From Bacteroidales bacterium (GTDB taxonomy: Bacteria; Bacteroidota; Bacteroidia; Bacteroidales; P3): a stretch of DNA of 64,000 nt. The DNA lies in the NCBI GenBank assembly GCA_017550405.1, contig JAFZPH010000019.1:35075-99074 (forward strand), in the 5' to 3' direction. Below the pieces are notes generated by a model. It worked only from the letters and a program-made list of their open reading frames with translations. It did not search any database and was not told the origin of the DNA. Positions 1 to 64,000 of this stretch are shown here, one piece after another. Within the stretch, counting starts at the first letter, position 1. Each line of letters starts with the position of its first letter. The position numbers were made by a program, and so were the translations under genes.

Positions 1-286
1 CACGCTGACGGCGATGTTTGAAACCGACAGCGTAGGCATTCGTCCCACCGACGAAAGTCATGCGGGATTGGTCATTTATCCCAACCCAGCATCGGGGACA
101 GTCACGCTGTGTGTCAGCCAGCCGTCCAGTGTCACGGTGGTTGATAGAATGGGTAGGGTTGTATTGCAGCACAAGTGTACCACTGCCGTCACCACGCTCG
201 ACATCAGTGGTCTGGCACCTGGAGTGTATTTCGTCAGGATGGACAGCCAACCCACGGCAACTGCACATAAACTTGTCGTCAGATAA
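1..286 (+). CDS. 3' end of a secreted protein with a T9SS (Por) C-terminal sorting domain; the 5' end lies outside the window
   Basis: The frame is open from the window edge to TAA at 284-286. The tail VIYPNPASGTVTL...LDISGLAPGVYFVRM...KLVVR fits the Bacteroidota T9SS CTD pattern. Confidence 0.7.
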   Translation, partial: TLTAMFETDSVGIRPTDESHAGLVIYPNPASGTVTLCVSQPSSVTVVDRMGRVVLQHKCTTAVTTLDISGLAPGVYFVRMDSQPTATAHKLVVR

Positions 287-307
287 TGTGAGTGAACACA
301 GCTTTAA

Positions 308-339
308 CCCCCGCCGAATGGATTATCACTCGGCGGGGG
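308..339 (+). terminator. Hairpin downstream of the T9SS-CTD gene
   Basis: Perfect 10-bp inverted repeat CCCCCGCCGA / TCGGCGGGGG lies 22 nt after the stop. The U-tract is weak. Confidence 0.5.
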
Positions 340-473
340 TCTTGCATCTACGGATTGTTTGTTGAAAACTTTTAGTCTGTTGGTACAGATTTTTTTATTA
401 TCTTTGTAATTTACTATTCAGCATGGCTGATTGGGCAAAACTTTGAATATCAAACAAAATAATATAGCATATA

Positions 474-929
474 ATGGAAATTTCAGGAAGACTTATCAAG
501 ATTTTGCAGGAAGTGCGCGGTGAGAGCCAGCGCGGACCCTGGGTTAGAGGTGGCTTTGTGATTGAAACCGACGGCGAATATCCCCGTCAGGTGGCTTTCA
601 CTACTTTTGGCGAAGACCGATTGGCAATGGTTAAATCCATCCCCCTCAATACACCGGTAGTGGTGAATTTCAATCCTGAATCACGCGAATACGAAGGACG
701 TTGGTACACTGATTTGCGTTGCTCACGCATTCAGAACTATGTGCCGGGACAGATGCCTCCCGCAGCCACTGGCTATGCCTGGCCAGCCGCACCCCAGGCC
801 CCTGCTGCCCCTGCAGCTGCTCCCGTACCTCCACAACAGCCTGCATCTCCTCCGGCAGCAGCCCCTGCGCAGCCTCAGGCACCCTCTTTCGCCTCGCCGC
901 TTGGCGGTGAAGACGACCTGCCGTTCTAA
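474..929 (+). CDS. DUF3127-family protein with a Pro/Ala-rich C-terminal tail
   Basis: The N-terminus MEISGRLIKILQEVRGESQRGPWVRGGFVIETDGEYPRQVAFTTFGEDR matches the DUF3127 pattern as I remember it. The C-terminal ~60 aa are low-complexity P/A/Q. Confidence 0.7.
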   Translation: MEISGRLIKILQEVRGESQRGPWVRGGFVIETDGEYPRQVAFTTFGEDRLAMVKSIPLNTPVVVNFNPESREYEGRWYTDLRCSRIQNYVPGQMPPAATGYAWPAAPQAPAAPAAAPVPPQQPASPPAAAPAQPQAPSFASPLGGEDDLPF

Positions 930-952
930 ATGTGATCTTGAATGTGTGAACG

Positions 953-1015
953 CGTTAATGTGTTAACGTGTTAGTCATTGGCGTATCAAAAGACTCACGA
1001 ATTAACACATTAACG
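953..1015. repeat. Word-type inverted repeat (TTAACACATTAACG family)
   Basis: CGTTAATGTGTTAA (953-966) is the exact reverse complement of TTAACACATTAACG (1002-1015). Related words recur near 14335-14375, 20972-20985 and 31553-31608. Confidence 0.8.
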
Positions 1016-1034
1016 AATTAACGAATTCAAAATT

Positions 1035-1580
1035 ATGGATAAGCAGACGTTGCGTAAACAGATCAGGGAGGCTAAACGTGCCGTTCCTTTCAGCGAAAAG
1101 GAGCGGCGGTCGGCAGCTATTATGCACCAGGTAGAGCAACATCCACGTTTCCTTGAGGCCAAAGTGGTGCTACTCTATTGGTCGATGGCGGACGAGGTGC
1201 AGACGCACGACTTCGTGAACCGTTGGTATAGGCAAAAGACGCTGCTGCTGCCCTGTGTGGACGGCGACGACTTGCTGTTGCGCCAATATACAGGTCCCGA
1301 GTGTCTGAAGGCTGGCGAACAGTTCGGTATCGGCGAACCTACTGGCCCAGTTTTTACTCAAGTAGACCGGGTGGAGATGATTGTCGTGCCGGGAGTGGCA
1401 TTCGACCGCAAGGGCAACCGCATGGGACGTGGAAGGGGTTTTTATGACCGGCTGCTGAAGAGAACGCCCAACGCTTACAAGGTGGGTGTGGCCTTCGACT
1501 TCCAGATGCTCGACGACATCCCTATGGAGCCTTTCGATGTGCCCATGGATGATGTGATATCAGAATTGAGAAGGTGTTGA
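1035..1580 (+). CDS. 5-formyltetrahydrofolate cyclo-ligase
   Basis: 181 aa. The C-terminal block VVPGVAFDRKGNRMGRGRGFYDRLL is typical of the 5-FCL family. Confidence 0.85.
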   Translation: MDKQTLRKQIREAKRAVPFSEKERRSAAIMHQVEQHPRFLEAKVVLLYWSMADEVQTHDFVNRWYRQKTLLLPCVDGDDLLLRQYTGPECLKAGEQFGIGEPTGPVFTQVDRVEMIVVPGVAFDRKGNRMGRGRGFYDRLLKRTPNAYKVGVAFDFQMLDDIPMEPFDVPMDDVISELRRC

Positions 1581-1590
1581 TATGTTGGTT

Positions 1591-1853
1591 GTTGATATGT
1601 TGATATGATTCGAGCCTTATAAACTTATCAACATATCAACCTATCAACGATTCAGTCGAGCCATATAAACTTATCAACATATCAACCTATCAACGATTCA
1701 GTCGAGCCATATAAACTTATCAACATATAAACATATCAACGATTCAGTCGAGCCATATAAACTTATCAACATATAAACATAATCAACGATTCTGTCAAGC
1801 CGTATAAACTTATCAACAGATAAACTTATCAACGAATAAACATATCAACGATT
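1591..1853. repeat. Tandem array of about 5-6 units of ~46 bp (TATCAAC word family), opening with a 15-bp perfect hairpin
   Basis: The GATTC(A/G/T)G unit marker recurs at 1608, 1649, 1695, 1741, 1788 and 1850. GTTGATATGTTGATA (1591-1605) is the reverse complement of TATCAACATATCAAC (1626-1640). Confidence 0.85.
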
Positions 1854-1897
1854 AAAAGAAGGTCTCACAATAACACGTTAATAAATACATTTGTCGT

Positions 1898-2404
1898 ATG
1901 TTTGAAGTAGAGAAACCGCGCCGCTTCCATTACGAGCCCCGTTTCTACGACCCCGAGAAGGAGAAATGGGAGGCTTTGAAGAAGAAATATGCCATGCAGA
2001 AAGAGGCAGAGGCTGCCCGTCAGCAGCGCGAGGAGGCTGCCGCCGAAGGGGAAGAGTCCAAAGACGAACTGGCCTATTTTGAACAGCGTGTACGCACCAT
2101 CGACCGCCAAGCCCGCCAGGCTTCTACGCGGCTCACATGGCGTGACCTGTTCCGCAAACGTTCTATGCCCACTTTCAACTATCAGCCCCGATTCTCCGGT
2201 GCAGGTGAACAGCAGGCGTCAGGCAAGGGCGAGGGTGGCGATGATGCCGTGATGGAGAAATACCGCCAGCCTAAGCACCTTATCAAGATACACCGCCGGT
2301 TCGATATCTCCGACCCCGACTATATGAAACCCATCCCTGGCACCAAGATTATTCTCTATTGTTTTATTGCCTTTCTACTTCTCTCTGTCATCATTATGTT
2401 TTGA
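1898..2404 (+). CDS. Hypothetical charged protein with a C-terminal transmembrane anchor
   Basis: 168-aa ORF with backbone-like codon usage. It has a Lys/Glu/Arg-rich body and a hydrophobic tail IILYCFIAFLLLSVIIMF. Confidence 0.6.
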   Translation: MFEVEKPRRFHYEPRFYDPEKEKWEALKKKYAMQKEAEAARQQREEAAAEGEESKDELAYFEQRVRTIDRQARQASTRLTWRDLFRKRSMPTFNYQPRFSGAGEQQASGKGEGGDDAVMEKYRQPKHLIKIHRRFDISDPDYMKPIPGTKIILYCFIAFLLLSVIIMF

Positions 2405-2484
2405 ATTGAGACCTTTGTGGAATTGAGTATTGAGAAAGTGTCTCCACGTATTACACGTATAAAATTGTGGAATTGAGAATTTTG

Positions 2485-2537
2485 AATTGAGAATTGAGAC
2501 CTGACGGGTGTTATTTCTCAATTCTCAATTATTTTTC
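2485..2537 (+). terminator. Intrinsic terminator built from TTGAGAA word repeats
   Basis: AATTGAGAATTGAGA (2485-2499) pairs with TCTCAATTCTCAATT (2516-2530), followed by ATTTTT. Confidence 0.7.
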
Positions 2538-2538
2538 G

Positions 2539-2546
2539 TATCTTTG
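2539..2546 (+). promoter_or_regulatory. Bacteroidota -7 box (TAnnTTTG) for panD
   Basis: TATCTTTG lies 16 nt upstream of the ATG at 2562. Confidence 0.55.
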
Positions 2547-2561
2547 CAAAAATATCAGGCT

Positions 2562-2906
2562 ATGCTTGTAAATGTATTAAAATCTAAGATTCATAGGGTT
2601 ACGGTCACTGAGGCCGACCTTGACTATATCGGAAGCATTACTATCGACGAAGCCTTGATGGAGGCGAGCAACATTATTGAAAACGAAAAGGTGGATATTT
2701 ATAATATCACCAATGGTGAGCGGTTCAGCACTTATGCCATCAAAGGTGAACGAGGCAGTGGTGTGATTGGCATCAATGGTGCCGCAGCGCACAAGGCTCC
2801 TGTCGGGTCGCTTATCATCATAGCGTCCTATGCGATGATGGACTTCGAGGAGGCACGCGAGTGGCATCCCACCGTCATATTCCCCGAGAACAACAAACTT
2901 CGTTAA
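2562..2906 (+). CDS. panD: Aspartate 1-decarboxylase
   Basis: [30 protein letters not shown], including the self-cleavage G-S site. I prefer the internal ATG at 2562 because the longer ORF start at 2508 lies inside the upstream terminator and promoter. Confidence 0.9.
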
Positions 2907-2913
2907 AGAGCTT

Positions 2914-3957
2914 ATGACAGAGAACGCCTCACAACCAGCCAGGAAGAAGAACCGGCTGGGCGACATCCTTAAGATGGTCCTCTTTCTGGGGATAGGCATT
3001 TTCTTTATCTACTGGTTTCTGTTGAAGCTTGAACCCGAGCAGAAAACTGCCGTCTGGCAGTCGTTTCTGAGTGCCGATTACGCTTGGGTAGCCGTGTCGG
3101 TGGTGATATGCCTGTTGAGCCATCTGATACGCGCTTTACGCTGGAGGCTTCTCTTCCGTCCGATAGGTTATGCGCCCAATGTCAACAATACTTTCGGCTC
3201 GGTGATTGTGGCATATCTCGCCAATCTGGCATTCCCGCGAGCCGGCGAGGTGGTCCGTTGTGCCACCCTGCGTACCAGCGAGGATATACCCATCGAGAAA
3301 TCGCTTGGCACAGTGGTGACAGAAAGACTTGTGGACACCCTGGCTTTTGCGCTCGTGGTGCTTATCGGCATGTTGGTGATGTTCGGTCAGGCCAAAGACT
3401 GGCTATACAACACCCTCTCCGAGAAATACGACAATCTGCCCAACATGACAGTCATCATCAGCGTATTGGCAGGCATGGCGCTGTTGGCGTTTGTACTATA
3501 CAAACTGTTGTGGAAACGTCTATTGAATGTCCCCTTTTTCAAGAAGATTGACGAGATGGTGCGAGGCATGATTGATGGACTGAAGAGCATCTTCCATCTT
3601 GGAGGCCGCCGCACGGTGCTCTTCATCGTCTATAGCATAGTCATCTATCTGCTGTACATTCTTGGTGGACTGGTCATCTTCCAGGCTTTCGACGAGACCG
3701 GATGGCTTGGGCTTCGTGCCGCTTTTGTGGTCTACCTGTTCGGCACAGTGGGGATGACATTCTCACAGGGCGGCATAGGTGTGTATCCCGTGCTGGTACA
3801 AGTGGCCTTGGGCATCTATGGCATCAGCATGGAAGTGGGCACGGCATGTGGTTGGCTGCTCTGGGGCAGCCAGCAGGCAGCGGTGCTTGTGGTGGGTGCT
3901 GCCTATCTGATCTATTTCAGCACCAAGAAATCAAACAATAGTCAAACAATCAAATAA
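2914..3957 (+). CDS. Flippase-like / lysyl-phosphatidylglycerol-synthase TM-region family (UPF0104) membrane protein
   Basis: 347 aa and multi-pass hydrophobic. It has an LIRALRWRLLFRP motif near the second helix. Confidence 0.65.
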   Translation: MTENASQPARKKNRLGDILKMVLFLGIGIFFIYWFLLKLEPEQKTAVWQSFLSADYAWVAVSVVICLLSHLIRALRWRLLFRPIGYAPNVNNTFGSVIVAYLANLAFPRAGEVVRCATLRTSEDIPIEKSLGTVVTERLVDTLAFALVVLIGMLVMFGQAKDWLYNTLSEKYDNLPNMTVIISVLAGMALLAFVLYKLLWKRLLNVPFFKKIDEMVRGMIDGLKSIFHLGGRRTVLFIVYSIVIYLLYILGGLVIFQAFDETGWLGLRAAFVVYLFGTVGMTFSQGGIGVYPVLVQVALGIYGISMEVGTACGWLLWGSQQAAVLVVGAAYLIYFSTKKSNNSQTIK

Positions 3958-3968
3958 GAAATATCACC

Positions 3969-4901
3969 ATGGAAAAGACACGTTGCTTAATCATTGGCTC
4001 CGGCCCTGCCGGATATACAGCAGGCATCTATACCAGCCGCGCCGACATACATCCTATCCTTTACGAGGGCATGCAGCCCGGTGGCCAGCTCACCATCACC
4101 ACCGAGATTGAGAATTTCCCCGGCTATCCCGAGGGCATCTCCGGCACCGATATGATGGCCGACCTCAAGAAGCAGGCCCAGCGTTTCGGCACCGATGTCC
4201 GTCAGGGATATATCGTCAGTGTCGACTTTAGTCAGCGTCCTTTCCGTTGCGTTGACGACCACGACAATGTGATTGAGGCCGAGACCGTCATTATCGCCAC
4301 AGGGGCCTCTGCCCGTTGGCTTGGACTGGACAGCGAGAAGAAACTCTATGGACAGGGCGTGAGTGCCTGCGCCACCTGCGACGGCTATTTCTACAAAGGT
4401 CTCGACGTGGCTGTGGTAGGCGGAGGCGATACCGCCTGCGAGGAGGCAAACTATCTGGCCACCCTTTGCAACAAGGTGTATCTCATCCATCGCCGTAACG
4501 AACTCCGCGCTTCGAAGTCGATGCAGCATCGGGTTCTTACCAATCCCAAAATCGAGATGCTGTGGGATTCTACCACCAAGGAGATTTGCGGCAATGACCT
4601 GGACGGTGTCACGGGTGCCGACATCCAGAATGTCAAGACGGGCGAGATACGCCATATCGACATTGCCGGTTTCTTTGTGGCCATTGGACACAAACCCAAC
4701 ACCGATTTCGTGAAGGGACAGATTGACCTCGACGAGCAGGGTTATATCAAAGTCCAGAATCCAGGCAGTGCCACCAATATCCCCGGTATCTTCGCAGCCG
4801 GCGACGTGTGCGACCCGAACTATCGTCAAGCCATTGTCGCTGCCGGCAAGGGTTGCATTGCCGCCATGGATGTGGAGCGTTTCCTCCAGAGTCAAAACTA
4901 A
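3969..4901 (+). CDS. trxB: Thioredoxin-disulfide reductase
   Basis: GSGPAGYTAG FAD motif, redox-active CATCDG and GGGDTACEEA NADPH motif. Confidence 0.93.
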   Translation: MEKTRCLIIGSGPAGYTAGIYTSRADIHPILYEGMQPGGQLTITTEIENFPGYPEGISGTDMMADLKKQAQRFGTDVRQGYIVSVDFSQRPFRCVDDHDNVIEAETVIIATGASARWLGLDSEKKLYGQGVSACATCDGYFYKGLDVAVVGGGDTACEEANYLATLCNKVYLIHRRNELRASKSMQHRVLTNPKIEMLWDSTTKEICGNDLDGVTGADIQNVKTGEIRHIDIAGFFVAIGHKPNTDFVKGQIDLDEQGYIKVQNPGSATNIPGIFAAGDVCDPNYRQAIVAAGKGCIAAMDVERFLQSQN

Positions 4902-4910
4902 TCCCTTGCT

Positions 4911-7079
4911 GTGAATTGCCGCAGGGTCATAGCATTCGTCATACTGTCCCTCATGGTTGTTGCATCATGGGGACAGGTTGATATCAATACCATCCGTTCA
5001 CTTCCCGTTAACAATATGGGCAGTACGGGATACCCCGGCAATCCCTCCCCAGGCTCCTATTCCGACAGCACAAGCACCCAGGACACCAGTTCCCAGGGTC
5101 CCAAAGGCATCGAATATCATGTCGACATTCCCGACAGTGTGTTGCAGGCATCCATCTTCATGTTCAAGCGTCCGACCGTGCAGGTGAAGATTATGGATGT
5201 CAGCCACCCTACCCTGACGCCCACAGGAGCGCAGTTCTCCGATCGTCTCGATGCCCTCAATGGCGATTATTTTCTCACCGTTACCGAGTTGGGACACCCC
5301 CATCTGTCCATCTTCCCCTCGTTTGAGTCCACTCCGCGGCTTGTCTACAAGACCAACATCTATCCAGGTCTTTACAAAACTCCCGACAACCTGACGTTCT
5401 ATCAGGTGCAGAACCCCTATACGTTGCTCTCCTACAACAGCTCACTGGATAAGGACTATCAGGTGCATGTCACCCATACGCAGAATATCAACGAGCGGTG
5501 GAATTTCGCCCTCGACTATCATCTCATCAGTCCCACAGGTGTCTTCTCCAACTCCTCGGCCACCGACCACTTCTTCGACTTCAACACCAACTACTACTCC
5601 CGCGATGCCCGTTACCAGCTCTCGGCCGGCTTTATATGGCAGAAGATGGTGCTGGGCGAGAACGGAGGCCTGTCCAATGAGGATATTTTCATCAACAAAC
5701 AGATTTCCAACATGGGGGGTGTGCCTGTAGTGGCCACCAACCGCTACAGCAACAACACCGACCATACCGTCTTTGTGAAGCAGACTTTCAATACCGTCCG
5801 GCAGTTCGAATGGTATCGCCCCATCATGGATAAATACATCGACACCATTCCTGTATACGATACACTGCACTTGACGCGTTTCGACTCCATCCAAGGCGAC
5901 AGCGTCCTCTTCGACACCGTCCTCACCACCTATCGCTACGAAGTCCGCGACACCATCGTCGACTACGATACCGTCCAGCCCCATGCCCCGCATGTCTATA
6001 ACACCGGAGTCCTCGGGCTCGAATTGCAGTGGGACAAGCAGAAATATCGCAGCAAGGATTCCACCATCTACAACAAGCTTTCGGCCTCGCTCTACTGGAC
6101 CAACGACGCTTATATGGACCACCGTTGGCACAACCCGCTGAAACTCTATGGCGGTGTCCGACCCGAAGTGTCGTGGCTACGGCTCGACGACAGTGTCTAC
6201 ACCCAGGGCAAAGTCCGCAAGATAGCGTTGTATCCTTTTGCACGACTCGAAATCAGCCCATGGCCTGCTGCCGAACTCAATGTATATGCCGAAGCGGCAC
6301 CCAACCTTTCCGAATACAATCTTGACGCCCGCCTCGTCTTCCCCTTCCGCGACAGCGTTGGCAATTCCGCTCAGAACATCACTCTCCGTGCCGTGGTCAA
6401 GGCCTACAATCCCGACCTGATTTATCAGGCGCAGACGCTCCTCACCCAATCCGGCTACACCATCGACCTTAAACCTGTCGGTGTCCGCAAGGTCGAGGCT
6501 GACTACCGGCATGGCGACCTCCTGCAGGTGCATCTCGCCGCCCAGCATATCGGCCACAACGTATGGTTCGAGCAACACCCTCTCCCCGACAGCACCACCA
6601 CCCTCCTACCTCATCAGGCCGACGGCAACGCACTGCTGCTGCAGGGACGTGTCAACCTCAATCTGAAACTCACGCGTTGGCTGCATTACGACATGCAGCA
6701 CCATCTCCAATACAGCACCGACCAGGATCAGATACGTGTTCCCCTTTTCGCAAGCAAGAATTCCATCTATGCCGACTTCAATCTCTTCCACAATGTGCTG
6801 CACACACAGGTGGGATTCGACATCCGCTACCATACCCTCTATATGGCCGACGGCTACGACCCGATACTGGGCGTTTTCTACCGCCAGAACGATGTCGAGG
6901 TTGGCAACTATCTATGGGCTGACTTCTTTATCAACCTCCAAGTCAAACGTGCCAGCATCTATGTCAAAGCAGCCCACTTCAATTCATTCCTCGAACAACA
7001 CTCTTACTGTATCCTCCCCCACTACCCCTCCAAGCAGTTCGGTTTATTCTTCGGCGTCACATGGAAATTCTTCGATTGA
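4911..7079 (+). CDS. Putative outer-membrane beta-barrel protein (putative-porin family)
   Basis: GTG start and signal peptide MNCRRVIAFVILSLMVVASWGQ. The 722-aa sequence is rich in Y/N/T/D and ends ...FGVTWKFFD (aromatic terminus). Confidence 0.6.
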   Translation: MNCRRVIAFVILSLMVVASWGQVDINTIRSLPVNNMGSTGYPGNPSPGSYSDSTSTQDTSSQGPKGIEYHVDIPDSVLQASIFMFKRPTVQVKIMDVSHPTLTPTGAQFSDRLDALNGDYFLTVTELGHPHLSIFPSFESTPRLVYKTNIYPGLYKTPDNLTFYQVQNPYTLLSYNSSLDKDYQVHVTHTQNINERWNFALDYHLISPTGVFSNSSATDHFFDFNTNYYSRDARYQLSAGFIWQKMVLGENGGLSNEDIFINKQISNMGGVPVVATNRYSNNTDHTVFVKQTFNTVRQFEWYRPIMDKYIDTIPVYDTLHLTRFDSIQGDSVLFDTVLTTYRYEVRDTIVDYDTVQPHAPHVYNTGVLGLELQWDKQKYRSKDSTIYNKLSASLYWTNDAYMDHRWHNPLKLYGGVRPEVSWLRLDDSVYTQGKVRKIALYPFARLEISPWPAAELNVYAEAAPNLSEYNLDARLVFPFRDSVGNSAQNITLRAVVKAYNPDLIYQAQTLLTQSGYTIDLKPVGVRKVEADYRHGDLLQVHLAAQHIGHNVWFEQHPLPDSTTTLLPHQADGNALLLQGRVNLNLKLTRWLHYDMQHHLQYSTDQDQIRVPLFASKNSIYADFNLFHNVLHTQVGFDIRYHTLYMADGYDPILGVFYRQNDVEVGNYLWADFFINLQVKRASIYVKAAHFNSFLEQHSYCILPHYPSKQFGLFFGVTWKFFD

Positions 7080-7174
7080 CACTCCATCGGACCTCCACGG
7101 AGGTTGAGCACCGCAACTGACAATAAACAGAATACAATAGTACCGATAATATATTAACAAAATAATAAAGTATC

Positions 7175-8182
7175 ATGACACTCTTAGAACAAATCCGCTC
7201 CAAAGCAAAAGCTGCCAACAAGACCATCGTTTTGGCCGAAGGCACTGAAGAACGTACCCTCAAGGCTGCCGACATCATCCTGAAGGAAGGTATTGCCCGT
7301 CTTATCCTCCTCGGCAACGAGGCTGAAATCAAAGGCCTCGCCGACCAGTGGGGTCTCAAGAACATCGACAAGGCCACCATCATCGACCCCGTGACCAATC
7401 CCAAACGCGAGTACTATGCCCAGATGCTCTGCGAAATCCGCAAGAAGAAAGGTATGCAGATGGACGAAGCCATGAACCTTGTGGCCGACCCGTTGTATCT
7501 AGCTTGCATGCTTATCAAGAACGGCGATGCCGACGGCGAGGTTGCCGGAGCCCGCAACGCTACCGGCGACGTGCTGCGTCCCGCTTTCCAGATTGTCAAA
7601 ACCCTGCCCGGCGTCAGCGTCGTCAGCGGTGCTTTCATCATGATTCTCAAGGACACCACCTACGGCGAGAACGGCATGTTTGTCTTCGCCGACTGCGCCG
7701 CCACCCCCTGCCCCACTGCTGAAGAATTGGGTCAGATAGCTGTTGTCTCCGCCCAGACCGCCAAGGCTATAGCAGGATTTGAAGACCCCCGTGTCGCCAT
7801 CCTCAGTTTCTCCACCAAGGGCAGTGCCAAGCACGAGTTGGTCGACAAAGTCATCGAAGCTACCCGTGTGGCTCACGAGCTCGACCCCAACGTGCATCTC
7901 GACGGCGAACTCCAGGCCGATGCAGCCATCGTTCCCAAAGTGGGTGCCAGCAAAGCCCCCGGCAGCGACATCGCAGGCAAAGCCAACGTCCTTGTATTCC
8001 CCGACCTTCAGAGCGGCAACATCTGCTATAAACTTGTCCAGCGTCTTGCCGGTGCCGAAGCTGTAGGTCCCGTCATGCAGGGCATGGCAGCCCCCATCAA
8101 CGACCTCAGCCGTGGCTGCAGCGTCGAGGATGTAGTCAACGTAGTGGCCATCACCGCCACCCAGGCTGCCTCCAAGAAATAA
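7175..8182 (+). CDS. pta: Phosphate acetyltransferase
   Basis: N-terminus MTLLEQIRSKAKAANKTIVLAEGTEERTLKAADIILKEGIA. 335 aa, short-form Pta. Confidence 0.9.
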   Translation: MTLLEQIRSKAKAANKTIVLAEGTEERTLKAADIILKEGIARLILLGNEAEIKGLADQWGLKNIDKATIIDPVTNPKREYYAQMLCEIRKKKGMQMDEAMNLVADPLYLACMLIKNGDADGEVAGARNATGDVLRPAFQIVKTLPGVSVVSGAFIMILKDTTYGENGMFVFADCAATPCPTAEELGQIAVVSAQTAKAIAGFEDPRVAILSFSTKGSAKHELVDKVIEATRVAHELDPNVHLDGELQADAAIVPKVGASKAPGSDIAGKANVLVFPDLQSGNICYKLVQRLAGAEAVGPVMQGMAAPINDLSRGCSVEDVVNVVAITATQAASKK

Positions 8183-8187
8183 ATCAA

Positions 8188-8224
8188 TAATCGGAGTATT
8201 CTGAATTATCAGAGTACTCCGATT
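8188..8224. repeat. Imperfect 16-bp hairpin made of CTCCGATTA / TTCTGAAT words
   Basis: AATCGGAGTATTCTGA pairs with TCAGAGTACTCCGATT (1 mismatch). ACTCCGATTA-like words repeat again out to about 8260. Confidence 0.6.
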
Positions 8225-8268
8225 ACTCAGAATACTCCGATTATTCCGATTATTCAGAAATCTAATAT

Positions 8269-9786
8269 ATGGCAAATCAAGAAGAATTCTTCAAAAAAGT
8301 AGTATCCCACGCCAAGGAATACGGTTTCATATTCCCCTCCAGCGAGATATACGACGGCCTCGCCGCCGTGTATGACTATGGCCAGCTGGGCACCGAACTC
8401 AAAAACAACATCAAGCAATACTGGTGGCGTGCCATGGTGCAGTACCACGAGAACATCGTCGGCATCGACTCCGCCATCTTCATGCACCCCCGCATCTGGA
8501 AAGCCTCCGGCCACGTGGATGCCTTCAACGACCCCCTGATTGACAACAAGGACTCCAAGAAACGCTATCGTGCCGATGTCCTCATCGAGGACCACATCGC
8601 CAAGATTGAGGAGAAGATAAACAAAGAGTGCGAGAAGGCGCACAAACGCTTCGGCGACGCCTTCGACCGTCAGCAGTTTGTCACCACCAACGCCCGTGTG
8701 CTGGAACACCAGAAACAGATTGACGAGATCCACGCCAAGTATGCCGAACTGATGAACGCCAACGACCTCGCCGGCCTCAAGCAGCTCATCCTCGACCTCG
8801 GCATTGTCTGTCCCGTCAGCGGCACCCGCAACTGGACCGATGTGCGCCAGTTCAACCTTATGTTCGCCACCAAGATGGGCTCCCTCATCGACGACAGCGA
8901 CACCCTTTATCTCCGTCCCGAAACGGCACAGGGCATCTTTGTCAACTTCCTCAACGTCCAGAAGTCCGGCCGCATGAAGATTCCCTTCGGCATTGCCCAG
9001 ATAGGCAAAGCCTTCCGCAACGAGATTGTCGCCCGCCAGTTCATCTTCCGCATGCGCGAATTCGAGCAGATGGAGATGCAGTTCTTCGTCCGTCCCGGCA
9101 CCGAGATGGAATGGTTCCGCTACTGGAAAGAGGAACGCCTCAAATGGCATCTTGCCATGGGTATCCCCGCCGAGAAGTACCGCTACCACGACCACGAGAA
9201 GCTGGCCCACTATGCCAACGCCGCCACCGACATCGAGTTCGAGTTCCCCTTCGGATTCAAGGAACTGGAGGGCATCCACAGCCGCACCGACTTCGACCTC
9301 AGCCGTCACAGCGAGTTCAGCGGCAAGAAGCTCCAGTATTTCGACTCCGAGCTCAACGAGAGCTATACTCCCTATGTCATCGAGACCTCTATCGGTGTCG
9401 ACCGTACCTTCCTCGCCATCTTCAGCCATGCGCTGAAGGACGAGACCCTCCCCGACGGTAGTGTCCGCACTGTCCTCAGCCTGCCCGCCATGCTGGCACC
9501 CTACAAAGCCGCCGTGCTGCCGTTGGTCAAAAAAGACGGTCTCCCCGAGAAAGCACGCGAGATTATGGACATGCTCAAACCCCACTACATGCTCCAGTAC
9601 GACGAGAAGGACGCCATCGGTCGCCGCTATCGCCGTCAGGATGCCATCGGTACCCCCTTCTGCATCACCGTGGACAACGACACCCTCAACGACAACAGTG
9701 TCACCGTCCGCAACCGCGACACCATGCAGCAGGAGCGCATCTCCATCGACAACCTCACTGCCTATCTCCACAACAACCTCAGATAA
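8269..9786 (+). CDS. glyQS: Glycine--tRNA ligase (homodimeric type)
   Basis: MANQEEFFKKVVSHAKEYGFIFPSSEIYDGLAAVYDYGQLG. 505 aa. Confidence 0.93.
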   Translation: MANQEEFFKKVVSHAKEYGFIFPSSEIYDGLAAVYDYGQLGTELKNNIKQYWWRAMVQYHENIVGIDSAIFMHPRIWKASGHVDAFNDPLIDNKDSKKRYRADVLIEDHIAKIEEKINKECEKAHKRFGDAFDRQQFVTTNARVLEHQKQIDEIHAKYAELMNANDLAGLKQLILDLGIVCPVSGTRNWTDVRQFNLMFATKMGSLIDDSDTLYLRPETAQGIFVNFLNVQKSGRMKIPFGIAQIGKAFRNEIVARQFIFRMREFEQMEMQFFVRPGTEMEWFRYWKEERLKWHLAMGIPAEKYRYHDHEKLAHYANAATDIEFEFPFGFKELEGIHSRTDFDLSRHSEFSGKKLQYFDSELNESYTPYVIETSIGVDRTFLAIFSHALKDETLPDGSVRTVLSLPAMLAPYKAAVLPLVKKDGLPEKAREIMDMLKPHYMLQYDEKDAIGRRYRRQDAIGTPFCITVDNDTLNDNSVTVRNRDTMQQERISIDNLTAYLHNNLR

Positions 9787-9797
9787 TCCATTTCCCA

Positions 9798-9862
9798 GGG
9801 GCAAAAACAGGTGCAGGCTCTACCCATCCGCAACCTTGCAGCTGTCTTTGCCCCTTTATTTT
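9798..9862 (+). terminator. Probable terminator after glyQS
   Basis: GGGGCAAA (9798-9805) pairs with TTTGCCCC (9847-9854), with an inner imperfect stem, followed by TTTATTTT. Confidence 0.5.
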
Positions 9863-9873
9863 AAGAAAACACC

Positions 9874-10743
9874 ATGAATAAACAACTCTCTCGCTATCTT
9901 ATCATTTACACTATTGCGCAACTCTTTGTCCTCATCATTGCCGCAATCTATCCTTTTTTTCAAAGCAATGTCAACATGAGTCCACGGTTTCACATCGCAT
10001 GCCGCACTCTCCTTGACTACATCCCCGGTATCATCCTCGCCGGATTTCTACTAAACGACATGTCACATACCGGCCGTGTAAATCAATTCTCACTGATTCT
10101 CACATTATTTGGTGGAATGGCAGGATTGCTCATGCACCTCAGCCAACTGCCGATTGTCCGCAGATACGGCAGCATAATCATCATTTATTCCATACTTCTA
10201 ATCGTTTTTTCCATATTCTTCCCATCTTTGCTCAGCGCATTGTCATACATCTTTTATGCCGTTGTCCTAGTCTCCGTTATCTACGACCTGTGGCACATCC
10301 GACTGCCCCGATGCCGCCAGACCTTTTGGCTGCAGGCAATCATCATCATCCTCTCCATCGCCCACCCCTCGACAGCCATGCTATCGATCTTCCTCCTCTC
10401 TCTTCCCGCCGCACTCCCCTCCGAGCGGATAAAACCCATGCTCAAATACCTCGTTCCCATCGTTATCTTCACTTTTACCTATAGAATCTGCCTCTCACTT
10501 CCTGGACTTCCGGTTTCCATCTTCACCCCCACAATCCTGTCCCTTATCCTGTTCTGCATCGTCGTCGTAATGCTCTACCGCGATGCCCCGCGTACCCGGC
10601 TGCCGCGACTCTGGCTCTGTGCCTCAGCCATCGGCTCTGCACCCGTCGCTGCCATGTGCTTCCTTTTCGCACGCCTGGACCGCGAAAATGAAGAATTACC
10701 CAACACAGAAAACACTATTTCAAACACAATACAACAGCAATAA
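9874..10743 (+). CDS. Hypothetical multi-pass membrane protein
   Basis: 289 aa with about 8 hydrophobic segments. I recognise no motif. Confidence 0.6.
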   Translation: MNKQLSRYLIIYTIAQLFVLIIAAIYPFFQSNVNMSPRFHIACRTLLDYIPGIILAGFLLNDMSHTGRVNQFSLILTLFGGMAGLLMHLSQLPIVRRYGSIIIIYSILLIVFSIFFPSLLSALSYIFYAVVLVSVIYDLWHIRLPRCRQTFWLQAIIIILSIAHPSTAMLSIFLLSLPAALPSERIKPMLKYLVPIVIFTFTYRICLSLPGLPVSIFTPTILSLILFCIVVVMLYRDAPRTRLPRLWLCASAIGSAPVAAMCFLFARLDRENEELPNTENTISNTIQQQ

Positions 10744-13649
10744 TGAAAAGATTGATTCTATTCTGCATGGCCTTGTGTGCCATGCTCGCCCTCTCGGCAC
10801 AGCACAAACTGCCTATCCAGACTTTCCACCTCGACAATGGACTGAAAGTCATCCTTTGCGAGGAGCATAGCCAGCCCAAAATCTACGGCTGTGTGGTGGT
10901 TCATGCAGGCAGCAAGAACGAAAACCCCAACGCCACGGGTGTGGCCCACTATTTCGAACACATCATGTTCAAGGGCACCGACCGTATCGGAACTATCGAC
11001 TGGGAAAAGGAGAAGCCATATCTCGACAGCATAAGCCAGGCTTACGACCGTCTCCAGGCCGCCAAGGACGACCAGGAACGGCACGACATCCAGCTCGAGA
11101 TTAACCGTCTCAGCATTGCCGCCTCGCAGTACGCCATCCCCAACGAGGTCGACGCCATCCTGCAGAATATGGGCTGCACAGGTCTCAACGCCGGCACTTC
11201 CTACGACTATACCGTCTACTACAACACCCTCCCCTCCAACCAGCTCCTCAACTGGATGGATGTGTATGTCGAGCGTTTCCGCAATCCCGTCTTCCGACTC
11301 TTCCAGAGCGAACTCGAGACCATCTACGAGGAGAAGAACCGTAGCGACAACAGGCTTGCGCAGAAGTTTGCCCTCAACGTGCTCACCGAGTCCTACGGCG
11401 ACCACCCTTACAGCCGTCAGGTCATCGGCTATGCCAAGCACCTCAAGAATCCACAGCCCAGCGAGATGCAGAAGTTCTTCGACACCTACTATGTGGCCAA
11501 CAATATGACGCTCATCCTTGTGGGCGACTTCAAAACCGCCGAAGTCAAGCGGCTTGTAAAAGATAAATTCAGTGTGTGGCGCAGCGGCAAAGTGCCCGAA
11601 ATGCCCGCCTACAATCTGCCCGACTTCGCCAAGCAGAAAGTACTCAATGTCCGACAGACCCCCATCAAGATGGGTATGATGATTTTCCCCGGTGTGCCCA
11701 AGAACCACCCCGACAAGCTGGCCCTCGACATGTTCAGTGAAATCCTCGGCAGCAATACCGGCCTCCTCACCCAAGCAGCCATCGACGGACGCCTCCTCAT
11801 GGCCTTGAACATGGATGTATCGCTCAATGACGCCGGTACCAACACCATCCTCTATATCCCCAATCTCCTTTTCCAAAGCCATGCCAAGGCCGAGCAGGTT
11901 ATCTGGGACTGCATCGACAGCATCAAGCAAGGCCGTTTCAGCGACGACATCATGGAAGGTATCAAAGTGCAGTCCTATATCGAACGCCAGCAGAAGCTCG
12001 AGAGCATCTCGAAAATCTCCGCCCTCCTCCTCACGCTCGAGACCGAAGGAAGCAGCTACGAGCAATGGGTCAACGACGGCAAACGTTGGTCCACCCTTAC
12101 CCGCGAGGATGTCATAGCCGTGGCCAACAAGTACTTCGACCGCGACCACTGCACCCTCGTACGCTCCAAGATGGGGTTCCCCTCCGGCGAACCCGCCGTC
12201 AAGCCCGACTGGGAGCACCTCGAACCCGCCAACAAGGGAGCCCAGTCCTCCTTCGCCCGCATGATTGCCATCACCCAGCCCGACCCCATCAAGCCGCAAG
12301 TCATCGACTTCAAGAAAGACCTCGACATCCAACCCGTCAACCCCCACTTCAACCTCTACAGCACCCAGAATCCCTACAACGACATCTTCGAACTGGAAAT
12401 CACTTACAACTATGGCATCATCGACAACCCCGACATCAACCGCGCCATCGGCTATATGGAATTGCTCGGTGCCGACAGCCTCAAATACCAGCAGCTCCAA
12501 CAGCAGCTCAACCTCTTAGGTGGGTCCTTCACCCTTTTCAGCAACGATGACAATTCAAACCTGACCATCACCGGACTCGAGAGCAACCTCGACAGCATCC
12601 TCTCCCTCTGCCGGCACTGGCTCTACCATCCCCGCCACGATGCCCGTCAGCTCGAGAAGATGCTCGACGGACTCAAATCCAACAAGAGAAGCGTGAAGAA
12701 CGATGCCGACAGCTGGTCGAAAGCCCTCAGAGAATATGTGCTCTACGGCGACCAATCCGAATACCTGCGCGAAACACCATACAAACAATGGGGCAAACGT
12801 ACGGGCGAAGAACTCCATGCCGAAGTGTTGCAAATCCTCACCCGCAATGGCTACGTCACCTTCTCGGGCAATACCGACCCCTCCACCCTTGCCGACAAGC
12901 TGCGCCATTACGGACTTGTCCGCGACAGCGTCACCGACATGCGTCCCCGCGAATTTAGGCAGAAAGACTACTCCACCCCTCAGTTCTTCTATGCCACCAA
13001 CAAAAAGTTCCTCCAGTCCAATATCGACATCTATGTTCCCAGCATCTATCTGGACACCAACATCATCACCAGCGACGGCTCGCCTAGCGACCGTGCCTCC
13101 AGAATGCTCTTCAACGAATACTTCGGCTCGGGCATGAACAGCATCATGTTCCAGGAGATACGCGAATTCCGCTCCCTTGGCTACAGCACCAGGGCTTATG
13201 TGTCCTCCTCCCTCCTCCGCCTCAACCCCATCTACACCTACGCCTACCTCGGCACCCAGTGCGACAAGACACAGGAAGGTGTCGAAGCCATTCGCGACCT
13301 CCTCGTCACCTTCCCCGAACGCCCCGAGAAGATACAACCCGCCATCCAGCAGGAGGTCAGCTCAAGCAACAGCAACTACCTCACCTTCCGCCGTATTCCC
13401 GGCATGGTACAGTACTGGAAGGAAGATCTTGGCTGGCATCGCGACTTCCGTGCCGACCTCACCGAACAAATCTCACGCCTCACCATCGACGACCTTCGTG
13501 CCTTCCACAACAAATACATCAAAGGTCGCCCGCTGGTCGTTGTCGTCTCCGGAAATGCCAAGAAGTTCGACCCCAAGGCCGTCGCCAACCTCCTAGGCCC
13601 CGACGTCAAACCCATCAAAGTCGACTTCGACCAGATGTTCCGCTTCTGA
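10743..13649 (+). CDS. M16-family (insulinase/pitrilysin-like) zinc peptidase, secreted
   Basis: Signal peptide MKRLILFCMALCAMLALSAQ and the inverted zinc motif HYFEHIMFKG (HxxEH). 968 aa, a double M16 unit. Confidence 0.88.
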   Translation: MKRLILFCMALCAMLALSAQHKLPIQTFHLDNGLKVILCEEHSQPKIYGCVVVHAGSKNENPNATGVAHYFEHIMFKGTDRIGTIDWEKEKPYLDSISQAYDRLQAAKDDQERHDIQLEINRLSIAASQYAIPNEVDAILQNMGCTGLNAGTSYDYTVYYNTLPSNQLLNWMDVYVERFRNPVFRLFQSELETIYEEKNRSDNRLAQKFALNVLTESYGDHPYSRQVIGYAKHLKNPQPSEMQKFFDTYYVANNMTLILVGDFKTAEVKRLVKDKFSVWRSGKVPEMPAYNLPDFAKQKVLNVRQTPIKMGMMIFPGVPKNHPDKLALDMFSEILGSNTGLLTQAAIDGRLLMALNMDVSLNDAGTNTILYIPNLLFQSHAKAEQVIWDCIDSIKQGRFSDDIMEGIKVQSYIERQQKLESISKISALLLTLETEGSSYEQWVNDGKRWSTLTREDVIAVANKYFDRDHCTLVRSKMGFPSGEPAVKPDWEHLEPANKGAQSSFARMIAITQPDPIKPQVIDFKKDLDIQPVNPHFNLYSTQNPYNDIFELEITYNYGIIDNPDINRAIGYMELLGADSLKYQQLQQQLNLLGGSFTLFSNDDNSNLTITGLESNLDSILSLCRHWLYHPRHDARQLEKMLDGLKSNKRSVKNDADSWSKALREYVLYGDQSEYLRETPYKQWGKRTGEELHAEVLQILTRNGYVTFSGNTDPSTLADKLRHYGLVRDSVTDMRPREFRQKDYSTPQFFYATNKKFLQSNIDIYVPSIYLDTNIITSDGSPSDRASRMLFNEYFGSGMNSIMFQEIREFRSLGYSTRAYVSSSLLRLNPIYTYAYLGTQCDKTQEGVEAIRDLLVTFPERPEKIQPAIQQEVSSSNSNYLTFRRIPGMVQYWKEDLGWHRDFRADLTEQISRLTIDDLRAFHNKYIKGRPLVVVVSGNAKKFDPKAVANLLGPDVKPIKVDFDQMFRF

Positions 13650-13675
13650 CGCCATCCGTGGAACCCATACCGAAA

Positions 13676-13718
13676 TGTGTGATTGTGAAGGCCTCCCCGA
13701 CACAATCACACATTTTTT
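13676..13718 (+). terminator. Intrinsic terminator of the M16 peptidase gene
   Basis: TGTGTGATTGTG pairs with CACAATCACACA, followed by TTTTTT. Confidence 0.75.
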
Positions 13719-13811
13719 ATCCCAAATCGGTCATTAGGAAACCGAAAACGGAGTACCTGTCGAATCTTGCAATACATTGGGGATAGCCCTGCCCCGGAGG
13801 GGCTTTCGTTT

Positions 13812-14080
13812 AACCCAAATCGGTCATTAGGGTTTATGGCAGATTAGTATTTGTTTCGAGCAGATTGGCCGCATCGCTGTCGAACGTTGCGTAAAGCGAG
13901 AGCAGAGAAAGCTTGCTTGCTCTGCCGAGCCACAACAACGTCAACGAAGTTAAGGCGTAGCGGGCTACGGCGAGACAGGGATGTGGACAAGATGCCGAAA
14001 GAAATGCTGATATGGCATAAACAGACCAGAAAAAAAGAGAGATTGATTGAAAAGTCGGTCTAATGACCGATTTGGGTTTA
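13812..14080 (-). repeat. MITE-like element (~270 bp) with ~20-bp terminal inverted repeats AAACCCAAATCGGTCATTAG
   Basis: AACCCAAATCGGTCATTAGGG (13812-13832) is inverted at CTAATGACCGATTTGGGTTTA (14060-14080). The interior is homologous, in reverse complement, to 30841-31010. Confidence 0.65.
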
Positions 14081-14945
14081 ATAGCATATCACGTTGTTGT
14101 ACAGATATATTCTCCGTAGGAGATCTCGAATAGGTATATTCCAATGACCGATTTGGGTTTATTTGACAAAGACTAAAGTGTGCCGGAGGCACACCATCTC
14201 AATAACCCCACACTAAACACCGAAGGTGAGCAGTGTGGGGTAACGGTGACCCATCCCAATGCGTGTCGAAGACACGCCACCTCGTATCGATTAACAAGGT
14301 GGCGTACCACCGACAAGCAGAATATGCGTGTTAAAGTGTAAATCGATTTACGAATTAACACATTCACGAAATAATTGTTATATATAGGTGAGTATGCAAC
14401 GCGACGACCCCCCCGCATTATCACTCCCTTACGTCCTTCAAACCGGCATCCTTATTCTATCGTTCCTCCCTCGTTTCCTGTAATGATGAAAGATAACGAG
14501 CCTGTAACGATACTATCAGGATGCTAGATTGAACGGCCCCAGTGAGTCCCAGCGCCAACTCCAGGCTCGATGCCACATCGATAGAAACAATCGAGCAACA
14601 GATAATCAACCGAGAACAGAAAGATAAGCTGCTCCGACAGATAGAAGCCATCGAGAAGAAATGCCGGTTGGAGAAACAGACGCACAAGAAATATGAATTG
14701 CACCAGGAGGTTGTAAGGTTGAAATAAATATTAAGCATGTTTAAATATGCTTAATGTATATTTTCATAATAACATATTCATAATAAATCAGTTACATATA
14801 TATTCTAATTTTAAAAATGTGGTTTAGAACGGTGATTATCACGAATGGATATAAAAAAATAGGTTCAATTTACCCATTGGATAAATATTAAGCACATAAA
14901 AATGTGTTTGATATTTAAAAAAGATGCATATTAGATTATTTTTCG

Positions 14946-14953
14946 TATATTTG
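14946..14953 (+). promoter_or_regulatory. -7 box for the COG1373-type ATPase gene
   Basis: TATATTTG lies 19 nt upstream of the ATG at 14972. Confidence 0.5.
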
Positions 14954-14971
14954 TGGCCTAAAATATACAAT

Positions 14972-16432
14972 ATGTTAAGTAGTGAATTAATTGAGAAACA
15001 GATTATAGGGCGGCTCCGCGTTGACAATCCATGGTGGACAGAAAATGAGGTTCCAAGGTATTATTCCGATATGCATCCTCGTTTATATCTCGACATCTTT
15101 TATCCTCTTGTAGTTGATACCGAGATACGGCGAGCAATTATCTTGATGGGCCCGCGGCGCGTTGGCAAGACAGTCATGTTGTACCATACCATTCAAAAAC
15201 TAATTGCCGACGGTGTATCCCCACGGAACATCATCTATATATCTGTAGAGACACCCATCTACAACAAGATATTGCTGGAACACTTGTTCAACCTCGCCAA
15301 GCAGGCTTTGGGGAAAGCAGATAGCAGAGAACAATTTTTTGTGTTTTTCGACGAGATACAATATTTGAAAGACTGGGAGATAAACCTGAAATCCTTGGTG
15401 GACACTTACCGTAACATAAAATTCATAGCTTCTGGCTCTGCTGCTGCAGAACTAAAGAAGAGAAGCAATGAAAGCGGTGCAGGCCGCTTCACCGATTTCA
15501 ACCTTCCGCCACTCACGTTCTATGAATACATACACCTGAAAGATTACGGCCAACTGATGCATCCAGTCATGATGGAATGGTATTCTGGACATGTCCCTTG
15601 CAGCACAACTATTGACATCGCAAAGCTCAATAAGCTTTTTATCGACTATATCAACTATGGCGGTTACCCCGAGGTGGTGTTCTCCGAACGCATACAAGAA
15701 AACCCGGGACAATTCATCAGGCACGATATTATCGACAAGGTTCTTCTACGAGATTTGCCGAGTCTGTATGGAATCACCGATGTGCAGGAGTTGAACTCCT
15801 TGTTCACCATGATTGCTTATCACTCTGGCTCCCAGTTCTCATTTGAAGGATTGTCTCGCGATTCTGGCGTGAAGAAAGAAACGCTTCGCAAATATATTCA
15901 ATATCTGGAAGCAGCATTTTTGGTAAAAAAGATTCGCAGGGCTGACGATACGGCCAAGGCGTACAAACGGGAGATGCTGTTCAAGCTATACCTGACCAAC
16001 CCCTCGTTGCGCTGTGCTCTCTTCCAACCCATCGACGAGAACGACGATGCCTTGGGGAATATGGTTGAAACAGCTGTCTACGCCCAATGGATTCCACGAG
16101 ACGCTAATATCGCTTATGCCAACTGGAACGAAGGAAACAAAAAACAAGGCGAGGTGGACATTGTCGGCATCAACGAAGCAAGACAGAAACCTGACTGGGC
16201 TGTCGAGGTGAAGTGGACCGACAAGCCTTTTGCAAATCCCTCATCGGAATTGAAATCGTTGGAAACATTCATGAAAACCAACGGCCTCACCCATGCACTC
16301 GTCACCACCATATCAGAGACAGGCAAAAAAGATATGCCGTACGGCTGCCTACAGTTTATGCCCGTGGCCTGCTACGCCTATACGGTTGGCGAAAACACAT
16401 TGAAAGCAACAAAGATGACTTATGGATTGTAA
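14972..16432 (+). CDS. AAA+ ATPase with a DUF4143-type C-terminal domain (COG1373 family)
   Basis: Walker A GPRRVGKT and Walker B FFVFFDEIQYL. The C-terminal GEVDIVG...AVEVKW resembles a PD-(D/E)xK signature. Confidence 0.75.
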   Translation: MLSSELIEKQIIGRLRVDNPWWTENEVPRYYSDMHPRLYLDIFYPLVVDTEIRRAIILMGPRRVGKTVMLYHTIQKLIADGVSPRNIIYISVETPIYNKILLEHLFNLAKQALGKADSREQFFVFFDEIQYLKDWEINLKSLVDTYRNIKFIASGSAAAELKKRSNESGAGRFTDFNLPPLTFYEYIHLKDYGQLMHPVMMEWYSGHVPCSTTIDIAKLNKLFIDYINYGGYPEVVFSERIQENPGQFIRHDIIDKVLLRDLPSLYGITDVQELNSLFTMIAYHSGSQFSFEGLSRDSGVKKETLRKYIQYLEAAFLVKKIRRADDTAKAYKREMLFKLYLTNPSLRCALFQPIDENDDALGNMVETAVYAQWIPRDANIAYANWNEGNKKQGEVDIVGINEARQKPDWAVEVKWTDKPFANPSSELKSLETFMKTNGLTHALVTTISETGKKDMPYGCLQFMPVACYAYTVGENTLKATKMTYGL

Positions 16433-16651
16433 AATGTAGATACCTAAAATGTAGACCTCATGCTAGAAGATGCAATCCGAACCCTTGAAGGTTGGAATCG
16501 ATTTAAGACGACAAACAGAGGAATGGCGGTAGGGCCGTGATAATTCCTTTAACCCAAAAATGACAAGAATGAATGAGAAGTCGGCCTGATGACCGATTTG
16601 GTTTTTTTAGCCGATGAGCGTATCTATGTCGGAGAATTGAAAAAAAATGTG

Positions 16652-16659
16652 TATCTTTG
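16652..16659 (+). promoter_or_regulatory. -7 box about 320 nt upstream of the helicase start
   Basis: TATCTTTG, followed directly by the small hairpin CCCGTGG/CCACGGG. Confidence 0.45.
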
Positions 16660-16821
16660 CAACGTCAAACCCCGTGGCCACCACGGGTCAGGCAAGCAAC
16701 AAAAAAGTGTAAAACAACAAACAAATTAACAACATAGAGAAAAGGAACTAACGTAAACAACGACATATTGACATAAAGCATTTTTTGCTTTTCAAGTGGA
16801 TGGAAATCTGGACAATTTCCT

Positions 16822-16887
16822 CTGTATTACACGAGAAAGCAGAAATGCTCACGGTATTATCCGTGGGCTTTCTCGTTTGTAATACAG
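16822..16887 (+). other. Long hairpin in the putative 5' leader of the helicase operon
   Basis: CTGTATTACACGAGAAAGC pairs with GCTTTCTCGTTTGTAATACAG (19 bp with a 2-nt bulge). An inner CACGG/CCGTG stem sits in the loop. Confidence 0.6.
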
Positions 16888-16979
16888 GCAGTCCAGAGCC
16901 TCCATCCAGACAGAAGTCCGCGGATTTTTTCATTGGTGGTGTTTTGAAAGGCAAAAAGCGAAAGAACCTTTCAGACATC

Positions 16980-19900
16980 ATGAGCACCAAATTCTTCAAC
17001 AATATAGAGACGACGCTGATGGACAAGTTCCACGGCATCGCCACAGCAATGGCCAACTTCGACATCTTTCATGCCGTAGTTGGCTATTTCCGTTCTTCGG
17101 GCTATTTCAAACTGCGCAAGGAACTGGAGAACGTGAAAGAGATACGCATCCTTGTAGGTATTGATATTGACAATCTTTTCCGTCAGTCGCAGGCGGCGGG
17201 CAAGCTGTTCTTCGGTGACCGCGATGCCACAATAGAGCAGTATGCTGAGGCTTTTCTGCGCGACGTGAAAGAATCCGATTACGACACCGAGGTTGACCGC
17301 GGTATACGGCAATTCTGCAAAGACATCGAGAGCGGCAGACTTGCGTTGCGTGCTCACCCTTCGCGCGACCTGCACGCCAAGTTCTACCTCTGTCTGCCCC
17401 AAGGGCATAATCCCAACAGCGACGGTTGGGTGATTATGGGCAGCAGCAACCTCAGCGCCCAGGGACTCGGAGCTACCGAGCCACCCAGATATGAGCTCAA
17501 TGTGGCAATGAAGGACTACGATGATGTGAGCTATTGCGAGGGCGAATTTCAACGACTGTGGAACGAAGGTCTGCCTGTCACCTTCGACGATGTGAGTCGG
17601 ATTATCAATAAGACCCACCTTGCTCCGGACGAGCAGCAGCCTACCCCCTACGAGCTTTATATGCGGATGATGATTGACCATTTTGGCACTCAGGTGGAGG
17701 ATGATTTTGTTCCCCTGCTGCCCGACGGCTACGACAATCTCACCTATCAGCGTGATGCTGTAGTGCAGGGCTACGACATCATGATGCGTCATGGCGGATG
17801 CTTTATCGCCGACGTGGTCGGTTTGGGCAAGACGGTTGTCGCCGCCATGATAGCGCAGCGTTTCATTGCCGCCAACGGCGACAGCACCCGCATACTGGTT
17901 ATCTTCCCGCCCGCAGTGCGCAGCAACTGGGTGGAGACCTTCAAGGATTTCAATATCCGCAACAAGTACAGCCACTTCGTCAGTAATGGCAGTTTGGACA
18001 AGGTGATTGCGGGAGCGGACAACTTAAGCCAACCGGGCTACTACGACCTGATTATTGTCGACGAGGCGCATAACTTCCGTCACGACAGTACCGGCAACTA
18101 CGACCTCTTGCAGCGTATCTGCAAGGCACCTCGACTCAACGGCGGCAACGTGTCGGGCGATAAGCGGGTGCTGTTGCTTTCGGCCACACCTTTGAACAAC
18201 ACTCCCGAAGATATAAAGAACCAGTTGTTGCTTTTTCAGGACACCGCCCGCTGCACGTTGGACGGAATAGGCAACATAGCCGACACCTTTGCCCCTTGGG
18301 TAAAGGAGCACAAGACCCTGATGTCGCAGCGGAGGGTGCTAAGTACCGAGATGTTGACCAAGCGCATCGATGCCATCAATCAGGAGATGCGGCATGTGGT
18401 GTTGGAGAAGGTGATGGTGCGCCGAACACGCAGCAACATACAGCATGAACCGCGGTACAGCGGTGAAATCCATTTCCCCGAATTGCTCGACCCCACCGTA
18501 CGCACCTATGAGATGACACCCCATGTCTACGAACTCTTCTACGAGACTTACCGCGCATTGGTTGCTGGAAAGAATAGCGATGCCGACAAGGAAGGCTCTT
18601 CGGGAGATAGTGCAACAGGACTGACTTATGCCCGCTACCGTGCCGTGGAGTACTGCCCTAAATACATCAAAGCCAACGGTGGCAAGGCCAAACAGGTGGC
18701 CGACCAGCTGGCAGCCATCTATCAGACCCACATGGTCAAGCGGTTGGAGAGTAGCTTCTATGCTTTCAAACGTTCATTGCACACCCTGCTGCAAGCCACC
18801 CTTGGCATGATAAAGATGTTTGAAGAAGACAAGGTGATTATCGCACCCGAGTTGAATGTGAAGAAACTACAGTCGGACGGCATGGAATTGGATGCCATCA
18901 TCGAGTTGGCACTGAACAAGGGCTACGACCAGGACGAGATACTATATAGGGCAGCGGATTTCAATCCCGAATTCCTGCCCATGCTCCAAGATGATGCAGC
19001 CTTGCTTGGTGCACTCTGCAAGCAATGGGATGCAGTGGATGAAGACTCGAAATTAGACCGTTTTATCGAGATGCTACAGGGTGAGTTGTTCGAAACCGAC
19101 ACCAATCCGACAGGCAAGCTGGTGGTCTTCTCCGAGAGTGTAGACACGGTGAATTACCTCGAGGAAGAATTGAAGAAACGGTTGCACCGTGATGATATAC
19201 TGGCTGTTTTCTCCAAGAATAGAAACAGGTTGCGCGAGACCGTCAGGGCCAATTTCGATGCCAACTACAAGGGAGAGGCCGTTGATGACTACAATATCAT
19301 CATCACCAGCGACGTGTTGGCGGAGGGCGTAAACCTGCACCGGGCAAATGTGGTAGTGAACTACGACAGCCCGTGGAACGCCACACGACTGATGCAGCGC
19401 ATTGGTCGTGTGAACCGTATCGGGTCGAAAGCACCGGTGATATACAATTATATGTTCTACCCTTCCGACCCGGGCGACAAGATTATCAGCCTGAAGAAGA
19501 ATTCGCTTATCAAGCTGCAGAGTTTCCATTCGGCATTGGGCGAAGACACCCGCATCTATTCCCACGAAGAGATGGTGCATGAGTTTCACCTCTTCAATTC
19601 AGATATGCAGGACGACACCGACCGCAGTCTGGAACTGTTGCGCGAAGTGAGGAGGCTGCACGACAGCAACCCTGCCCTATACCGACGCATCAAGCAGCTG
19701 CCCTGCAAGAGCCGTTGCGCCAGGGATACGAAAAATAACACATTACCACAATCACAAATTCACACAATCACCTATCTCTCTTCCCCGAAGAAGAAAGCCT
19801 TCTATCTTGTGGGGGAACATATCCGCGAGCTCTCTTTCTTAGAGGCAGCCACCATCATGAAGGCAGAGCTGGATGAGCACGCGGTGCCATTTGGTGACAA

Positions 19901-20321
19901 TATGGCACTGCACTACGAACAGGTGCGGAGTGCGATGGCGCAATACACAATCGACCAGCAACGGCAACATCAAGAGGACAAACCCAAGATTGGCAGCAAG
20001 GATAACGACGCTAAAAAGGCGGCTGCTTTCCTGCGCGATGTGCGTCCCTCCCTGCCTGACGACGAGGCCCGCAAAACGGTGGATGTGCTGAAAGCACTGG
20101 TGGAACGGGGTAAGTACAACCAGTTGGCCGACAACCTCAACCGATTGTCGAGGAAGCACAAGAAGAGTCCGCTGCCTATCATCGAGATAGTGGAACAATT
20201 GGAAGAACTGAAAGCCCGATATTCCCATCCCGATAAAGAGACACCGACCCAGACAAGTGCCGGTATCACTGCCGACATAATCCTCAGCGAGACCTTCTTT
20301 TGTTATCCGTTGATAAGTTGA
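16980..20321 (+). CDS. PLD-family nuclease domain fused to an SNF2/DEAD-like helicase (restriction or defence subunit)
   Basis: N-terminal HxK...GSxN motif (DLHAKFYL...IMGSSNLSAQG). Helicase motifs VVGLGKT, IIVDEAHNFR, LLLSATPLNN and QRIGRVNRIG. I chose the ATG at 16980 (MSTKFFNNIE...) because the upstream part of the ORF does not look protein-like. Confidence 0.8.
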   Translation: MSTKFFNNIETTLMDKFHGIATAMANFDIFHAVVGYFRSSGYFKLRKELENVKEIRILVGIDIDNLFRQSQAAGKLFFGDRDATIEQYAEAFLRDVKESDYDTEVDRGIRQFCKDIESGRLALRAHPSRDLHAKFYLCLPQGHNPNSDGWVIMGSSNLSAQGLGATEPPRYELNVAMKDYDDVSYCEGEFQRLWNEGLPVTFDDVSRIINKTHLAPDEQQPTPYELYMRMMIDHFGTQVEDDFVPLLPDGYDNLTYQRDAVVQGYDIMMRHGGCFIADVVGLGKTVVAAMIAQRFIAANGDSTRILVIFPPAVRSNWVETFKDFNIRNKYSHFVSNGSLDKVIAGADNLSQPGYYDLIIVDEAHNFRHDSTGNYDLLQRICKAPRLNGGNVSGDKRVLLLSATPLNNTPEDIKNQLLLFQDTARCTLDGIGNIADTFAPWVKEHKTLMSQRRVLSTEMLTKRIDAINQEMRHVVLEKVMVRRTRSNIQHEPRYSGEIHFPELLDPTVRTYEMTPHVYELFYETYRALVAGKNSDADKEGSSGDSATGLTYARYRAVEYCPKYIKANGGKAKQVADQLAAIYQTHMVKRLESSFYAFKRSLHTLLQATLGMIKMFEEDKVIIAPELNVKKLQSDGMELDAIIELALNKGYDQDEILYRAADFNPEFLPMLQDDAALLGALCKQWDAVDEDSKLDRFIEMLQGELFETDTNPTGKLVVFSESVDTVNYLEEELKKRLHRDDILAVFSKNRNRLRETVRANFDANYKGEAVDDYNIIITSDVLAEGVNLHRANVVVNYDSPWNATRLMQRIGRVNRIGSKAPVIYNYMFYPSDPGDKIISLKKNSLIKLQSFHSALGEDTRIYSHEEMVHEFHLFNSDMQDDTDRSLELLREVRRLHDSNPALYRRIKQLPCKSRCARDTKNNTLPQSQIHTITYLSSPKKKAFYLVGEHIRELSFLEAATIMKAELDEHAVPFGDNMALHYEQVRSAMAQYTIDQQRQHQEDKPKIGSKDNDAKKAAAFLRDVRPSLPDDEARKTVDVLKALVERGKYNQLADNLNRLSRKHKKSPLPIIEIVEQLEELKARYSHPDKETPTQTSAGITADIILSETFFCYPLIS

Positions 20322-20397
20322 TAAGTTTATACGGCTCGCATCATATCAACAAATCAAATCAACATAAACATTAACATATAATTTAATCCAACCACTT

Positions 20398-23300
20398 ATG
20401 AACACCGAGACACTGCGACAGATATTCCAGTCGCCATTCAACTACCCTTTATTCAGTCGTGAGATAGTACATGGCATTTTCGGCTGCAACGATGTGCAGT
20501 CCCAACCCGAACTGATAGACACATCTTCTTTGGGTGACAGCAGCTATTATGTTGGACAGATGGAAGACTGCGAGAGTCGTCTGCTGGGTTTCTTCTATAC
20601 CCGTGTGGCGGAGGGCAGCGACGTGCGCCGCAAGCGCGTAGGATTGAGAAAACTGATACAGCCGTATCTGCGGTATGAGGTGGATGCTGCCATTGCGGTA
20701 TTCGACGATGGGCAGCATTGGCGGCTGTCGTATATCTGCGACCATAAAGAGGGAACAACGTCGGCCAAACGATTTTCTTACGTGTTGGGTGACAAGCAGG
20801 GACAGTACAAGACCCCTTTGGAGCGGTTGGACAGAGTGGCAGCAAAGGCAGGTCATTTTAAGATGGATGACCTTCGGGATGCCTTCTCGGTAGATGCACT
20901 CAGCAAGGAGTTCTTCGATGAGTATCACCGTCACTATGACCGCATCTGTGATTATATTATCCACTCACACATTAACACATTAACGCAATTACACATTCAT
21001 GATTATGTGAAGAAAATGATGGGGCGTATTGTGTTTTTGCATTTCCTGCAGAAGAAAGGCTGGCTGAATGACGACCAAGAGTTTCTAAGCAAACTATTCT
21101 TCTTGAGTCCATACAAGCAGGATTTCCTTGAACAAGAATTAGAGCCACTCTTCTTTGGTATATTCAACACCGAGCCAGACAAACGCGAACAACTGTTTCA
21201 CCAAGAGCTCTGGGATCTGCGGTGGTTAGCGGAATGGGAAAAACTGCCCTATTTGAATGGCGGTTTGTTTGAGCGCGATGAGGTGGACAAAATGAAGATT
21301 AAACTGCCTGCATCATTATTTGAGAATCTGTTTAAGTTTATGGCCTCGTACAACTTCACCATTGATGAGAACGACCCCGACGATGCAGATATTGGAATTG
21401 ACCCCGAGATGCTGGGCAAGATCTTTGAGAGCCTGTTGGAGGACAACAAAGCCAAAGGTGCATTCTATACCCCCAAGGAGATAGTGCGCTACATGTGCAA
21501 AGAGAGCCTGATAGCCTATCTGAATAGTAAAGTGAATAGTGATGAGGTGAATAGTGAATCGAAAGAAAATCAAATCACTAATCACGATTCACTCGTCACT
21601 GCCGTAAGGCAATTTGTTGAGCAGCATGAATTCCCCGAGGAGTTGGAGCCTTATCGCGAAGTGTTAGATACCGCCTTGCGGAATGTGAAGATATGCGACC
21701 CCGCCATCGGCAGCGGTGCCTTCCCGATGGGCTTGCTGAATGAGCTGTGGCGTTGCCGTGAAGCATTGGGAGAAAGGGCTACCAGCCCGTCACAGATGGG
21801 ATCACAGGCCACAGGCCTGTCACAGGCTGGAAGCCTGTGCTCCAAAGAAGGACAAGCTGGAAACTTGTACCCCTATTCCCGCGCAGCCCTCAAACGAGAG
21901 ATCATCGAGAATAACATCTATGGAGTAGACATTGAGAAAGGTGCCATCGACATCGCCCGCCTGCGCTTCTGGCTCTCCATTGTTGTCGATGCTGAGAAAC
22001 CGGAGCCCTTGCCCAACTTCGACTACAAGTTTATGCAGGGCAACAGCCTTATTGAGAGCTTTGGGGGATACGACCTCAGCCATATCATGGACAAGAAAGT
22101 TGAAAGGAATGGAAAAACATATTATCAACGTCGAATAGGAGGAAAAGAGACCGTCCAAGTGTCTATGGATTTCTTCTCCAATGATACAAGACAGAACCTC
22201 AGAATCTGGCTGAAGAGATATTTCACGCTTACCAATCACCATGAGAAAACAGAGTACCGAAAGCGCATCAACGAAAGTGTGAAGAGTTACATAAAACAAC
22301 AAGGCATCGGACCTTCTGCCGAGACCAAATTAGACACCCTCGACCCCTCAGCAAACCAAGACTTCTTCCTCTGGCACACATGGTTCAAAGACATCTTTGA
22401 TAACGGTGGATTTGATATTGTGATTGGAAATCCTCCTTACATCAACGTTGAAAATCTTGATGAAAAGACAAAAGTTTATCTTTTTACGCATTATTCCACA
22501 TGTCAAGGACGCACAGATATTTATATTGGATTTATTGAGAAGGCAATAGCATTAATGAACAATAATGGTGTGACCTCTTTCATTATCCCTTATTCATACA
22601 CTAATCAAAATTATGGAGAACTCTCTCGTAAAATGTTAGCCGAGAAATATTCCATTGATGAGATTGTTGATACCTCCAACTACTATGTTTTTGACAATGC
22701 AGTGGTAAAAAACATTATCATCCGTTTTGGGAAAAGAAAGGGCGATTTCACATTGATTAGAATTGCTGATAATAAAGAATGTTTTGAGCAAGCAAATTTC
22801 GGGAATAGAAGACTGCCTACAAAAACTTTCCTTCAATTAAAGAATTGCCGAATAGAGACAAAACCTTTCGAAAATATATTGGGAATAAAAGAAAATATTG
22901 AAAAGGCATCAATAAGACTAGGAAAAATCTATTTGGTCGCATATGGAGTACGTGTCAATAACAAATATGATAAAAACAAGCCCAAAAACTATTATATTCA
23001 CGACACGCCTCAGGCGCAGTATAAGAAATTTACTGAGGGGAAATGCATAGATAGATATACATTTACACAATATGGATGGCTTAATTATTGTCCGAATGAA
23101 CATTATAATTCCATGTTTCCAGAATTGTTCGAAAATGAGAAACTGATGTTTATCAATGTTGTATCAAAAGGGCTAAGATTTGCATATGATAACGATGGCT
23201 ATTATAATAGTCATACGGTAGTGAACTGCGTGAATATATCAAAGCTTACAAAAGTAACCCATCCAACAGCAAAGAAAGCAATTAAAGAAGGAAATGTTAT

Positions 23301-23604
23301 TCTAGCAAAAAATTACTCCACAAAATTTGTGCTTGGACTAATTAACTCTAAACTTATTAACTGGTATTTCATGCAATTCCAGAGTGAGGGTTTGCATTGT
23401 TATCCAGATGATGCAAAACAATTCCCTATCATAAAAGTCACTCCAGAGCAACAGCAACCTATTATAAATCTAGTTGATCAAATTCTCGAAAAGAAGCGAG
23501 ACTTTCCTAATGCCAATACATCTGCATTGGAACAAGAAATCGACAAATTAGTTTACCAACTCTACAACCTCACTCCCGAAGAAATCGCTGTGATAGAGCA
23601 ATAA
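20398..23604 (+). CDS. Eco57I-like gamma-class N6-adenine DNA methyltransferase with a TaqI-like C-terminal target-recognition domain
   Basis: Motif I DPAIGSGAFPMG, motif IV GNPPY (22429-22440) and TRD-like GLINSKLINWYF. 1068 aa. Confidence 0.85.
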   Translation: MNTETLRQIFQSPFNYPLFSREIVHGIFGCNDVQSQPELIDTSSLGDSSYYVGQMEDCESRLLGFFYTRVAEGSDVRRKRVGLRKLIQPYLRYEVDAAIAVFDDGQHWRLSYICDHKEGTTSAKRFSYVLGDKQGQYKTPLERLDRVAAKAGHFKMDDLRDAFSVDALSKEFFDEYHRHYDRICDYIIHSHINTLTQLHIHDYVKKMMGRIVFLHFLQKKGWLNDDQEFLSKLFFLSPYKQDFLEQELEPLFFGIFNTEPDKREQLFHQELWDLRWLAEWEKLPYLNGGLFERDEVDKMKIKLPASLFENLFKFMASYNFTIDENDPDDADIGIDPEMLGKIFESLLEDNKAKGAFYTPKEIVRYMCKESLIAYLNSKVNSDEVNSESKENQITNHDSLVTAVRQFVEQHEFPEELEPYREVLDTALRNVKICDPAIGSGAFPMGLLNELWRCREALGERATSPSQMGSQATGLSQAGSLCSKEGQAGNLYPYSRAALKREIIENNIYGVDIEKGAIDIARLRFWLSIVVDAEKPEPLPNFDYKFMQGNSLIESFGGYDLSHIMDKKVERNGKTYYQRRIGGKETVQVSMDFFSNDTRQNLRIWLKRYFTLTNHHEKTEYRKRINESVKSYIKQQGIGPSAETKLDTLDPSANQDFFLWHTWFKDIFDNGGFDIVIGNPPYINVENLDEKTKVYLFTHYSTCQGRTDIYIGFIEKAIALMNNNGVTSFIIPYSYTNQNYGELSRKMLAEKYSIDEIVDTSNYYVFDNAVVKNIIIRFGKRKGDFTLIRIADNKECFEQANFGNRRLPTKTFLQLKNCRIETKPFENILGIKENIEKASIRLGKIYLVAYGVRVNNKYDKNKPKNYYIHDTPQAQYKKFTEGKCIDRYTFTQYGWLNYCPNEHYNSMFPELFENEKLMFINVVSKGLRFAYDNDGYYNSHTVVNCVNISKLTKVTHPTAKKAIKEGNVILAKNYSTKFVLGLINSKLINWYFMQFQSEGLHCYPDDAKQFPIIKVTPEQQQPIINLVDQILEKKRDFPNANTSALEQEIDKLVYQLYNLTPEEIAVIEQ

Positions 23605-23631
23605 AAGAAGGAGTATTACGTTATAAAAAAT

Positions 23632-24576
23632 ATGAAGCATAAGCCTAAAGATAATATATTAGAATCTTTGGATAGGAATTGCCTAACAACACCGCGCTCA
23701 GGTTCTTTTTTGCAAGATCTAGTAAATCTTTGTGAAAAAATGAATGATGAGATGTTGTTTGAACTAATCCCCATCAGACTAGTGGCATATTTAGAAGATA
23801 TGTTGCGGTTGAAATATGAACTTGTACTAAGACAGCCTGGAAAGCTAAAGAGTGTGTATGAACAAAACAAAAAGAAACTTGCCATTGATTCTGCCGAACT
23901 AATTGACGGTACCCTTCCTTTAAGTTTACAAATCGCCTATTCTTTTGGTTGCAATAATTTGAACGAGATCCTTGATAATATTAAAACTCTAACAAACATT
24001 GATTTAAATAAATTATGTGCTGATAAAATGGGAGACGATACCTGGATAAAAACACGAATATCTATTGATAGTATGTTCAATTTTAGACATAGGTTGTGCC
24101 ATGAATCAGGACATGGATTATGCATTTCTAAAGATTGTGCTCGGACCTGGATACAAGATGTGGGATTGTTGCTAAATTTAATAGACATTGCAATAGTCAA
24201 TACTGTTTATAAAGACTATCATTTCTTCAAAGAAAGTGATAAATCAAACAAGGACATTGACAGTGTGTTAGATGAAAACATTCAAAATGCTCAAAAGTTA
24301 TTTTATGATTCCGAAAAAAATCTTGATGATATTCTGCAACTATCTATAACTGATAATCAATATCCTAAAAGAATACCTAATTTGGATTATATATCAAAAT
24401 GGAAAGAATATAGAGATAAGAGAGTGGAGAGTGAAAACTTTTTCCCTATTGGCTCTAAACAAAATGTATTGTATACTTTGAAAGAAAAAACAACCTACAA
24501 TAACACTCTATATAATGAATTAAAAATTAGGTATAGGGATTTTATTAACTATGCCACAATTAATAAAATCATGTAA
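23632..24576 (+). CDS. Hypothetical protein with an RxxxxH (HEPN-like) motif
   Basis: 314 aa, AT-rich, 27 nt after the methyltransferase stop. It carries the motif FNFRHRLCHESGHG. The C-terminal WKEYRDKRVE is reminiscent of DUF1311, but that is weak. Confidence 0.6.
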   Translation: MKHKPKDNILESLDRNCLTTPRSGSFLQDLVNLCEKMNDEMLFELIPIRLVAYLEDMLRLKYELVLRQPGKLKSVYEQNKKKLAIDSAELIDGTLPLSLQIAYSFGCNNLNEILDNIKTLTNIDLNKLCADKMGDDTWIKTRISIDSMFNFRHRLCHESGHGLCISKDCARTWIQDVGLLLNLIDIAIVNTVYKDYHFFKESDKSNKDIDSVLDENIQNAQKLFYDSEKNLDDILQLSITDNQYPKRIPNLDYISKWKEYRDKRVESENFFPIGSKQNVLYTLKEKTTYNNTLYNELKIRYRDFINYATINKIM

Positions 24577-24586
24577 TAAATAATTT

Positions 24587-25300
24587 ATGGACTTGAAGAA
24601 AAACTTATTTAAACTCAAAAAAAATTGGTGGAAAATACTATTATTTATTTTTTTGATAAGTATTATCCCCGTTTCCCTAAATATTGTTTTAGGCTCAAAT
24701 AATCCATTTCATCGATTTTCCATTATTGGAGACCCTAAAGATTGGCTGACATTTTGGGGAGTATATTTGGGATCAATTGGGACCTTAATTATGGCTGTAA
24801 TTGCATTCAGTTCTCTTAAACAAAACGACCTTCTTGCCAAACAAAATGAAGATCAACTAAAAGAAATAAAACGACAATGGGAAGAGCAGAATAGAGCAAG
24901 GTTATCATGCTCCTTGGCGATAGGAAAAGACTGTATATACATTGAAATTAAAAACATTGCGTCTGTGCCAGCCCACAATGTTAATGTCTCGCTTGAAGAT
25001 TATACGGAAGAGAAAGGAATTTATGAATTTGATACCCTATGTGACCATCTAGCAAAAATACGTTTTGAAATATCACCATTTGAGATAAAACAGATTCCTG
25101 TATGGGGTGTGTCGCCATATGTTGATGGTAAATATGGTGGATATTTGGCTGTAATACTATCGTATAATGGTGTCTCGGAGACTTTTAATTTATATCTTGA
25201 GGAAATTAACGTAACAGCTTGGAAATATTATACACGAGATGTGTGTGACAGCCTAAAGAATATTAATTCGACAATTGATGAAATAAAAAGAAAAATCTAA
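24587..25300 (+). CDS. Hypothetical 2-TM membrane protein
   Basis: 237 aa, 10 nt after the previous stop. Hydrophobic helices WWKILLFIFLISIIPVSLNIVLG and FWGVYLGSIGTLIMAVIAF are followed by a soluble domain. Confidence 0.6.
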   Translation: MDLKKNLFKLKKNWWKILLFIFLISIIPVSLNIVLGSNNPFHRFSIIGDPKDWLTFWGVYLGSIGTLIMAVIAFSSLKQNDLLAKQNEDQLKEIKRQWEEQNRARLSCSLAIGKDCIYIEIKNIASVPAHNVNVSLEDYTEEKGIYEFDTLCDHLAKIRFEISPFEIKQIPVWGVSPYVDGKYGGYLAVILSYNGVSETFNLYLEEINVTAWKYYTRDVCDSLKNINSTIDEIKRKI

Positions 25301-25371
25301 CTGACATGACCCGACTTCCGACCATAACGATGTTTAAAAGTAAAAATATCCGAGGCCACTGTGGCAGACTT

Positions 25372-25450
25372 GGAAATTGAAAAGTGAAAGTCGAAAAGTG
25401 AAAAAGGGTGTTCGCTGAGGGACCTATACAAATTGAAAATTGAAAAGAAG
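25372..25450. repeat. Cassette-boundary repeat array R1 (1 unit plus partial units)
   Basis: (GAAAAGT)n-like words flank the core GTGTTCGCTGAGGGAC (25408-25423). Confidence 0.8.
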
Positions 25451-25538
25451 GTTTCTGAGAATCCATTGGAGGATATTCTCACCTGAAACCTTTCCTTGCA
25501 CATATTGATGCACAAGTAGATAACTATAGACATTAGAT

Positions 25539-26600
25539 TTACTTCAACGTCATTTGCAAACCCTTGTACAGATAGAAGAACGCCTTGGGGTTAGTCTTCT
25601 TTAGTTTGTTAAGCTTGGTGTATTCATACTCCGCGATTGTCCAATGAGCTATTTCTGCGTTGTGGGAAGGTGTATATTTCTCAATCTTTGGAGACTGTGT
25701 CATCAACGAGGCGGCCAGATAGTAGGTCTTGGCGGCAAAAAGGATGGCTTTTTCTATATGGAATGATTCTGAAAAGATGTGGTTGGCCACCTGTTTTATA
25801 CCTAACAAGAGAGTATCGAAGTCTGTTCCTTTATGGCTGCATCGGAAACAGATGGAGAGAGCATTGTCCATCGTGTCGCTAAGCACATCGTCAACAGTGC
25901 AAGACATATTATGGTACAACAATTCTTTTTCAGCTATTCGACGATAGGTTGAGTTGATGGCGAGCAAATCATCGGCCTTGTCGAAGAGGCGTCCGATGTC
26001 ATACAACTGCTTGATTATCTCCATCCCGCAGCTGTTGTAGCCTTTCTTGTAGGGAATGCCTATGGTTCGTGGTGCAAAGGCAGTCATCTTGTCGGCAAGG
26101 AGATTGTTGTAGTCGGGAACCTTTACCATAACATCAGGCGTTTCGGTGTCGATAAAGTCATTGGCGACAGGTTGGTCAAGAAGTACAGTATAAGGATTCT
26201 CCTCGAACAGCACGTCGAGTAGTATGGAGGCCTCCTTGTCTTCTACTACTGAGTGGTAGTAGAATTTGTAATGCTTCGCAGGGATGTCGCCCGTTGAGGC
26301 ACGTTGTTGGCACTCAAAACGGGTGAATCCATTGCTGTCACAGATTGAATGGAGAATAGCGTCGATGTCGTTGTACCGTGGAGACACTATGATGTCAATG
26401 TCTATAGAAAGGCGATGCGGCTTTTGAAACATCAGCATTAGGGCAGTTCCTCCTTTGAAGACAAACGGAAGCGAGGAATTTGCAAGACCTTCGAGCAAAG
26501 CTAAAGCCCGGATGGCTTTCTCGACCAGAATGCGGTCGGCTTTGTTTTCTTTGGATACCTTGCATATCCAATCGTGGGTGAAAGAACTTGGTTTTATCAT
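25539..26600 (-). CDS. abiEii: Nucleotidyltransferase AbiEii/AbiGii-family toxin
   Basis: FKGGTALMLMF...RLSIDIDIIV nucleotidyltransferase motifs. 353 aa, immediately downstream of an AbiEi-like gene. Confidence 0.8.
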   Translation of the reverse strand: MIKPSSFTHDWICKVSKENKADRILVEKAIRALALLEGLANSSLPFVFKGGTALMLMFQKPHRLSIDIDIIVSPRYNDIDAILHSICDSNGFTRFECQQRASTGDIPAKHYKFYYHSVVEDKEASILLDVLFEENPYTVLLDQPVANDFIDTETPDVMVKVPDYNNLLADKMTAFAPRTIGIPYKKGYNSCGMEIIKQLYDIGRLFDKADDLLAINSTYRRIAEKELLYHNMSCTVDDVLSDTMDNALSICFRCSHKGTDFDTLLLGIKQVANHIFSESFHIEKAILFAAKTYYLAASLMTQSPKIEKYTPSHNAEIAHWTIAEYEYTKLNKLKKTNPKAFFYLYKGLQMTLK

Positions 26601-26601
26601 C

Positions 26602-27315
26602 TCAATAGTCTATTTCATCAAGTATTTCTTCTATCACGGCACGACGGCCACGACGACCGGCATAGCGGAGCATGCGGCTGATATTGACGGCATAGGACGA
26701 GCAGGCGTTCTCAAAGATGCGGAGCATCTCTATATTTTGGAACGGAAACATTTTGTCCAAGGCGAGATCCACCAGTATCTTCTCTATCGAAGCCATCGGT
26801 ATGTCTTCCACTGTGATTACAGGGGCGGCTGTAATCAGGTTGCGCACAACAATGCAACCGTCATAATATGCGAGTTCCTCGTTGAGGTTGTTGCTGAGGA
26901 CGGTTTTAGGGTATTTGTCGCGAATAGCATAATAAACTGCCTCTCGTGCATAGCGCTCGACATCGACAAAAAACAACTCGGTATTGAGGAGATGATGGAC
27001 AAATGCATTGACCGCAGAGAAATTCCATTGGCAGTAATCTGCGAACGGAAACTGCTTGCGCATAATACGGGCTATATCCATTGTTTTACGGAAGATGTCG
27101 GGAAAGAAAATCTTTTCTTCCCCAAAACGATAACGACCGTGGCCGATTCTATGCAGGATTCCTTTGTCTATTAATGAATGAATACGCCATTTGACGGTTG
27201 AAAACGGGATGTCTGGAGAAAAACTGCAGTAGAAATCATCAATATCTCTTATTGTGATTTCTGTTTTGTTTCCCAGTGCATTACGCATCTCCTCTATATG
27301 TAAATTATCATACAT
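26602..27315 (-). CDS. abiEi: AbiEi-family antitoxin / transcriptional regulator (wHTH)
   Basis: WRIHSLIDKGILHRIGHGRYRF winged-helix signature. I chose the ATG at 27315 because the longer ORF runs into the repeat array. Confidence 0.7.
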   Translation of the reverse strand: MYDNLHIEEMRNALGNKTEITIRDIDDFYCSFSPDIPFSTVKWRIHSLIDKGILHRIGHGRYRFGEEKIFFPDIFRKTMDIARIMRKQFPFADYCQWNFSAVNAFVHHLLNTELFFVDVERYAREAVYYAIRDKYPKTVLSNNLNEELAYYDGCIVVRNLITAAPVITVEDIPMASIEKILVDLALDKMFPFQNIEMLRIFENACSSYAVNISRMLRYAGRRGRRAVIEEILDEIDY

Positions 27316-27335
27316 TATCGTTATATTTGACGATG

Positions 27336-27343
27336 CAAAGATA
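27336..27343 (-). promoter_or_regulatory. -7 box for the abiEi-abiEii operon
   Basis: The minus strand reads TATCTTTG, 21 nt upstream of the ATG at 27315. Confidence 0.55.
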
Positions 27344-27400
27344 CGCAAATTTTTGTCAATAGAAAGAAAAAAATGACAAAAGTTTGAAAAATGTATGTGG

Positions 27401-27625
27401 GGTCTTAACGAGGGTTTATGGACCAATACAAAGTGAAAAGTGAAAAATGAAAAGAGTGTTCGCCAAGGGACCATTACAAATTGAAAAGTGAAAATTGAAA
27501 AGTGAAAAGGGTGTTCGCCGAGGGAGCAATACAAATTGAGAAGTGAAAAATGGGGTTACCGAGAGACCAATACAAAGAGAAAAGTGAAAATTGAAAACTG
27601 AAAAGAGTGTTCGCCGAGAGGACGA
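27401..27625. repeat. Cassette-boundary repeat array R2 (4 units, period ~42-55 bp)
   Basis: Cores sit at 27456, 27511, 27552 and 27607 (GTGTTCGCC[A/G]AGGGA...) and alternate with GAAAAGTGAAAATTGAAAAGTGAAAAG words. Confidence 0.85.
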
Positions 27626-27657
27626 AGAACCATCGAAGCCCCCACGACATCGGAAAA

Positions 27658-28089
27658 TCACCGTTCTAAGCGGCATGATTCTCCTGTTCGACAAAACTTT
27701 ATGGTTATATCCCTGCTCTTAAAACTCTTTTCAATGGCTTGACGCTTGGTGTCGTTCTTGGGACAAGTGTTTGAGAATACAGCAAAAGCCATTCTTTTTG
27801 CTCCACTGAGACGAGGTGGCAATCTGTCTATGGTGTCTTTCAGCTGCTCAACTGCCTTGATCGAATCGCCACCTTTCAATTCGACGAAATATTGGTCAGC
27901 ATATTCTTCGCTTTCTAACAGGTTATCGCATTTGGAACCATCAGCTGCTGTAAAGACACAACCATCCACTTGAATGGCACGATAGGTGTTTCGTGCAGGA
28001 TTCTCAAACGTTATCCTTGATTTATTTTCGGAGAAGACAATGAGGGAATCAGACCTCGTTTCGACACAATGTGCTGGAATAATATTCAT
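27658..28089 (-). CDS. Small PD-(D/E)xK-like putative nuclease, partner of the upstream ATPase
   Basis: 143 aa. ...CVETRSD...KCDNLLESEEYADQYFVELKGG gives E...D-x14-E-x-K. Its start overlaps the ATPase stop by 4 nt (ATGA). Confidence 0.6.
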   Translation of the reverse strand: MNIIPAHCVETRSDSLIVFSENKSRITFENPARNTYRAIQVDGCVFTAADGSKCDNLLESEEYADQYFVELKGGDSIKAVEQLKDTIDRLPPRLSGAKRMAFAVFSNTCPKNDTKRQAIEKSFKSRDITIKFCRTGESCRLER

Positions 28090-29348
28090 GACTCAAGCAG
28101 TTTGGAGAAGTCGGAGGATATAGTATCGGATGCCGCATCTAAATCGGTTTGGGCGATAAGGCGTAGGTCGTAGTCTTTTATGTCTTTGACTGTCCCATTG
28201 TCAACAGCATAGACATTGATGTCTTCGAATTGGATTGCAGCAGATTTACCAACAACAGTTTCCACCACATTGGAATCTTTGTTATCAGCCGCTTGGATAA
28301 GGTTGTTGAATGAGGATAGGATATAAGGACTATGTGTGGCAATGCATAGGCTGTTATCTTGAGTGGTGTTTATTTGCTTGGCCATCCATTTTACCAATTC
28401 ATACTGGGTTGATGGGAAAAGGTTTTCCTCCGGCTCTTCAAGATAAATTGATGCATACTGGGTTAGCGAGAACTTATCTACTATTTCACTAAACAAAACC
28501 TCATCGTGGTGGGATGAAAAAAACTTGACAAAAGGTTCTGAAACAGTTTTTGCAATGTCATCGTCCTTTTCATCAATATTAGGGCCATTCGAGTGAGTGA
28601 ATTTCTCCTTATATAACGTGTCTTGCAGATTGTTTAGTTCGCGTTTTTGTGCCACACTGAGCTGGCGAGGACGGTGGAGTTCATAAAAGGTCAGATAATT
28701 TATCAAGCCACATAGAGGAACGACTGATTGAAGTCCACTAGATGCATTTAGAAATGCGATCTCTTTACCTTTATCAATTAATATTCTTTCTCTGTACTGC
28801 TCCTTTTCGTAATAATACGATAGTCCGAGATTCAGTATGTCGAGCCTGCTTTGTGGTGGGAAGGTACTACGAGCATTCTCCCAATCAGACATGTACCCCT
28901 GAATGTTATTGTCGATACTGAAAGAAATGTCAAACCAATTAGGAATGACAGCCACAATATTACGTTCGGCGGGGATATATGCTATCTGGGGACGACTGTA
29001 TTGCCAGCGGTCACGAGGTTTCCATTTAAAACTGAACTGAATCTTTTCTGGGGATCCGGAAATGGAAAAGGCCATATATGAGGATTCATATTTAATCAGA
29101 AATCCTTTTTTAATGAAGCCATTCAATCGATGATAATCAACAAGTTGTTTCCAAAACTCAAACTCATTTAAATAGTTATCTGGCTCCTGACTCAACTCAA
29201 TACGCTTCTCAACCCATTTGCAATAGGATGCAATTTTAAGGATACAACTTTTTCCAGAACTCTGTGGGCCAATAAAAAGGTTGTATTTGGCAAGATTAAC
29301 AGTTGCACTTTTTAAAGGCCCTATATTTTTGATTATTAACTTGTTCAT
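28086..29348 (-). CDS. ABC/SMC-like AAA ATPase (AAA_15/AAA_21-like)
   Basis: Walker A GPQSSGKS, signature-like ASSGLQS, Walker B IYLEEPEENLFP and H-loop IATHSPYIL. Confidence 0.75.
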   Translation of the reverse strand: MNKLIIKNIGPLKSATVNLAKYNLFIGPQSSGKSCILKIASYCKWVEKRIELSQEPDNYLNEFEFWKQLVDYHRLNGFIKKGFLIKYESSYMAFSISGSPEKIQFSFKWKPRDRWQYSRPQIAYIPAERNIVAVIPNWFDISFSIDNNIQGYMSDWENARSTFPPQSRLDILNLGLSYYYEKEQYRERILIDKGKEIAFLNASSGLQSVVPLCGLINYLTFYELHRPRQLSVAQKRELNNLQDTLYKEKFTHSNGPNIDEKDDDIAKTVSEPFVKFFSSHHDEVLFSEIVDKFSLTQYASIYLEEPEENLFPSTQYELVKWMAKQINTTQDNSLCIATHSPYILSSFNNLIQAADNKDSNVVETVVGKSAAIQFEDINVYAVDNGTVKDIKDYDLRLIAQTDLDAASDTISSDFSKLLES

Positions 29349-29374
29349 GTATAATCAGCATGTTTTTTACTTTG

Positions 29375-29382
29375 CAAAAATA
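29375..29382 (-). promoter_or_regulatory. -7 box for the ATPase-nuclease operon
   Basis: The minus strand reads TATTTTTG, 27 nt upstream of the ATG at 29348. Confidence 0.5.
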
Positions 29383-29450
29383 CAAAAAAATATTGATATT
29401 ATTACTTTCATGATGGAAAAACATCTCAAAGTAGATGAACGAAAGGACAA

Positions 29451-29616
29451 AGTTGAAAAATGAAAAGTGTGTTCGCAGAGGAACAATAAAAATTGAAAAT
29501 TGAAAAGAGAGTCGCCGAGGAAACAAATAAAATTGAAAAGTGAAAATTGAAAATTGAAGAGTGTGTCCGCTGAGGGACAATTATAATTGAAAAGTGAAAA
29601 ATTGAAAAATGAAAAG
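29451..29616. repeat. Cassette-boundary repeat array R3 (3 units)
   Basis: Cores at 29469, 29509 and 29563 are separated by TTGAAAAGTGAAAATTGAAAA words. Orientation is the same as R1 and R2. Confidence 0.85.
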
Positions 29617-29804
29617 GCTCCTTAAATTCCAGTTACAAGTAAGAAGCACAATAATAGTGCTATTATTGCGTTATTTTGATTACAATTAAACATTTATCAT
29701 GAAGTATCATACATGTACTATTTTATTGACGCTTGCTTGTGCAGTTTGTTCAAATGGGTCATGTGGTTGCCACATGACCTAATATTAGCCCCCAACCTAC
29801 CTAT

Positions 29805-30842
29805 ATGAACCCTGTAGCCATCCGTCTGCTAAACCAGCAGCTCTGCTCGCCCCAGTTTTCAACCCCCGAAGAGGTGGTGGCGCACCTCGGTGCCATGCAG
29901 GCACAAGAGTATAGACTGATGCGCTGGGCTGTCGCTATGCGGACAAAGAAACCCTCTTCCGAGGCATTCCAACAGGCTTTCGACAGTGGAAGAATCGTTC
30001 GGCTACACCTGATGCGAGGCACATGGCAACTGGTCGCGGGAGATGATTATTGGTGGTTACTGGACTTACTGGCCGAAAAGAGCCGCCGTGTAATCCGAGG
30101 ATGGATGACATCGAATCACATCTTCATACCCGACGACGAGATTGTTCGCATCAGAGAGATTAATGCCCGATGTGCCGAGGACTGTGGCAGCGCCACCAAG
30201 GAGGACTTTGTCAACGCCCTTGCCGCTCAAGGCATCAAAATGGACGACCACCGACTGTCGTACCACATCCGTATGGCCGAACTCTCAGGTACTTTGTGCA
30301 GTGGAAAACTCCTCCCCATGAAAGCGACTTACAGCCTTGCTGAATCACGCATTCCTCATCGAGAGCACATAGACCGTGAGGAGGCTTTGGCCCGACTGAC
30401 ACGCAAGTATTTCTTAAGCCGATGCCCGGCAACCTTGGAGGACTTTGTATGGTGGTCGGGATTGAGCGTCAGAGACTGCCGAAAAGGGGTCTCCGCCCTC
30501 GGCGACGAGCTATACTCTGTCAAATGGCACAACCGGGAGTTCTTCATCCACCAAGATGCCCGACATCATGGAGTGCGTCATGGAAACCTCTTGCTTCTCC
30601 CTCCGTATGACGAATACCTTATAGGGTATAAGAGTCGCGACATTGTGGTGCCAGAAACCCACCGCCATCATGCCCACAACTCGTCGGGCATCTTCTACCC
30701 TATCATCCTTCGGGACGGGATTGCCTGTGGGAATTGGAAGCCTTTTGAAAAGCAGATGCTCTGTCAGCCGTTTGACCCAGCCGACAACATTGAGGGTCTT
30801 GAAATGGCGTGGAAAAAGTATCAGCGTTATCTTGGTCATTAA
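29805..30842 (+). CDS. Winged-helix DNA glycosylase, YcaQ/AlkZ family (DUF1006)
   Basis: MNPVAIRLLNQQL...PEEVVAHLGAMQAQEYRLMRWAV at the N-terminus. 345 aa, with GC-rich backbone composition. Confidence 0.7.
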   Translation: MNPVAIRLLNQQLCSPQFSTPEEVVAHLGAMQAQEYRLMRWAVAMRTKKPSSEAFQQAFDSGRIVRLHLMRGTWQLVAGDDYWWLLDLLAEKSRRVIRGWMTSNHIFIPDDEIVRIREINARCAEDCGSATKEDFVNALAAQGIKMDDHRLSYHIRMAELSGTLCSGKLLPMKATYSLAESRIPHREHIDREEALARLTRKYFLSRCPATLEDFVWWSGLSVRDCRKGVSALGDELYSVKWHNREFFIHQDARHHGVRHGNLLLLPPYDEYLIGYKSRDIVVPETHRHHAHNSSGIFYPIILRDGIACGNWKPFEKQMLCQPFDPADNIEGLEMAWKKYQRYLGH

Positions 30843-31010
30843 ACCCGAATCGGTCATTAGGCCGACTTTTATATCCTTTCTAGCTTTTTCAGGTCTCTTT
30901 ATGCCATATCAGCATTTCTTTATGCTCAATGACTTTACTTGGTCTCGGCATAGCTTGAACAAGTTCGGCTCTGCTCTCGACTTCCGCAACGTTATTAATG
31001 GTCACACCTC
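30841..31010 (+). repeat. Truncated second copy of the MITE-like element, inverted relative to 13812-14080
   Basis: AAACCCGAATCGGTCATTAGGCCGACTTTT... and GGTCTCTTTATGCCATATCAGCATTTCTTT match the reverse complement of 13990-14080. The second terminal repeat is absent. Confidence 0.65.
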
Positions 31011-31064
31011 TCCGATGTGAATTATCGAAGTCTCCATTTTTTGTGTGGAATGGGGAAAAAGTTG

Positions 31065-31072
31065 TATCTTTG
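31065..31072 (+). promoter_or_regulatory. -7 box for the DUF2200 gene
   Basis: TATCTTTG lies 50 nt upstream of the ATG at 31122. Confidence 0.5.
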
Positions 31073-31121
31073 CATTCAAAAAGGAGCCTTTTGGGGCAAT
31101 ACATTATAATGTCTATTCGCT

Positions 31122-31457
31122 ATGGATGTGTTTGAAATGAAGTTTGCTAAGGTGTTCCCTTTGCTTGTTGCAAAGGCTGAGAGGAAAGGCCGCACGGCTG
31201 ATGAGGTGTATGCCGTGACGGAATGGCTTACAGGCTATACAAAAGAGGACTTGAAGGCTTTGCTGCTGAGCGATTGTACTTACGGGGAGTTTCTGGACAG
31301 GGCTCCCAGGATGAATCCCGACCGCTTTGAGGTGAAGGGTAAGATATGCGGTGTCCGCATCGAGGAGATCGAAGACCCACGCATGCGGGACCTCCGCATC
31401 CTCGACAAACTGGTGGACAACCTGGCCAAAGGAAAACCGGTGAACAGCCTGTTGTAA
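31122..31457 (+). CDS. DUF2200-family protein
   Basis: FAKVFPLLVAKAERKGRTADEVYAVTEWLTGY matches the DUF2200 pattern as I remember it. Confidence 0.7.
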   Translation: MDVFEMKFAKVFPLLVAKAERKGRTADEVYAVTEWLTGYTKEDLKALLLSDCTYGEFLDRAPRMNPDRFEVKGKICGVRIEEIEDPRMRDLRILDKLVDNLAKGKPVNSLL

Positions 31458-31724
31458 TATAAACATGAATTATCATTAATTGTCATGAATTTGTGGTCAT
31501 TACACGGCAATATAAAAATGCGTTGCAATGTGAATTGAAAAGATTAATAATGCGTTAACGTGTTGATGTGTAAGTTGATTTACGAGTTGACGAATTAACA
31601 CATTAACGAATTAATCATTAATTGTCATGAATTTATGGTCATTACACGGTAATTCGTGTTAAAAGATTCAGTTGAAATTATCATGAACGCCCCTTCCGGG
31701 GGGCAATTTATAGAGATTACCATC

Positions 31725-32483
31725 ATGAAGAAGTCAAGATTATGGATGCTTGCCGCCATCCTTTTGATATGCGGCATGACAGCCTCCTCATGCAAGCGGG
31801 CAAAGCAAGTGGTTGCCATTCCCATCGAGGAGGATGTGACCCATTTCACGGCCATTACGGATGTGGTGCCGGATGCCATTCTGGAGATACGCTATTACAG
31901 CACTTACAACTTTGTGGGTGCACGTGTGGACGGTTATAAAGAACCCCTGGCCTTGATGACCAAGGTGGCTGCCGACAGCTTGCGCGCGGTGAGTGACGAC
32001 ATGAAGCAGCAGGGCTACCGTCTGAAGATTTATGATGCCTACCGCCCACAGATGGCCGTGAGCCATTTTGTGCGTTGGGCAGAAGACTTGAACGACTCGG
32101 CCATGAAACCTTACTTCTACCCCGATGTGGATAAGTCGGTGCTGTTCAAGGAGGGCTACATTGCCGAGAAGAGCGGGCACTCGCGCGGCTCGACGGTGGA
32201 CCTGACGCTTGTCGACATGGCCACGGGCAAGGAGGTGGACATGGGCGGTGTGTTCGACTGGTTCGGCATTGAGAGCCACTCGGACTGCGGCGGCAACCCG
32301 GAGACGATGGAGTACAGACCCAACGACACCATCACTGCCACACAGTTCCAGAACCGCATGATGCTCCGTCAGGCCATGATGCGTCACGGCTTCAAACCCA
32401 TCGTCGAGGAGTGGTGGCACTTCACACTGGCTAACGAGCCGTTCCCCGACACTTACTTCACCTTCCCCGTGAAGAGATGGTAG
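31725..32483 (+). CDS. D-alanyl-D-alanine dipeptidase (M15D, VanX/DdpX-like) lipoprotein
   Basis: Lipobox ...CGMTASSC. Motifs YDAYRP, SGHSRGSTVDLTL and EWWHF. Confidence 0.8.
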   Translation: MKKSRLWMLAAILLICGMTASSCKRAKQVVAIPIEEDVTHFTAITDVVPDAILEIRYYSTYNFVGARVDGYKEPLALMTKVAADSLRAVSDDMKQQGYRLKIYDAYRPQMAVSHFVRWAEDLNDSAMKPYFYPDVDKSVLFKEGYIAEKSGHSRGSTVDLTLVDMATGKEVDMGGVFDWFGIESHSDCGGNPETMEYRPNDTITATQFQNRMMLRQAMMRHGFKPIVEEWWHFTLANEPFPDTYFTFPVKRW

Positions 32484-32795
32484 CATGATGAAACCCTGTC
32501 TTCGCGCCCCACAGGCAGGTGCCGTTTCCACCTGATTGTGGGGCTGCTGCATGAGGCGGGTTCTGTAGAAATCGCGCCCCCTCGAGACGCATATTTGAGG
32601 TAATCCCGCTGACCTCGGACTGTACTCTGTTAGTCTGGGGTTATCAGGATTCAACTTCAGAGTGGTGCTTTAGAGGAGTCCTTATGAGTGCTTCAGAGAG
32701 GCAGGCGTGGTGTACCGAGCAAGAAGAAAACATAACCGGGTACACAATAAAACAAGACGCCTGACGTTATATAAAACAAATAATACAGGACGACC

Positions 32796-33116
32796 ATGAT
32801 AGTGACAACTACCCCGACCATTGAAGGTCATCAGATTGTAGAATACCACGGTGTGGTTTTCGGAGAAGTAATAACCGGTATCAATTTTGTAAAGGATTTC
32901 TTTGCAGGCATCCGCAATGTGGTGGGTGGACGCTCGGGATCCTATGAAGAAGAGCTGAGCAATGCTCGCAGCAATGCCTTGAAAGAGATGGAGCAGCGAG
33001 CTATCCGCTTGGGTGCCAATGCTGTGATTGGTGTAGACATTGACTACGAGGTGCTAGGCACGAACAACGGGATGCTGATGGTGTCGGCAACAGGCACGGC
33101 TGTCACTATAAGATAA
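32796..33116 (+). CDS. YbjQ-family (UPF0145) protein
   Basis: [26 protein letters not shown]...[11 protein letters not shown]. 106 aa. Confidence 0.8.
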
Positions 33117-33127
33117 TAGATTGATAT

Positions 33128-34498
33128 ATGAATCCAGTTAAGGAATATATTGAACAGAACCAAGACCGATTTGTCGAGGAGCTGTTCTCGTTGATACGCA
33201 TCCCCTCCATCAGCTCCGAGTCGGAGCACAAGGAGGATATGGTGCGTTGCGCCGAGCGTTGGAAGGAGTTGCTGACAGCCTCGGGCGCAGAGCATGCAGC
33301 GTTGATTGAAACCACGGGGAACCCGTTGGTATATGCCGAGAAGATAATCGACCCGTCGAAGAAGACTGTGCTGGTATATGGCCACTACGATGTGATGCCT
33401 GTGACTCCTTTGGAGTTATGGAACACGGAGCCTTTCGAGCCTGTGGTCAAGGACGGCAGGATATGGGCACGCGGTGCCGACGACGACAAGGGGCAGAGCT
33501 TTATGCAGGCCAAGGCTTTTGAGACCATGATGGCTCTCGGCACGTTGCCCTGCAATGTGAAATTCCTGCTGGAGGGCGAAGAGGAGATTGGCTCCCCTGC
33601 CCTGAAGCTGTGGCTCAAAGCGCCGGAGAATAAGGCGAAACTGAAAGCAGACATCATCCTGGTATCCGACACCGACATGGTGAGTGCAGAAGTGCCGAGT
33701 ATCACTACCGGACTGCGCGGCTTGGTGAAGTTTGAGATGCGGGTGACTGGACCCGACCACGACTTGCACAGCGGCGATTTCGGCGGCACGGTGTCCAATC
33801 CGGTGAATGTGCTGAGTTGGATGATAGGTACCGTGTTGGACAAGGATGGACATATCACCATTCCGGGTTTCTACGACGACGTGCTGGTGTGCAGTGCGGA
33901 GGAGCGCGAGTTGATTAACCGCGCCCCATACAGCGACGATGAGTATAAAAAGAGTGTAGGAGTGGATGTGCTGCATGGCGAGAAAGGATACACCACGCTG
34001 GAACGTATCGGCATCCGTCCCACTTTCGATGTGTGTGGGATTCAGGGCGGCTACAGCGGCGAGGGTTTCAAAACCATTATCCCCTCGGTGGCATGGGCAA
34101 AGTTGTCGTTCCGCCTGGTGGCCAACCAAAACCCCGAGCGCATAGCCCGTTTGGTGGAGGAGTATTTCCGCAGCATTGCCCCCGACAGCGTGAAGCTGGA
34201 GTTTGTATATTACGAGAAGGGCATGCCCTACGTCTGCCCTATCGACCTGCCGGCCTACAAGGCTGCTGAAATGGCCTTCGGCGACACTTACGGCATGCAG
34301 CCTATCCCGGCCCACAGCGGCTGCTCCATCAGCATAGTGAGCGACTTTGAACAGGAGCTGGGGCTGAAGAGTATCCTCCTCGGTTTCGGGTTGGGTGCTG
34401 ACAATATCCACGCCCCGAACGAGAACTACCGCTTGGACCGCTTCTTCAAGGGCATTGAAACAGCCGTGGCATTCTTCGAGCATTATGCCGAGGCGTAG
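33128..34498 (+). CDS. M20-family dipeptidase (copy 1)
   Basis: LVYGHYDVMPV..., ARGADDDKGQSFM and LEGEEEIGSP motifs. Confidence 0.85.
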   Translation: MNPVKEYIEQNQDRFVEELFSLIRIPSISSESEHKEDMVRCAERWKELLTASGAEHAALIETTGNPLVYAEKIIDPSKKTVLVYGHYDVMPVTPLELWNTEPFEPVVKDGRIWARGADDDKGQSFMQAKAFETMMALGTLPCNVKFLLEGEEEIGSPALKLWLKAPENKAKLKADIILVSDTDMVSAEVPSITTGLRGLVKFEMRVTGPDHDLHSGDFGGTVSNPVNVLSWMIGTVLDKDGHITIPGFYDDVLVCSAEERELINRAPYSDDEYKKSVGVDVLHGEKGYTTLERIGIRPTFDVCGIQGGYSGEGFKTIIPSVAWAKLSFRLVANQNPERIARLVEEYFRSIAPDSVKLEFVYYEKGMPYVCPIDLPAYKAAEMAFGDTYGMQPIPAHSGCSISIVSDFEQELGLKSILLGFGLGADNIHAPNENYRLDRFFKGIETAVAFFEHYAEA

Positions 34499-34544
34499 TT
34501 AAGAATCAAAGAATAACGATTATTATAAACAAACACTCAATACT

Positions 34545-35906
34545 ATGAAAGATGTAAAGAGCTATATCGAAGCCAACAAAGACAGATTCTTGAATGAACT
34601 ATTCGAACTGATACGCATTCCCTCGATCAGTGCCGAGAGCGAACACAAACCCGACATGGTGCGCTGCGCCGAGAAGTGGAAGGAGTTCCTGCTGGAGGCA
34701 GGCTGCGACAAGGCTGAAGTGATGCCTTCGGCAGGCAATCCTGTGGTGTATGGCGAGAAAACCATCGACCCCGCCAAGCCTACTGTGTTGGTGTATGGTC
34801 ACTATGACGTGATGCCCGTGGCTCCCCTCGAGCTGTGGAAGACCAAGCCTTTCGAGCCCGTGGTGAAAGACGGCAAGATATGGGCCCGCGGCGCCGACGA
34901 CGACAAGGGTCAGAGCTTTATGCAGGCCAAAGCATTCGAGTTTATGGTGAAGACAAACCAGCTGCCCTGCAATGTGAAGTTCATGCTTGAGGGTGAAGAG
35001 GAAATCGGTTCGCCCAGTCTCTATGGCTTTTGCGAGGAGCATAAAGAGCTGCTCAAAGCAGATGTGATTTTGGTGTGTGACACCAGCATGATTGCCCCCG
35101 ATGTGCCCAGTATCACCAGCGGTCTGCGCGGCCTCTGCTACTGGGAGGTGGAGGTGACCGGTGCCAACCACGACCTGCACAGCGGCATTTACGGCGGCGC
35201 CGTGGCCAACCCCATCAACATTCTCTGCAAGATGATTGCAGGACTGCACGACGAGAACAACCACATCACCATCCCCGGTTTCTATGACGATGTGTTGGTT
35301 ATCAGCGACGAGGAACGTGCCCTGATGGCTAAAGCCCCCTTCAACGAAGAGGAATACAAGAGAGATCTCGACATCAAGGCAGTGCATGGCGAAAAAGGCT
35401 ACAGTACAAAAGAGCGTACAGGTATCCGTCCGTGCCTTGACATCTGCGGTATTTGGGGAGGACATACCGGCGAAGGTTCCAAGACCGTGCTGCCCAGCAA
35501 GGCATACGCCAAGATTTCAACCCGTCTGGTTGCTAACCAGGATTTCAACAAAATCAGCAAGCTCTTCCAGGAGTATTTCGAGAGCATTGCCCCCGATTGC
35601 GTCCGCGTGAAAGTGACCCCGTGCCATGGTGGCGCCGCATACGTCAGCCCGCTGGAGATGAAGGCATACCAGGCAGCCGAAAAGGCCATGGAAACCACAT
35701 ACGGAAAACGCCCCATCCCCACACGAAGTGGCGGAAGCATTCCCATTGTGGCCGGTTTCGAGAAAATCCTCGGCACCAAGAGCATATTGATGGGTTTCGG
35801 TCTCGGCAGCGACGACATCCATGCCCCCAACGAGAACTACCCTCTCGAGCAGTTCTTCAAAGGCATCGAGACTATCCCTTATTTCTATGAGTATTTTGCA
35901 AAGTAA
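34545..35906 (+). CDS. M20-family dipeptidase (copy 2, tandem paralogue)
   Basis: Carries the same motifs and is collinear with 33128-34498 along its whole length. Confidence 0.85.
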   Translation: MKDVKSYIEANKDRFLNELFELIRIPSISAESEHKPDMVRCAEKWKEFLLEAGCDKAEVMPSAGNPVVYGEKTIDPAKPTVLVYGHYDVMPVAPLELWKTKPFEPVVKDGKIWARGADDDKGQSFMQAKAFEFMVKTNQLPCNVKFMLEGEEEIGSPSLYGFCEEHKELLKADVILVCDTSMIAPDVPSITSGLRGLCYWEVEVTGANHDLHSGIYGGAVANPINILCKMIAGLHDENNHITIPGFYDDVLVISDEERALMAKAPFNEEEYKRDLDIKAVHGEKGYSTKERTGIRPCLDICGIWGGHTGEGSKTVLPSKAYAKISTRLVANQDFNKISKLFQEYFESIAPDCVRVKVTPCHGGAAYVSPLEMKAYQAAEKAMETTYGKRPIPTRSGGSIPIVAGFEKILGTKSILMGFGLGSDDIHAPNENYPLEQFFKGIETIPYFYEYFAK

Positions 35907-35918
35907 TCAATATCATTT

Positions 35919-36473
35919 ATGAACATGAAGAAACTTGTTTTTATCGCCCTCCTCTCTTTGGCCATGGCTCCCGCTATGGCTCAGCATGGTGGCCACAACT
36001 GCGGTAACTGCCCCCACCACAAACAGCACCAGGCTGCAGCAGCATGCTGCGACCAGCAGAAACAGCAGCCTAAAACTATCAACGGCATGGCTGCAGAGAT
36101 TGTCCAAGCCTTCCCCGAGGCAAAGAGCGTGAAAAAGGAAACCAAATGGACGGTAGTTCTTGATGCCAACAAGAAAGTAATGGGATATGCCGTCTATTCC
36201 AAACCCGCCAGCGACGGTATCAAAGGGTACAATGGTGAGACCCCGTTGATGGTGGCGCTCGATGCCAACAAGAAAGTGAAATGTGTGATACTTCTTCCCA
36301 ACAACGAAACCCCGGGTTACCTGCAACGCGTGGTTGATGCCGGATTGTTGAAGACTTGGGACGGCATGAAGGTAAGCAAGGCTTGCAAAAAGAAAGTCGA
36401 CACTGTATCGGGCGCCACTTTCTCTTCGCGCAGCATTATCCAGACCCTTCAGGCCGCATTGAAAAACCTCTAA
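35919..36473 (+). CDS. Secreted FMN-binding-domain protein with a Cys/His-rich N-terminal segment
   Basis: Signal peptide, then HGGHNCGNCPHHKQHQAAAACC. The C-terminal VDTVSGATFSSRSI is an FMN_bind flavinylation-type motif. Confidence 0.7.
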   Translation: MNMKKLVFIALLSLAMAPAMAQHGGHNCGNCPHHKQHQAAAACCDQQKQQPKTINGMAAEIVQAFPEAKSVKKETKWTVVLDANKKVMGYAVYSKPASDGIKGYNGETPLMVALDANKKVKCVILLPNNETPGYLQRVVDAGLLKTWDGMKVSKACKKKVDTVSGATFSSRSIIQTLQAALKNL

Positions 36474-36474
36474 G

Positions 36475-37065
36475 ATGGAATATTCCATTTTTGACAACAT
36501 GGAGCGCTGTACCCCAGATGAGGTACAGCGCTTGTTACCTTTGGTGCCGGAAGAGCATCAGGCTATTGCCCTGAAATTCAAGCACACCTTTGGTCAGTTC
36601 GCCACGCTCAAAAGCATACTAATGCTGAAAGAGCTGTTGACCAGGAGGGAGTTAATACACGATGACGATCCCCTTCATTTCGAATACAACTCCCATGGCA
36701 AGCCTTATCTAGCCAACCATCATGGTATACACTTCAACATCAGCCACTGTCCACACGCCATCGCTGTGGCAGTGGACGATGCACCTATTGGAGTGGATGT
36801 GGAACGATTTGTCTCACCTTCCGAATCATTGCTCAACTACTGTCTGAACGAGGATGAAGTACAGCAGGTACAACAATCAGCCTGTCCTGAGCAGACCTTT
36901 GCCGCCTTCTGGACGAAGAAAGAGGCCCTCTTCAAACTTCGCGGCACCGGCATCACGCACGAGCTGCGCAATGTACTTACCCAGCTTCAACCGAATGAAA
37001 AGTTGGAGACGACCTTGTTTGAAGAGAAAAGATTTGCCTTTACTCTGGCTTTGACGATTCACTGA
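36475..37065 (+). CDS. 4'-phosphopantetheinyl transferase (Sfp type)
   Basis: GKPYL, FNISHC, IGVDVE and FWTKKEALFK motifs. Confidence 0.8.
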   Translation: MEYSIFDNMERCTPDEVQRLLPLVPEEHQAIALKFKHTFGQFATLKSILMLKELLTRRELIHDDDPLHFEYNSHGKPYLANHHGIHFNISHCPHAIAVAVDDAPIGVDVERFVSPSESLLNYCLNEDEVQQVQQSACPEQTFAAFWTKKEALFKLRGTGITHELRNVLTQLQPNEKLETTLFEEKRFAFTLALTIH

Positions 37066-37200
37066 CAATAGTGAACTCCACGTCGGCGAGCTTGAAAGAC
37101 AAGGTGTCGGAAGTTGTATGTTCAAAAATCAGTGGCTGCTGATTAAGTGAATCCTGCATTACCGGCTCTTGGACAAAAGTCCGAATGGATATAAATAATA

Positions 37201-38619
37201 TCACTTAGAAAATATCTTCAACATCTTGAGCTTCTTCTCCCCTGCCCTACCGCTGTAGGGATGTTCACGAAGAGAAAGGTTGAACCTGTTGCTACCCATC
37301 AGCACAGTGGATGGGTGAGTGAATTCGCGGAAGCCCCATTCGCCATGATAGGCACCCATGCCTGAATGCCCTGTGCCATTGAAAGGAACCCCTTGTACCA
37401 TAAGATGTATGCATACCTCGTTGATACATCCTCCCCCATACTGTTGGCTACGCATCACCCGACGTGCCCAACGACGATTGCGGGTGAAGAGATACATAGC
37501 CAGGGGATGCTCCCTCTCGGCAATGACATTCATGAGCCAATCGACATCGGCATCCTTGAATGGGACTATCGGCAACAGCGGACAGAACAGTTCCTGTTGT
37601 ACGATTGGATCATCTATTCCTATAGGATATAGAATTGTTGGTGAATAGCGACGGCTGCTCCTGTCTCCTTGTCCCCCCATCACAATCCGGTTGCGATGGC
37701 TTTCGGCCCAGGCAGCACAACGGTCGTAGGCAGACTCGGTAATCAGTTTGGGGTATGACTCGTTTGTAAGCGGTGAATCACCAATCTGTTTGGAGAAAGC
37801 CATCTTCAATTCCCTGACGAAATCATCCGCCACCTCTTCAGCGACAGCTACCTGATTGATATTGATGCAAATCTGCCCAGCATTGCATAGTTTGAAGAAA
37901 GCCACTTTCCGTGCAGCATCCTTCAAGTCGGCATCCTTACGCACAATGCACCAGTTACCTGTCTCTCCGCCCAACTCCAATGCCACGGGGGTAAGATTCT
38001 TTGCCGCCTCCGCCATCACATGTTTCCCCACTGCTGGCGAGCCAGTATAGAAAATCTTGTCGAATCGTTGTTCCAGACACATGTCAGCCACATCGTGTCC
38101 ACCATCAACAAGTGTTACATACTCAGGAGGGAACAGGTCGGCGATGAACCGCTTCAACACGGCCGTACATGCAGCCGATTTGCTGCTGGCCTTGATAACA
38201 GCAGTGTTGCCACCGGCCAGACTGGCTGTCAGCACCCCAAGGGTGAGAAGGATGGGGAAGTTAAACGGACTGATAATAAGTGTGACACCGTATGGCATTT
38301 TGTATACCTTCGTCACAATGCTTGGGAAACACATCAAGCCACTATAATGGCATTCGGGGCGTGCCCAACGCTTTAGTCCTCGAATGGTCTCATTAATCTC
38401 GGTGATGGTTGGGAGGATGTCGCATAGATAGCCTTCCACCGCACTACGGCCAAGGTCTTGTTGCAATGCCTCTTCAAATTCATGCTCATAGGCCAATACC
38501 CCTGCTTTTAAACGTTTCAACTGTTTTATTCGCCACTTCAAGTCAAGCGTTTCTCCCTTGAGGAAATAGGTTCGCTGGCGTTCAACAATCTGCTTAATTT
38601 CTTCACTTGTGTAGTTCAT
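37201..38619 (-). CDS. Aldehyde dehydrogenase (class-3-like)
   Basis: ELGGETG and CNAGQICI catalytic motifs. The start is uncertain: ATG at 38619, or ATG 38637 / TTG 38640. Confidence 0.85.
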   Translation of the reverse strand: MNYTSEEIKQIVERQRTYFLKGETLDLKWRIKQLKRLKAGVLAYEHEFEEALQQDLGRSAVEGYLCDILPTITEINETIRGLKRWARPECHYSGLMCFPSIVTKVYKMPYGVTLIISPFNFPILLTLGVLTASLAGGNTAVIKASSKSAACTAVLKRFIADLFPPEYVTLVDGGHDVADMCLEQRFDKIFYTGSPAVGKHVMAEAAKNLTPVALELGGETGNWCIVRKDADLKDAARKVAFFKLCNAGQICININQVAVAEEVADDFVRELKMAFSKQIGDSPLTNESYPKLITESAYDRCAAWAESHRNRIVMGGQGDRSSRRYSPTILYPIGIDDPIVQQELFCPLLPIVPFKDADVDWLMNVIAEREHPLAMYLFTRNRRWARRVMRSQQYGGGCINEVCIHLMVQGVPFNGTGHSGMGAYHGEWGFREFTHPSTVLMGSNRFNLSLREHPYSGRAGEKKLKMLKIFSK

Positions 38620-38706
38620 AGTATCAATTCCTTTCATCAAATAAAAAACATGGGTTCCATTCTGCCGGTCAACTATTTCATCTCAGGCGTATCACTGTTT
38701 CGCTGT

Positions 38707-39573
38707 CTATCGCTCTTGGACCAGACGCACACTATGTCCATTGCTTCGCGCCGCAGTGGATAAGGCATAACCTAACGATTGTATATACACTTCGTATGCG
38801 GTTTCTTGATCATAATAACTGCCCGTCCAATAGCATCCATACTCTCCCACCAGCGATACATTGTCGCGGTCGCGATAGCCTCCAGTGGGAAGAAATACAG
38901 CTCCGGCGCCTTCCATACTTTTCCACTGCTCGATAGTATAAACATTGGTGGAGAACATTTCTCCGATTCCGTATTGGAAAGAACAGCCTGCCGGTAGCTC
39001 CCATTTGTCCGGAAGCAAAAGCAGACCATACATCGGTGAACCATCCTCCCGAGCGTTCTTGATTGTAGCCAATCCGCGCTTGACATTGGCCAATTCGCGA
39101 TAGGAGAACAGGTACTTCCATTCTTCATACGACATTGTTCGCCATACACGTGGTTTGTCGCCCCCATTGCTGATGGAGTTGTAACGACCCCAATCGTAAT
39201 CTGTACCACTTATATCTTGGTCCTCGATGCCATAATAGCTGTTGGTGTCGATTATTGTATAAGGCATGAGGTTACGGTAACCTGATGTTCCCCAGCCAAA
39301 CAAGTCGATCCAGCCACTGTATGTCGTATCTACCAGATTGTTACTTGTGCCAATTACATCATATTGATGAGCAGCAAAACGCCATGTCTTTGTCGATGCC
39401 TGATATTGCAAATTCCCTTGCGCAAACACCACGGTTGTGGTGTCACCAATGGAATACCGAGCATTGATGGCTCCGACGGCAGGGTAAAAGGGCTTTTCAT
39501 GTACCGTTTCCTTTTCTTGGCAGCCCGTTGCCAAAAAAAAGGCGAGTGGCAATAGCAAAGTGATGTATCTCAT
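38707..39573 (-). CDS. Lipoprotein of a FISUMP/DUF1566-like family (paralogue of 61178-61960)
   Basis: Lipobox LATGC. Motifs DLFGWGTSG, WRTMSYEEWKYLF, LLLPDKWELP, AVFLPTGGY and GHSVRLVQ. Confidence 0.65.
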   Translation of the reverse strand: MRYITLLLPLAFFLATGCQEKETVHEKPFYPAVGAINARYSIGDTTTVVFAQGNLQYQASTKTWRFAAHQYDVIGTSNNLVDTTYSGWIDLFGWGTSGYRNLMPYTIIDTNSYYGIEDQDISGTDYDWGRYNSISNGGDKPRVWRTMSYEEWKYLFSYRELANVKRGLATIKNAREDGSPMYGLLLLPDKWELPAGCSFQYGIGEMFSTNVYTIEQWKSMEGAGAVFLPTGGYRDRDNVSLVGEYGCYWTGSYYDQETAYEVYIQSLGYALSTAARSNGHSVRLVQER

Positions 39574-39650
39574 AATAATTAATAACGACAATTCTATTAT
39601 TATATTGTATGTTCTACATACACCCACCGTTGATGCCTACGAATGAAAGA

Positions 39651-40283
39651 CTATTCAGGGAAATATTCGGCAAATGTATGGTCGTTATATAGTACCACTA
39701 TTTTTTCAATCTTCTTCCTCGTCACATTTATCTGAACGGGTACACCAACCTTATTTGCTTCTTTTGTCGAAATCTCATCGGTCGAGTGAGTTTCGTCATT
39801 CTTCGTTTCTTTTTTTGCCACAACAGCCTGGTCTTCAGGAGGATTGTTGGTAGGAGTATATGGCACAGCCTTAATCTTGTCAATTGTAGATACATCCTGT
39901 TTTTCAGATTGTTGCATTTCTACTTTGTGAACAGAATTGTTATCGTTCTGAGTCACTAGCTCTTCGGCAGTAAAGGCTGGTTGTGAAAAAAGATCGTACT
40001 CATCTTGCTGAGATTCCGTTGTTTCATGTACGATAGGCTGCTCAAGAATCGTTGGCTGTTGCATCTCACTTGGAGAAACATACATTTCTCCTTTGCCAAA
40101 CATAAGCCAGCTGATATTTATTTCAGGCCACCGTTTCATTACTTTCAAAACAAAATCAAGACTGGGATTATTTCGTCCAGACAATATGTGTGATATCCCA
40201 CTTGGCTGGATGCCGATTTCTTCAGCGAACTGTCGCGCTGTTATATTTTTTGCTTTCAATAAAAGATTTATTCTGTCTACCAT
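39651..40283 (-). CDS. XRE-family HTH transcriptional regulator
   Basis: The N-terminal ITARQFAEEIGIQPSGISHILSGRNNPSLDF is an HTH_3-like pattern. The C-terminal half is acidic and low-complexity. Confidence 0.8.
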   Translation of the reverse strand: MVDRINLLLKAKNITARQFAEEIGIQPSGISHILSGRNNPSLDFVLKVMKRWPEINISWLMFGKGEMYVSPSEMQQPTILEQPIVHETTESQQDEYDLFSQPAFTAEELVTQNDNNSVHKVEMQQSEKQDVSTIDKIKAVPYTPTNNPPEDQAVVAKKETKNDETHSTDEISTKEANKVGVPVQINVTRKKIEKIVVLYNDHTFAEYFPE

Positions 40284-40317
40284 ACCATAATATTTGTTTG
40301 ATTCGTATTTCTAGTAA

Positions 40318-40670
40318 TTTACATCTGTAACTACATTTAATTCATTGTGCAAAGATACGACTTTTTTTCGGTTTACATAAATAATTGTTTATATTATTAC
40401 AGATGTAAACCTGCGAATTGATAAATCAAAACATTAAATGATTAAATATATTCTATTGTTATTAAGTCTATTAAATTCTATTTATTTCGAAGTTGATTAT
40501 ACCTTCATTTAATCTCATTTAATACTTTATATGATTATAATTATATATTGATATATAGTTTACTAATAATACAATATATATCAATTATATCACTATTTAT
40601 GTGGTTTACATGTTTTATGTGGTTTACATCTGTAATAATACCCATTCTGTTACAATATTTACGAATGTAA
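40318..40670. promoter_or_regulatory. Cluster of TTACA-N2-TGTAA palindromes (candidate operators)
   Basis: TTACATCTGTAA at 40319-40330 and 40624-40635, its complement TTACAGATGTAA at 40397-40408, and the variant TTACGAATGTAA at 40659-40670. Confidence 0.45.
40350..40357 (-). promoter_or_regulatory. -7 box for the XRE regulator
   Basis: The minus strand reads TATCTTTG, about 67 nt upstream of the ATG at 40283. Confidence 0.5.
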
Positions 40671-41419
40671 CTATATTATCCTTTGGTTGATGTTTACAGA
40701 ATTAAACACGCACACTTGTTGAAACTATGTAGATAAAGACTAATTACATCATATCTTCATTATCCCACGTTTGGTATCAATAAATATCATACCTATCTAT
40801 CAAATATCATTTATGAGAGCTAAAAAGTTAAAAACAACTCGAATCCATCACACATGTTGTTATGTAACAGGAAATTAAATAAGATTATATCATATACAAG
40901 TCAGTTTTGTAATAATTCATTATACCAATCATCCAAACCATAACAACTCATGTGCTATCTTTGGTTTCTGGAATACATCCCCAATTACGTAATAACATCA
41001 ATTGTGCATCATGCTAATGAATGATATTGTCCACAATGCTTCCCTACCCTATCCGTTTATCCACCTTTGCCATTCAGTTTGTTCAATGATTGCAATGTAT
41101 TTTATGCCAGATCAACTAAAGAAATGATTGGCATCGTTATGAGACTTGCTTTCTATTCATTATTGGCGTAGGCGTATTCCTTGTATATACGAGAAGAACT
41201 GTGCATTGATCAATTATTATTATTTGTGTGAGGATAACACGGTACCTCTATACCTCTACTTGATTAATCATTACCATTTAGGCATGTTATCGTCATAATG
41301 TCGGTTATTAAGAAAAAAAAACGTACATTTTTCTTTGTATATATATTTTTTTTTGTATTTTTGTATCGAGATAGAATGAGGTAGGTTGGTTAATAATGCA
41401 TTAATAATGATTTTATTAT

Positions 41420-41653
41420 ATGAGCGAAGAAGTTAAAAAGAATTGGTGGAACAGTTCGAACAGGTGGACATATCTTAGGATTGCATTCCTGAGTTTTACT
41501 ACTCCATCACGAGTTTATGAGTTGGCACATAAGTCGCATTCCTCCACTATAAGAGAGAAAGTTATTAGAGGTCGTCTAATAGAAGCTGGGGTATTGGGTA
41601 TTTCTAATTCTGAGGAGTCATCCAATATTGATTTAGAAAAAGGACATATTTAA
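41420..41653 (+). CDS. Hypothetical small protein
   Basis: 77-aa ORF in the AT-rich region. I recognise no motif. Confidence 0.3.
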   Translation: MSEEVKKNWWNSSNRWTYLRIAFLSFTTPSRVYELAHKSHSSTIREKVIRGRLIEAGVLGISNSEESSNIDLEKGHI

Positions 41654-41703
41654 ATACTAATGACACTGAGTACATTAAACATAATATAAATAATAGAATC
41701 AAC

Positions 41704-41820
41704 ATGAAAAAGTCCCTTATTGCAGTCTGTTTGGTCATGCTTATCGCCATGGTTGCATCTTCATGCACTCATCACACTTGCCCGGCTTATCGTGGTTCGA
41801 TAGCTGAAGTAGTTGAATAA
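41704..41820 (+). CDS. 38-aa putative lipoprotein, too short for the supplied ORF track
   Basis: ATG at 41704. MKKSLIAVCLVMLIAMVASSCTHHTCPAYRGSIAEVVE with lipobox VASSC. A hairpin AATGCCTTAG/CTAGGGCATT followed by a T-run lies downstream. Confidence 0.45.
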   Translation: MKKSLIAVCLVMLIAMVASSCTHHTCPAYRGSIAEVVE

Positions 41821-41900
41821 GTATTTTTCCGAACAAGACGAATCCAGAAACAATGCCTTAGCCTTTTATGACTAGGGCATTGTTTTTCTTGTAATGAGGT

Positions 41901-41951
41901 TTAACCCCAATCGGTCATTTCAGGCATCCTCCAAATGCCCGATTAGGGTTT
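41901..41951. repeat. Palindromic mini-element of the CGGTCATT family
   Basis: TTAACCCCAATCGGTCATT ... AATGCCCGATTAGGGTT are inverted arms related to the terminal repeats of the MITE-like element. Confidence 0.6.
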
Positions 41952-42149
41952 TAAAGTGAGCTTTATTCGCTTGTTAGAAATGAGCGATACTATAGATAAT
42001 AAGCTGTTTCGTAATTGATTGTAAGATTTTGTGGAAAAAGAAATCCCCTTTTCTGTTTATTTAGACTATTAACAGAAAAGGGGAAATAAATGGTCTGTTC
42101 TCTCAAAAAAGATGTGTCTTGTAGTTTGAAATAGGGCAAATGGGGCGAA

Positions 42150-42359
42150 TCATTTCAGTAAGTTCTCAAGTTCGGCTATACGGCTTCGAATCTTGTTGAC
42201 CTGGCTTTGGAGGAAGTCCTCACTGTATTTGGAATCACAGAAGCCATTACCGCGTGCTATATATGCTGAATCGTCTTCCATGTCTACTTCAAGTTCCAAA
42301 TAATTGAGCAACAGTTGTTGCTGTTGCTCAATTTCTTTTAATATATCTTCTCGGTTCAT
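42150..42359 (-). CDS. Hypothetical small coiled-coil protein
   Basis: ORF downstream of ftcD on the same strand. MNREDILKEIEQQQQLLLNYLELEV... The start is uncertain. Confidence 0.35.
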   Translation of the reverse strand: MNREDILKEIEQQQQLLLNYLELEVDMEDDSAYIARGNGFCDSKYSEDFLQSQVNKIRSRIAELENLLK

Positions 42360-42384
42360 ATATCCGGGGAAAGAAGTGCGAGAA

Positions 42385-44082
42385 TTAGAGACCAATCTTT
42401 TCGTTTACAATCTTGATGATTTCAGCCTCTTCTTTAATCGCACGTGCCTCAAGGTCGGCAGCCTTGGAAAGAATTTCGTTTTTGAATGATTCATCTTTCA
42501 GAGAGCTGGCATTGATCTTCACGTTGAGATGGGCACCCATGACGGCACTACGCGCGGCAAGCGCTCCAACGCCTCCGTCCGTCACACTTGCCGGGTTGCC
42601 CCACTCCACCATCGCACGGCACACCTCGAAGGCTTCGAAACTCTTCTGCATGGTGTGGAAGGGAACTTCGGTAGCGAACTTAGTGGCCTCTTGGATAGCT
42701 GCAGTGCGTGCAGCCTTCTCCTCGTCGGTTTTCTTGGGCAGGCCAAATGCATTCATTATCTTGTTGAAAGCATTGGTATCCTCGTCAACAAGGTGCAAGA
42801 GCTCTGTCTTAAGGGCTTGACCTTTGACAGCGATGTCGCTGAACTTCTCCCACTCATCGTCGTAGGCTGCTTTGCCACCAGTCAGGTTGGCAACCATCGT
42901 ACCTAACGATGCGGCCAAAGCGCCCATATAGGCACTCACACTGCCACCACCGGGAGCGGGGCTCTCGCTGGCGGTCTCGTCGCAGAAACCAGTGCAGGTG
43001 AGGTCGACTAGCTTCTTCTGACTATGGTCTTCGATAAGGAATTCGATTACTTTCTCCTTGGGGTCGAAAGGCTTGAGGTCGTCAAGACCCATGCTCTTGA
43101 TAGCCACCTTCATGATTTCGTCCTCGCTGACACCAAGGCTGCGCTGCTGTTTGGCCAGATAGTATTTACCGGCGTCAATCAGCACACTCTTGGGAATAAG
43201 ACCCACGATTTCACAGCCCGTAACGCGGAGACCGCGATTGGCAGCGCAACGGCACACCTCGTCGAAACAGAGGTGGACAGGAGCTACCTTGATGCTGGTG
43301 ATGTTCATCGAGACCTGTGCGATGCCGTAATCTTCGATATACCAACCGATGGCCTTGGTGCCCTTGAGGGTGCCGGGAATCATGATGGTATTGCCCTTCT
43401 CGTCTTTCATTATCTTGCCGCTGGGTTTGCCGCCCTCGCGCTGCGGACGCCCCTTTTCGCGCACATCGAAGGCTACGGCGTTGGCACGGCGGGTGCTGGT
43501 GGTGTTGAGATTGTAGTTGATGGCTACGAGGAAATCGCGGGCACCCACCTGGGTGGCTCCGGTCTGGGCCACATGGTCGTTCCACTCATTGGGACCGAAG
43601 TCGGGCTTCCATTCCTCGCTGCCCAAACGGCTGGAAAGGCTCTCGTATTCGCCGGTGCGGCAATAGGCCAGATTGCGGCGTTTGGGCTGGAAGGCGGCAT
43701 TCTCGTAGCAGTAAATGGGGATGTTCAGCTCCTCGCCTAAGCGTTTGCCAAGTTTGTGGGCGTATTCCACCACTTCTTCCATGCTGATGTTGCTGACGGG
43801 GATAAGCGGACACACATCGGTGGCACCTTGACGGGGATGAGCGCCATGGTGGTTGCGCATATCGATAAGTTCGGCGGCTTTCTGAACTACACGGAAAGCG
43901 GCCTCGCAAGCCTGCTCGGGTTCTCCCACAAAGGTGATGACTGTACGGTTGGTTGTCTGGCCGGGATCCACGTCGAGAAGCTTTACGCCTTCTACTTTTT
44001 CAATCTCGGCTGTCACCTGGTTAATGATATTCATGTCGCGTCCCTCGCTGATATTGGGTACGCACTCGATTAGTTGTTTCAT
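42385..44082 (-). CDS. ftcD: Bifunctional glutamate formimidoyltransferase / formimidoyltetrahydrofolate cyclodeaminase
   Basis: N-terminus MKQLIECVPNISEGRD plus a C-terminal all-helical cyclodeaminase-like domain. 565 aa. Confidence 0.85.
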   Translation of the reverse strand: MKQLIECVPNISEGRDMNIINQVTAEIEKVEGVKLLDVDPGQTTNRTVITFVGEPEQACEAAFRVVQKAAELIDMRNHHGAHPRQGATDVCPLIPVSNISMEEVVEYAHKLGKRLGEELNIPIYCYENAAFQPKRRNLAYCRTGEYESLSSRLGSEEWKPDFGPNEWNDHVAQTGATQVGARDFLVAINYNLNTTSTRRANAVAFDVREKGRPQREGGKPSGKIMKDEKGNTIMIPGTLKGTKAIGWYIEDYGIAQVSMNITSIKVAPVHLCFDEVCRCAANRGLRVTGCEIVGLIPKSVLIDAGKYYLAKQQRSLGVSEDEIMKVAIKSMGLDDLKPFDPKEKVIEFLIEDHSQKKLVDLTCTGFCDETASESPAPGGGSVSAYMGALAASLGTMVANLTGGKAAYDDEWEKFSDIAVKGQALKTELLHLVDEDTNAFNKIMNAFGLPKKTDEEKAARTAAIQEATKFATEVPFHTMQKSFEAFEVCRAMVEWGNPASVTDGGVGALAARSAVMGAHLNVKINASSLKDESFKNEILSKAADLEARAIKEEAEIIKIVNEKIGL

Positions 44083-44203
44083 GATGCTTATAATGTTTAG
44101 TTTATATACAACTTTGTTTCAACTTGTTGCCAAATATACCAGCAGCAAGAATGTAGTGCAAAGATACGAAAACTTTTTTAATCTGCGATTGTACTGTGGG
44201 CAT

Positions 44204-44233
44204 AAAAAAAGAGTCGCCACATGAGCGACTCTT
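44204..44233 (-). terminator. Intrinsic terminator of the M13 peptidase gene
   Basis: The minus strand reads AAGAGTCGC-loop-GCGACTCTT followed by TTTTTTT. Confidence 0.75.
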
Positions 44234-44260
44234 AATGATATGAAAAAGAAAGGGATGCAA

Positions 44261-46312
44261 TTACCAGAGCTGAGCACGGAGTTCAGGAGCGAGGTACATG
44301 GCGCAACCAGGCTGGATGCCGAAAGCCTCGAGGAACTCAGTGATATGCGGCAAGGTGGCGTTCACACGGTTCTCGGCCAGGCTGTGGACATCGGCAGCCG
44401 TAAGCTGCAGTTTGGCCTCCTCGCGGATGTTGCTGGCCCATACACCGGCATAGGCGAGGAAGAATCGCTGGGCGGGGGTGAAACCATCCATTTCCTTGTC
44501 GTTGACCTGGCGCTTGGCAAGCGCATTCTGCAGTGCTTGGTAGCTGATGTGCAGACCACCGTTGTCGGCGATGTTCTCACCAAGAGTGAGCTGGCCATTG
44601 GCATAGGTAAGAGGATCGTCACTGACTTTAACCTTGTTGAACCAATCGACAAGCACCTGGGCGTTGGCCTTGAAGCGGACGGTATCCTCGTCCTCCCACC
44701 AGTCGTTCAGGTTGCCGTCTTTGTCGTAGTGGCGGCCTTGGTCGTCGAAGCCATGGGTCATCTCATGTCCGATAACCACACCGATGGCACCATAGTTAAA
44801 GGCGTCGTCGGCATTCATGTCGAAGAAGGGTTTCTGCAGAATACCGGCCGGGAAGCAAATCTCGTTGGTGGTGGGGTTATAGTATGCATTAACCGTCTGG
44901 GGAGTCATGCCCCACTCGGTCTTGTCAACGGGCTTGTCGATCTTGGACACCATGTAGGCAATGTCGAACTGGTTGCTGCGGACAACATTGGCGAAGTAGC
45001 TGTCCTTCTTGATTTCAAGACCGCTGTAGTCTCTCCACTTGTCGGGATAACCTACTTTCACCATGATGGTGGAGAGTTTCTCGATAGCACGCTTTTTGGT
45101 GCCTTCACTCATCCATTTGGCATCATGGATACGCATGGCAAAAGCCTCTTTCAAGTTGTTGACCATCTCAACCATGCGGTGCTTGGCTTCCGGGGGGAAG
45201 AATCGGGCCACATAGAGTTCACCCAGCGCTTCGCCCATGGCACCGTCGACAGTACTGGTGACGCGTTTCCAGCGGGGACGCAACTGCTCGGCTCCACTGA
45301 GGGTGCGGCCGTAGAAGTCGAAATTGGTGTTGACGAAGTTACTGCTCAGATACGGTGCAGCAGTGTTGATGACATTCCAAGCGTAATAAGCCTTAACGGC
45401 ATCAAGACTTTTGGGCTCATTCAGCACCTTGCCCACTTCACTGAAGTATTCGGGCTGGCACATGTTGAAGCTGGTGAGCTTGGGAAGACCGATTTCTGAG
45501 AAATAAGACTTGAGGTCGATGCCAGCGGCACGCACAGCAGCAGTGTCGAAGTTCATCTTGTTGAAAGTCTTGAAGGGGTCACGGTTCTCCTCGTTGGAGT
45601 ATTGGGACTTGGCCAAACGGGTTTCAAGGTCCATGACCATTTTGGCGAGCTGTGCAGGGGTCTTGCCACTGATTTTGTCATAACCCGCATTGGCAAATTG
45701 GGCTTCCATCAAGGCGACGTAAGCCTTGCGCAACTCGGGTTCGCGGCCCTTGCTTTCCAGATAGTAGTCGCGCTCACCCATGCCTATGCCGGACTGGTAG
45801 AGCCAAGCAATGCACTGGTTGGCGTCGTTGGCGTCAGCCTCGTTGAAGATGGCGAAGAAGGGATTGATGCCAATACCGTGCAGACGGCGCATCTCAGGCT
45901 GAAGTTCATCAACGCTCTTGATGGCGGCGATTTCGTTCAGGTAAGGCATGATGGGTTCGGCACCCTGTTTCTCGATGGTGACAGTGTCCATACCCACAGA
46001 ATAGAGAGTGGCAATTTTGTCGCCATAGCTGCCAGGGTCGTTCTTGGTATTGACGAGCGAGTCGATAAGGGTACGCAACTGTTCCTGATTGGTCTCGGCC
46101 AACACGTCGAAAGCCCCATAGCGGCTGTGTTCGGCATCCAGCGGGTGAGCTTTCAGCCATCCGCCGCAAGCGTAGTGATAGAAATCCTCGGCAGGGTTGA
46201 CTGTCGTGTCGAGGTTGTCAAGATTGACACCCGAGGTCAACTCGGTACCCTTGTTACATGCTGTAACAGCAAAGAGCGATAGTGTCATGATTGTTAATAC
46301 TGTTTTCTTCAT
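44261..46312 (-). CDS. pepO: M13-family (neprilysin/PepO-like) metalloendopeptidase lipoprotein
   Basis: Lipobox AVTAC, HEMTHGFD zinc motif and GENIADNGG. It ends ...LRAQLW. I chose the ATG at 46312. Confidence 0.88.
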   Translation of the reverse strand: MKKTVLTIMTLSLFAVTACNKGTELTSGVNLDNLDTTVNPAEDFYHYACGGWLKAHPLDAEHSRYGAFDVLAETNQEQLRTLIDSLVNTKNDPGSYGDKIATLYSVGMDTVTIEKQGAEPIMPYLNEIAAIKSVDELQPEMRRLHGIGINPFFAIFNEADANDANQCIAWLYQSGIGMGERDYYLESKGREPELRKAYVALMEAQFANAGYDKISGKTPAQLAKMVMDLETRLAKSQYSNEENRDPFKTFNKMNFDTAAVRAAGIDLKSYFSEIGLPKLTSFNMCQPEYFSEVGKVLNEPKSLDAVKAYYAWNVINTAAPYLSSNFVNTNFDFYGRTLSGAEQLRPRWKRVTSTVDGAMGEALGELYVARFFPPEAKHRMVEMVNNLKEAFAMRIHDAKWMSEGTKKRAIEKLSTIMVKVGYPDKWRDYSGLEIKKDSYFANVVRSNQFDIAYMVSKIDKPVDKTEWGMTPQTVNAYYNPTTNEICFPAGILQKPFFDMNADDAFNYGAIGVVIGHEMTHGFDDQGRHYDKDGNLNDWWEDEDTVRFKANAQVLVDWFNKVKVSDDPLTYANGQLTLGENIADNGGLHISYQALQNALAKRQVNDKEMDGFTPAQRFFLAYAGVWASNIREEAKLQLTAADVHSLAENRVNATLPHITEFLEAFGIQPGCAMYLAPELRAQLW

Positions 46313-46583
46313 TATGTTATATGAATTATAAATTAATCTTGTTCTATTTTCTGTGCGAATATGTACATTCCCTGTCCAATGGCACATGCCAATTCAATAG
46401 GTAATTGTACTATAGACACATAGTAGAGTAATATGTCCAAAATTCAATATGCAAAAATACATTTTTTTTTTCGATTATCAATAAAAAACATAACCATCCA
46501 TTGTTGTCGGGTATCTTTCACATCAAATACTGATTGTTCAAATCAAGTAAAAACATTATCTTTGTAGCTTCAACTCTATCACT

Positions 46584-47276
46584 ATGACACAAGGTAATAA
46601 TAACGACAACAGCAAGTTCAGTATCCGTTCATTCGTCAAGCGATTGGACAAATTCGGTATAAAGACCCACAAAAAAATGCTTAGCGATGCTTTCATCGGG
46701 ACCGATTTCTCCGATAGTGCAGTACGATGGATGCGTTTTGGAATAGGTTTCTTTTCCGACATCATCCTCTCGTTCAAGTCGTCAGTTCATCTTGACAACT
46801 ACAAAGGGAACGACCGAATCGTCAATGCCTACAAGGATGCCATCAACAACTTTCATCTGCACACCGACCGCAAAAGATACATTCTGGCAGGTGTCGACCT
46901 CCATACGATAGGCGATTTCTATTCCCATACCAACTATATCGACCTCTACAGTCTTTATTCCCGTGAACGGGGCCTTTCAATGGAAAAGATTGATATTCCA
47001 GAGTTCTCCAAGATGATGGACCAGCAAGACTTCCTAATGTTCGCCGAAGCCAAAGGAGGTTTACGTGCCGGCACCTATGGAGTCGTTAGCGACTTGATTG
47101 AAAAGATCTTCAAAACCAAACCCAAGGAGGGTTCCCATACCTTGATGAATCTCGACACTAACAAGTCTATCAACGGGGGCAAACCTTATGCTCCCGGAGC
47201 CACTTTTACTAAACATGAAGCCAGTGTGGCTGTTGCCACAACCGAATGCTGCAACCTGCTTCAGCGACTGTTGTAA
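46584..47276 (+). CDS. Hypothetical protein with His-rich metal-site-like motifs
   Basis: 230 aa with HLD..., HTIGDFYSHTNY and SHTLMNLD. I am not confident of the family. Confidence 0.55.
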   Translation: MTQGNNNDNSKFSIRSFVKRLDKFGIKTHKKMLSDAFIGTDFSDSAVRWMRFGIGFFSDIILSFKSSVHLDNYKGNDRIVNAYKDAINNFHLHTDRKRYILAGVDLHTIGDFYSHTNYIDLYSLYSRERGLSMEKIDIPEFSKMMDQQDFLMFAEAKGGLRAGTYGVVSDLIEKIFKTKPKEGSHTLMNLDTNKSINGGKPYAPGATFTKHEASVAVATTECCNLLQRLL

Positions 47277-47320
47277 CAGCCGCCTGAAAGAAATGCACGG
47301 TCTCCCCTATGCACTTCACA

Positions 47321-48043
47321 TCATCTCTTCTTGCGGGACAGGCAACGGTATTCTCTGTGTGCTTTTCTCAATAGTCTCATGAAACGTTTGTCGGCATGCA
47401 GTCGGGCGATGGCGGCACTGGCGGCCAGTCGTCCGGCATCCACATCGCTCTGCCAGTGATAGCCTGCTATCACACGACTCTGACCGTACATGAATCCTCG
47501 TGCCAGAATGGTATCTGCCCTGTCGGGATTCAGTTCTGTCAGTAGTAACGCTGCGCACCACCCTTCTATTGTATGCCCCGAAGGGTACGAACCGTTGTAT
47601 CGAAGTTCATCCTCATCTTGTGGATAGATAGTAGGCTCACCATAATAGACGTATGGGCGTGTACGCTTATAGAAATCTTTAGGCAGTTTCCCCACCATGT
47701 CGGCGGTGATAAGTCCCACATACAGCATACGGAAAATTGCCGGTGTGGCCTCTTTTGAGATGGTCATGCCAAAAGGCTCGCTAAACTCACGGCAGATACA
47801 ATCAATGCTCCAATCGGCATCGCGTACCGCAATGGCGAGCCGTGCCGAGTCCAACCGTTGCTCCTTGCCCCAGCGGTATTGCGACTGGTCGTAAGCAAAA
47901 GCATCCGACAGCGTGTCAGGTGGGGGTGGGAGGAACCGAACAGGGTTGGGCATCTGCTGAGGAGTGAGCAAAGGCAAGGGCTCTTGCGAGCGGACACTTA
48001 GAGTCACTGCCAGCAATAGAAAGAGAAATAAAGTGTCTTTCAT
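47321..48043 (-). CDS. Class A acid phosphatase (PAP2 superfamily)
   Basis: KRTRPY, PSGH and SRVIAGYHWQSD motifs, with signal peptide MKDTLFLFLLLAVTLSVRSQ. Confidence 0.85.
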   Translation of the reverse strand: MKDTLFLFLLLAVTLSVRSQEPLPLLTPQQMPNPVRFLPPPPDTLSDAFAYDQSQYRWGKEQRLDSARLAIAVRDADWSIDCICREFSEPFGMTISKEATPAIFRMLYVGLITADMVGKLPKDFYKRTRPYVYYGEPTIYPQDEDELRYNGSYPSGHTIEGWCAALLLTELNPDRADTILARGFMYGQSRVIAGYHWQSDVDAGRLAASAAIARLHADKRFMRLLRKAHREYRCLSRKKR

Positions 48044-48059
48044 TGTAAAGTCATTCATA

Positions 48060-48896
48060 CTACAAATAACGTTTCGGCTCAGACGCATTGACACAGGCAA
48101 AGAGCTCGATATACTCCTTAGCGGGACTGGAGTTAATCTTAGGCAACAAGACCTCCTCTATCTGAAAGAGGCCTACTTCCGCCGACATCTGGACGACAAT
48201 CTGGACGGGGCGTTTGTTGCCTTTCTGAATCAGTACACGGTCAATCGAGTTGGCGGAATACTTATGGATGTCACCCATCTTGGGGGCGGTGTTAATCTCG
48301 ATGGGTACACGTGCACGGCCTTTGGTCATGTCGCAGCCGTCCGCAATGAGAACAATGCCCGCCTCAATTGTATGAACCTTACGGGTACCCATGTGACCGA
48401 GGATACCCTCCATGGCGGTGGAACGGATGACAACACGTCGCATTAAATCGCTTTCGTCTGGCAGGTTTTTCAGCAGGATGCTGTCGATGATGTTGTAGGC
48501 CAGGATGCCCGAGTATAGCTCATGGTCCTGACGACCTATAGTCATGCCAAAGTCATGGCAGAACGAGGCAAGCGCCACGGCTGTGACGCTATCGTCAAAT
48601 GTTCCCACCTGCTCCTTTTGGAGACTGGTGGGGATGCCGGCAGTGTACAGCAGTTTGAGCATCCGCAAGGCATTATGGCAAACCGTACGCATGTGTACAG
48701 GGCCATGATCGTTAAAGCCAAGTCGGGTGATGGAAACCTTGTTGGCGTAGTCCTGAACAGCTTGTATTTCCTTGTTGTTAATCAGGTCGCGGATGACATG
48801 CAGCGGCAGGTTATCCTCCTCAGGGGTGATGTCAACAAGCTCCTTCGTCAGACGCATCAGCCACTGCTCGACCGTTATTTCTTTAGGTGATTTCAT
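48060..48896 (-). CDS. HD-domain phosphohydrolase
   Basis: HGPVHMRTV ... FCHDFGM (H...HD). I chose the ATG at 48896 because a -7 box (48901-48908, minus strand) lies directly upstream of it. Confidence 0.7.
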   Translation of the reverse strand: MKSPKEITVEQWLMRLTKELVDITPEEDNLPLHVIRDLINNKEIQAVQDYANKVSITRLGFNDHGPVHMRTVCHNALRMLKLLYTAGIPTSLQKEQVGTFDDSVTAVALASFCHDFGMTIGRQDHELYSGILAYNIIDSILLKNLPDESDLMRRVVIRSTAMEGILGHMGTRKVHTIEAGIVLIADGCDMTKGRARVPIEINTAPKMGDIHKYSANSIDRVLIQKGNKRPVQIVVQMSAEVGLFQIEEVLLPKINSSPAKEYIELFACVNASEPKRYL

Positions 48897-49011
48897 ATTG
48901 CAAAAATACACAATTATTGTCACATTACAGAAAAAATCACCAAGAATATGTCTATCTCAATCTATACTTGGCATCTCAGCCTTGTCGCCAACTATCAAAA
49001 ATAGCAAGCAT

Positions 49012-49215
49012 TATAAAAGAAAGGGAGAACCCGATTGGACTCTCCCTTTCTTATTATTGCTCTCCGCGAGCACGCGGTTAGTACATTCCACCCATACTGG
49101 GATTGTACCCACTTCAGTCTCGTAAGATACCCGATGACGAGAACGGCGAAAGCTTTCCCTGTCAAGTTTAGCACCCAAAACTCATTCTAAACATCCTCGA
49201 CAGTGGCTCCAGTAA
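49012..49215 (-). ncRNA. Candidate structured small RNA of unknown family
   Basis: ORF-free. Minus-strand terminator GAAAGGGAGA-loop-TCTCCCTTTC plus TTTT at 49012-49050, preceded by several stems (GTTTAG/CTAAAC, GAAAGCTTTC, CTCGT/ACGAG, CCCA/TGGG). Confidence 0.25.
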
Positions 49216-49261
49216 ATTACATAATATTATAAATTTATTTTGCCACATCTAATTTAATTTG

Positions 49262-49269
49262 TATCTTTG
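49262..49269 (+). promoter_or_regulatory. -7 box for higB-higA
   Basis: TATCTTTG lies 26 nt upstream of the ATG at 49295. Confidence 0.55.
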
Positions 49270-49294
49270 CATTGTCAAAATATGTATTTCTGAG

Positions 49295-49591
49295 ATGAGA
49301 ATTGTTTCAAAAAAGACGATAAATCAATACGTTGTAAATAACCCACAGGCTATGAGGCCTCTTGACGACTGGTATAAAAAGACAAAAGAAGCCGACTGGC
49401 ACAATTTCGCCGACATACGCCGCACTTTCGCTACAGTGTCACAAGTGGGGAACGACCGCTATGTGTTTAACATAAAGGGCAACGACTACCGCTTGGTGGT
49501 AATCATACTCTTCACACCACATACGGTCTACATCCGCTTTATCGGGACACACGAAGAATATGACAAAATAAAAGACATTCAAAACATTTGA
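49295..49591 (+). CDS. higB: Type II toxin HigB (mRNA interferase family)
   Basis: MRIVSKKTINQYV...DWYKKTKEADWHNFADIRRTF...YVFNIKGNDYRLVV...IRFIGTHEEYDKI. Confidence 0.8.
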   Translation: MRIVSKKTINQYVVNNPQAMRPLDDWYKKTKEADWHNFADIRRTFATVSQVGNDRYVFNIKGNDYRLVVIILFTPHTVYIRFIGTHEEYDKIKDIQNI

Positions 49592-49594
49592 GAT

Positions 49595-49966
49595 ATGGCA
49601 CATATTAAGAACGAAGCAGCCTACGAGGCCGCAATGGCAAGAATAGAAGAACTACTGAAAGTGGTGTCGGACGATATGCCGTTGACCGACCCACGCATGG
49701 CCGAACTGGATATGCTTTCTGAACTCGTGGAAGAATACGAGGACATCAACTATCCTTTCCCTCCGCCAGAGATGATGCTTACCGAGGCAATCAAAGAGAG
49801 CCTTCACAAAAAGAAAATGACTCAGCGTGAAGCGGCCGCCCTCTTAGGTATATCGGCACCGCATTTCAGCGAGATTATACGTGGCAAGACAGAACCATCC
49901 CTGCCATTAGCACGTAACATTAGCCGCAAACTCGGCATCCCCGCAGAGGTAGTGCTGGGTGTATAG
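49595..49966 (+). CDS. higA: Antitoxin HigA (HTH, XRE-like)
   Basis: Lies 3 nt after higB. C-terminal HTH MTQREAAALLGISAPHFSEIIRGK. Confidence 0.8.
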   Translation: MAHIKNEAAYEAAMARIEELLKVVSDDMPLTDPRMAELDMLSELVEEYEDINYPFPPPEMMLTEAIKESLHKKKMTQREAAALLGISAPHFSEIIRGKTEPSLPLARNISRKLGIPAEVVLGV

Positions 49967-50036
49967 CACATTTATAAACAGCTGATTTGCGGCATCGAAT
50001 AATAATTCTCGACAATTATGTGCATTGGCAGCCATA

Positions 50037-51797
50037 TCAAAACGGCAAGTCCTCGTAGTCATGGTCATCTTTGATTTCGTCTGCCACCTTCCCTTTTTGC
50101 ACATTCATAATCTTTTTATAAATACAAACCTTTAAATCTCTCACTTTATCATTTTGTGTAGGACATTTGTTAAGATAGGCGTAAGCTTTTAGCAAGTCTG
50201 CAAACACATCCTCCTGCTCATAGATTAAATCCAAATTGCGTCTTTTATAATCCCCGTAGTCTTGATAATATAATAAACCTAAATTGTAGTAGGCATATTG
50301 CAAAACCAAGCTACAATAGGTATCTTTCTCTTTCTTGCTCTCGCGCTCTTCCGCCTCCTGTCTATAACATTCATCAATTGCCTTTAAGTATAGTTCCTCT
50401 GCCCTGTAAATCTGTGGTGCCCCTGTGTAAACAACTGAATGTTCTGTCACAGCTGCATTGTATAACCCAATTAAATGCCCAGACAGTGCTGCCTGATGTG
50501 TATAATTAAGGAAACGAAAGATTTCACCTTCTGCGTAGTACCAAAGGGACAGATTCACCATACTGTTTGCCACACCATGTTCTGCTGCCAGTTTGAAGTA
50601 TTCAATGGCTTTCTCAACATCCTTATTGAGCAGTTTAATTGCAATATTATTATAGGCTTCATATACTCCGTTGTTTGCAGCATTTAACAATTTGTCCTCT
50701 ATAGTTCCTTCTATGGAGTTATTGCACTGTTTCAAGACATCTTCTATTGGTTCCAAGAAAACCTGACCGTGAATACCAATCGGCCTGGGGGCTTGGGGAG
50801 CCACAAGACCCATATCAGAGCTCAGCGCATTTTCAATATATTCAATATTATCTCCTAATGGAAAATGTTCTGACGAATAGTCTACATAAAAATGCGTATT
50901 GCAATAGTGTTCAACTACGTCTTTACAATTAGGGCAGAATGAAACTTCACCACCATAAGCAACATGTCTATAACCAAACCAAATGAGTTTGGAGGAATCC
51001 ATACCACATTTCAGGCACGGGAGATGTTTCTCGATTTCAAAGTCTGTCATCAAAGCATCTGGAAGTAATGATTCCAGTGTGGACAGTAGACTCTGTTTAT
51101 TATCCAGAAATCCTGTGTACCAAATATGATCTCCAGTGAAAACAATCCGTTGAATTTTTGCTTGAGTGTTAAATGAAAAAAGTACAAGCGATGAACCGCA
51201 ATAACGTTTTTCTTCATTGTAGAACAATATTTGCAAAGCCTCAGTCTGGAAGTACTTGGCTTTTACAACCTTGTATTTATGGGTATTACTCTTATCAGAT
51301 TGACGCTTCAACCAGTTGTTCCAATAATACTCAACATTGGATTTGCCATTGGTTCTGTCAAATAGTTTTTCGTCATACAATACTTGATATACATTGTCGT
51401 CCAACATAGAAAAGAAAGATGAAAGATCTTTCCCGAACATACCATTTGCCATACATAAAGATGCATTTTTCTGAAGCGTGTTATCAAGTCCACTTTCAAC
51501 ATCTATCTTATCAACTTTCAGTTCTTTATATTCTTTTTCAAAATCATATTTTGTTTTCAGAGATTTTTTCAGTATAGTTCTATTGCGACGCTCTTGGGGG
51601 TCAAACGCCAATATCAATCCTAAAAAAATGCAAGCGATAGGGTATATGGGTAGTGGTAAGACTATTTTCCAAAGAGATCTCTTCTCTATTAAACTACCCC
51701 ACGGCCTAGGGTCATGCTGCCTACGGTATAAGACAATAAACATTATGGCTATCGCTACAACACAATAGGCAATTAAGATAATACTAAATGTGCTCAT
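50037..51797 (-). CDS. Membrane-anchored protein with a CxxC...CxxC zinc-ribbon-like motif and Sel1-like repeats
   Basis: Two N-terminal TM helices, CLKCG...CPNCK, and a C-terminal AIEYFKLAAEHGVANSMVNLSLWYYAEG (Sel1-like). Confidence 0.6.
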   Translation of the reverse strand: MSTFSIILIAYCVVAIAIMFIVLYRRQHDPRPWGSLIEKRSLWKIVLPLPIYPIACIFLGLILAFDPQERRNRTILKKSLKTKYDFEKEYKELKVDKIDVESGLDNTLQKNASLCMANGMFGKDLSSFFSMLDDNVYQVLYDEKLFDRTNGKSNVEYYWNNWLKRQSDKSNTHKYKVVKAKYFQTEALQILFYNEEKRYCGSSLVLFSFNTQAKIQRIVFTGDHIWYTGFLDNKQSLLSTLESLLPDALMTDFEIEKHLPCLKCGMDSSKLIWFGYRHVAYGGEVSFCPNCKDVVEHYCNTHFYVDYSSEHFPLGDNIEYIENALSSDMGLVAPQAPRPIGIHGQVFLEPIEDVLKQCNNSIEGTIEDKLLNAANNGVYEAYNNIAIKLLNKDVEKAIEYFKLAAEHGVANSMVNLSLWYYAEGEIFRFLNYTHQAALSGHLIGLYNAAVTEHSVVYTGAPQIYRAEELYLKAIDECYRQEAEERESKKEKDTYCSLVLQYAYYNLGLLYYQDYGDYKRRNLDLIYEQEDVFADLLKAYAYLNKCPTQNDKVRDLKVCIYKKIMNVQKGKVADEIKDDHDYEDLPF

Positions 51798-51823
51798 TGT
51801 TTCAAAATTTATTCCGTTAATAA

Positions 51824-52344
51824 TTAATATCTACGTATTGGCTCGGTGCAACATTCTTCCATTTCTTCTTTGCAGTAGTCGCATAATCCCAATCCCTTAT
51901 CGCAAAACCCAAAGCCTTTTGCCGAATAGGTAGGCATACTCAATCTATAACATTTACTATTCCAATGATAAATGCCATTTGGTTCGTCTACATACCATTT
52001 GGTGCATTCAAACTCGTATTTCTTATTATGGTTGTTGGTTTATGAGTCACAAAGAAGAAAACTATAATAAACCAAACTGATGCAATAATATCTATCACAG
52101 TCCATAGCATTTTGCTGTGAAAGTAAACGGGAATAATGGGGTTGAATAGTATGCCAACAATACCAGTTGTTACATTGCTATAATTGAATCCCATTTTATG
52201 GCTATCAATAATGATTACAATGGATGCAACAAACACAACTATTCGCAAAAAGGTATAATAGCCTATTGGTAGATGGAAACAACCTATTACCAATAGTAAA
52301 GCCGTAATAAGGCAGATGATAGTCGATGTCTTTTTATTAATCAT
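51824..52344 (-). pseudogene. Frameshifted paralogue of the 52648-53220 membrane/Cys-His-rich protein
   Basis: Frame A (52344 to 51988) encodes the TM helices and then stops. A second frame (52039 to 51824) encodes NNHNKKYEFECTKWYVDEPNGIYHWNSKC...CDYCKEE, which aligns with NNHNKQYKFDCAEWYVDEENHLYHWNKKC...CDYCKDE of the neighbouring gene. Confidence 0.6.
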
Positions 52345-52621
52345 CAAAAAAACTGTTTTTGATACTTTGTCCTGTACCTGTAACAAACCCTATTGAAGAG
52401 AGTATCGTGGCTGTCCACCAAAAGAAATTGTATCCACCAGCACATTCGCTTGCCTTAATCAAACAACCTGTGAATACATGTCTGATTAGGTTGGGGACGA
52501 AATTCATACCATGCCAAAGGCCGCCTAACCAATGATAGGTTTTCTCAGGGTCAATGTCACACCAAAGCCAGCTTAAAAACACGGCTACTACAATAAAAGT
52601 CAAAATACGCTGAATCATCAT
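52337..52621 (-). CDS. Small hypothetical membrane protein
   Basis: 94 aa with 2-3 hydrophobic helices. Its stop overlaps the next start (ATGATTAA). Confidence 0.5.
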   Translation of the reverse strand: MMIQRILTFIVVAVFLSWLWCDIDPEKTYHWLGGLWHGMNFVPNLIRHVFTGCLIKASECAGGYNFFWWTATILSSIGFVTGTGQSIKNSFFDD

Positions 52622-52647
52622 TTGTTTGTATTGATAATTTATTATTT

Positions 52648-53220
52648 TTAAGGTCTACGAATTGGCTTATACGATGACTCATAATCATCAAGTTCATCTT
52701 TGCAATAGTCACAAAACACCAGTCCTTGGCCACGAATTTCATAGCCCTTGGCAACATGGGTTGTTGAGCCAATCTTGTCGCATTTCTTATTCCAGTGATA
52801 GAGATGATTCTCTTCGTCAACATACCACTCAGCACAATCGAACTTGTACTGTTTATTATGGTTGTTGGTAACAAAACACAAGGTGATGCCAAGTCCAATC
52901 AGTACAATGCCCCATATAACGGTTAGTGAATAATGGGGGGCTCTTTCCTTGCTCACTCTATATAATAGCAAACGGTCTATTACAAGGATTAATGAGATAA
53001 TGTAGGCAAGGAACAAAAGAGAAAAACCACTGACCAGCGAAAACAGACTACACACAATATCCCAATGGCAAAGAAATGTTAGTCCCAAAAGCACAAGGAA
53101 TATCGGTGTGCCAACTAATACAATTGGGATGGCAAAGCCGGAGACGAAATCGTAAAAATCTCCAGTTATTCGGATGAAAAAGGATTCCCGTTCCTCAATT
53201 ATATTATCCTTGTCACTCAT
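52648..53220 (-). CDS. Membrane protein with a C-terminal Cys/His-rich (zinc-ribbon-like) domain
   Basis: 190 aa with four hydrophobic helices, then FDCAEWYVDEENHLYHWNKKCDK...VFCDYCKDE. Confidence 0.6.
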   Translation of the reverse strand: MSDKDNIIEERESFFIRITGDFYDFVSGFAIPIVLVGTPIFLVLLGLTFLCHWDIVCSLFSLVSGFSLLFLAYIISLILVIDRLLLYRVSKERAPHYSLTVIWGIVLIGLGITLCFVTNNHNKQYKFDCAEWYVDEENHLYHWNKKCDKIGSTTHVAKGYEIRGQGLVFCDYCKDELDDYESSYKPIRRP

Positions 53221-53229
53221 AATCGAATA

Positions 53230-53823
53230 CTAAATGTTGGGGCAATAACCGCCATTCTCAAAGTATGACAACACTGCTCCCATAAGTTTTAAATCTGCAC
53301 TTTTCTCCGCACCCTCTTTGAAGTAATACATACATGCATATACCGCAATCTTTCCTAATCCCATTTTGTCAGCAATTTGGTAGCAGTAGTTTATTTCTTC
53401 TGGTGTACATACACCGTCGGCAAGCATCATTGAGATTACCATCTGCAAATGTCCATACCTTTTCTTTTTTGATTTTGGGTATGGGATGTATTCCCAAGCA
53501 TCAATTATCTTACGAATAAATGTTACATCATGATTACTTATAATTAATAAATAAGCAAGATTATCAAGAGGGGAAGGGAAATACTCACCTTGAAAAAAAA
53601 AACCAGACTTAACAAAACCAATCTTTTTCTCTATAGAAAAAAGGAAATCTTTCTCTTCGACAGACACTTTTCCATCTGCAATTGCAATCAGTAACAAGTC
53701 AGCATACAGACGTTCTTTTACTTTATTGACATTTTCCGCATTAAGTTCCTTAAAACGTCTTATTGGTTCTATTATGAAGTAAAAAGCCGCAATAGCGCCA
53801 ATAACAATATACAAAACAACCAT
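53230..53823 (-). CDS. TM-anchored TerB-like (tellurite-resistance TerB / DjlA-N type) protein
   Basis: Two ADG-x-[VC]-x-x-EE repeats: IAIADGKVSVEEKDFL and MMLADGVCTPEEINYCYQIA. I chose the ATG at 53823. Confidence 0.5.
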   Translation of the reverse strand: MVVLYIVIGAIAAFYFIIEPIRRFKELNAENVNKVKERLYADLLLIAIADGKVSVEEKDFLFSIEKKIGFVKSGFFFQGEYFPSPLDNLAYLLIISNHDVTFIRKIIDAWEYIPYPKSKKKRYGHLQMVISMMLADGVCTPEEINYCYQIADKMGLGKIAVYACMYYFKEGAEKSADLKLMGAVLSYFENGGYCPNI

Positions 53824-54163
53824 TTCGTTTTCCCTTATACGTGGCGGGTACAACTCCTCTGCTGTCCGACCCGTAACAGCATGGTTACAAAAGAAGCGTG
53901 GGCCTGTATGTCTCACATTGTACTTGAAGGTCCTAGGAAAACCCGATAATCTAATGTAAAACAGCCCACGCGTGCATACGCGAAGCTGCAATACAACCTT
54001 GATTATCTGCTTGAAAATTTCCTAGGTTCTCAAGTACAAGGAAGCATAACGCTTCTATAATTAATTACTTTCGGTTTGAGCTTATATTCTCAAAACCGAT
54101 TGCAAAAATACGACTTTTTCCCGGTATGACAAAAAATATTTTCTACAAGTCAAAAAATAGTCG

Positions 54164-54171
54164 TAATTTTG
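54164..54171 (+). promoter_or_regulatory. -7 box for the DUF3800 operon
   Basis: TAATTTTG lies 26 nt upstream of the ATG at 54197. Confidence 0.5.
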
Positions 54172-54196
54172 CAACCTAAAAACAGATAATAATAAA

Positions 54197-54871
54197 ATGA
54201 GCAAGACATTCAATATATATTGCGATGAGAGTTGCCATTTGGAACACGACCATAAGCCATATATGTTTTTAGGATCGGTGAGTTGTGCGTATCCACAAGT
54301 CCAGATACACAGTCAACAGATTAAAGAGATGAAGTTGAGGCATAACTGCAATCGAGAAATCAAGTGGTCAACAGTGTCCAAGTCAAAACTAAAATTCTAT
54401 CTTGAACTTACAGATTACTTCTTTGCAACGGATATGTGTTTTCGTGCGGTTGGTGTCGAAAAGTCAAAGATAAAATGCGATGGGAATAATACATACGATG
54501 ACTTTTACTATAAGATGTATTATCAGCTTATCAATTATCGCATAAGCAGCATGTATTCATACAACGTGTATCTGGACATCAAAGACACCTTGAGTGCATA
54601 CAAGGTCCGGAAACTTCGTGAAATACTTAACAACAAATATAATTCGGAACTATTCCGAACAATTCAAAATATACGGTCGGAAGAGAGTGTGTTGATGCAA
54701 CTCTCTGACTTCATAATGGGTGCAATATCATACAATGCCAATGACACAGAACGTAAAAATATGGCTAAGGTACAGATTATTGACCGTATAAAGAAGCATG
54801 CAGGACTAATTGATCTCGGAAAAACCAACTATTCCGAAAAACTCAACCTTTTCTTCATAGAACTGCGATAA
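54197..54871 (+). CDS. DUF3800-family protein
   Basis: The N-terminal FNIYCDESCHLEHD fits the DUF3800 IY.DES signature. 224 aa, AT-rich. Confidence 0.65.
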   Translation: MSKTFNIYCDESCHLEHDHKPYMFLGSVSCAYPQVQIHSQQIKEMKLRHNCNREIKWSTVSKSKLKFYLELTDYFFATDMCFRAVGVEKSKIKCDGNNTYDDFYYKMYYQLINYRISSMYSYNVYLDIKDTLSAYKVRKLREILNNKYNSELFRTIQNIRSEESVLMQLSDFIMGAISYNANDTERKNMAKVQIIDRIKKHAGLIDLGKTNYSEKLNLFFIELR

Positions 54872-54873
54872 CT

Positions 54874-55383
54874 ATGCCCACTAACTTACTTAAGAGATAT
54901 AACGCGCTGCTTGAACTTGCTGCTTTAAACGAATATCAGCGAACTGACTCCCTAAAGGGTGTGTTTCGTCGCGATATTGTAGAAAATGTTAACTTCAGAT
55001 TCCGCTTAAAGCAAATCAAGCCGACTTCCGCCGATGGAGAAGATTCTATGGAACGCCTGTTTCGGCACTTGACTACTTGTATAACAGACAAAGCCACTCA
55101 ACATCGGGAGTTTGAAATGGCGAGGTCAATGAGACTGCATTGGATAAGGCATCATGTGGAAGAAAGAAAACCAGGCAATATGTATGTATTCTCTGTTGAC
55201 GAACCCAAAAGTGGCATTAGAACATACATATATGATAGCGATGAGATGTATGTAATAGTCCTTGAACCTTTGCGCAATGGAACAGAATATTATCTCCTTA
55301 CCGCATATTATCTTGAAGGTAAAGATGCCGCCAGAGACAAGATGATGAAAAAGTATAAGCGTCGGCTTCCCTACCTTGCATAA
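54874..55383 (+). CDS. Hypothetical protein, translationally coupled partner of the DUF3800 gene
   Basis: Starts 2 nt after the DUF3800 stop. 169 aa, with a His-rich RLHWIRHHVEE segment. I recognise no family. Confidence 0.55.
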   Translation: MPTNLLKRYNALLELAALNEYQRTDSLKGVFRRDIVENVNFRFRLKQIKPTSADGEDSMERLFRHLTTCITDKATQHREFEMARSMRLHWIRHHVEERKPGNMYVFSVDEPKSGIRTYIYDSDEMYVIVLEPLRNGTEYYLLTAYYLEGKDAARDKMMKKYKRRLPYLA

Positions 55384-55614
55384 AGCAAAAGACGCATGAC
55401 TTCATGGTCAAGCGTCCTTCGATTTCCTTCCCTAATGAGGGATGAACTAGGCTGCAAAAATACGATTTTTTTTCAATATAGAAATAAAATTCAACAAACA
55501 AAATTACATATTTTTCTATAAGTTATTGAATATAAAAAGAATTCAAACCATCGAACCAAATATAAATTAAGCGTGCAGCGGGAATACTTTTATTGTGATA
55601 GCAACGCTTTTGTC

Positions 55615-55650
55615 ATACAAATAAAGGGTGCCCAGTTGGGACACCCTTTG
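55615..55650 (-). terminator. Probable terminator of groEL
   Basis: AAAGGGTG/CACCCTTT stem about 45 nt after the stop. A moderately U-rich tail follows on the minus strand. Confidence 0.5.
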
Positions 55651-55695
55651 CATTTGATTGATTGGAAGAGGACATGATGTCCGTGCTCCCAAGGC

Positions 55696-57369
<1,674 letters not shown>

Positions 57370-57388
57370 TTATTCTGAATAATCTGAC

Positions 57389-57658
57389 TTAAATAATAGC
57401 GTACACGTCGCTTTCTTTCATAATCATATACTTCACACCGTCAATCTCGACCTCGGTGCCACTGTATTTGCCATACAGCACATGGTCGCCCACCTTCAAG
57501 GTCATCTCGTGGTCCTTGGTGCCTTTGCCAACGGCAATCACCTGGCCTCTTTGGGGTTTCTCTTTTGCGGTGTCGGGGATGATGATACCCGATGCTGTTT
57601 TTTGCTCAGCCTCTGCGGGCTGAATCAGAACGCGGTCTGCTAAGGGTTGAATGTTCAT
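57389..57658 (-). CDS. groS: Co-chaperonin GroES
   Basis: [45 protein letters not shown] chose the ATG at 57658. Confidence 0.93.
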
Positions 57659-57807
57659 AATTCTATAATTTTTAGTTTTTATTTCGCATTTGTGCATCTC
57701 TTCCCTTGCATATACCATGCCAAACGCCCCACACATCATTGTCACTGACATAATGTCACACAATAATACTGCCACATCCTCGTTACCATAACAAATATTT
57801 TCTCAAC

Positions 57808-58596
57808 ATGACATTATCCGAAATCATCCAATTCCTCGACAGCGAATTTCACCCCGAATACCAAGAGGACTACGACAATTCTGGATTCCTTCTCGGCAAT
57901 CCCGACTGCGAGTGTACGGGGGCGCTAGTTGCCCTCGACCTCACCCCCGCCGTGGTCGACGAAGCCATCTCCCTTGGCACCAACCTCATTGTCACCCACC
58001 ATCCCTTCATCTTCAGCGGCATCAAGCGAATCACACCTGCCAATGCCACAGGCCGAGCCATCATCTCACTTATCAAGAACGATATAGCCGTCTACGCAGC
58101 CCACACCAACCTCGACAACCTCAAGGATGGCATCAATGGTATCCTCGCCTTCCAACTCGGTCTGACAGATTGTCATATCCTCCGTCCCCTGCAATCCGCC
58201 TCGTCACCCGACATCGGTGCCGGAATGATTGGCTCTCTCCCCTATCCCATACCCACATCAGCTTTCCTCGAGCAGGTGAAAGTAGCCCTCGGCCTGCCCA
58301 TCCTGCGTGTCAGCGACCTCGCCACCCCTGCCGTCAGCCGCGTCGCCATCTGCGGCGGTGCTGGCAGTTTCCTCATCGACGACGCCATCCGTCAGCAGGC
58401 CGACATCTACCTCACCGGCGACATGAAATACCACGACTTCCAGCGTGCCGAAGGCCGCATCACCCTTGCCGACATAGGCCATTACGAAAGCGAGCAATTC
58501 GGCAAACAACTAATTTATTCTGTTATATCAAAAAAATTTAGTAATTTTGCATGTTTCATCAGCCGGCAAGGCAAAAGCTTTGTCTCTTATATTTAG
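57808..58596 (+). CDS. Nif3-like dinuclear metal-centre protein (YbgI/GTP cyclohydrolase 1 type 2 family)
   Basis: YDNSGFLLGN, LIVTHHPFIF, VYAAHTNLD and ICGGAG...YLTGDMKYHD motifs. Confidence 0.85.
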   Translation: MTLSEIIQFLDSEFHPEYQEDYDNSGFLLGNPDCECTGALVALDLTPAVVDEAISLGTNLIVTHHPFIFSGIKRITPANATGRAIISLIKNDIAVYAAHTNLDNLKDGINGILAFQLGLTDCHILRPLQSASSPDIGAGMIGSLPYPIPTSAFLEQVKVALGLPILRVSDLATPAVSRVAICGGAGSFLIDDAIRQQADIYLTGDMKYHDFQRAEGRITLADIGHYESEQFGKQLIYSVISKKFSNFACFISRQGKSFVSYI

Positions 58597-58636
58597 TTGT
58601 AATTTAGAATATTAATATATTTAGATTTATCACACA

Positions 58637-59461
58637 ATGACCAAAAAAGTCACAACACCCGAAGTCACGGAACAGACCACTGCCGAGGCCACACAACAAA
58701 TGTCCGACATCGACGTTGCCACCGAACGCCGTCTCGTAGCGCTCTACACCCTTCAGCTGGTCGATTCTGAAATTGACAAAATCAAGATCATCCGTGGCGA
58801 ACTCCCCCAGGCCATCCAGGACCTCGAAGACGAGATTGCCGGTCTCCAGACCCGCATCAGCAATTTCAAGGAAAACATCGCCGAGCAGAACGCTAACATC
58901 GTCAAGCGCAACAACGACATCGCCGACCATCAGGCCATGATCAAGAAGTACGAGAAGCAGCAGGACAACGTGCGCAACAACCGCGAGTTTGAAGCCATCA
59001 ACAAGGAAATCGAGTTCCAGAACCTCGAAATCCAGCTCTGCGAACGCCGCAACCGCGACTCCAACAGCAAAATCAAAGAACTCGAGCAGCACATCCAGGC
59101 CGCCGAGCTCCTCATAAAGAAATGCCAGGCCGAACTCGACTCCAAAAAGGCCGAACTCGACGGCATCATCGAAGAAACCAAGAAAGACGAGGTACGCTTC
59201 CTCAACAAATCCGCCGAGCAGGAGAAATACATCGACGAGCACTACCTCAATGCCTACAAGCGCATCCGCAAACAGGCCCGCAACGGTCTTGCCGTGGTCA
59301 CTATCGACCGCGATGCCTGCGGCGGCTGCTTCAGCAAAATCCCTCCCCAGCGCCAGAGCGAAATCAAGATGCACAAGAAAGTCATCGTTTGCGAGCACTG
59401 CGGCCGCATGCTTGTCGACGACGACATCGCCCGGAAAGCGCAGGAACAGCTTGACAAATAA
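58637..59461 (+). CDS. C4-type zinc-ribbon coiled-coil protein (COG1579/DUF164-like)
   Basis: A long coiled coil followed by CGGC...CEHCGR. It is the typical neighbour of Nif3. Confidence 0.75.
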   Translation: MTKKVTTPEVTEQTTAEATQQMSDIDVATERRLVALYTLQLVDSEIDKIKIIRGELPQAIQDLEDEIAGLQTRISNFKENIAEQNANIVKRNNDIADHQAMIKKYEKQQDNVRNNREFEAINKEIEFQNLEIQLCERRNRDSNSKIKELEQHIQAAELLIKKCQAELDSKKAELDGIIEETKKDEVRFLNKSAEQEKYIDEHYLNAYKRIRKQARNGLAVVTIDRDACGGCFSKIPPQRQSEIKMHKKVIVCEHCGRMLVDDDIARKAQEQLDK

Positions 59462-59498
59462 GCCTCCATTAGCACATTAACCTACAAAACCATTCATT

Positions 59499-60998
59499 AT
59501 GACCCATTATATCAATCCCGACGAGCGTCTCACTATCGCCAAGATTCGTGAAATCGTCGAAGGCCATCAGACCCTCGCCCTCAGCGACGAGGCCAAACGC
59601 CGCATCCAGAAATGCCGCGACTACCTCAACAAGAAGATGGAAACCCAGAAGGTGCCTATTTACGGTGTCACCACCGGCTTCGGCTCACTCTGCAACATCT
59701 CCATCAGCAAAGAGCAGCTCAGCCAACTGCAGAAAAACCTCGTTATGAGCCACGCCTGCGGCGTTGGCGACGAAGTTCCTGCCGAGGTTGTCCGTCTCAT
59801 GCTCCTCCTCAAAGCCCAGAACTTCTGCTTCGGCTACAGCGGTGCCCAGCTGCAGACCGTCCAGCGTCTCATCGACTGCTACAACAACGACGTTCTGCCC
59901 ATCGTTTACCAGCAGGGCAGCCTTGGTGCCAGTGGTGACCTCTGTCCCTTGGCCAACCTCATGCTCCCCGCTATCCTCGGCCTTGGCGATGTCTATTGGA
60001 AAGGCCGTCGCTGCGATGTGAAGGAAGTATACGACGCCCTTGGCTGGCAGCCCATCGAGCTTCAGAGCAAAGAGGGTCTCGCCCTCCTCAACGGCACCCA
60101 GTTCATGAGCAGCTACGCTGTGTGGTGCGTGCTCAAAGCCCAGCGTCTCAGCCGTCAGGCCGACATGCTCCTCTCCCTCAGCCTCGACGCCTTCGATGGC
60201 CGCATCGAGCCCTTCTACGAGAGCCTCCATCTGGTGCGCCCCCACAAAGGACAGCTCGAAACTGCCGCTGCCGTCCGCCGCTATACCGAGGGCAGCCAGA
60301 TAATCTCCCGCCACAAGGAGCACGTGCAGGACCCCTACAGTTTCCGCTGCGCTCCCCAGGTACACGGTGCCGCCAAGGACACCATCGCCTATGTGGCCTC
60401 TGTTGTCGAAACCGAAATCAACTCCACCACCGACAATCCCATTGTCCTTCCCGACGAAGACATGGTCATCTCCGGCGGCCATTTCCACGGTGAACCCATG
60501 GCCATGGTACTCGACTTCCTCGCCATTGCCGTGGCTGAACTCGGTAGCATCAGCGAGCGCCGTACCTACCAGCTTATCGATGCCAAGCGTGGTCTGCCCA
60601 GCTTCCTTGTTGCCAAACCCGGTCTCAACAGCGGCTTCATGATTCCGCAGTACGCTGCCGCCTCCATCGTCAGCCAGAGCAAACAACTCTGCTCACCCTG
60701 CAGCATAGACAGCATCCCCAGCAGTCAGAATCAGGAAGACCTCGTCAGCATGGGCGGCAACGCTGCCACAAAGTGCTATAAGGTCATGGAGAACACCGAG
60801 CGTGTTATGGCCATCGAGCTCTTCGATGCCGCTCAGGCACTCGACTTCCGCCATCAGGAAGGGCTCAAGAGCAGCCCCTTCATCGAGGGTCTTGTGGCCG
60901 ACTACCGCAAGTGCGTCAACTTTGTCGACATCGACCAAATCATGTACAAGCACATACACGCCAGCGTCCGCTTCCTGCAGGAAATGAAACTCGACTGA
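59499..60998 (+). CDS. hutH: Histidine ammonia-lyase
   Basis: GSLGASGDLCPLA (the MIO-forming ASG). 499 aa. Confidence 0.92.
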   Translation: MTHYINPDERLTIAKIREIVEGHQTLALSDEAKRRIQKCRDYLNKKMETQKVPIYGVTTGFGSLCNISISKEQLSQLQKNLVMSHACGVGDEVPAEVVRLMLLLKAQNFCFGYSGAQLQTVQRLIDCYNNDVLPIVYQQGSLGASGDLCPLANLMLPAILGLGDVYWKGRRCDVKEVYDALGWQPIELQSKEGLALLNGTQFMSSYAVWCVLKAQRLSRQADMLLSLSLDAFDGRIEPFYESLHLVRPHKGQLETAAAVRRYTEGSQIISRHKEHVQDPYSFRCAPQVHGAAKDTIAYVASVVETEINSTTDNPIVLPDEDMVISGGHFHGEPMAMVLDFLAIAVAELGSISERRTYQLIDAKRGLPSFLVAKPGLNSGFMIPQYAAASIVSQSKQLCSPCSIDSIPSSQNQEDLVSMGGNAATKCYKVMENTERVMAIELFDAAQALDFRHQEGLKSSPFIEGLVADYRKCVNFVDIDQIMYKHIHASVRFLQEMKLD

Positions 60999-61024
60999 TA
61001 ACATTCCCACATCATGTAATATCA

Positions 61025-61059
61025 AGAGACACAAGTCGCGCAGACTTGTGTCTCTTTTT
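61025..61059 (+). terminator. Intrinsic terminator of hutH
   Basis: AGAGACACAAGTC-GCGCA-GACTTGTGTCTCT followed by TTTT. Confidence 0.8.
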
Positions 61060-61177
61060 CCCCTTAAAACGCTCTTAACGAAATCCGGATATAAAGCTTA
61101 CAACATGAAAAAAGCCTTGCAGGAAACGAGTTCCCGCAAGGCCAAAAGCATGATATGTAATGATTGATTGTTGTTGA

Positions 61178-61960
61178 CTATTTTACATCTTGAACCAAAC
61201 GTACAGCGAAGCCGGGATAGCGGTGGGTGTAGCACATCACCCCCAATTCTTTTGTCAGGGCAGTGAAACCGAAACCCCACGCACCGTTGACGAAGTCGCC
61301 CGTTGATGTCCAGTAACGTCCAGGCGACCATAATGAAACAAACGACGCTCCTTCGCGGTAGCCGGAAGCAGGCAGGAACACAGCACCGGCATCCTCCATT
61401 TTCTTCCACGTGTAGCCTCTGTAATCGTTGCTGTCAATGTAATTCACTCCAGGGAAGAACAAGCAGCTGTCGGGCAGCGTCCACATATCAGGCAACAGAA
61501 TGATACCGGTTTTGTTTTCCACCCTGCCTATGGCATACTTCTTCTTGGCATCGGGTCTTCCTTTCAATATGTATTTCCATTCGTCCTTGTTCAAGGTGCG
61601 CCAATTGCCACCCAGTTTCGTACCCCAGTCCTCAAACGTGGCATAATCCTCATCCTTCTCGGTATAGAGCATAGGATTGTTTGCCGTTCCCCATCCAAAA
61701 AGGTCGATATCGCCATGATAGTTGGGTTTGTCTATCGAGTCGTTATACCCACCGGTGATATCCCACTGGTTTTCATACATGGCAAACGTCTTGGTCAGCA
61801 CGTTATAGTATACATTGCCCTTTGCGAATTTCACCTGACGGCCACCGCCCACGGAGAATCCTCCTGCCACCATAACTTCTTTCTTGCAACCTGTTGTAAC
61901 CACAGCCAACAGAGCCAATGCAACAATTTTTGTCAGTGATAAAACACCTTTTTTTGTCAT
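61178..61960 (-). CDS. Lipoprotein of a FISUMP/DUF1566-like family (paralogue of 38707-39573)
   Basis: Lipobox VTTGC. Motifs DLFGWGTANNP, WRTLNKDEWKYIL, ILLPDMWTLP, AVFLPASGY and GFAVRLVQD. Confidence 0.65.
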   Translation of the reverse strand: MTKKGVLSLTKIVALALLAVVTTGCKKEVMVAGGFSVGGGRQVKFAKGNVYYNVLTKTFAMYENQWDITGGYNDSIDKPNYHGDIDLFGWGTANNPMLYTEKDEDYATFEDWGTKLGGNWRTLNKDEWKYILKGRPDAKKKYAIGRVENKTGIILLPDMWTLPDSCLFFPGVNYIDSNDYRGYTWKKMEDAGAVFLPASGYREGASFVSLWSPGRYWTSTGDFVNGAWGFGFTALTKELGVMCYTHRYPGFAVRLVQDVK

Positions 61961-62370
61961 AATAATTTCGTTTTATGTCGTTTTATATCTTTATGTTTCA
62001 CAACTCTATAACGTGACGATGACCCACCGCCGCCGCTACAGTTCCGTTTCGTTTTACAACTGCAAAGATACGATTTATTTTTGAATTGCAACATTTTTTT
62101 AACGCAAATCATACGGGCATGGTCTGCCCCCACCGCTGTGTCCTTTCCAAGTCTCCCCTGCTCCACCGCAGTGCTGGGAAGTTTCAGCCGTCGGCATGCC
62201 ACGACCCACTAGGGTCGTTCAATCCCGGCTCGATGCTGCCTGCTTCCCGGCTGGTTATCCGTTATCATGTCGAGTAACGATGCTATAACGATACTATAAC
62301 GATGCAGGATTGAACGGCCCCTCTCCGTAGCGTGGGGAAATCGTTGCCGCTACACGGTGCAGGGGTCTGC

Positions 62371-62422
62371 TGTCAACAAAACGAAGGTGTCCCGTCTTTT
62401 CGTCGGGACACCTTCGAGTTTT
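62371..62422 (-). terminator. Bidirectional hairpin terminator downstream of the LRR gene
   Basis: 13-bp stem CGAAGGTGTCCCG/CGGGACACCTTCG. A T-run follows on the minus strand (TTTTGTT) and AGTTTT follows on the plus strand. Confidence 0.7.
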
Positions 62423-62500
62423 AAAACATAACGCCTGACTCTATCCTATGGTTCATACTGCCGGCCTTCGTGGGAATGAGTCTGTTGGGGTTATGATTTC

Positions 62501-63271
62501 TTACATGGACTGGATGGCGTACTGCCCCCAGATGTAGGAGGCTTTGTAAGCCGGGAAGTACTGATTGATGACGTAGATGGGTATCTCGCGGCCGAAAGCG
62601 GGGACACATTCGGGTTCGGGCGGCACAGGACCGAAAAAGGTGACACTCTTCAGCTGCTCGTAGCCGTCGAAAGCATGACATCCGATAGAAATAACTGAGG
62701 CGGGGATGAGGAAATCCGTGGCCGACTTGCAGTTCATGAAAGTGCCTTCGGGAATCTCGGTGAGGCCGTGGGATATGACAAAATGGCGCACATTGTCGCA
62801 GTCCTTGAAGACATAGGTGCCCATCTCGTTGACAGAATTGGGCATGACCACGTCTATGAGTGAAGTGCAGCCTTCGAAAGCGCTGGACCCGATATAGGTG
62901 AGCGTCTTGGGCATAAGGATGACACGGAGGTCGGTGCAGCGGTAGAAGGCGCGCTCGCCTACGAAGAACATGGTGGTGGGGAGTTCCACTCCCTGGATGC
63001 GGATGCAGTTGGCGAAGGCCTCGTCGGCGACGCCGGTGACGACATAGTTCTGGTCGTTGTATTTCACGGTACGGGGCACTTTGATATAGCCGCCGAGTAA
63101 CTCGGGATTCTGGTTATTGTACCATACATTCACTTCGCCGTAGTCGATGATTTTGTAATGAAGCACCTGTCCGGTGGAGCATACAGCGGAGAAGTCGGCC
63201 TTCTGGTCGGCCTGGGCAAAGGCTGGGCTTGTCAGCAGGACAAGCAGGATGATGTTGATGACTTTTTTCAT
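62501..63271 (-). CDS. BspA-type leucine-rich-repeat surface protein
   Basis: Signal peptide, then repeated AF..C..L..V.LP..V..IG..AF units (for example AFEGCTSLIDVVMPNSVNEMG). Confidence 0.8.
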   Translation of the reverse strand: MKKVINIILLVLLTSPAFAQADQKADFSAVCSTGQVLHYKIIDYGEVNVWYNNQNPELLGGYIKVPRTVKYNDQNYVVTGVADEAFANCIRIQGVELPTTMFFVGERAFYRCTDLRVILMPKTLTYIGSSAFEGCTSLIDVVMPNSVNEMGTYVFKDCDNVRHFVISHGLTEIPEGTFMNCKSATDFLIPASVISIGCHAFDGYEQLKSVTFFGPVPPEPECVPAFGREIPIYVINQYFPAYKASYIWGQYAIQSM

Positions 63272-63324
63272 GGGTTATAGGGGTTTATATGGATTACACT
63301 GTTGTCGGGTTAAGGGATAAGGAA

Positions 63325-64000
63325 TTAATGAGCCTCGAGCCAGTTGCTGCCAATGCCAATGCCCACCTCGACGGGAATGGACAGTGGCAGGGCGTTGGTC
63401 ATGGCCTCGAGGACGATGGCCTGCACCTGGTCTTGCTCGGGTTTGTAACAGTCGAAAACCAATTCGTCGTGTACCTGGAGAATCATTTTGGAGCGCAGTC
63501 CCAGCTGGCGGAACTGGCGGTGGATGTTAATCATGGCTATCTTGATCATGTCCGCCGAAGTGCCTTGTATGGGCATATTGACAGCGTTGCGCTCGGCAAA
63601 GCTGCGGGCAGAGGCGTTGCGCGAGTTGATGTCGGCGAGGTAGCGGCGACGGCCCAGAAGGGTCTGGGCGTAGCCATGCTCGTGGGCGAAGGCGATATTG
63701 GTGTCGATATAATGCTTGATGTCGGGATACTGGGTGAAATACTCGTCGATGAGGGCGGAAGCCTCTTTGCGCGGAATGCCCAGCTGCTCGCTGAGACCGA
63801 AGGCACTGATGCCGTAGATGATGCCGAAGTTGACCGACTTGGCGTTGCGCCGCAGGTCCTTGGAGACCTCGTCGATGGGCATGCCGTAGATTTTGGCAGC
63901 CGTGGCGGCGTGGATGTCGTAGTGGTTAGCAAAGGCGTCGATCATGTGGCGGTCGTTGGCCAGGGAGGCGATGATGCGCAACTCGATCTGCGAGTAGTCG
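63325..64000 (-). CDS. polA: DNA polymerase I, C-terminal part; the 5' end lies outside the window
   Basis: Motif B RRNAKSVNFGIIYG and motif C QVHDELVFD. It ends ...NWLEAH. Confidence 0.93.
   Translation of the reverse strand, partial: DYSQIELRIIASLANDRHMIDAFANHYDIHAATAAKIYGMPIDEVSKDLRRNAKSVNFGIIYGISAFGLSEQLGIPRKEASALIDEYFTQYPDIKHYIDTNIAFAHEHGYAQTLLGRRRYLADINSRNASARSFAERNAVNMPIQGTSADMIKIAMINIHRQFRQLGLRSKMILQVHDELVFDCYKPEQDQVQAIVLEAMTNALPLSIPVEVGIGIGSNWLEAH

Follow-up and report, generated by a model that had tools for sequence, protein, structure and literature searches.

Among the described immune systems closest to the locus studied here, PARIS depends on the ABC ATPase AriA, which holds a separately encoded nuclease, AriB (DUF4435/TOPRIM), until it is triggered, and Septu, also a system of two genes and with retron-associated PtuAB among its forms, combines the ATPase PtuA with the HNH nuclease PtuB. 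Gabija and the OLD proteins use an ABC ATPase that belongs, broadly, to the clade of the ATPase analyzed here, with a TOPRIM domain fused to the ATPase in GajA/OLD and a helicase, GajB, added in Gabija. Lamassu with a Cap4-type LmuA joins the SMC-like LmuB to a PD-(D/E)xK effector, a combination that parallels the gene pair described below. HEC-02, an Hma-embedded candidate, consists of an ABC ATPase and a separate partner of the PD-(D/E)xK superfamily, a NERD protein, and for both HEC-02 and HEC-01 phage protection has been demonstrated by experiment (bioRxiv 10.1101/2024.01.29.577857; cold-seep preprint). In this study, we analyzed a pair of overlapping genes from a rumen Bacteroidales genome, encoding a 420-aa ATPase and a 143-aa protein, within a stretch of 64,000 nucleotides that we refer to as the window.

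Each of these systems resembles the window pair in part. The combination of an ABC ATPase with a separate, probable PD-(D/E)xK partner is shared with HEC-02, but HEC-02A models match the window ATPase only at its N terminus (residues 2-108 and 2-128; 4e-9 and 1.8e-8), the HEC-02B and NERD Pfam models find no match in the window's small protein, and one of 135 relatives of that protein matches HEC-02B (1.1e-4), a sequence match that suggests remote kinship only; compared with HEC-02B, the small protein is also distinguished by its minimal length of 143 aa and its Cys-containing motif. The PtuA structures of Septu (8eea, 8sux, 8ee4) match the predicted ATPase structure at E ~7e-9 with TM scores of 0.42-0.45, whereas the sequence identity is 10-15%, PtuA HMMs cover only ~50-80 C-terminal residues (~295-374; 1e-7 to 1e-6), and PtuB/HNH models have no match in the small protein. 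The pair shares with PARIS the separate effector, but the AriA model matches the ATPase at residues 297-344 only (2e-12), AriB, DUF4435 and Toprim models do not match the partner, and no AriA structure occurs among the best 50 Foldseek matches of the ATPase. GajA gives a partial match to the ATPase (~1e-6), but the window ATPase carries no TOPRIM domain and the cassette no helicase. Lamassu differs in its long coiled coils, its third gene, LmuC, and an effector far larger than the small protein, and neither LmuA nor LmuB gives a meaningful match, with one weak LmuB match among the 135 relatives. The initial annotation had seen neither HNH nor TOPRIM motifs in the effector, and indeed the Pfam and PADLOC models detect neither type of effector in the pair.

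The same annotation had proposed the two genes as an undescribed defense system. Both proteins match PDC-M29 models of PADLOC-DB v2.0.0, and therefore the system is not undescribed, if only in the weak sense that it carries the name of a candidate. The ATPase matches PDC-M29A (PDLC04562) with E = 1.1e-54 over residues 1-419 (profile positions 1-405 of 410), followed by a partial match to the next-best PADLOC model, PDC-M56A, at 6.8e-14. The match of the small protein to PDC-M29B (PDLC04563) is modest (E = 8.8e-6, residues 27-126, profile positions 43-151 of 164, 66% of the model) because this protein has diverged from the RefSeq seed sequences; 127 of its 135 diverse relatives match one of the PDC-M29B models (PDLC04563 or PDLC04564; 101 + 26). 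PDC-M29A is still the best-scoring model in two diverged pairs (L068 and L015), and the gene order of the window, ATPase then small protein on one strand, is the PDC-M29 arrangement. Judged by these profile matches, the window pair is a member of a named candidate family, not a validated system. PDC-M29 corresponds to cassette CAS_00123 (FAM_00005>>FAM_02872; 110 occurrences), one of 145 "guilt-by-embedding" candidates without validation in that study, and came to light because it lies embedded within systems of the BREX, DISARM or type I RM kind (Payne et al., bioRxiv 10.1101/2024.01.29.577857 and supplement). Our literature search for PDC-M29 returned no experimental test, phage-defense report or mechanism.

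The features of the locus are listed in Table 1. The stop codon of the ATPase gene and the start codon of the small gene share four nucleotides, as had been noticed at the outset, and the coding strand at the junction reads TGAGTCATGAATATT. A box placed 27 nt 5' of the ATPase start codon, TATTTTTG, fits the pattern TAnnTTTG, which we take to be the Bacteroides -7 consensus, and by this resemblance is a putative promoter box of the ATPase gene; a search for the full two-box promoter (TTTG-N17-23-TAnnTTTG) gave no match at this site. The hairpin ~30 nt past the stop of the small gene, within the first unit of the downstream repeat array, has a 6-bp stem with 3 GC pairs and is a weak candidate terminator. 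The pair was described initially as AT-rich, and its GC content of 0.40 is lower than that of the whole window (0.476) and of the flanks (0.51-0.55). Median dN/dS over 20 loci is 0.087 for the ATPase and 0.113 for the small protein. Purifying selection acts on both, and the two open reading frames are real genes and not chance ORFs. An Rfam search of positions 25000-30000 gave a sub-threshold snoRNA match inside a coding region, which we discarded as spurious.

Table 1. Positions of the PDC-M29 cassette, its candidate signals and the flanking repeats in the window
Feature	Position	Strand	Basis or location
PDC-M29A, 420-aa ABC/SMC-class ATPase	28086..29348	-	ORF, PADLOC, Pfam, motifs
PDC-M29B, 143-aa standalone protein, probable minimal PD-(D/E)xK-like nuclease	27658..28089	-	ORF, PADLOC, conservation
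ATGA stop/start overlap of the ATPase and small genes (translational coupling)	28086..28089	-	sequence
Putative Bacteroidetes-type -7 promoter box TATTTTTG (TAnnTTTG)	29375..29382	-	pattern match
Terminator-like hairpin with T-rich tail	27610..27626	-	consensus scan
Upstream flanking direct-repeat array, ~3 units of 40-55 bp	29441..29616	.	repeat scan
Downstream flanking direct-repeat array, ~4 units of 41-55 bp	27420..27618	.	between PDC-M29 cassette and AbiEi/AbiEii

The 420-aa protein is a member of the ABC ATPase superfamily, of the SMC/Rad50/OLD/PtuA class, with a complete and conserved catalytic set and a PtuA/SMC-like head. The motif set listed in the initial annotation is present in full, with GPQSSGKS starting at residue 27, ASSGLQS at 202, IYLEEPEENLFP at 301 and IATHSP at 336, which contain the Walker A motif (G27PQSSGKS), the signature (S203SGLQS), Walker B (L303EEPE) and the H-loop (T338HSP), and all four are invariant in 29 homologs with 43-92% identity. 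The AAA_15/AAA_21 relationship proposed with it also appears in Pfam (AAA_15, 5e-12; AAA_21, 1.5e-7). The AF2 model of the ATPase (pLDDT 82, pTM 0.83) has 113 Foldseek matches in the PDB at E <= 1e-3, the best of which are the three Septu PtuA structures, retron PtuA-like ATPases, SMC and Rad50 heads and GajA, with E-values from 7e-9 to 1e-6; according to this predicted structure, Septu PtuA is the nearest structural relative. A sequence search of the PDB with the ATPase returned Walker A noise alone. We rejected an identification as MADS, the NCBIfam match to MADS3 being partial and reaching 29 bits against a cut-off of 420 bits, and longer ATPase homologs that appeared to be fusions of the two proteins proved to be N-terminal mis-calls.

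For the small protein, the initial annotation had pointed to a minimal restriction-endonuclease signature, E...D-x14-ELK. The motif is present as D55-x14-E70-L-K72, and across 135 diverse family members, with a median identity of 32% to the window protein, N30, D42, C54, D55, E70, K72, G73 and Q82 are 99-100% conserved (D55 99%, E70 100%, K72 99%, Q82 100% and D42 99%), with C8, C44, E21, P110 and Q117 at 85-91%. The spacing D-x14-ExK-x9-Q resembles the D / ExK / QxxxY motifs of RecB-family and HsdR nucleases. The AF2 model (pLDDT 90, pTM 0.87) predicts strands at residues 36-40, 56-60, with D55 at its start, and 66-71, with E70 and K72 at its end, followed by a helix at 76-89 that holds Q82 and a further strand at 99-105; in this predicted secondary structure, the strand-strand-helix order around D55...E70-x-K72...Q82 fits the PD-(D/E)xK core, and beta strands occur in place of the canonical N-terminal helix of that core.

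The conserved signature of the proposed nuclease thus stands, but direct searches for the fold gave no significant match: Pfam does not match the 143-aa protein, the best Foldseek E-values are 0.11 in the PDB and 0.015 in BFVD, and PDB-sequence profile searches with two alignments of the family (A2 and A3) found nothing meaningful, a calpain match at E = 0.42 being noise. Our reading of the fold uses the pattern of enrichment among weak matches and no single match. Restriction-endonuclease-fold proteins make up ~13 of the best 50 PDB matches and ~8 of the best 50 viral Foldseek matches, with ~90 columns aligned and all below significance, and the weak structural matches include EcoT38I, HindIII, FokI, SdaI, Mus81, the Avs4 nuclease domain, T7 endonuclease I-like proteins and the RPB5 N-terminal domain. 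Sub-threshold Pfam matches of the relatives fall mostly in the PD-(D/E)xK clan (HSDR_N_2 four times, SduA_C three times, SfsA, HSDR_N and NucS_C twice each, PDDEXK_9 and DUF2726), and single relatives match the HEC-02B (NERD-like), PDC-M56B and PDC-M47B models. As none of the structural and profile matches reaches significance, we regard a PD-(D/E)xK-like nuclease fold as probable, from the placement of the conserved residues in the predicted model, but not as proven. The conserved C8, C44 and C54 could have a metal-binding or structural role. The family, one of standalone proteins, comprises 2,411 clusters at 50% identity, and the clusters that we looked up were named "hypothetical protein" throughout.

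To assess how firmly the two genes belong together, we counted their co-occurrence in a sample drawn mostly from rumen Bacteroidales, with 39 unique pairs. In a search that started from the small protein, 56 loci included sequence 5' of the small gene; in 49 of them the ATPase gene directly precedes it, in line with the conserved neighborhood expected earlier, and the remaining seven are N-terminally disrupted or truncated copies. Of 46 complete pairs, 44 have the ATGA overlap (-4), including pairs with protein identities as low as ~37-45%. A contig search with a single ATPase sequence recovered close rumen relatives only; among distant ATPase homologs (43-60% identity), all four examined are followed by an overlapping ORF of 138-149 aa homologous to the small protein. 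Pairwise identities of the two proteins correlate strongly across loci (r = 0.976, slope 1.0). These results indicate that the ATPase and the small protein form a genuine unit of conserved, translationally coupled and co-diverging neighbors.

This unit is mobile and moves among genomic settings that are unrelated to one another and in many cases are defense islands. The genes surrounding it fall into 207 different neighbor clusters, the commonest of which is present in 7 loci only, and the neighborhoods are defense-rich. In the window, AbiEi/AbiEii lie immediately 3' of the cassette, and the island also holds PDC-S01, a DrmD-like PLD-SNF2 helicase and a Type IIG/DrmMI-like methyltransferase, the last two encoded within positions 16785-23604. 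Elsewhere the pair is accompanied by QatABCD (locus L009), Menshen NsnB/C (L015) or an SpbK-like TIR protein and an Aga-like REase (L001), and an Eco57I-family Type IIG/PglX/DrmMI-like enzyme is found in the flank of 24 of 74 loci. Three loci (L011, L013 and L073) have housekeeping surroundings with no other defense gene in the flank examined; in L073 the pair lies alone between pabB-like and pabC-like genes. Both the repeat arrays on the two sides of the cassette and the adjoining AbiE genes had been recorded initially, and we find them as described. The repeat motif occurs 16 times in the window, where 0.03 matches are expected; 15 of these occurrences lie within three arrays, and the arrays are shared by the closest relatives only (at least ~85% identity); being confined to this closest lineage, they represent island context and not a part of PDC-M29. 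We found no tRNA or obvious integration site. A tblastn search detected no plasmid copies and, among phages, two weak matches to unannotated fecal-virome contigs, so that the pair is not evidently phage- or plasmid-borne; a scan of viral contigs with another alignment of the small protein (A1) gave 155 pattern matches and no relatives.

We propose, with a probability of roughly 0.6, that the PDC-M29 pair is a self-contained, horizontally mobile immune or abortive-infection module made of an ABC ATPase sensor and a nuclease effector. ABC ATPases in general undergo ATP-dependent head-to-head oligomerization. By analogy, the PDC-M29 ATPase would pair head-to-head through ATP and bind the small nuclease at a set ratio, which the ATGA coupling may help to secure, and would hold the nuclease inactive. 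A phage-derived cue would then switch the ATPase so that the nuclease is released or activated; from PARIS, Septu and Gabija, such a cue could be a phage protein (e.g. an anti-restriction factor), DNA of abnormal structure or the depletion of nucleotides. The freed nuclease would cut nucleic acid, either DNA or tRNA, and phage replication would stop, possibly at the expense of the cell. Our view of the physical interaction of the two proteins, and likewise of trigger, substrate and phenotype, is inferred from the analogous systems.

The recurrent association with Type IIG/DrmMI-like methyltransferases suggests a guard hypothesis, and the pair might be a backup tied to the adjoining Type IIG/DISARM-like system (the DrmD-like PLD-SNF2 protein and the Eco57I-family methyltransferase), with an ATPase that senses this system or its inhibition by anti-restriction proteins of phages and frees the nuclease once the system is disabled, as in PrrC/EcoprrI. 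The Type IIG-type enzymes near the pair in those 24 of 74 loci are 26-74% identical, and so do not reflect one inherited neighborhood; they are the most recurrent neighbor family, with 6-7 distinct clusters, the DrmD-like protein and methyltransferase flank the module both in the window and in L009 (at 60% identity only), and the discovery of PDC-M29 within BREX, DISARM or type I RM points the same way. We nevertheless regard a backup as unlikely, given that 50 of the 74 loci have no Type IIG-type enzyme in reach, that the pair stands alone in the housekeeping contexts of L011, L013 and L073, that four genes lie between it and the methyltransferase in the window, and that unrelated systems co-localize in defense islands anyway. 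A bolder version, in which PDC-M29B represents an unrecognized, minimal branch of the restriction-endonuclease fold that bears cysteines, measures ~140 aa and has no close structural neighbor, held by a PtuA-like ATPase and firing when phage anti-restriction proteins disable the adjoining Type IIG/DISARM-like system, so that the pair acts as a guard and not as a direct phage sensor, is likewise unlikely. The strict pairing and tight translational coupling are also typical of selfish toxin-antitoxin-like addiction modules, in which the nuclease would be the toxin, the ATPase its neutralizer, and the function the stabilization of the island instead of phage defense. Every copy of the small gene found without the ATPase is disrupted or truncated, as would fit a toxin that cells cannot retain on its own, an AbiE toxin-antitoxin pair adjoins, and the distribution is patchy and mobile. 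The supposed neutralizer, though, is encoded upstream, is three times the size of the toxin, keeps a full ATPase set under strong selection, and resembles the sensors of PARIS and Septu and not classical antitoxins; with no plasmid copies found by tblastn, we think an addiction module quite unlikely, while its difference from abortive-infection defense is partly semantic.

Two further readings concern the activity of the proteins. The small protein may be a non-catalytic adaptor, a metal-binding subunit or a nucleic-acid-recognition subunit of the ATPase, with its conserved D, E, K, Q and C residues serving binding or structure; this would fit the finding that no nuclease matches significantly by fold or by profile, the three conserved cysteines as a metal or structural site, the all-beta N-terminal half of the AF2 model, which is unlike the canonical core, and the weak match to the RPB5 N-terminal domain, which we take to be one of the known inactive PD-(D/E)xK-like domains. 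We hold this to be improbable, since near-total conservation of D...ExK...Q at ~30% identity is what catalysis predicts, and active nucleases are enriched among the weak matches. That the pair serves housekeeping DNA repair or recombination, as a SbcCD- or RecN-like ATPase with a nuclease partner, could be argued from an ATPase fold common to Rad50, SMC and RecF-type proteins and from some loci lying among core genes. This is highly improbable in view of the GC content of the pair, which is below that of its flanks, its patchy presence in 207 different neighborhoods with frequent decayed copies, its association with defense genes, and the failure of any NCBIfam housekeeping model to match either protein. 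The preferred reading remains that of a mobile immune module with an ATPase sensor and a nuclease effector.

The architecture of the PDC-M29 locus will be no surprise to a specialist, and the locus opens no long-standing question. The evidence does point to the two genes alone as a mobile functional unit, and a cassette-swapping defense hotspot of rumen Bacteroidales is now documented. For experimenters, D55, E70, K72 and Q82 are candidate catalytic residues of the small protein, to which D42, N30, C8, C44 and C54 can be added, and K33 and E305 are mutation targets in the ATPase. The small protein represents a very large, unstudied family, with no structural relative detectable by Foldseek. 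If PDC-M29 is validated, it would represent a further branch of the "ABC ATPase plus separate effector" form of immunity known from Septu, PARIS, Gabija, Lamassu and HEC-01 to HEC-04, and one with an unusually small effector.

We assign the locus to PDC-M29, a phage-defence candidate of Payne et al. that so far is defined only computationally. The 420-aa ATPase matches the PDC-M29A model over its full length (E = 1.1e-54) and the overlapping 143-aa protein matches PDC-M29B (E = 8.8e-6; PADLOC-DB v2.0.0), with every testable feature of PDC-M29 present, whereas Septu, PARIS, Gabija and HEC-02 all fail both on the effector and on a full-length ATPase match. Therefore we regard the locus as a further member of this known kind. 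Pfam returned AAA_15 and AAA_21 and no other family for the ATPase, and NCBIfam gave no match above its cut-off for either protein. The supplement to the preprint lists FAM_00005>>FAM_02872 as CAS_00123 (n = 110 occurrences), labelled "Assign as candidate PDC-M29", and uses the ATPase family FAM_00005 also in the candidate system HEC-01, in PDC-M07 and in PDC-M31 (bioRxiv 10.1101/2024.01.29.577857). Our literature search found PDC-M29 in no article text and no report testing it. Given the model matches and the CAS_00123 listing, the pair is a catalogued yet uncharacterised candidate; the initial annotation, which had called it a candidate undescribed system and had itself proposed the PADLOC search, was right about the anatomy and wrong about the novelty.

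The anatomy is confirmed in all details, since each element described was found. The ATPase carries GPQSSGKS at residue 27, ASSGLQS at 202, IYLEEPEENLFP at 301 and IATHSP at 336, the two ORFs share the four bases ATGA, and the small protein contains D55-x14-E70-L-K72. The pair is AT-rich (GC 0.40; window 0.476, flanks 0.51-0.55), lies between direct-repeat arrays and is followed by AbiEi/AbiEii.

Features of the PDC-M29 locus and its surroundings (positions in the window)
Feature	Position	Strand	Remarks
PDC-S01 match, AAA_14/DUF4143 gene	14924-16432	+	E=2e-58
PLD-SNF2 (DrmD-like, "HKD+Snf2") helicase	16785-20321	+	
Eco57I-family Type IIG/PglX/DrmMI-like methyltransferase	20398-23604	+	
314-aa protein gene	23632-24576	+	AT-rich
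237-aa protein gene	24587-25300	+	AT-rich
Direct-repeat array	25374-25446		intergenic
Direct-repeat array	27420-27618		intergenic, bounds pair
Weak terminator-like hairpin	27610-27626		3' of small-protein gene
Small protein (PDC-M29B), 143-aa ORF	27658..28089	minus	ORF call
ATPase (PDC-M29A), 420-aa ORF	28086..29348	minus	ORF call
Bacteroidetes-type -7 box TATTTTTG	27 nt 5' of ATPase start		pattern match, putative
Direct-repeat array	29441-29616		intergenic, bounds pair

The two genes form a real unit. The window belongs to a rumen Bacteroidales lineage whose near relatives (79-89% identity) are RUG/RGIG MAGs, and more distant ATPase homologues, at 60, 51, 45 and 43% identity and in four unrelated neighbourhoods, in all four cases overlap a downstream ORF of 138-149 aa that has no Pfam match and is homologous to the small protein (34-60% identity). 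A search based on the small protein gave 59 metagenomic loci, mostly from rumen Bacteroidales and covering part of its family; among the 56 with upstream sequence, the ATPase lies immediately upstream in 49, and the other seven are all decayed (N-terminus disrupted in L044 and L048, truncation near residue 56 in L054, L055, L058 and L059, a fragment in L066). The ATGA overlap is kept in 44 of 46 complete pairs, and the pairwise identities of the two proteins correlate with r = 0.976 and slope 1.0 (39 unique pairs), so that the proposed conservation of the two genes as neighbours is borne out. Compared with the window, the ATPase has a median dN/dS of 0.087 and the small protein one of 0.113, and no fusions were seen among the homologues inspected.

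Walker A, signature, Walker B and H-loop are invariant in 29 ATPase sequences of 43-92% identity, in agreement with the complete motif set first described. In the AlphaFold2 model (pLDDT 82, pTM 0.83), residues 132-145 and 253-272 form disordered loops, and a helical insertion separates the signature motif from Walker B. The closest Foldseek matches of this model are Septu PtuA (8eea, 8sux, 8ee4) and three retron ATPases that are PtuA-like (I-A, Ec78, Eco7), followed by retron Eco8, SMC and Rad50 heads and GajA (E 7e-9 to 1e-6, TM ~0.4-0.45, identity just 10-15%). Thus the protein is a bona fide ABC/SMC-class ATPase, far from all solved members of that class.

Searched as a profile against 1.84 billion representatives, the small protein falls into a family of 2,411 clusters at E<=1e-3 (1,071 at E<=1e-10), and the best 150 clusters are essentially all standalone proteins of ~135-150 aa. 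Across 135 diverse members (median identity 32%), N30, C54, E70 and Q82 are invariant, D42, D55, L71, K72 and G73 are 99% conserved, and C8, C44, E21, P110 and Q117 are 85-91% conserved; the three conserved cysteines (C8, C44, C54) may point to a metal site or a structural function. In the confident AlphaFold2 model (pLDDT 90, pTM 0.87), D55 opens strand 56-60, E70 and K72 close strand 66-71, and Q82 lies in the next helix, before a further strand and helix. This predicted order is the beta-beta-alpha-beta portion of a PD-(D/E)xK core, preceded by beta strands and not the usual helix. RecB-family and HsdR nucleases have D, ExK and QxxxY motifs, which the spacing of D, ExK and Q here resembles.

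The restriction-endonuclease fold first suggested for this protein holds in its conserved D...ExK motif and lacks a significant match: Foldseek reached at best E 0.11 (PDB) and 0.015 (BFVD), and the Pfam and PDB profile searches returned nothing. Below significance, restriction-endonuclease-fold proteins make up ~13 of the best 50 PDB and ~8 of the best 50 viral Foldseek matches, over ~90 aligned columns. Nine Pfam families were matched below threshold by at least two members, and five of them (HSDR_N_2, SduA_C, SfsA, HSDR_N, NucS_C) we take to belong to the PD-(D/E)xK clan; PDDEXK_9 and DUF2726 were single such matches, and HEC-02B (NERD-like), PDC-M56B and PDC-M47B were each matched by single relatives. 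The weak fold signal is coherent, and the small protein is probably a PD-(D/E)xK-type nuclease.

The pair occupies a low-GC island (~14000-29700) that holds, in order, PDC-S01, the helicase, the methyltransferase, two unknown genes, AbiE and PDC-M29; an AlkZ-like glycosylase gene comes next. Around other pairs we found 207 different neighbour clusters, the commonest in just 7 loci, with Type IIG RM, PDC-S01, AriA-like ATPases, KAP/Qat, AbiEii, Mrr, Menshen, an SpbK-like TIR protein and an Aga-like REase among the defence genes. On a marine contig (L073) the pair stands alone between pabB-like and pabC-like genes; therefore the inserted unit is the two genes by themselves. At the same type of site in the metagenomic contig L074 (2741-4001), two ORFs (191 and 241 aa) take the place of the ATPase gene beside an intact small-protein gene, owing to either a pseudogene frameshift or an assembly error. 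Plasmids yielded no pair and phages no convincing match to it; a 4.7-kb unannotated "Bacteriophage sp." sequence from human faeces (MT838931.1:3213-3578) encodes a relative of the small protein (39% identity, E=6e-14), either genuinely phage-borne or bacterial DNA in a virome.

These comparisons demonstrate a conserved, intact ABC ATPase in obligate, translationally coupled pairing with a partner that bears a conserved nuclease-like motif, as well as mobility and association with defence islands. By analogy with Septu, PARIS, Gabija and HEC-02, the last a validated system of ABC ATPase and NERD protein (bioRxiv 10.1101/2024.01.29.577857), we favour, at a probability of about 0.6, a reading in which the ATPase restrains a nuclease until a phage cue. 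An ATPase oligomer would bind the small nuclease and hold it in check; the cue would flip the ATPase, which would free or activate its partner, and the active nuclease would degrade nucleic acid. The pair might instead guard an adjoining Type IIG or DISARM-like system, which we consider unlikely; a Type IIG-like enzyme (26-74% identity) occurs in the flank of 24 of 74 loci, and L073 carries the pair alone. Slightly less likely still is a toxin-antitoxin-like addiction module, and we doubt somewhat more that the small protein, with its D...ExK residues almost invariant and its fold matches below significance, is a non-catalytic subunit. Housekeeping genes are mixed among the defence-rich neighbours, and a role in housekeeping DNA repair is very improbable.

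The arrays part the defence cassettes AbiE and PDC-M29, and similar ones occur at L001:5112-5850 and 7744, in L019 and L020, and at L054:4321-4430. Their units of 41-55 bp have a 7-nt sub-period (GAAAAGT/GAAAATT) and a GC-rich GTGTTCGCCGAGGGACC segment, which can fold the hairpin of the table, lack inverted symmetry and match nothing in Rfam. A 5'-truncated small-protein gene abuts the array in L054/L055. Cassettes between arrays differ among sister MAGs (the TIR protein and Aga-like REase in L001), and therefore a cassette-swapping hotspot is suggested. Between the methyltransferase and AbiE, two adjoining genes (GC ~0.30-0.34) code for a product of 314 aa and one of 237 aa that has N-terminal transmembrane segments, both with no match over threshold in Pfam, PADLOC or NCBIfam (weak SLATT_1, E=0.019, and TMEM164, 0.0019); they may form another defence candidate of two genes, uncharacterised and with an effector in the membrane. 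Low-GC stretches (0.29-0.39 in the composition profile) at 40001-42000 and 50001-55000 may be additional horizontally acquired islands.

PDC-S01 relatives are among the commonest PDC-M29 neighbours elsewhere (5 distinct clusters). The helicase and methyltransferase also adjoin PDC-M29 together in L009:6715-11266, where the ATPase is just 60% identical, and possibly form a restriction system of two genes, DISARM-like or type ISP-like, that is repeatedly found near it. The architecture of the pair will not surprise specialists; of interest are the large, unstudied and structurally isolated family of the small protein and the repeated link of PDC-M29 to a Type IIG/DrmMI-like enzyme, which provides a testable lead.
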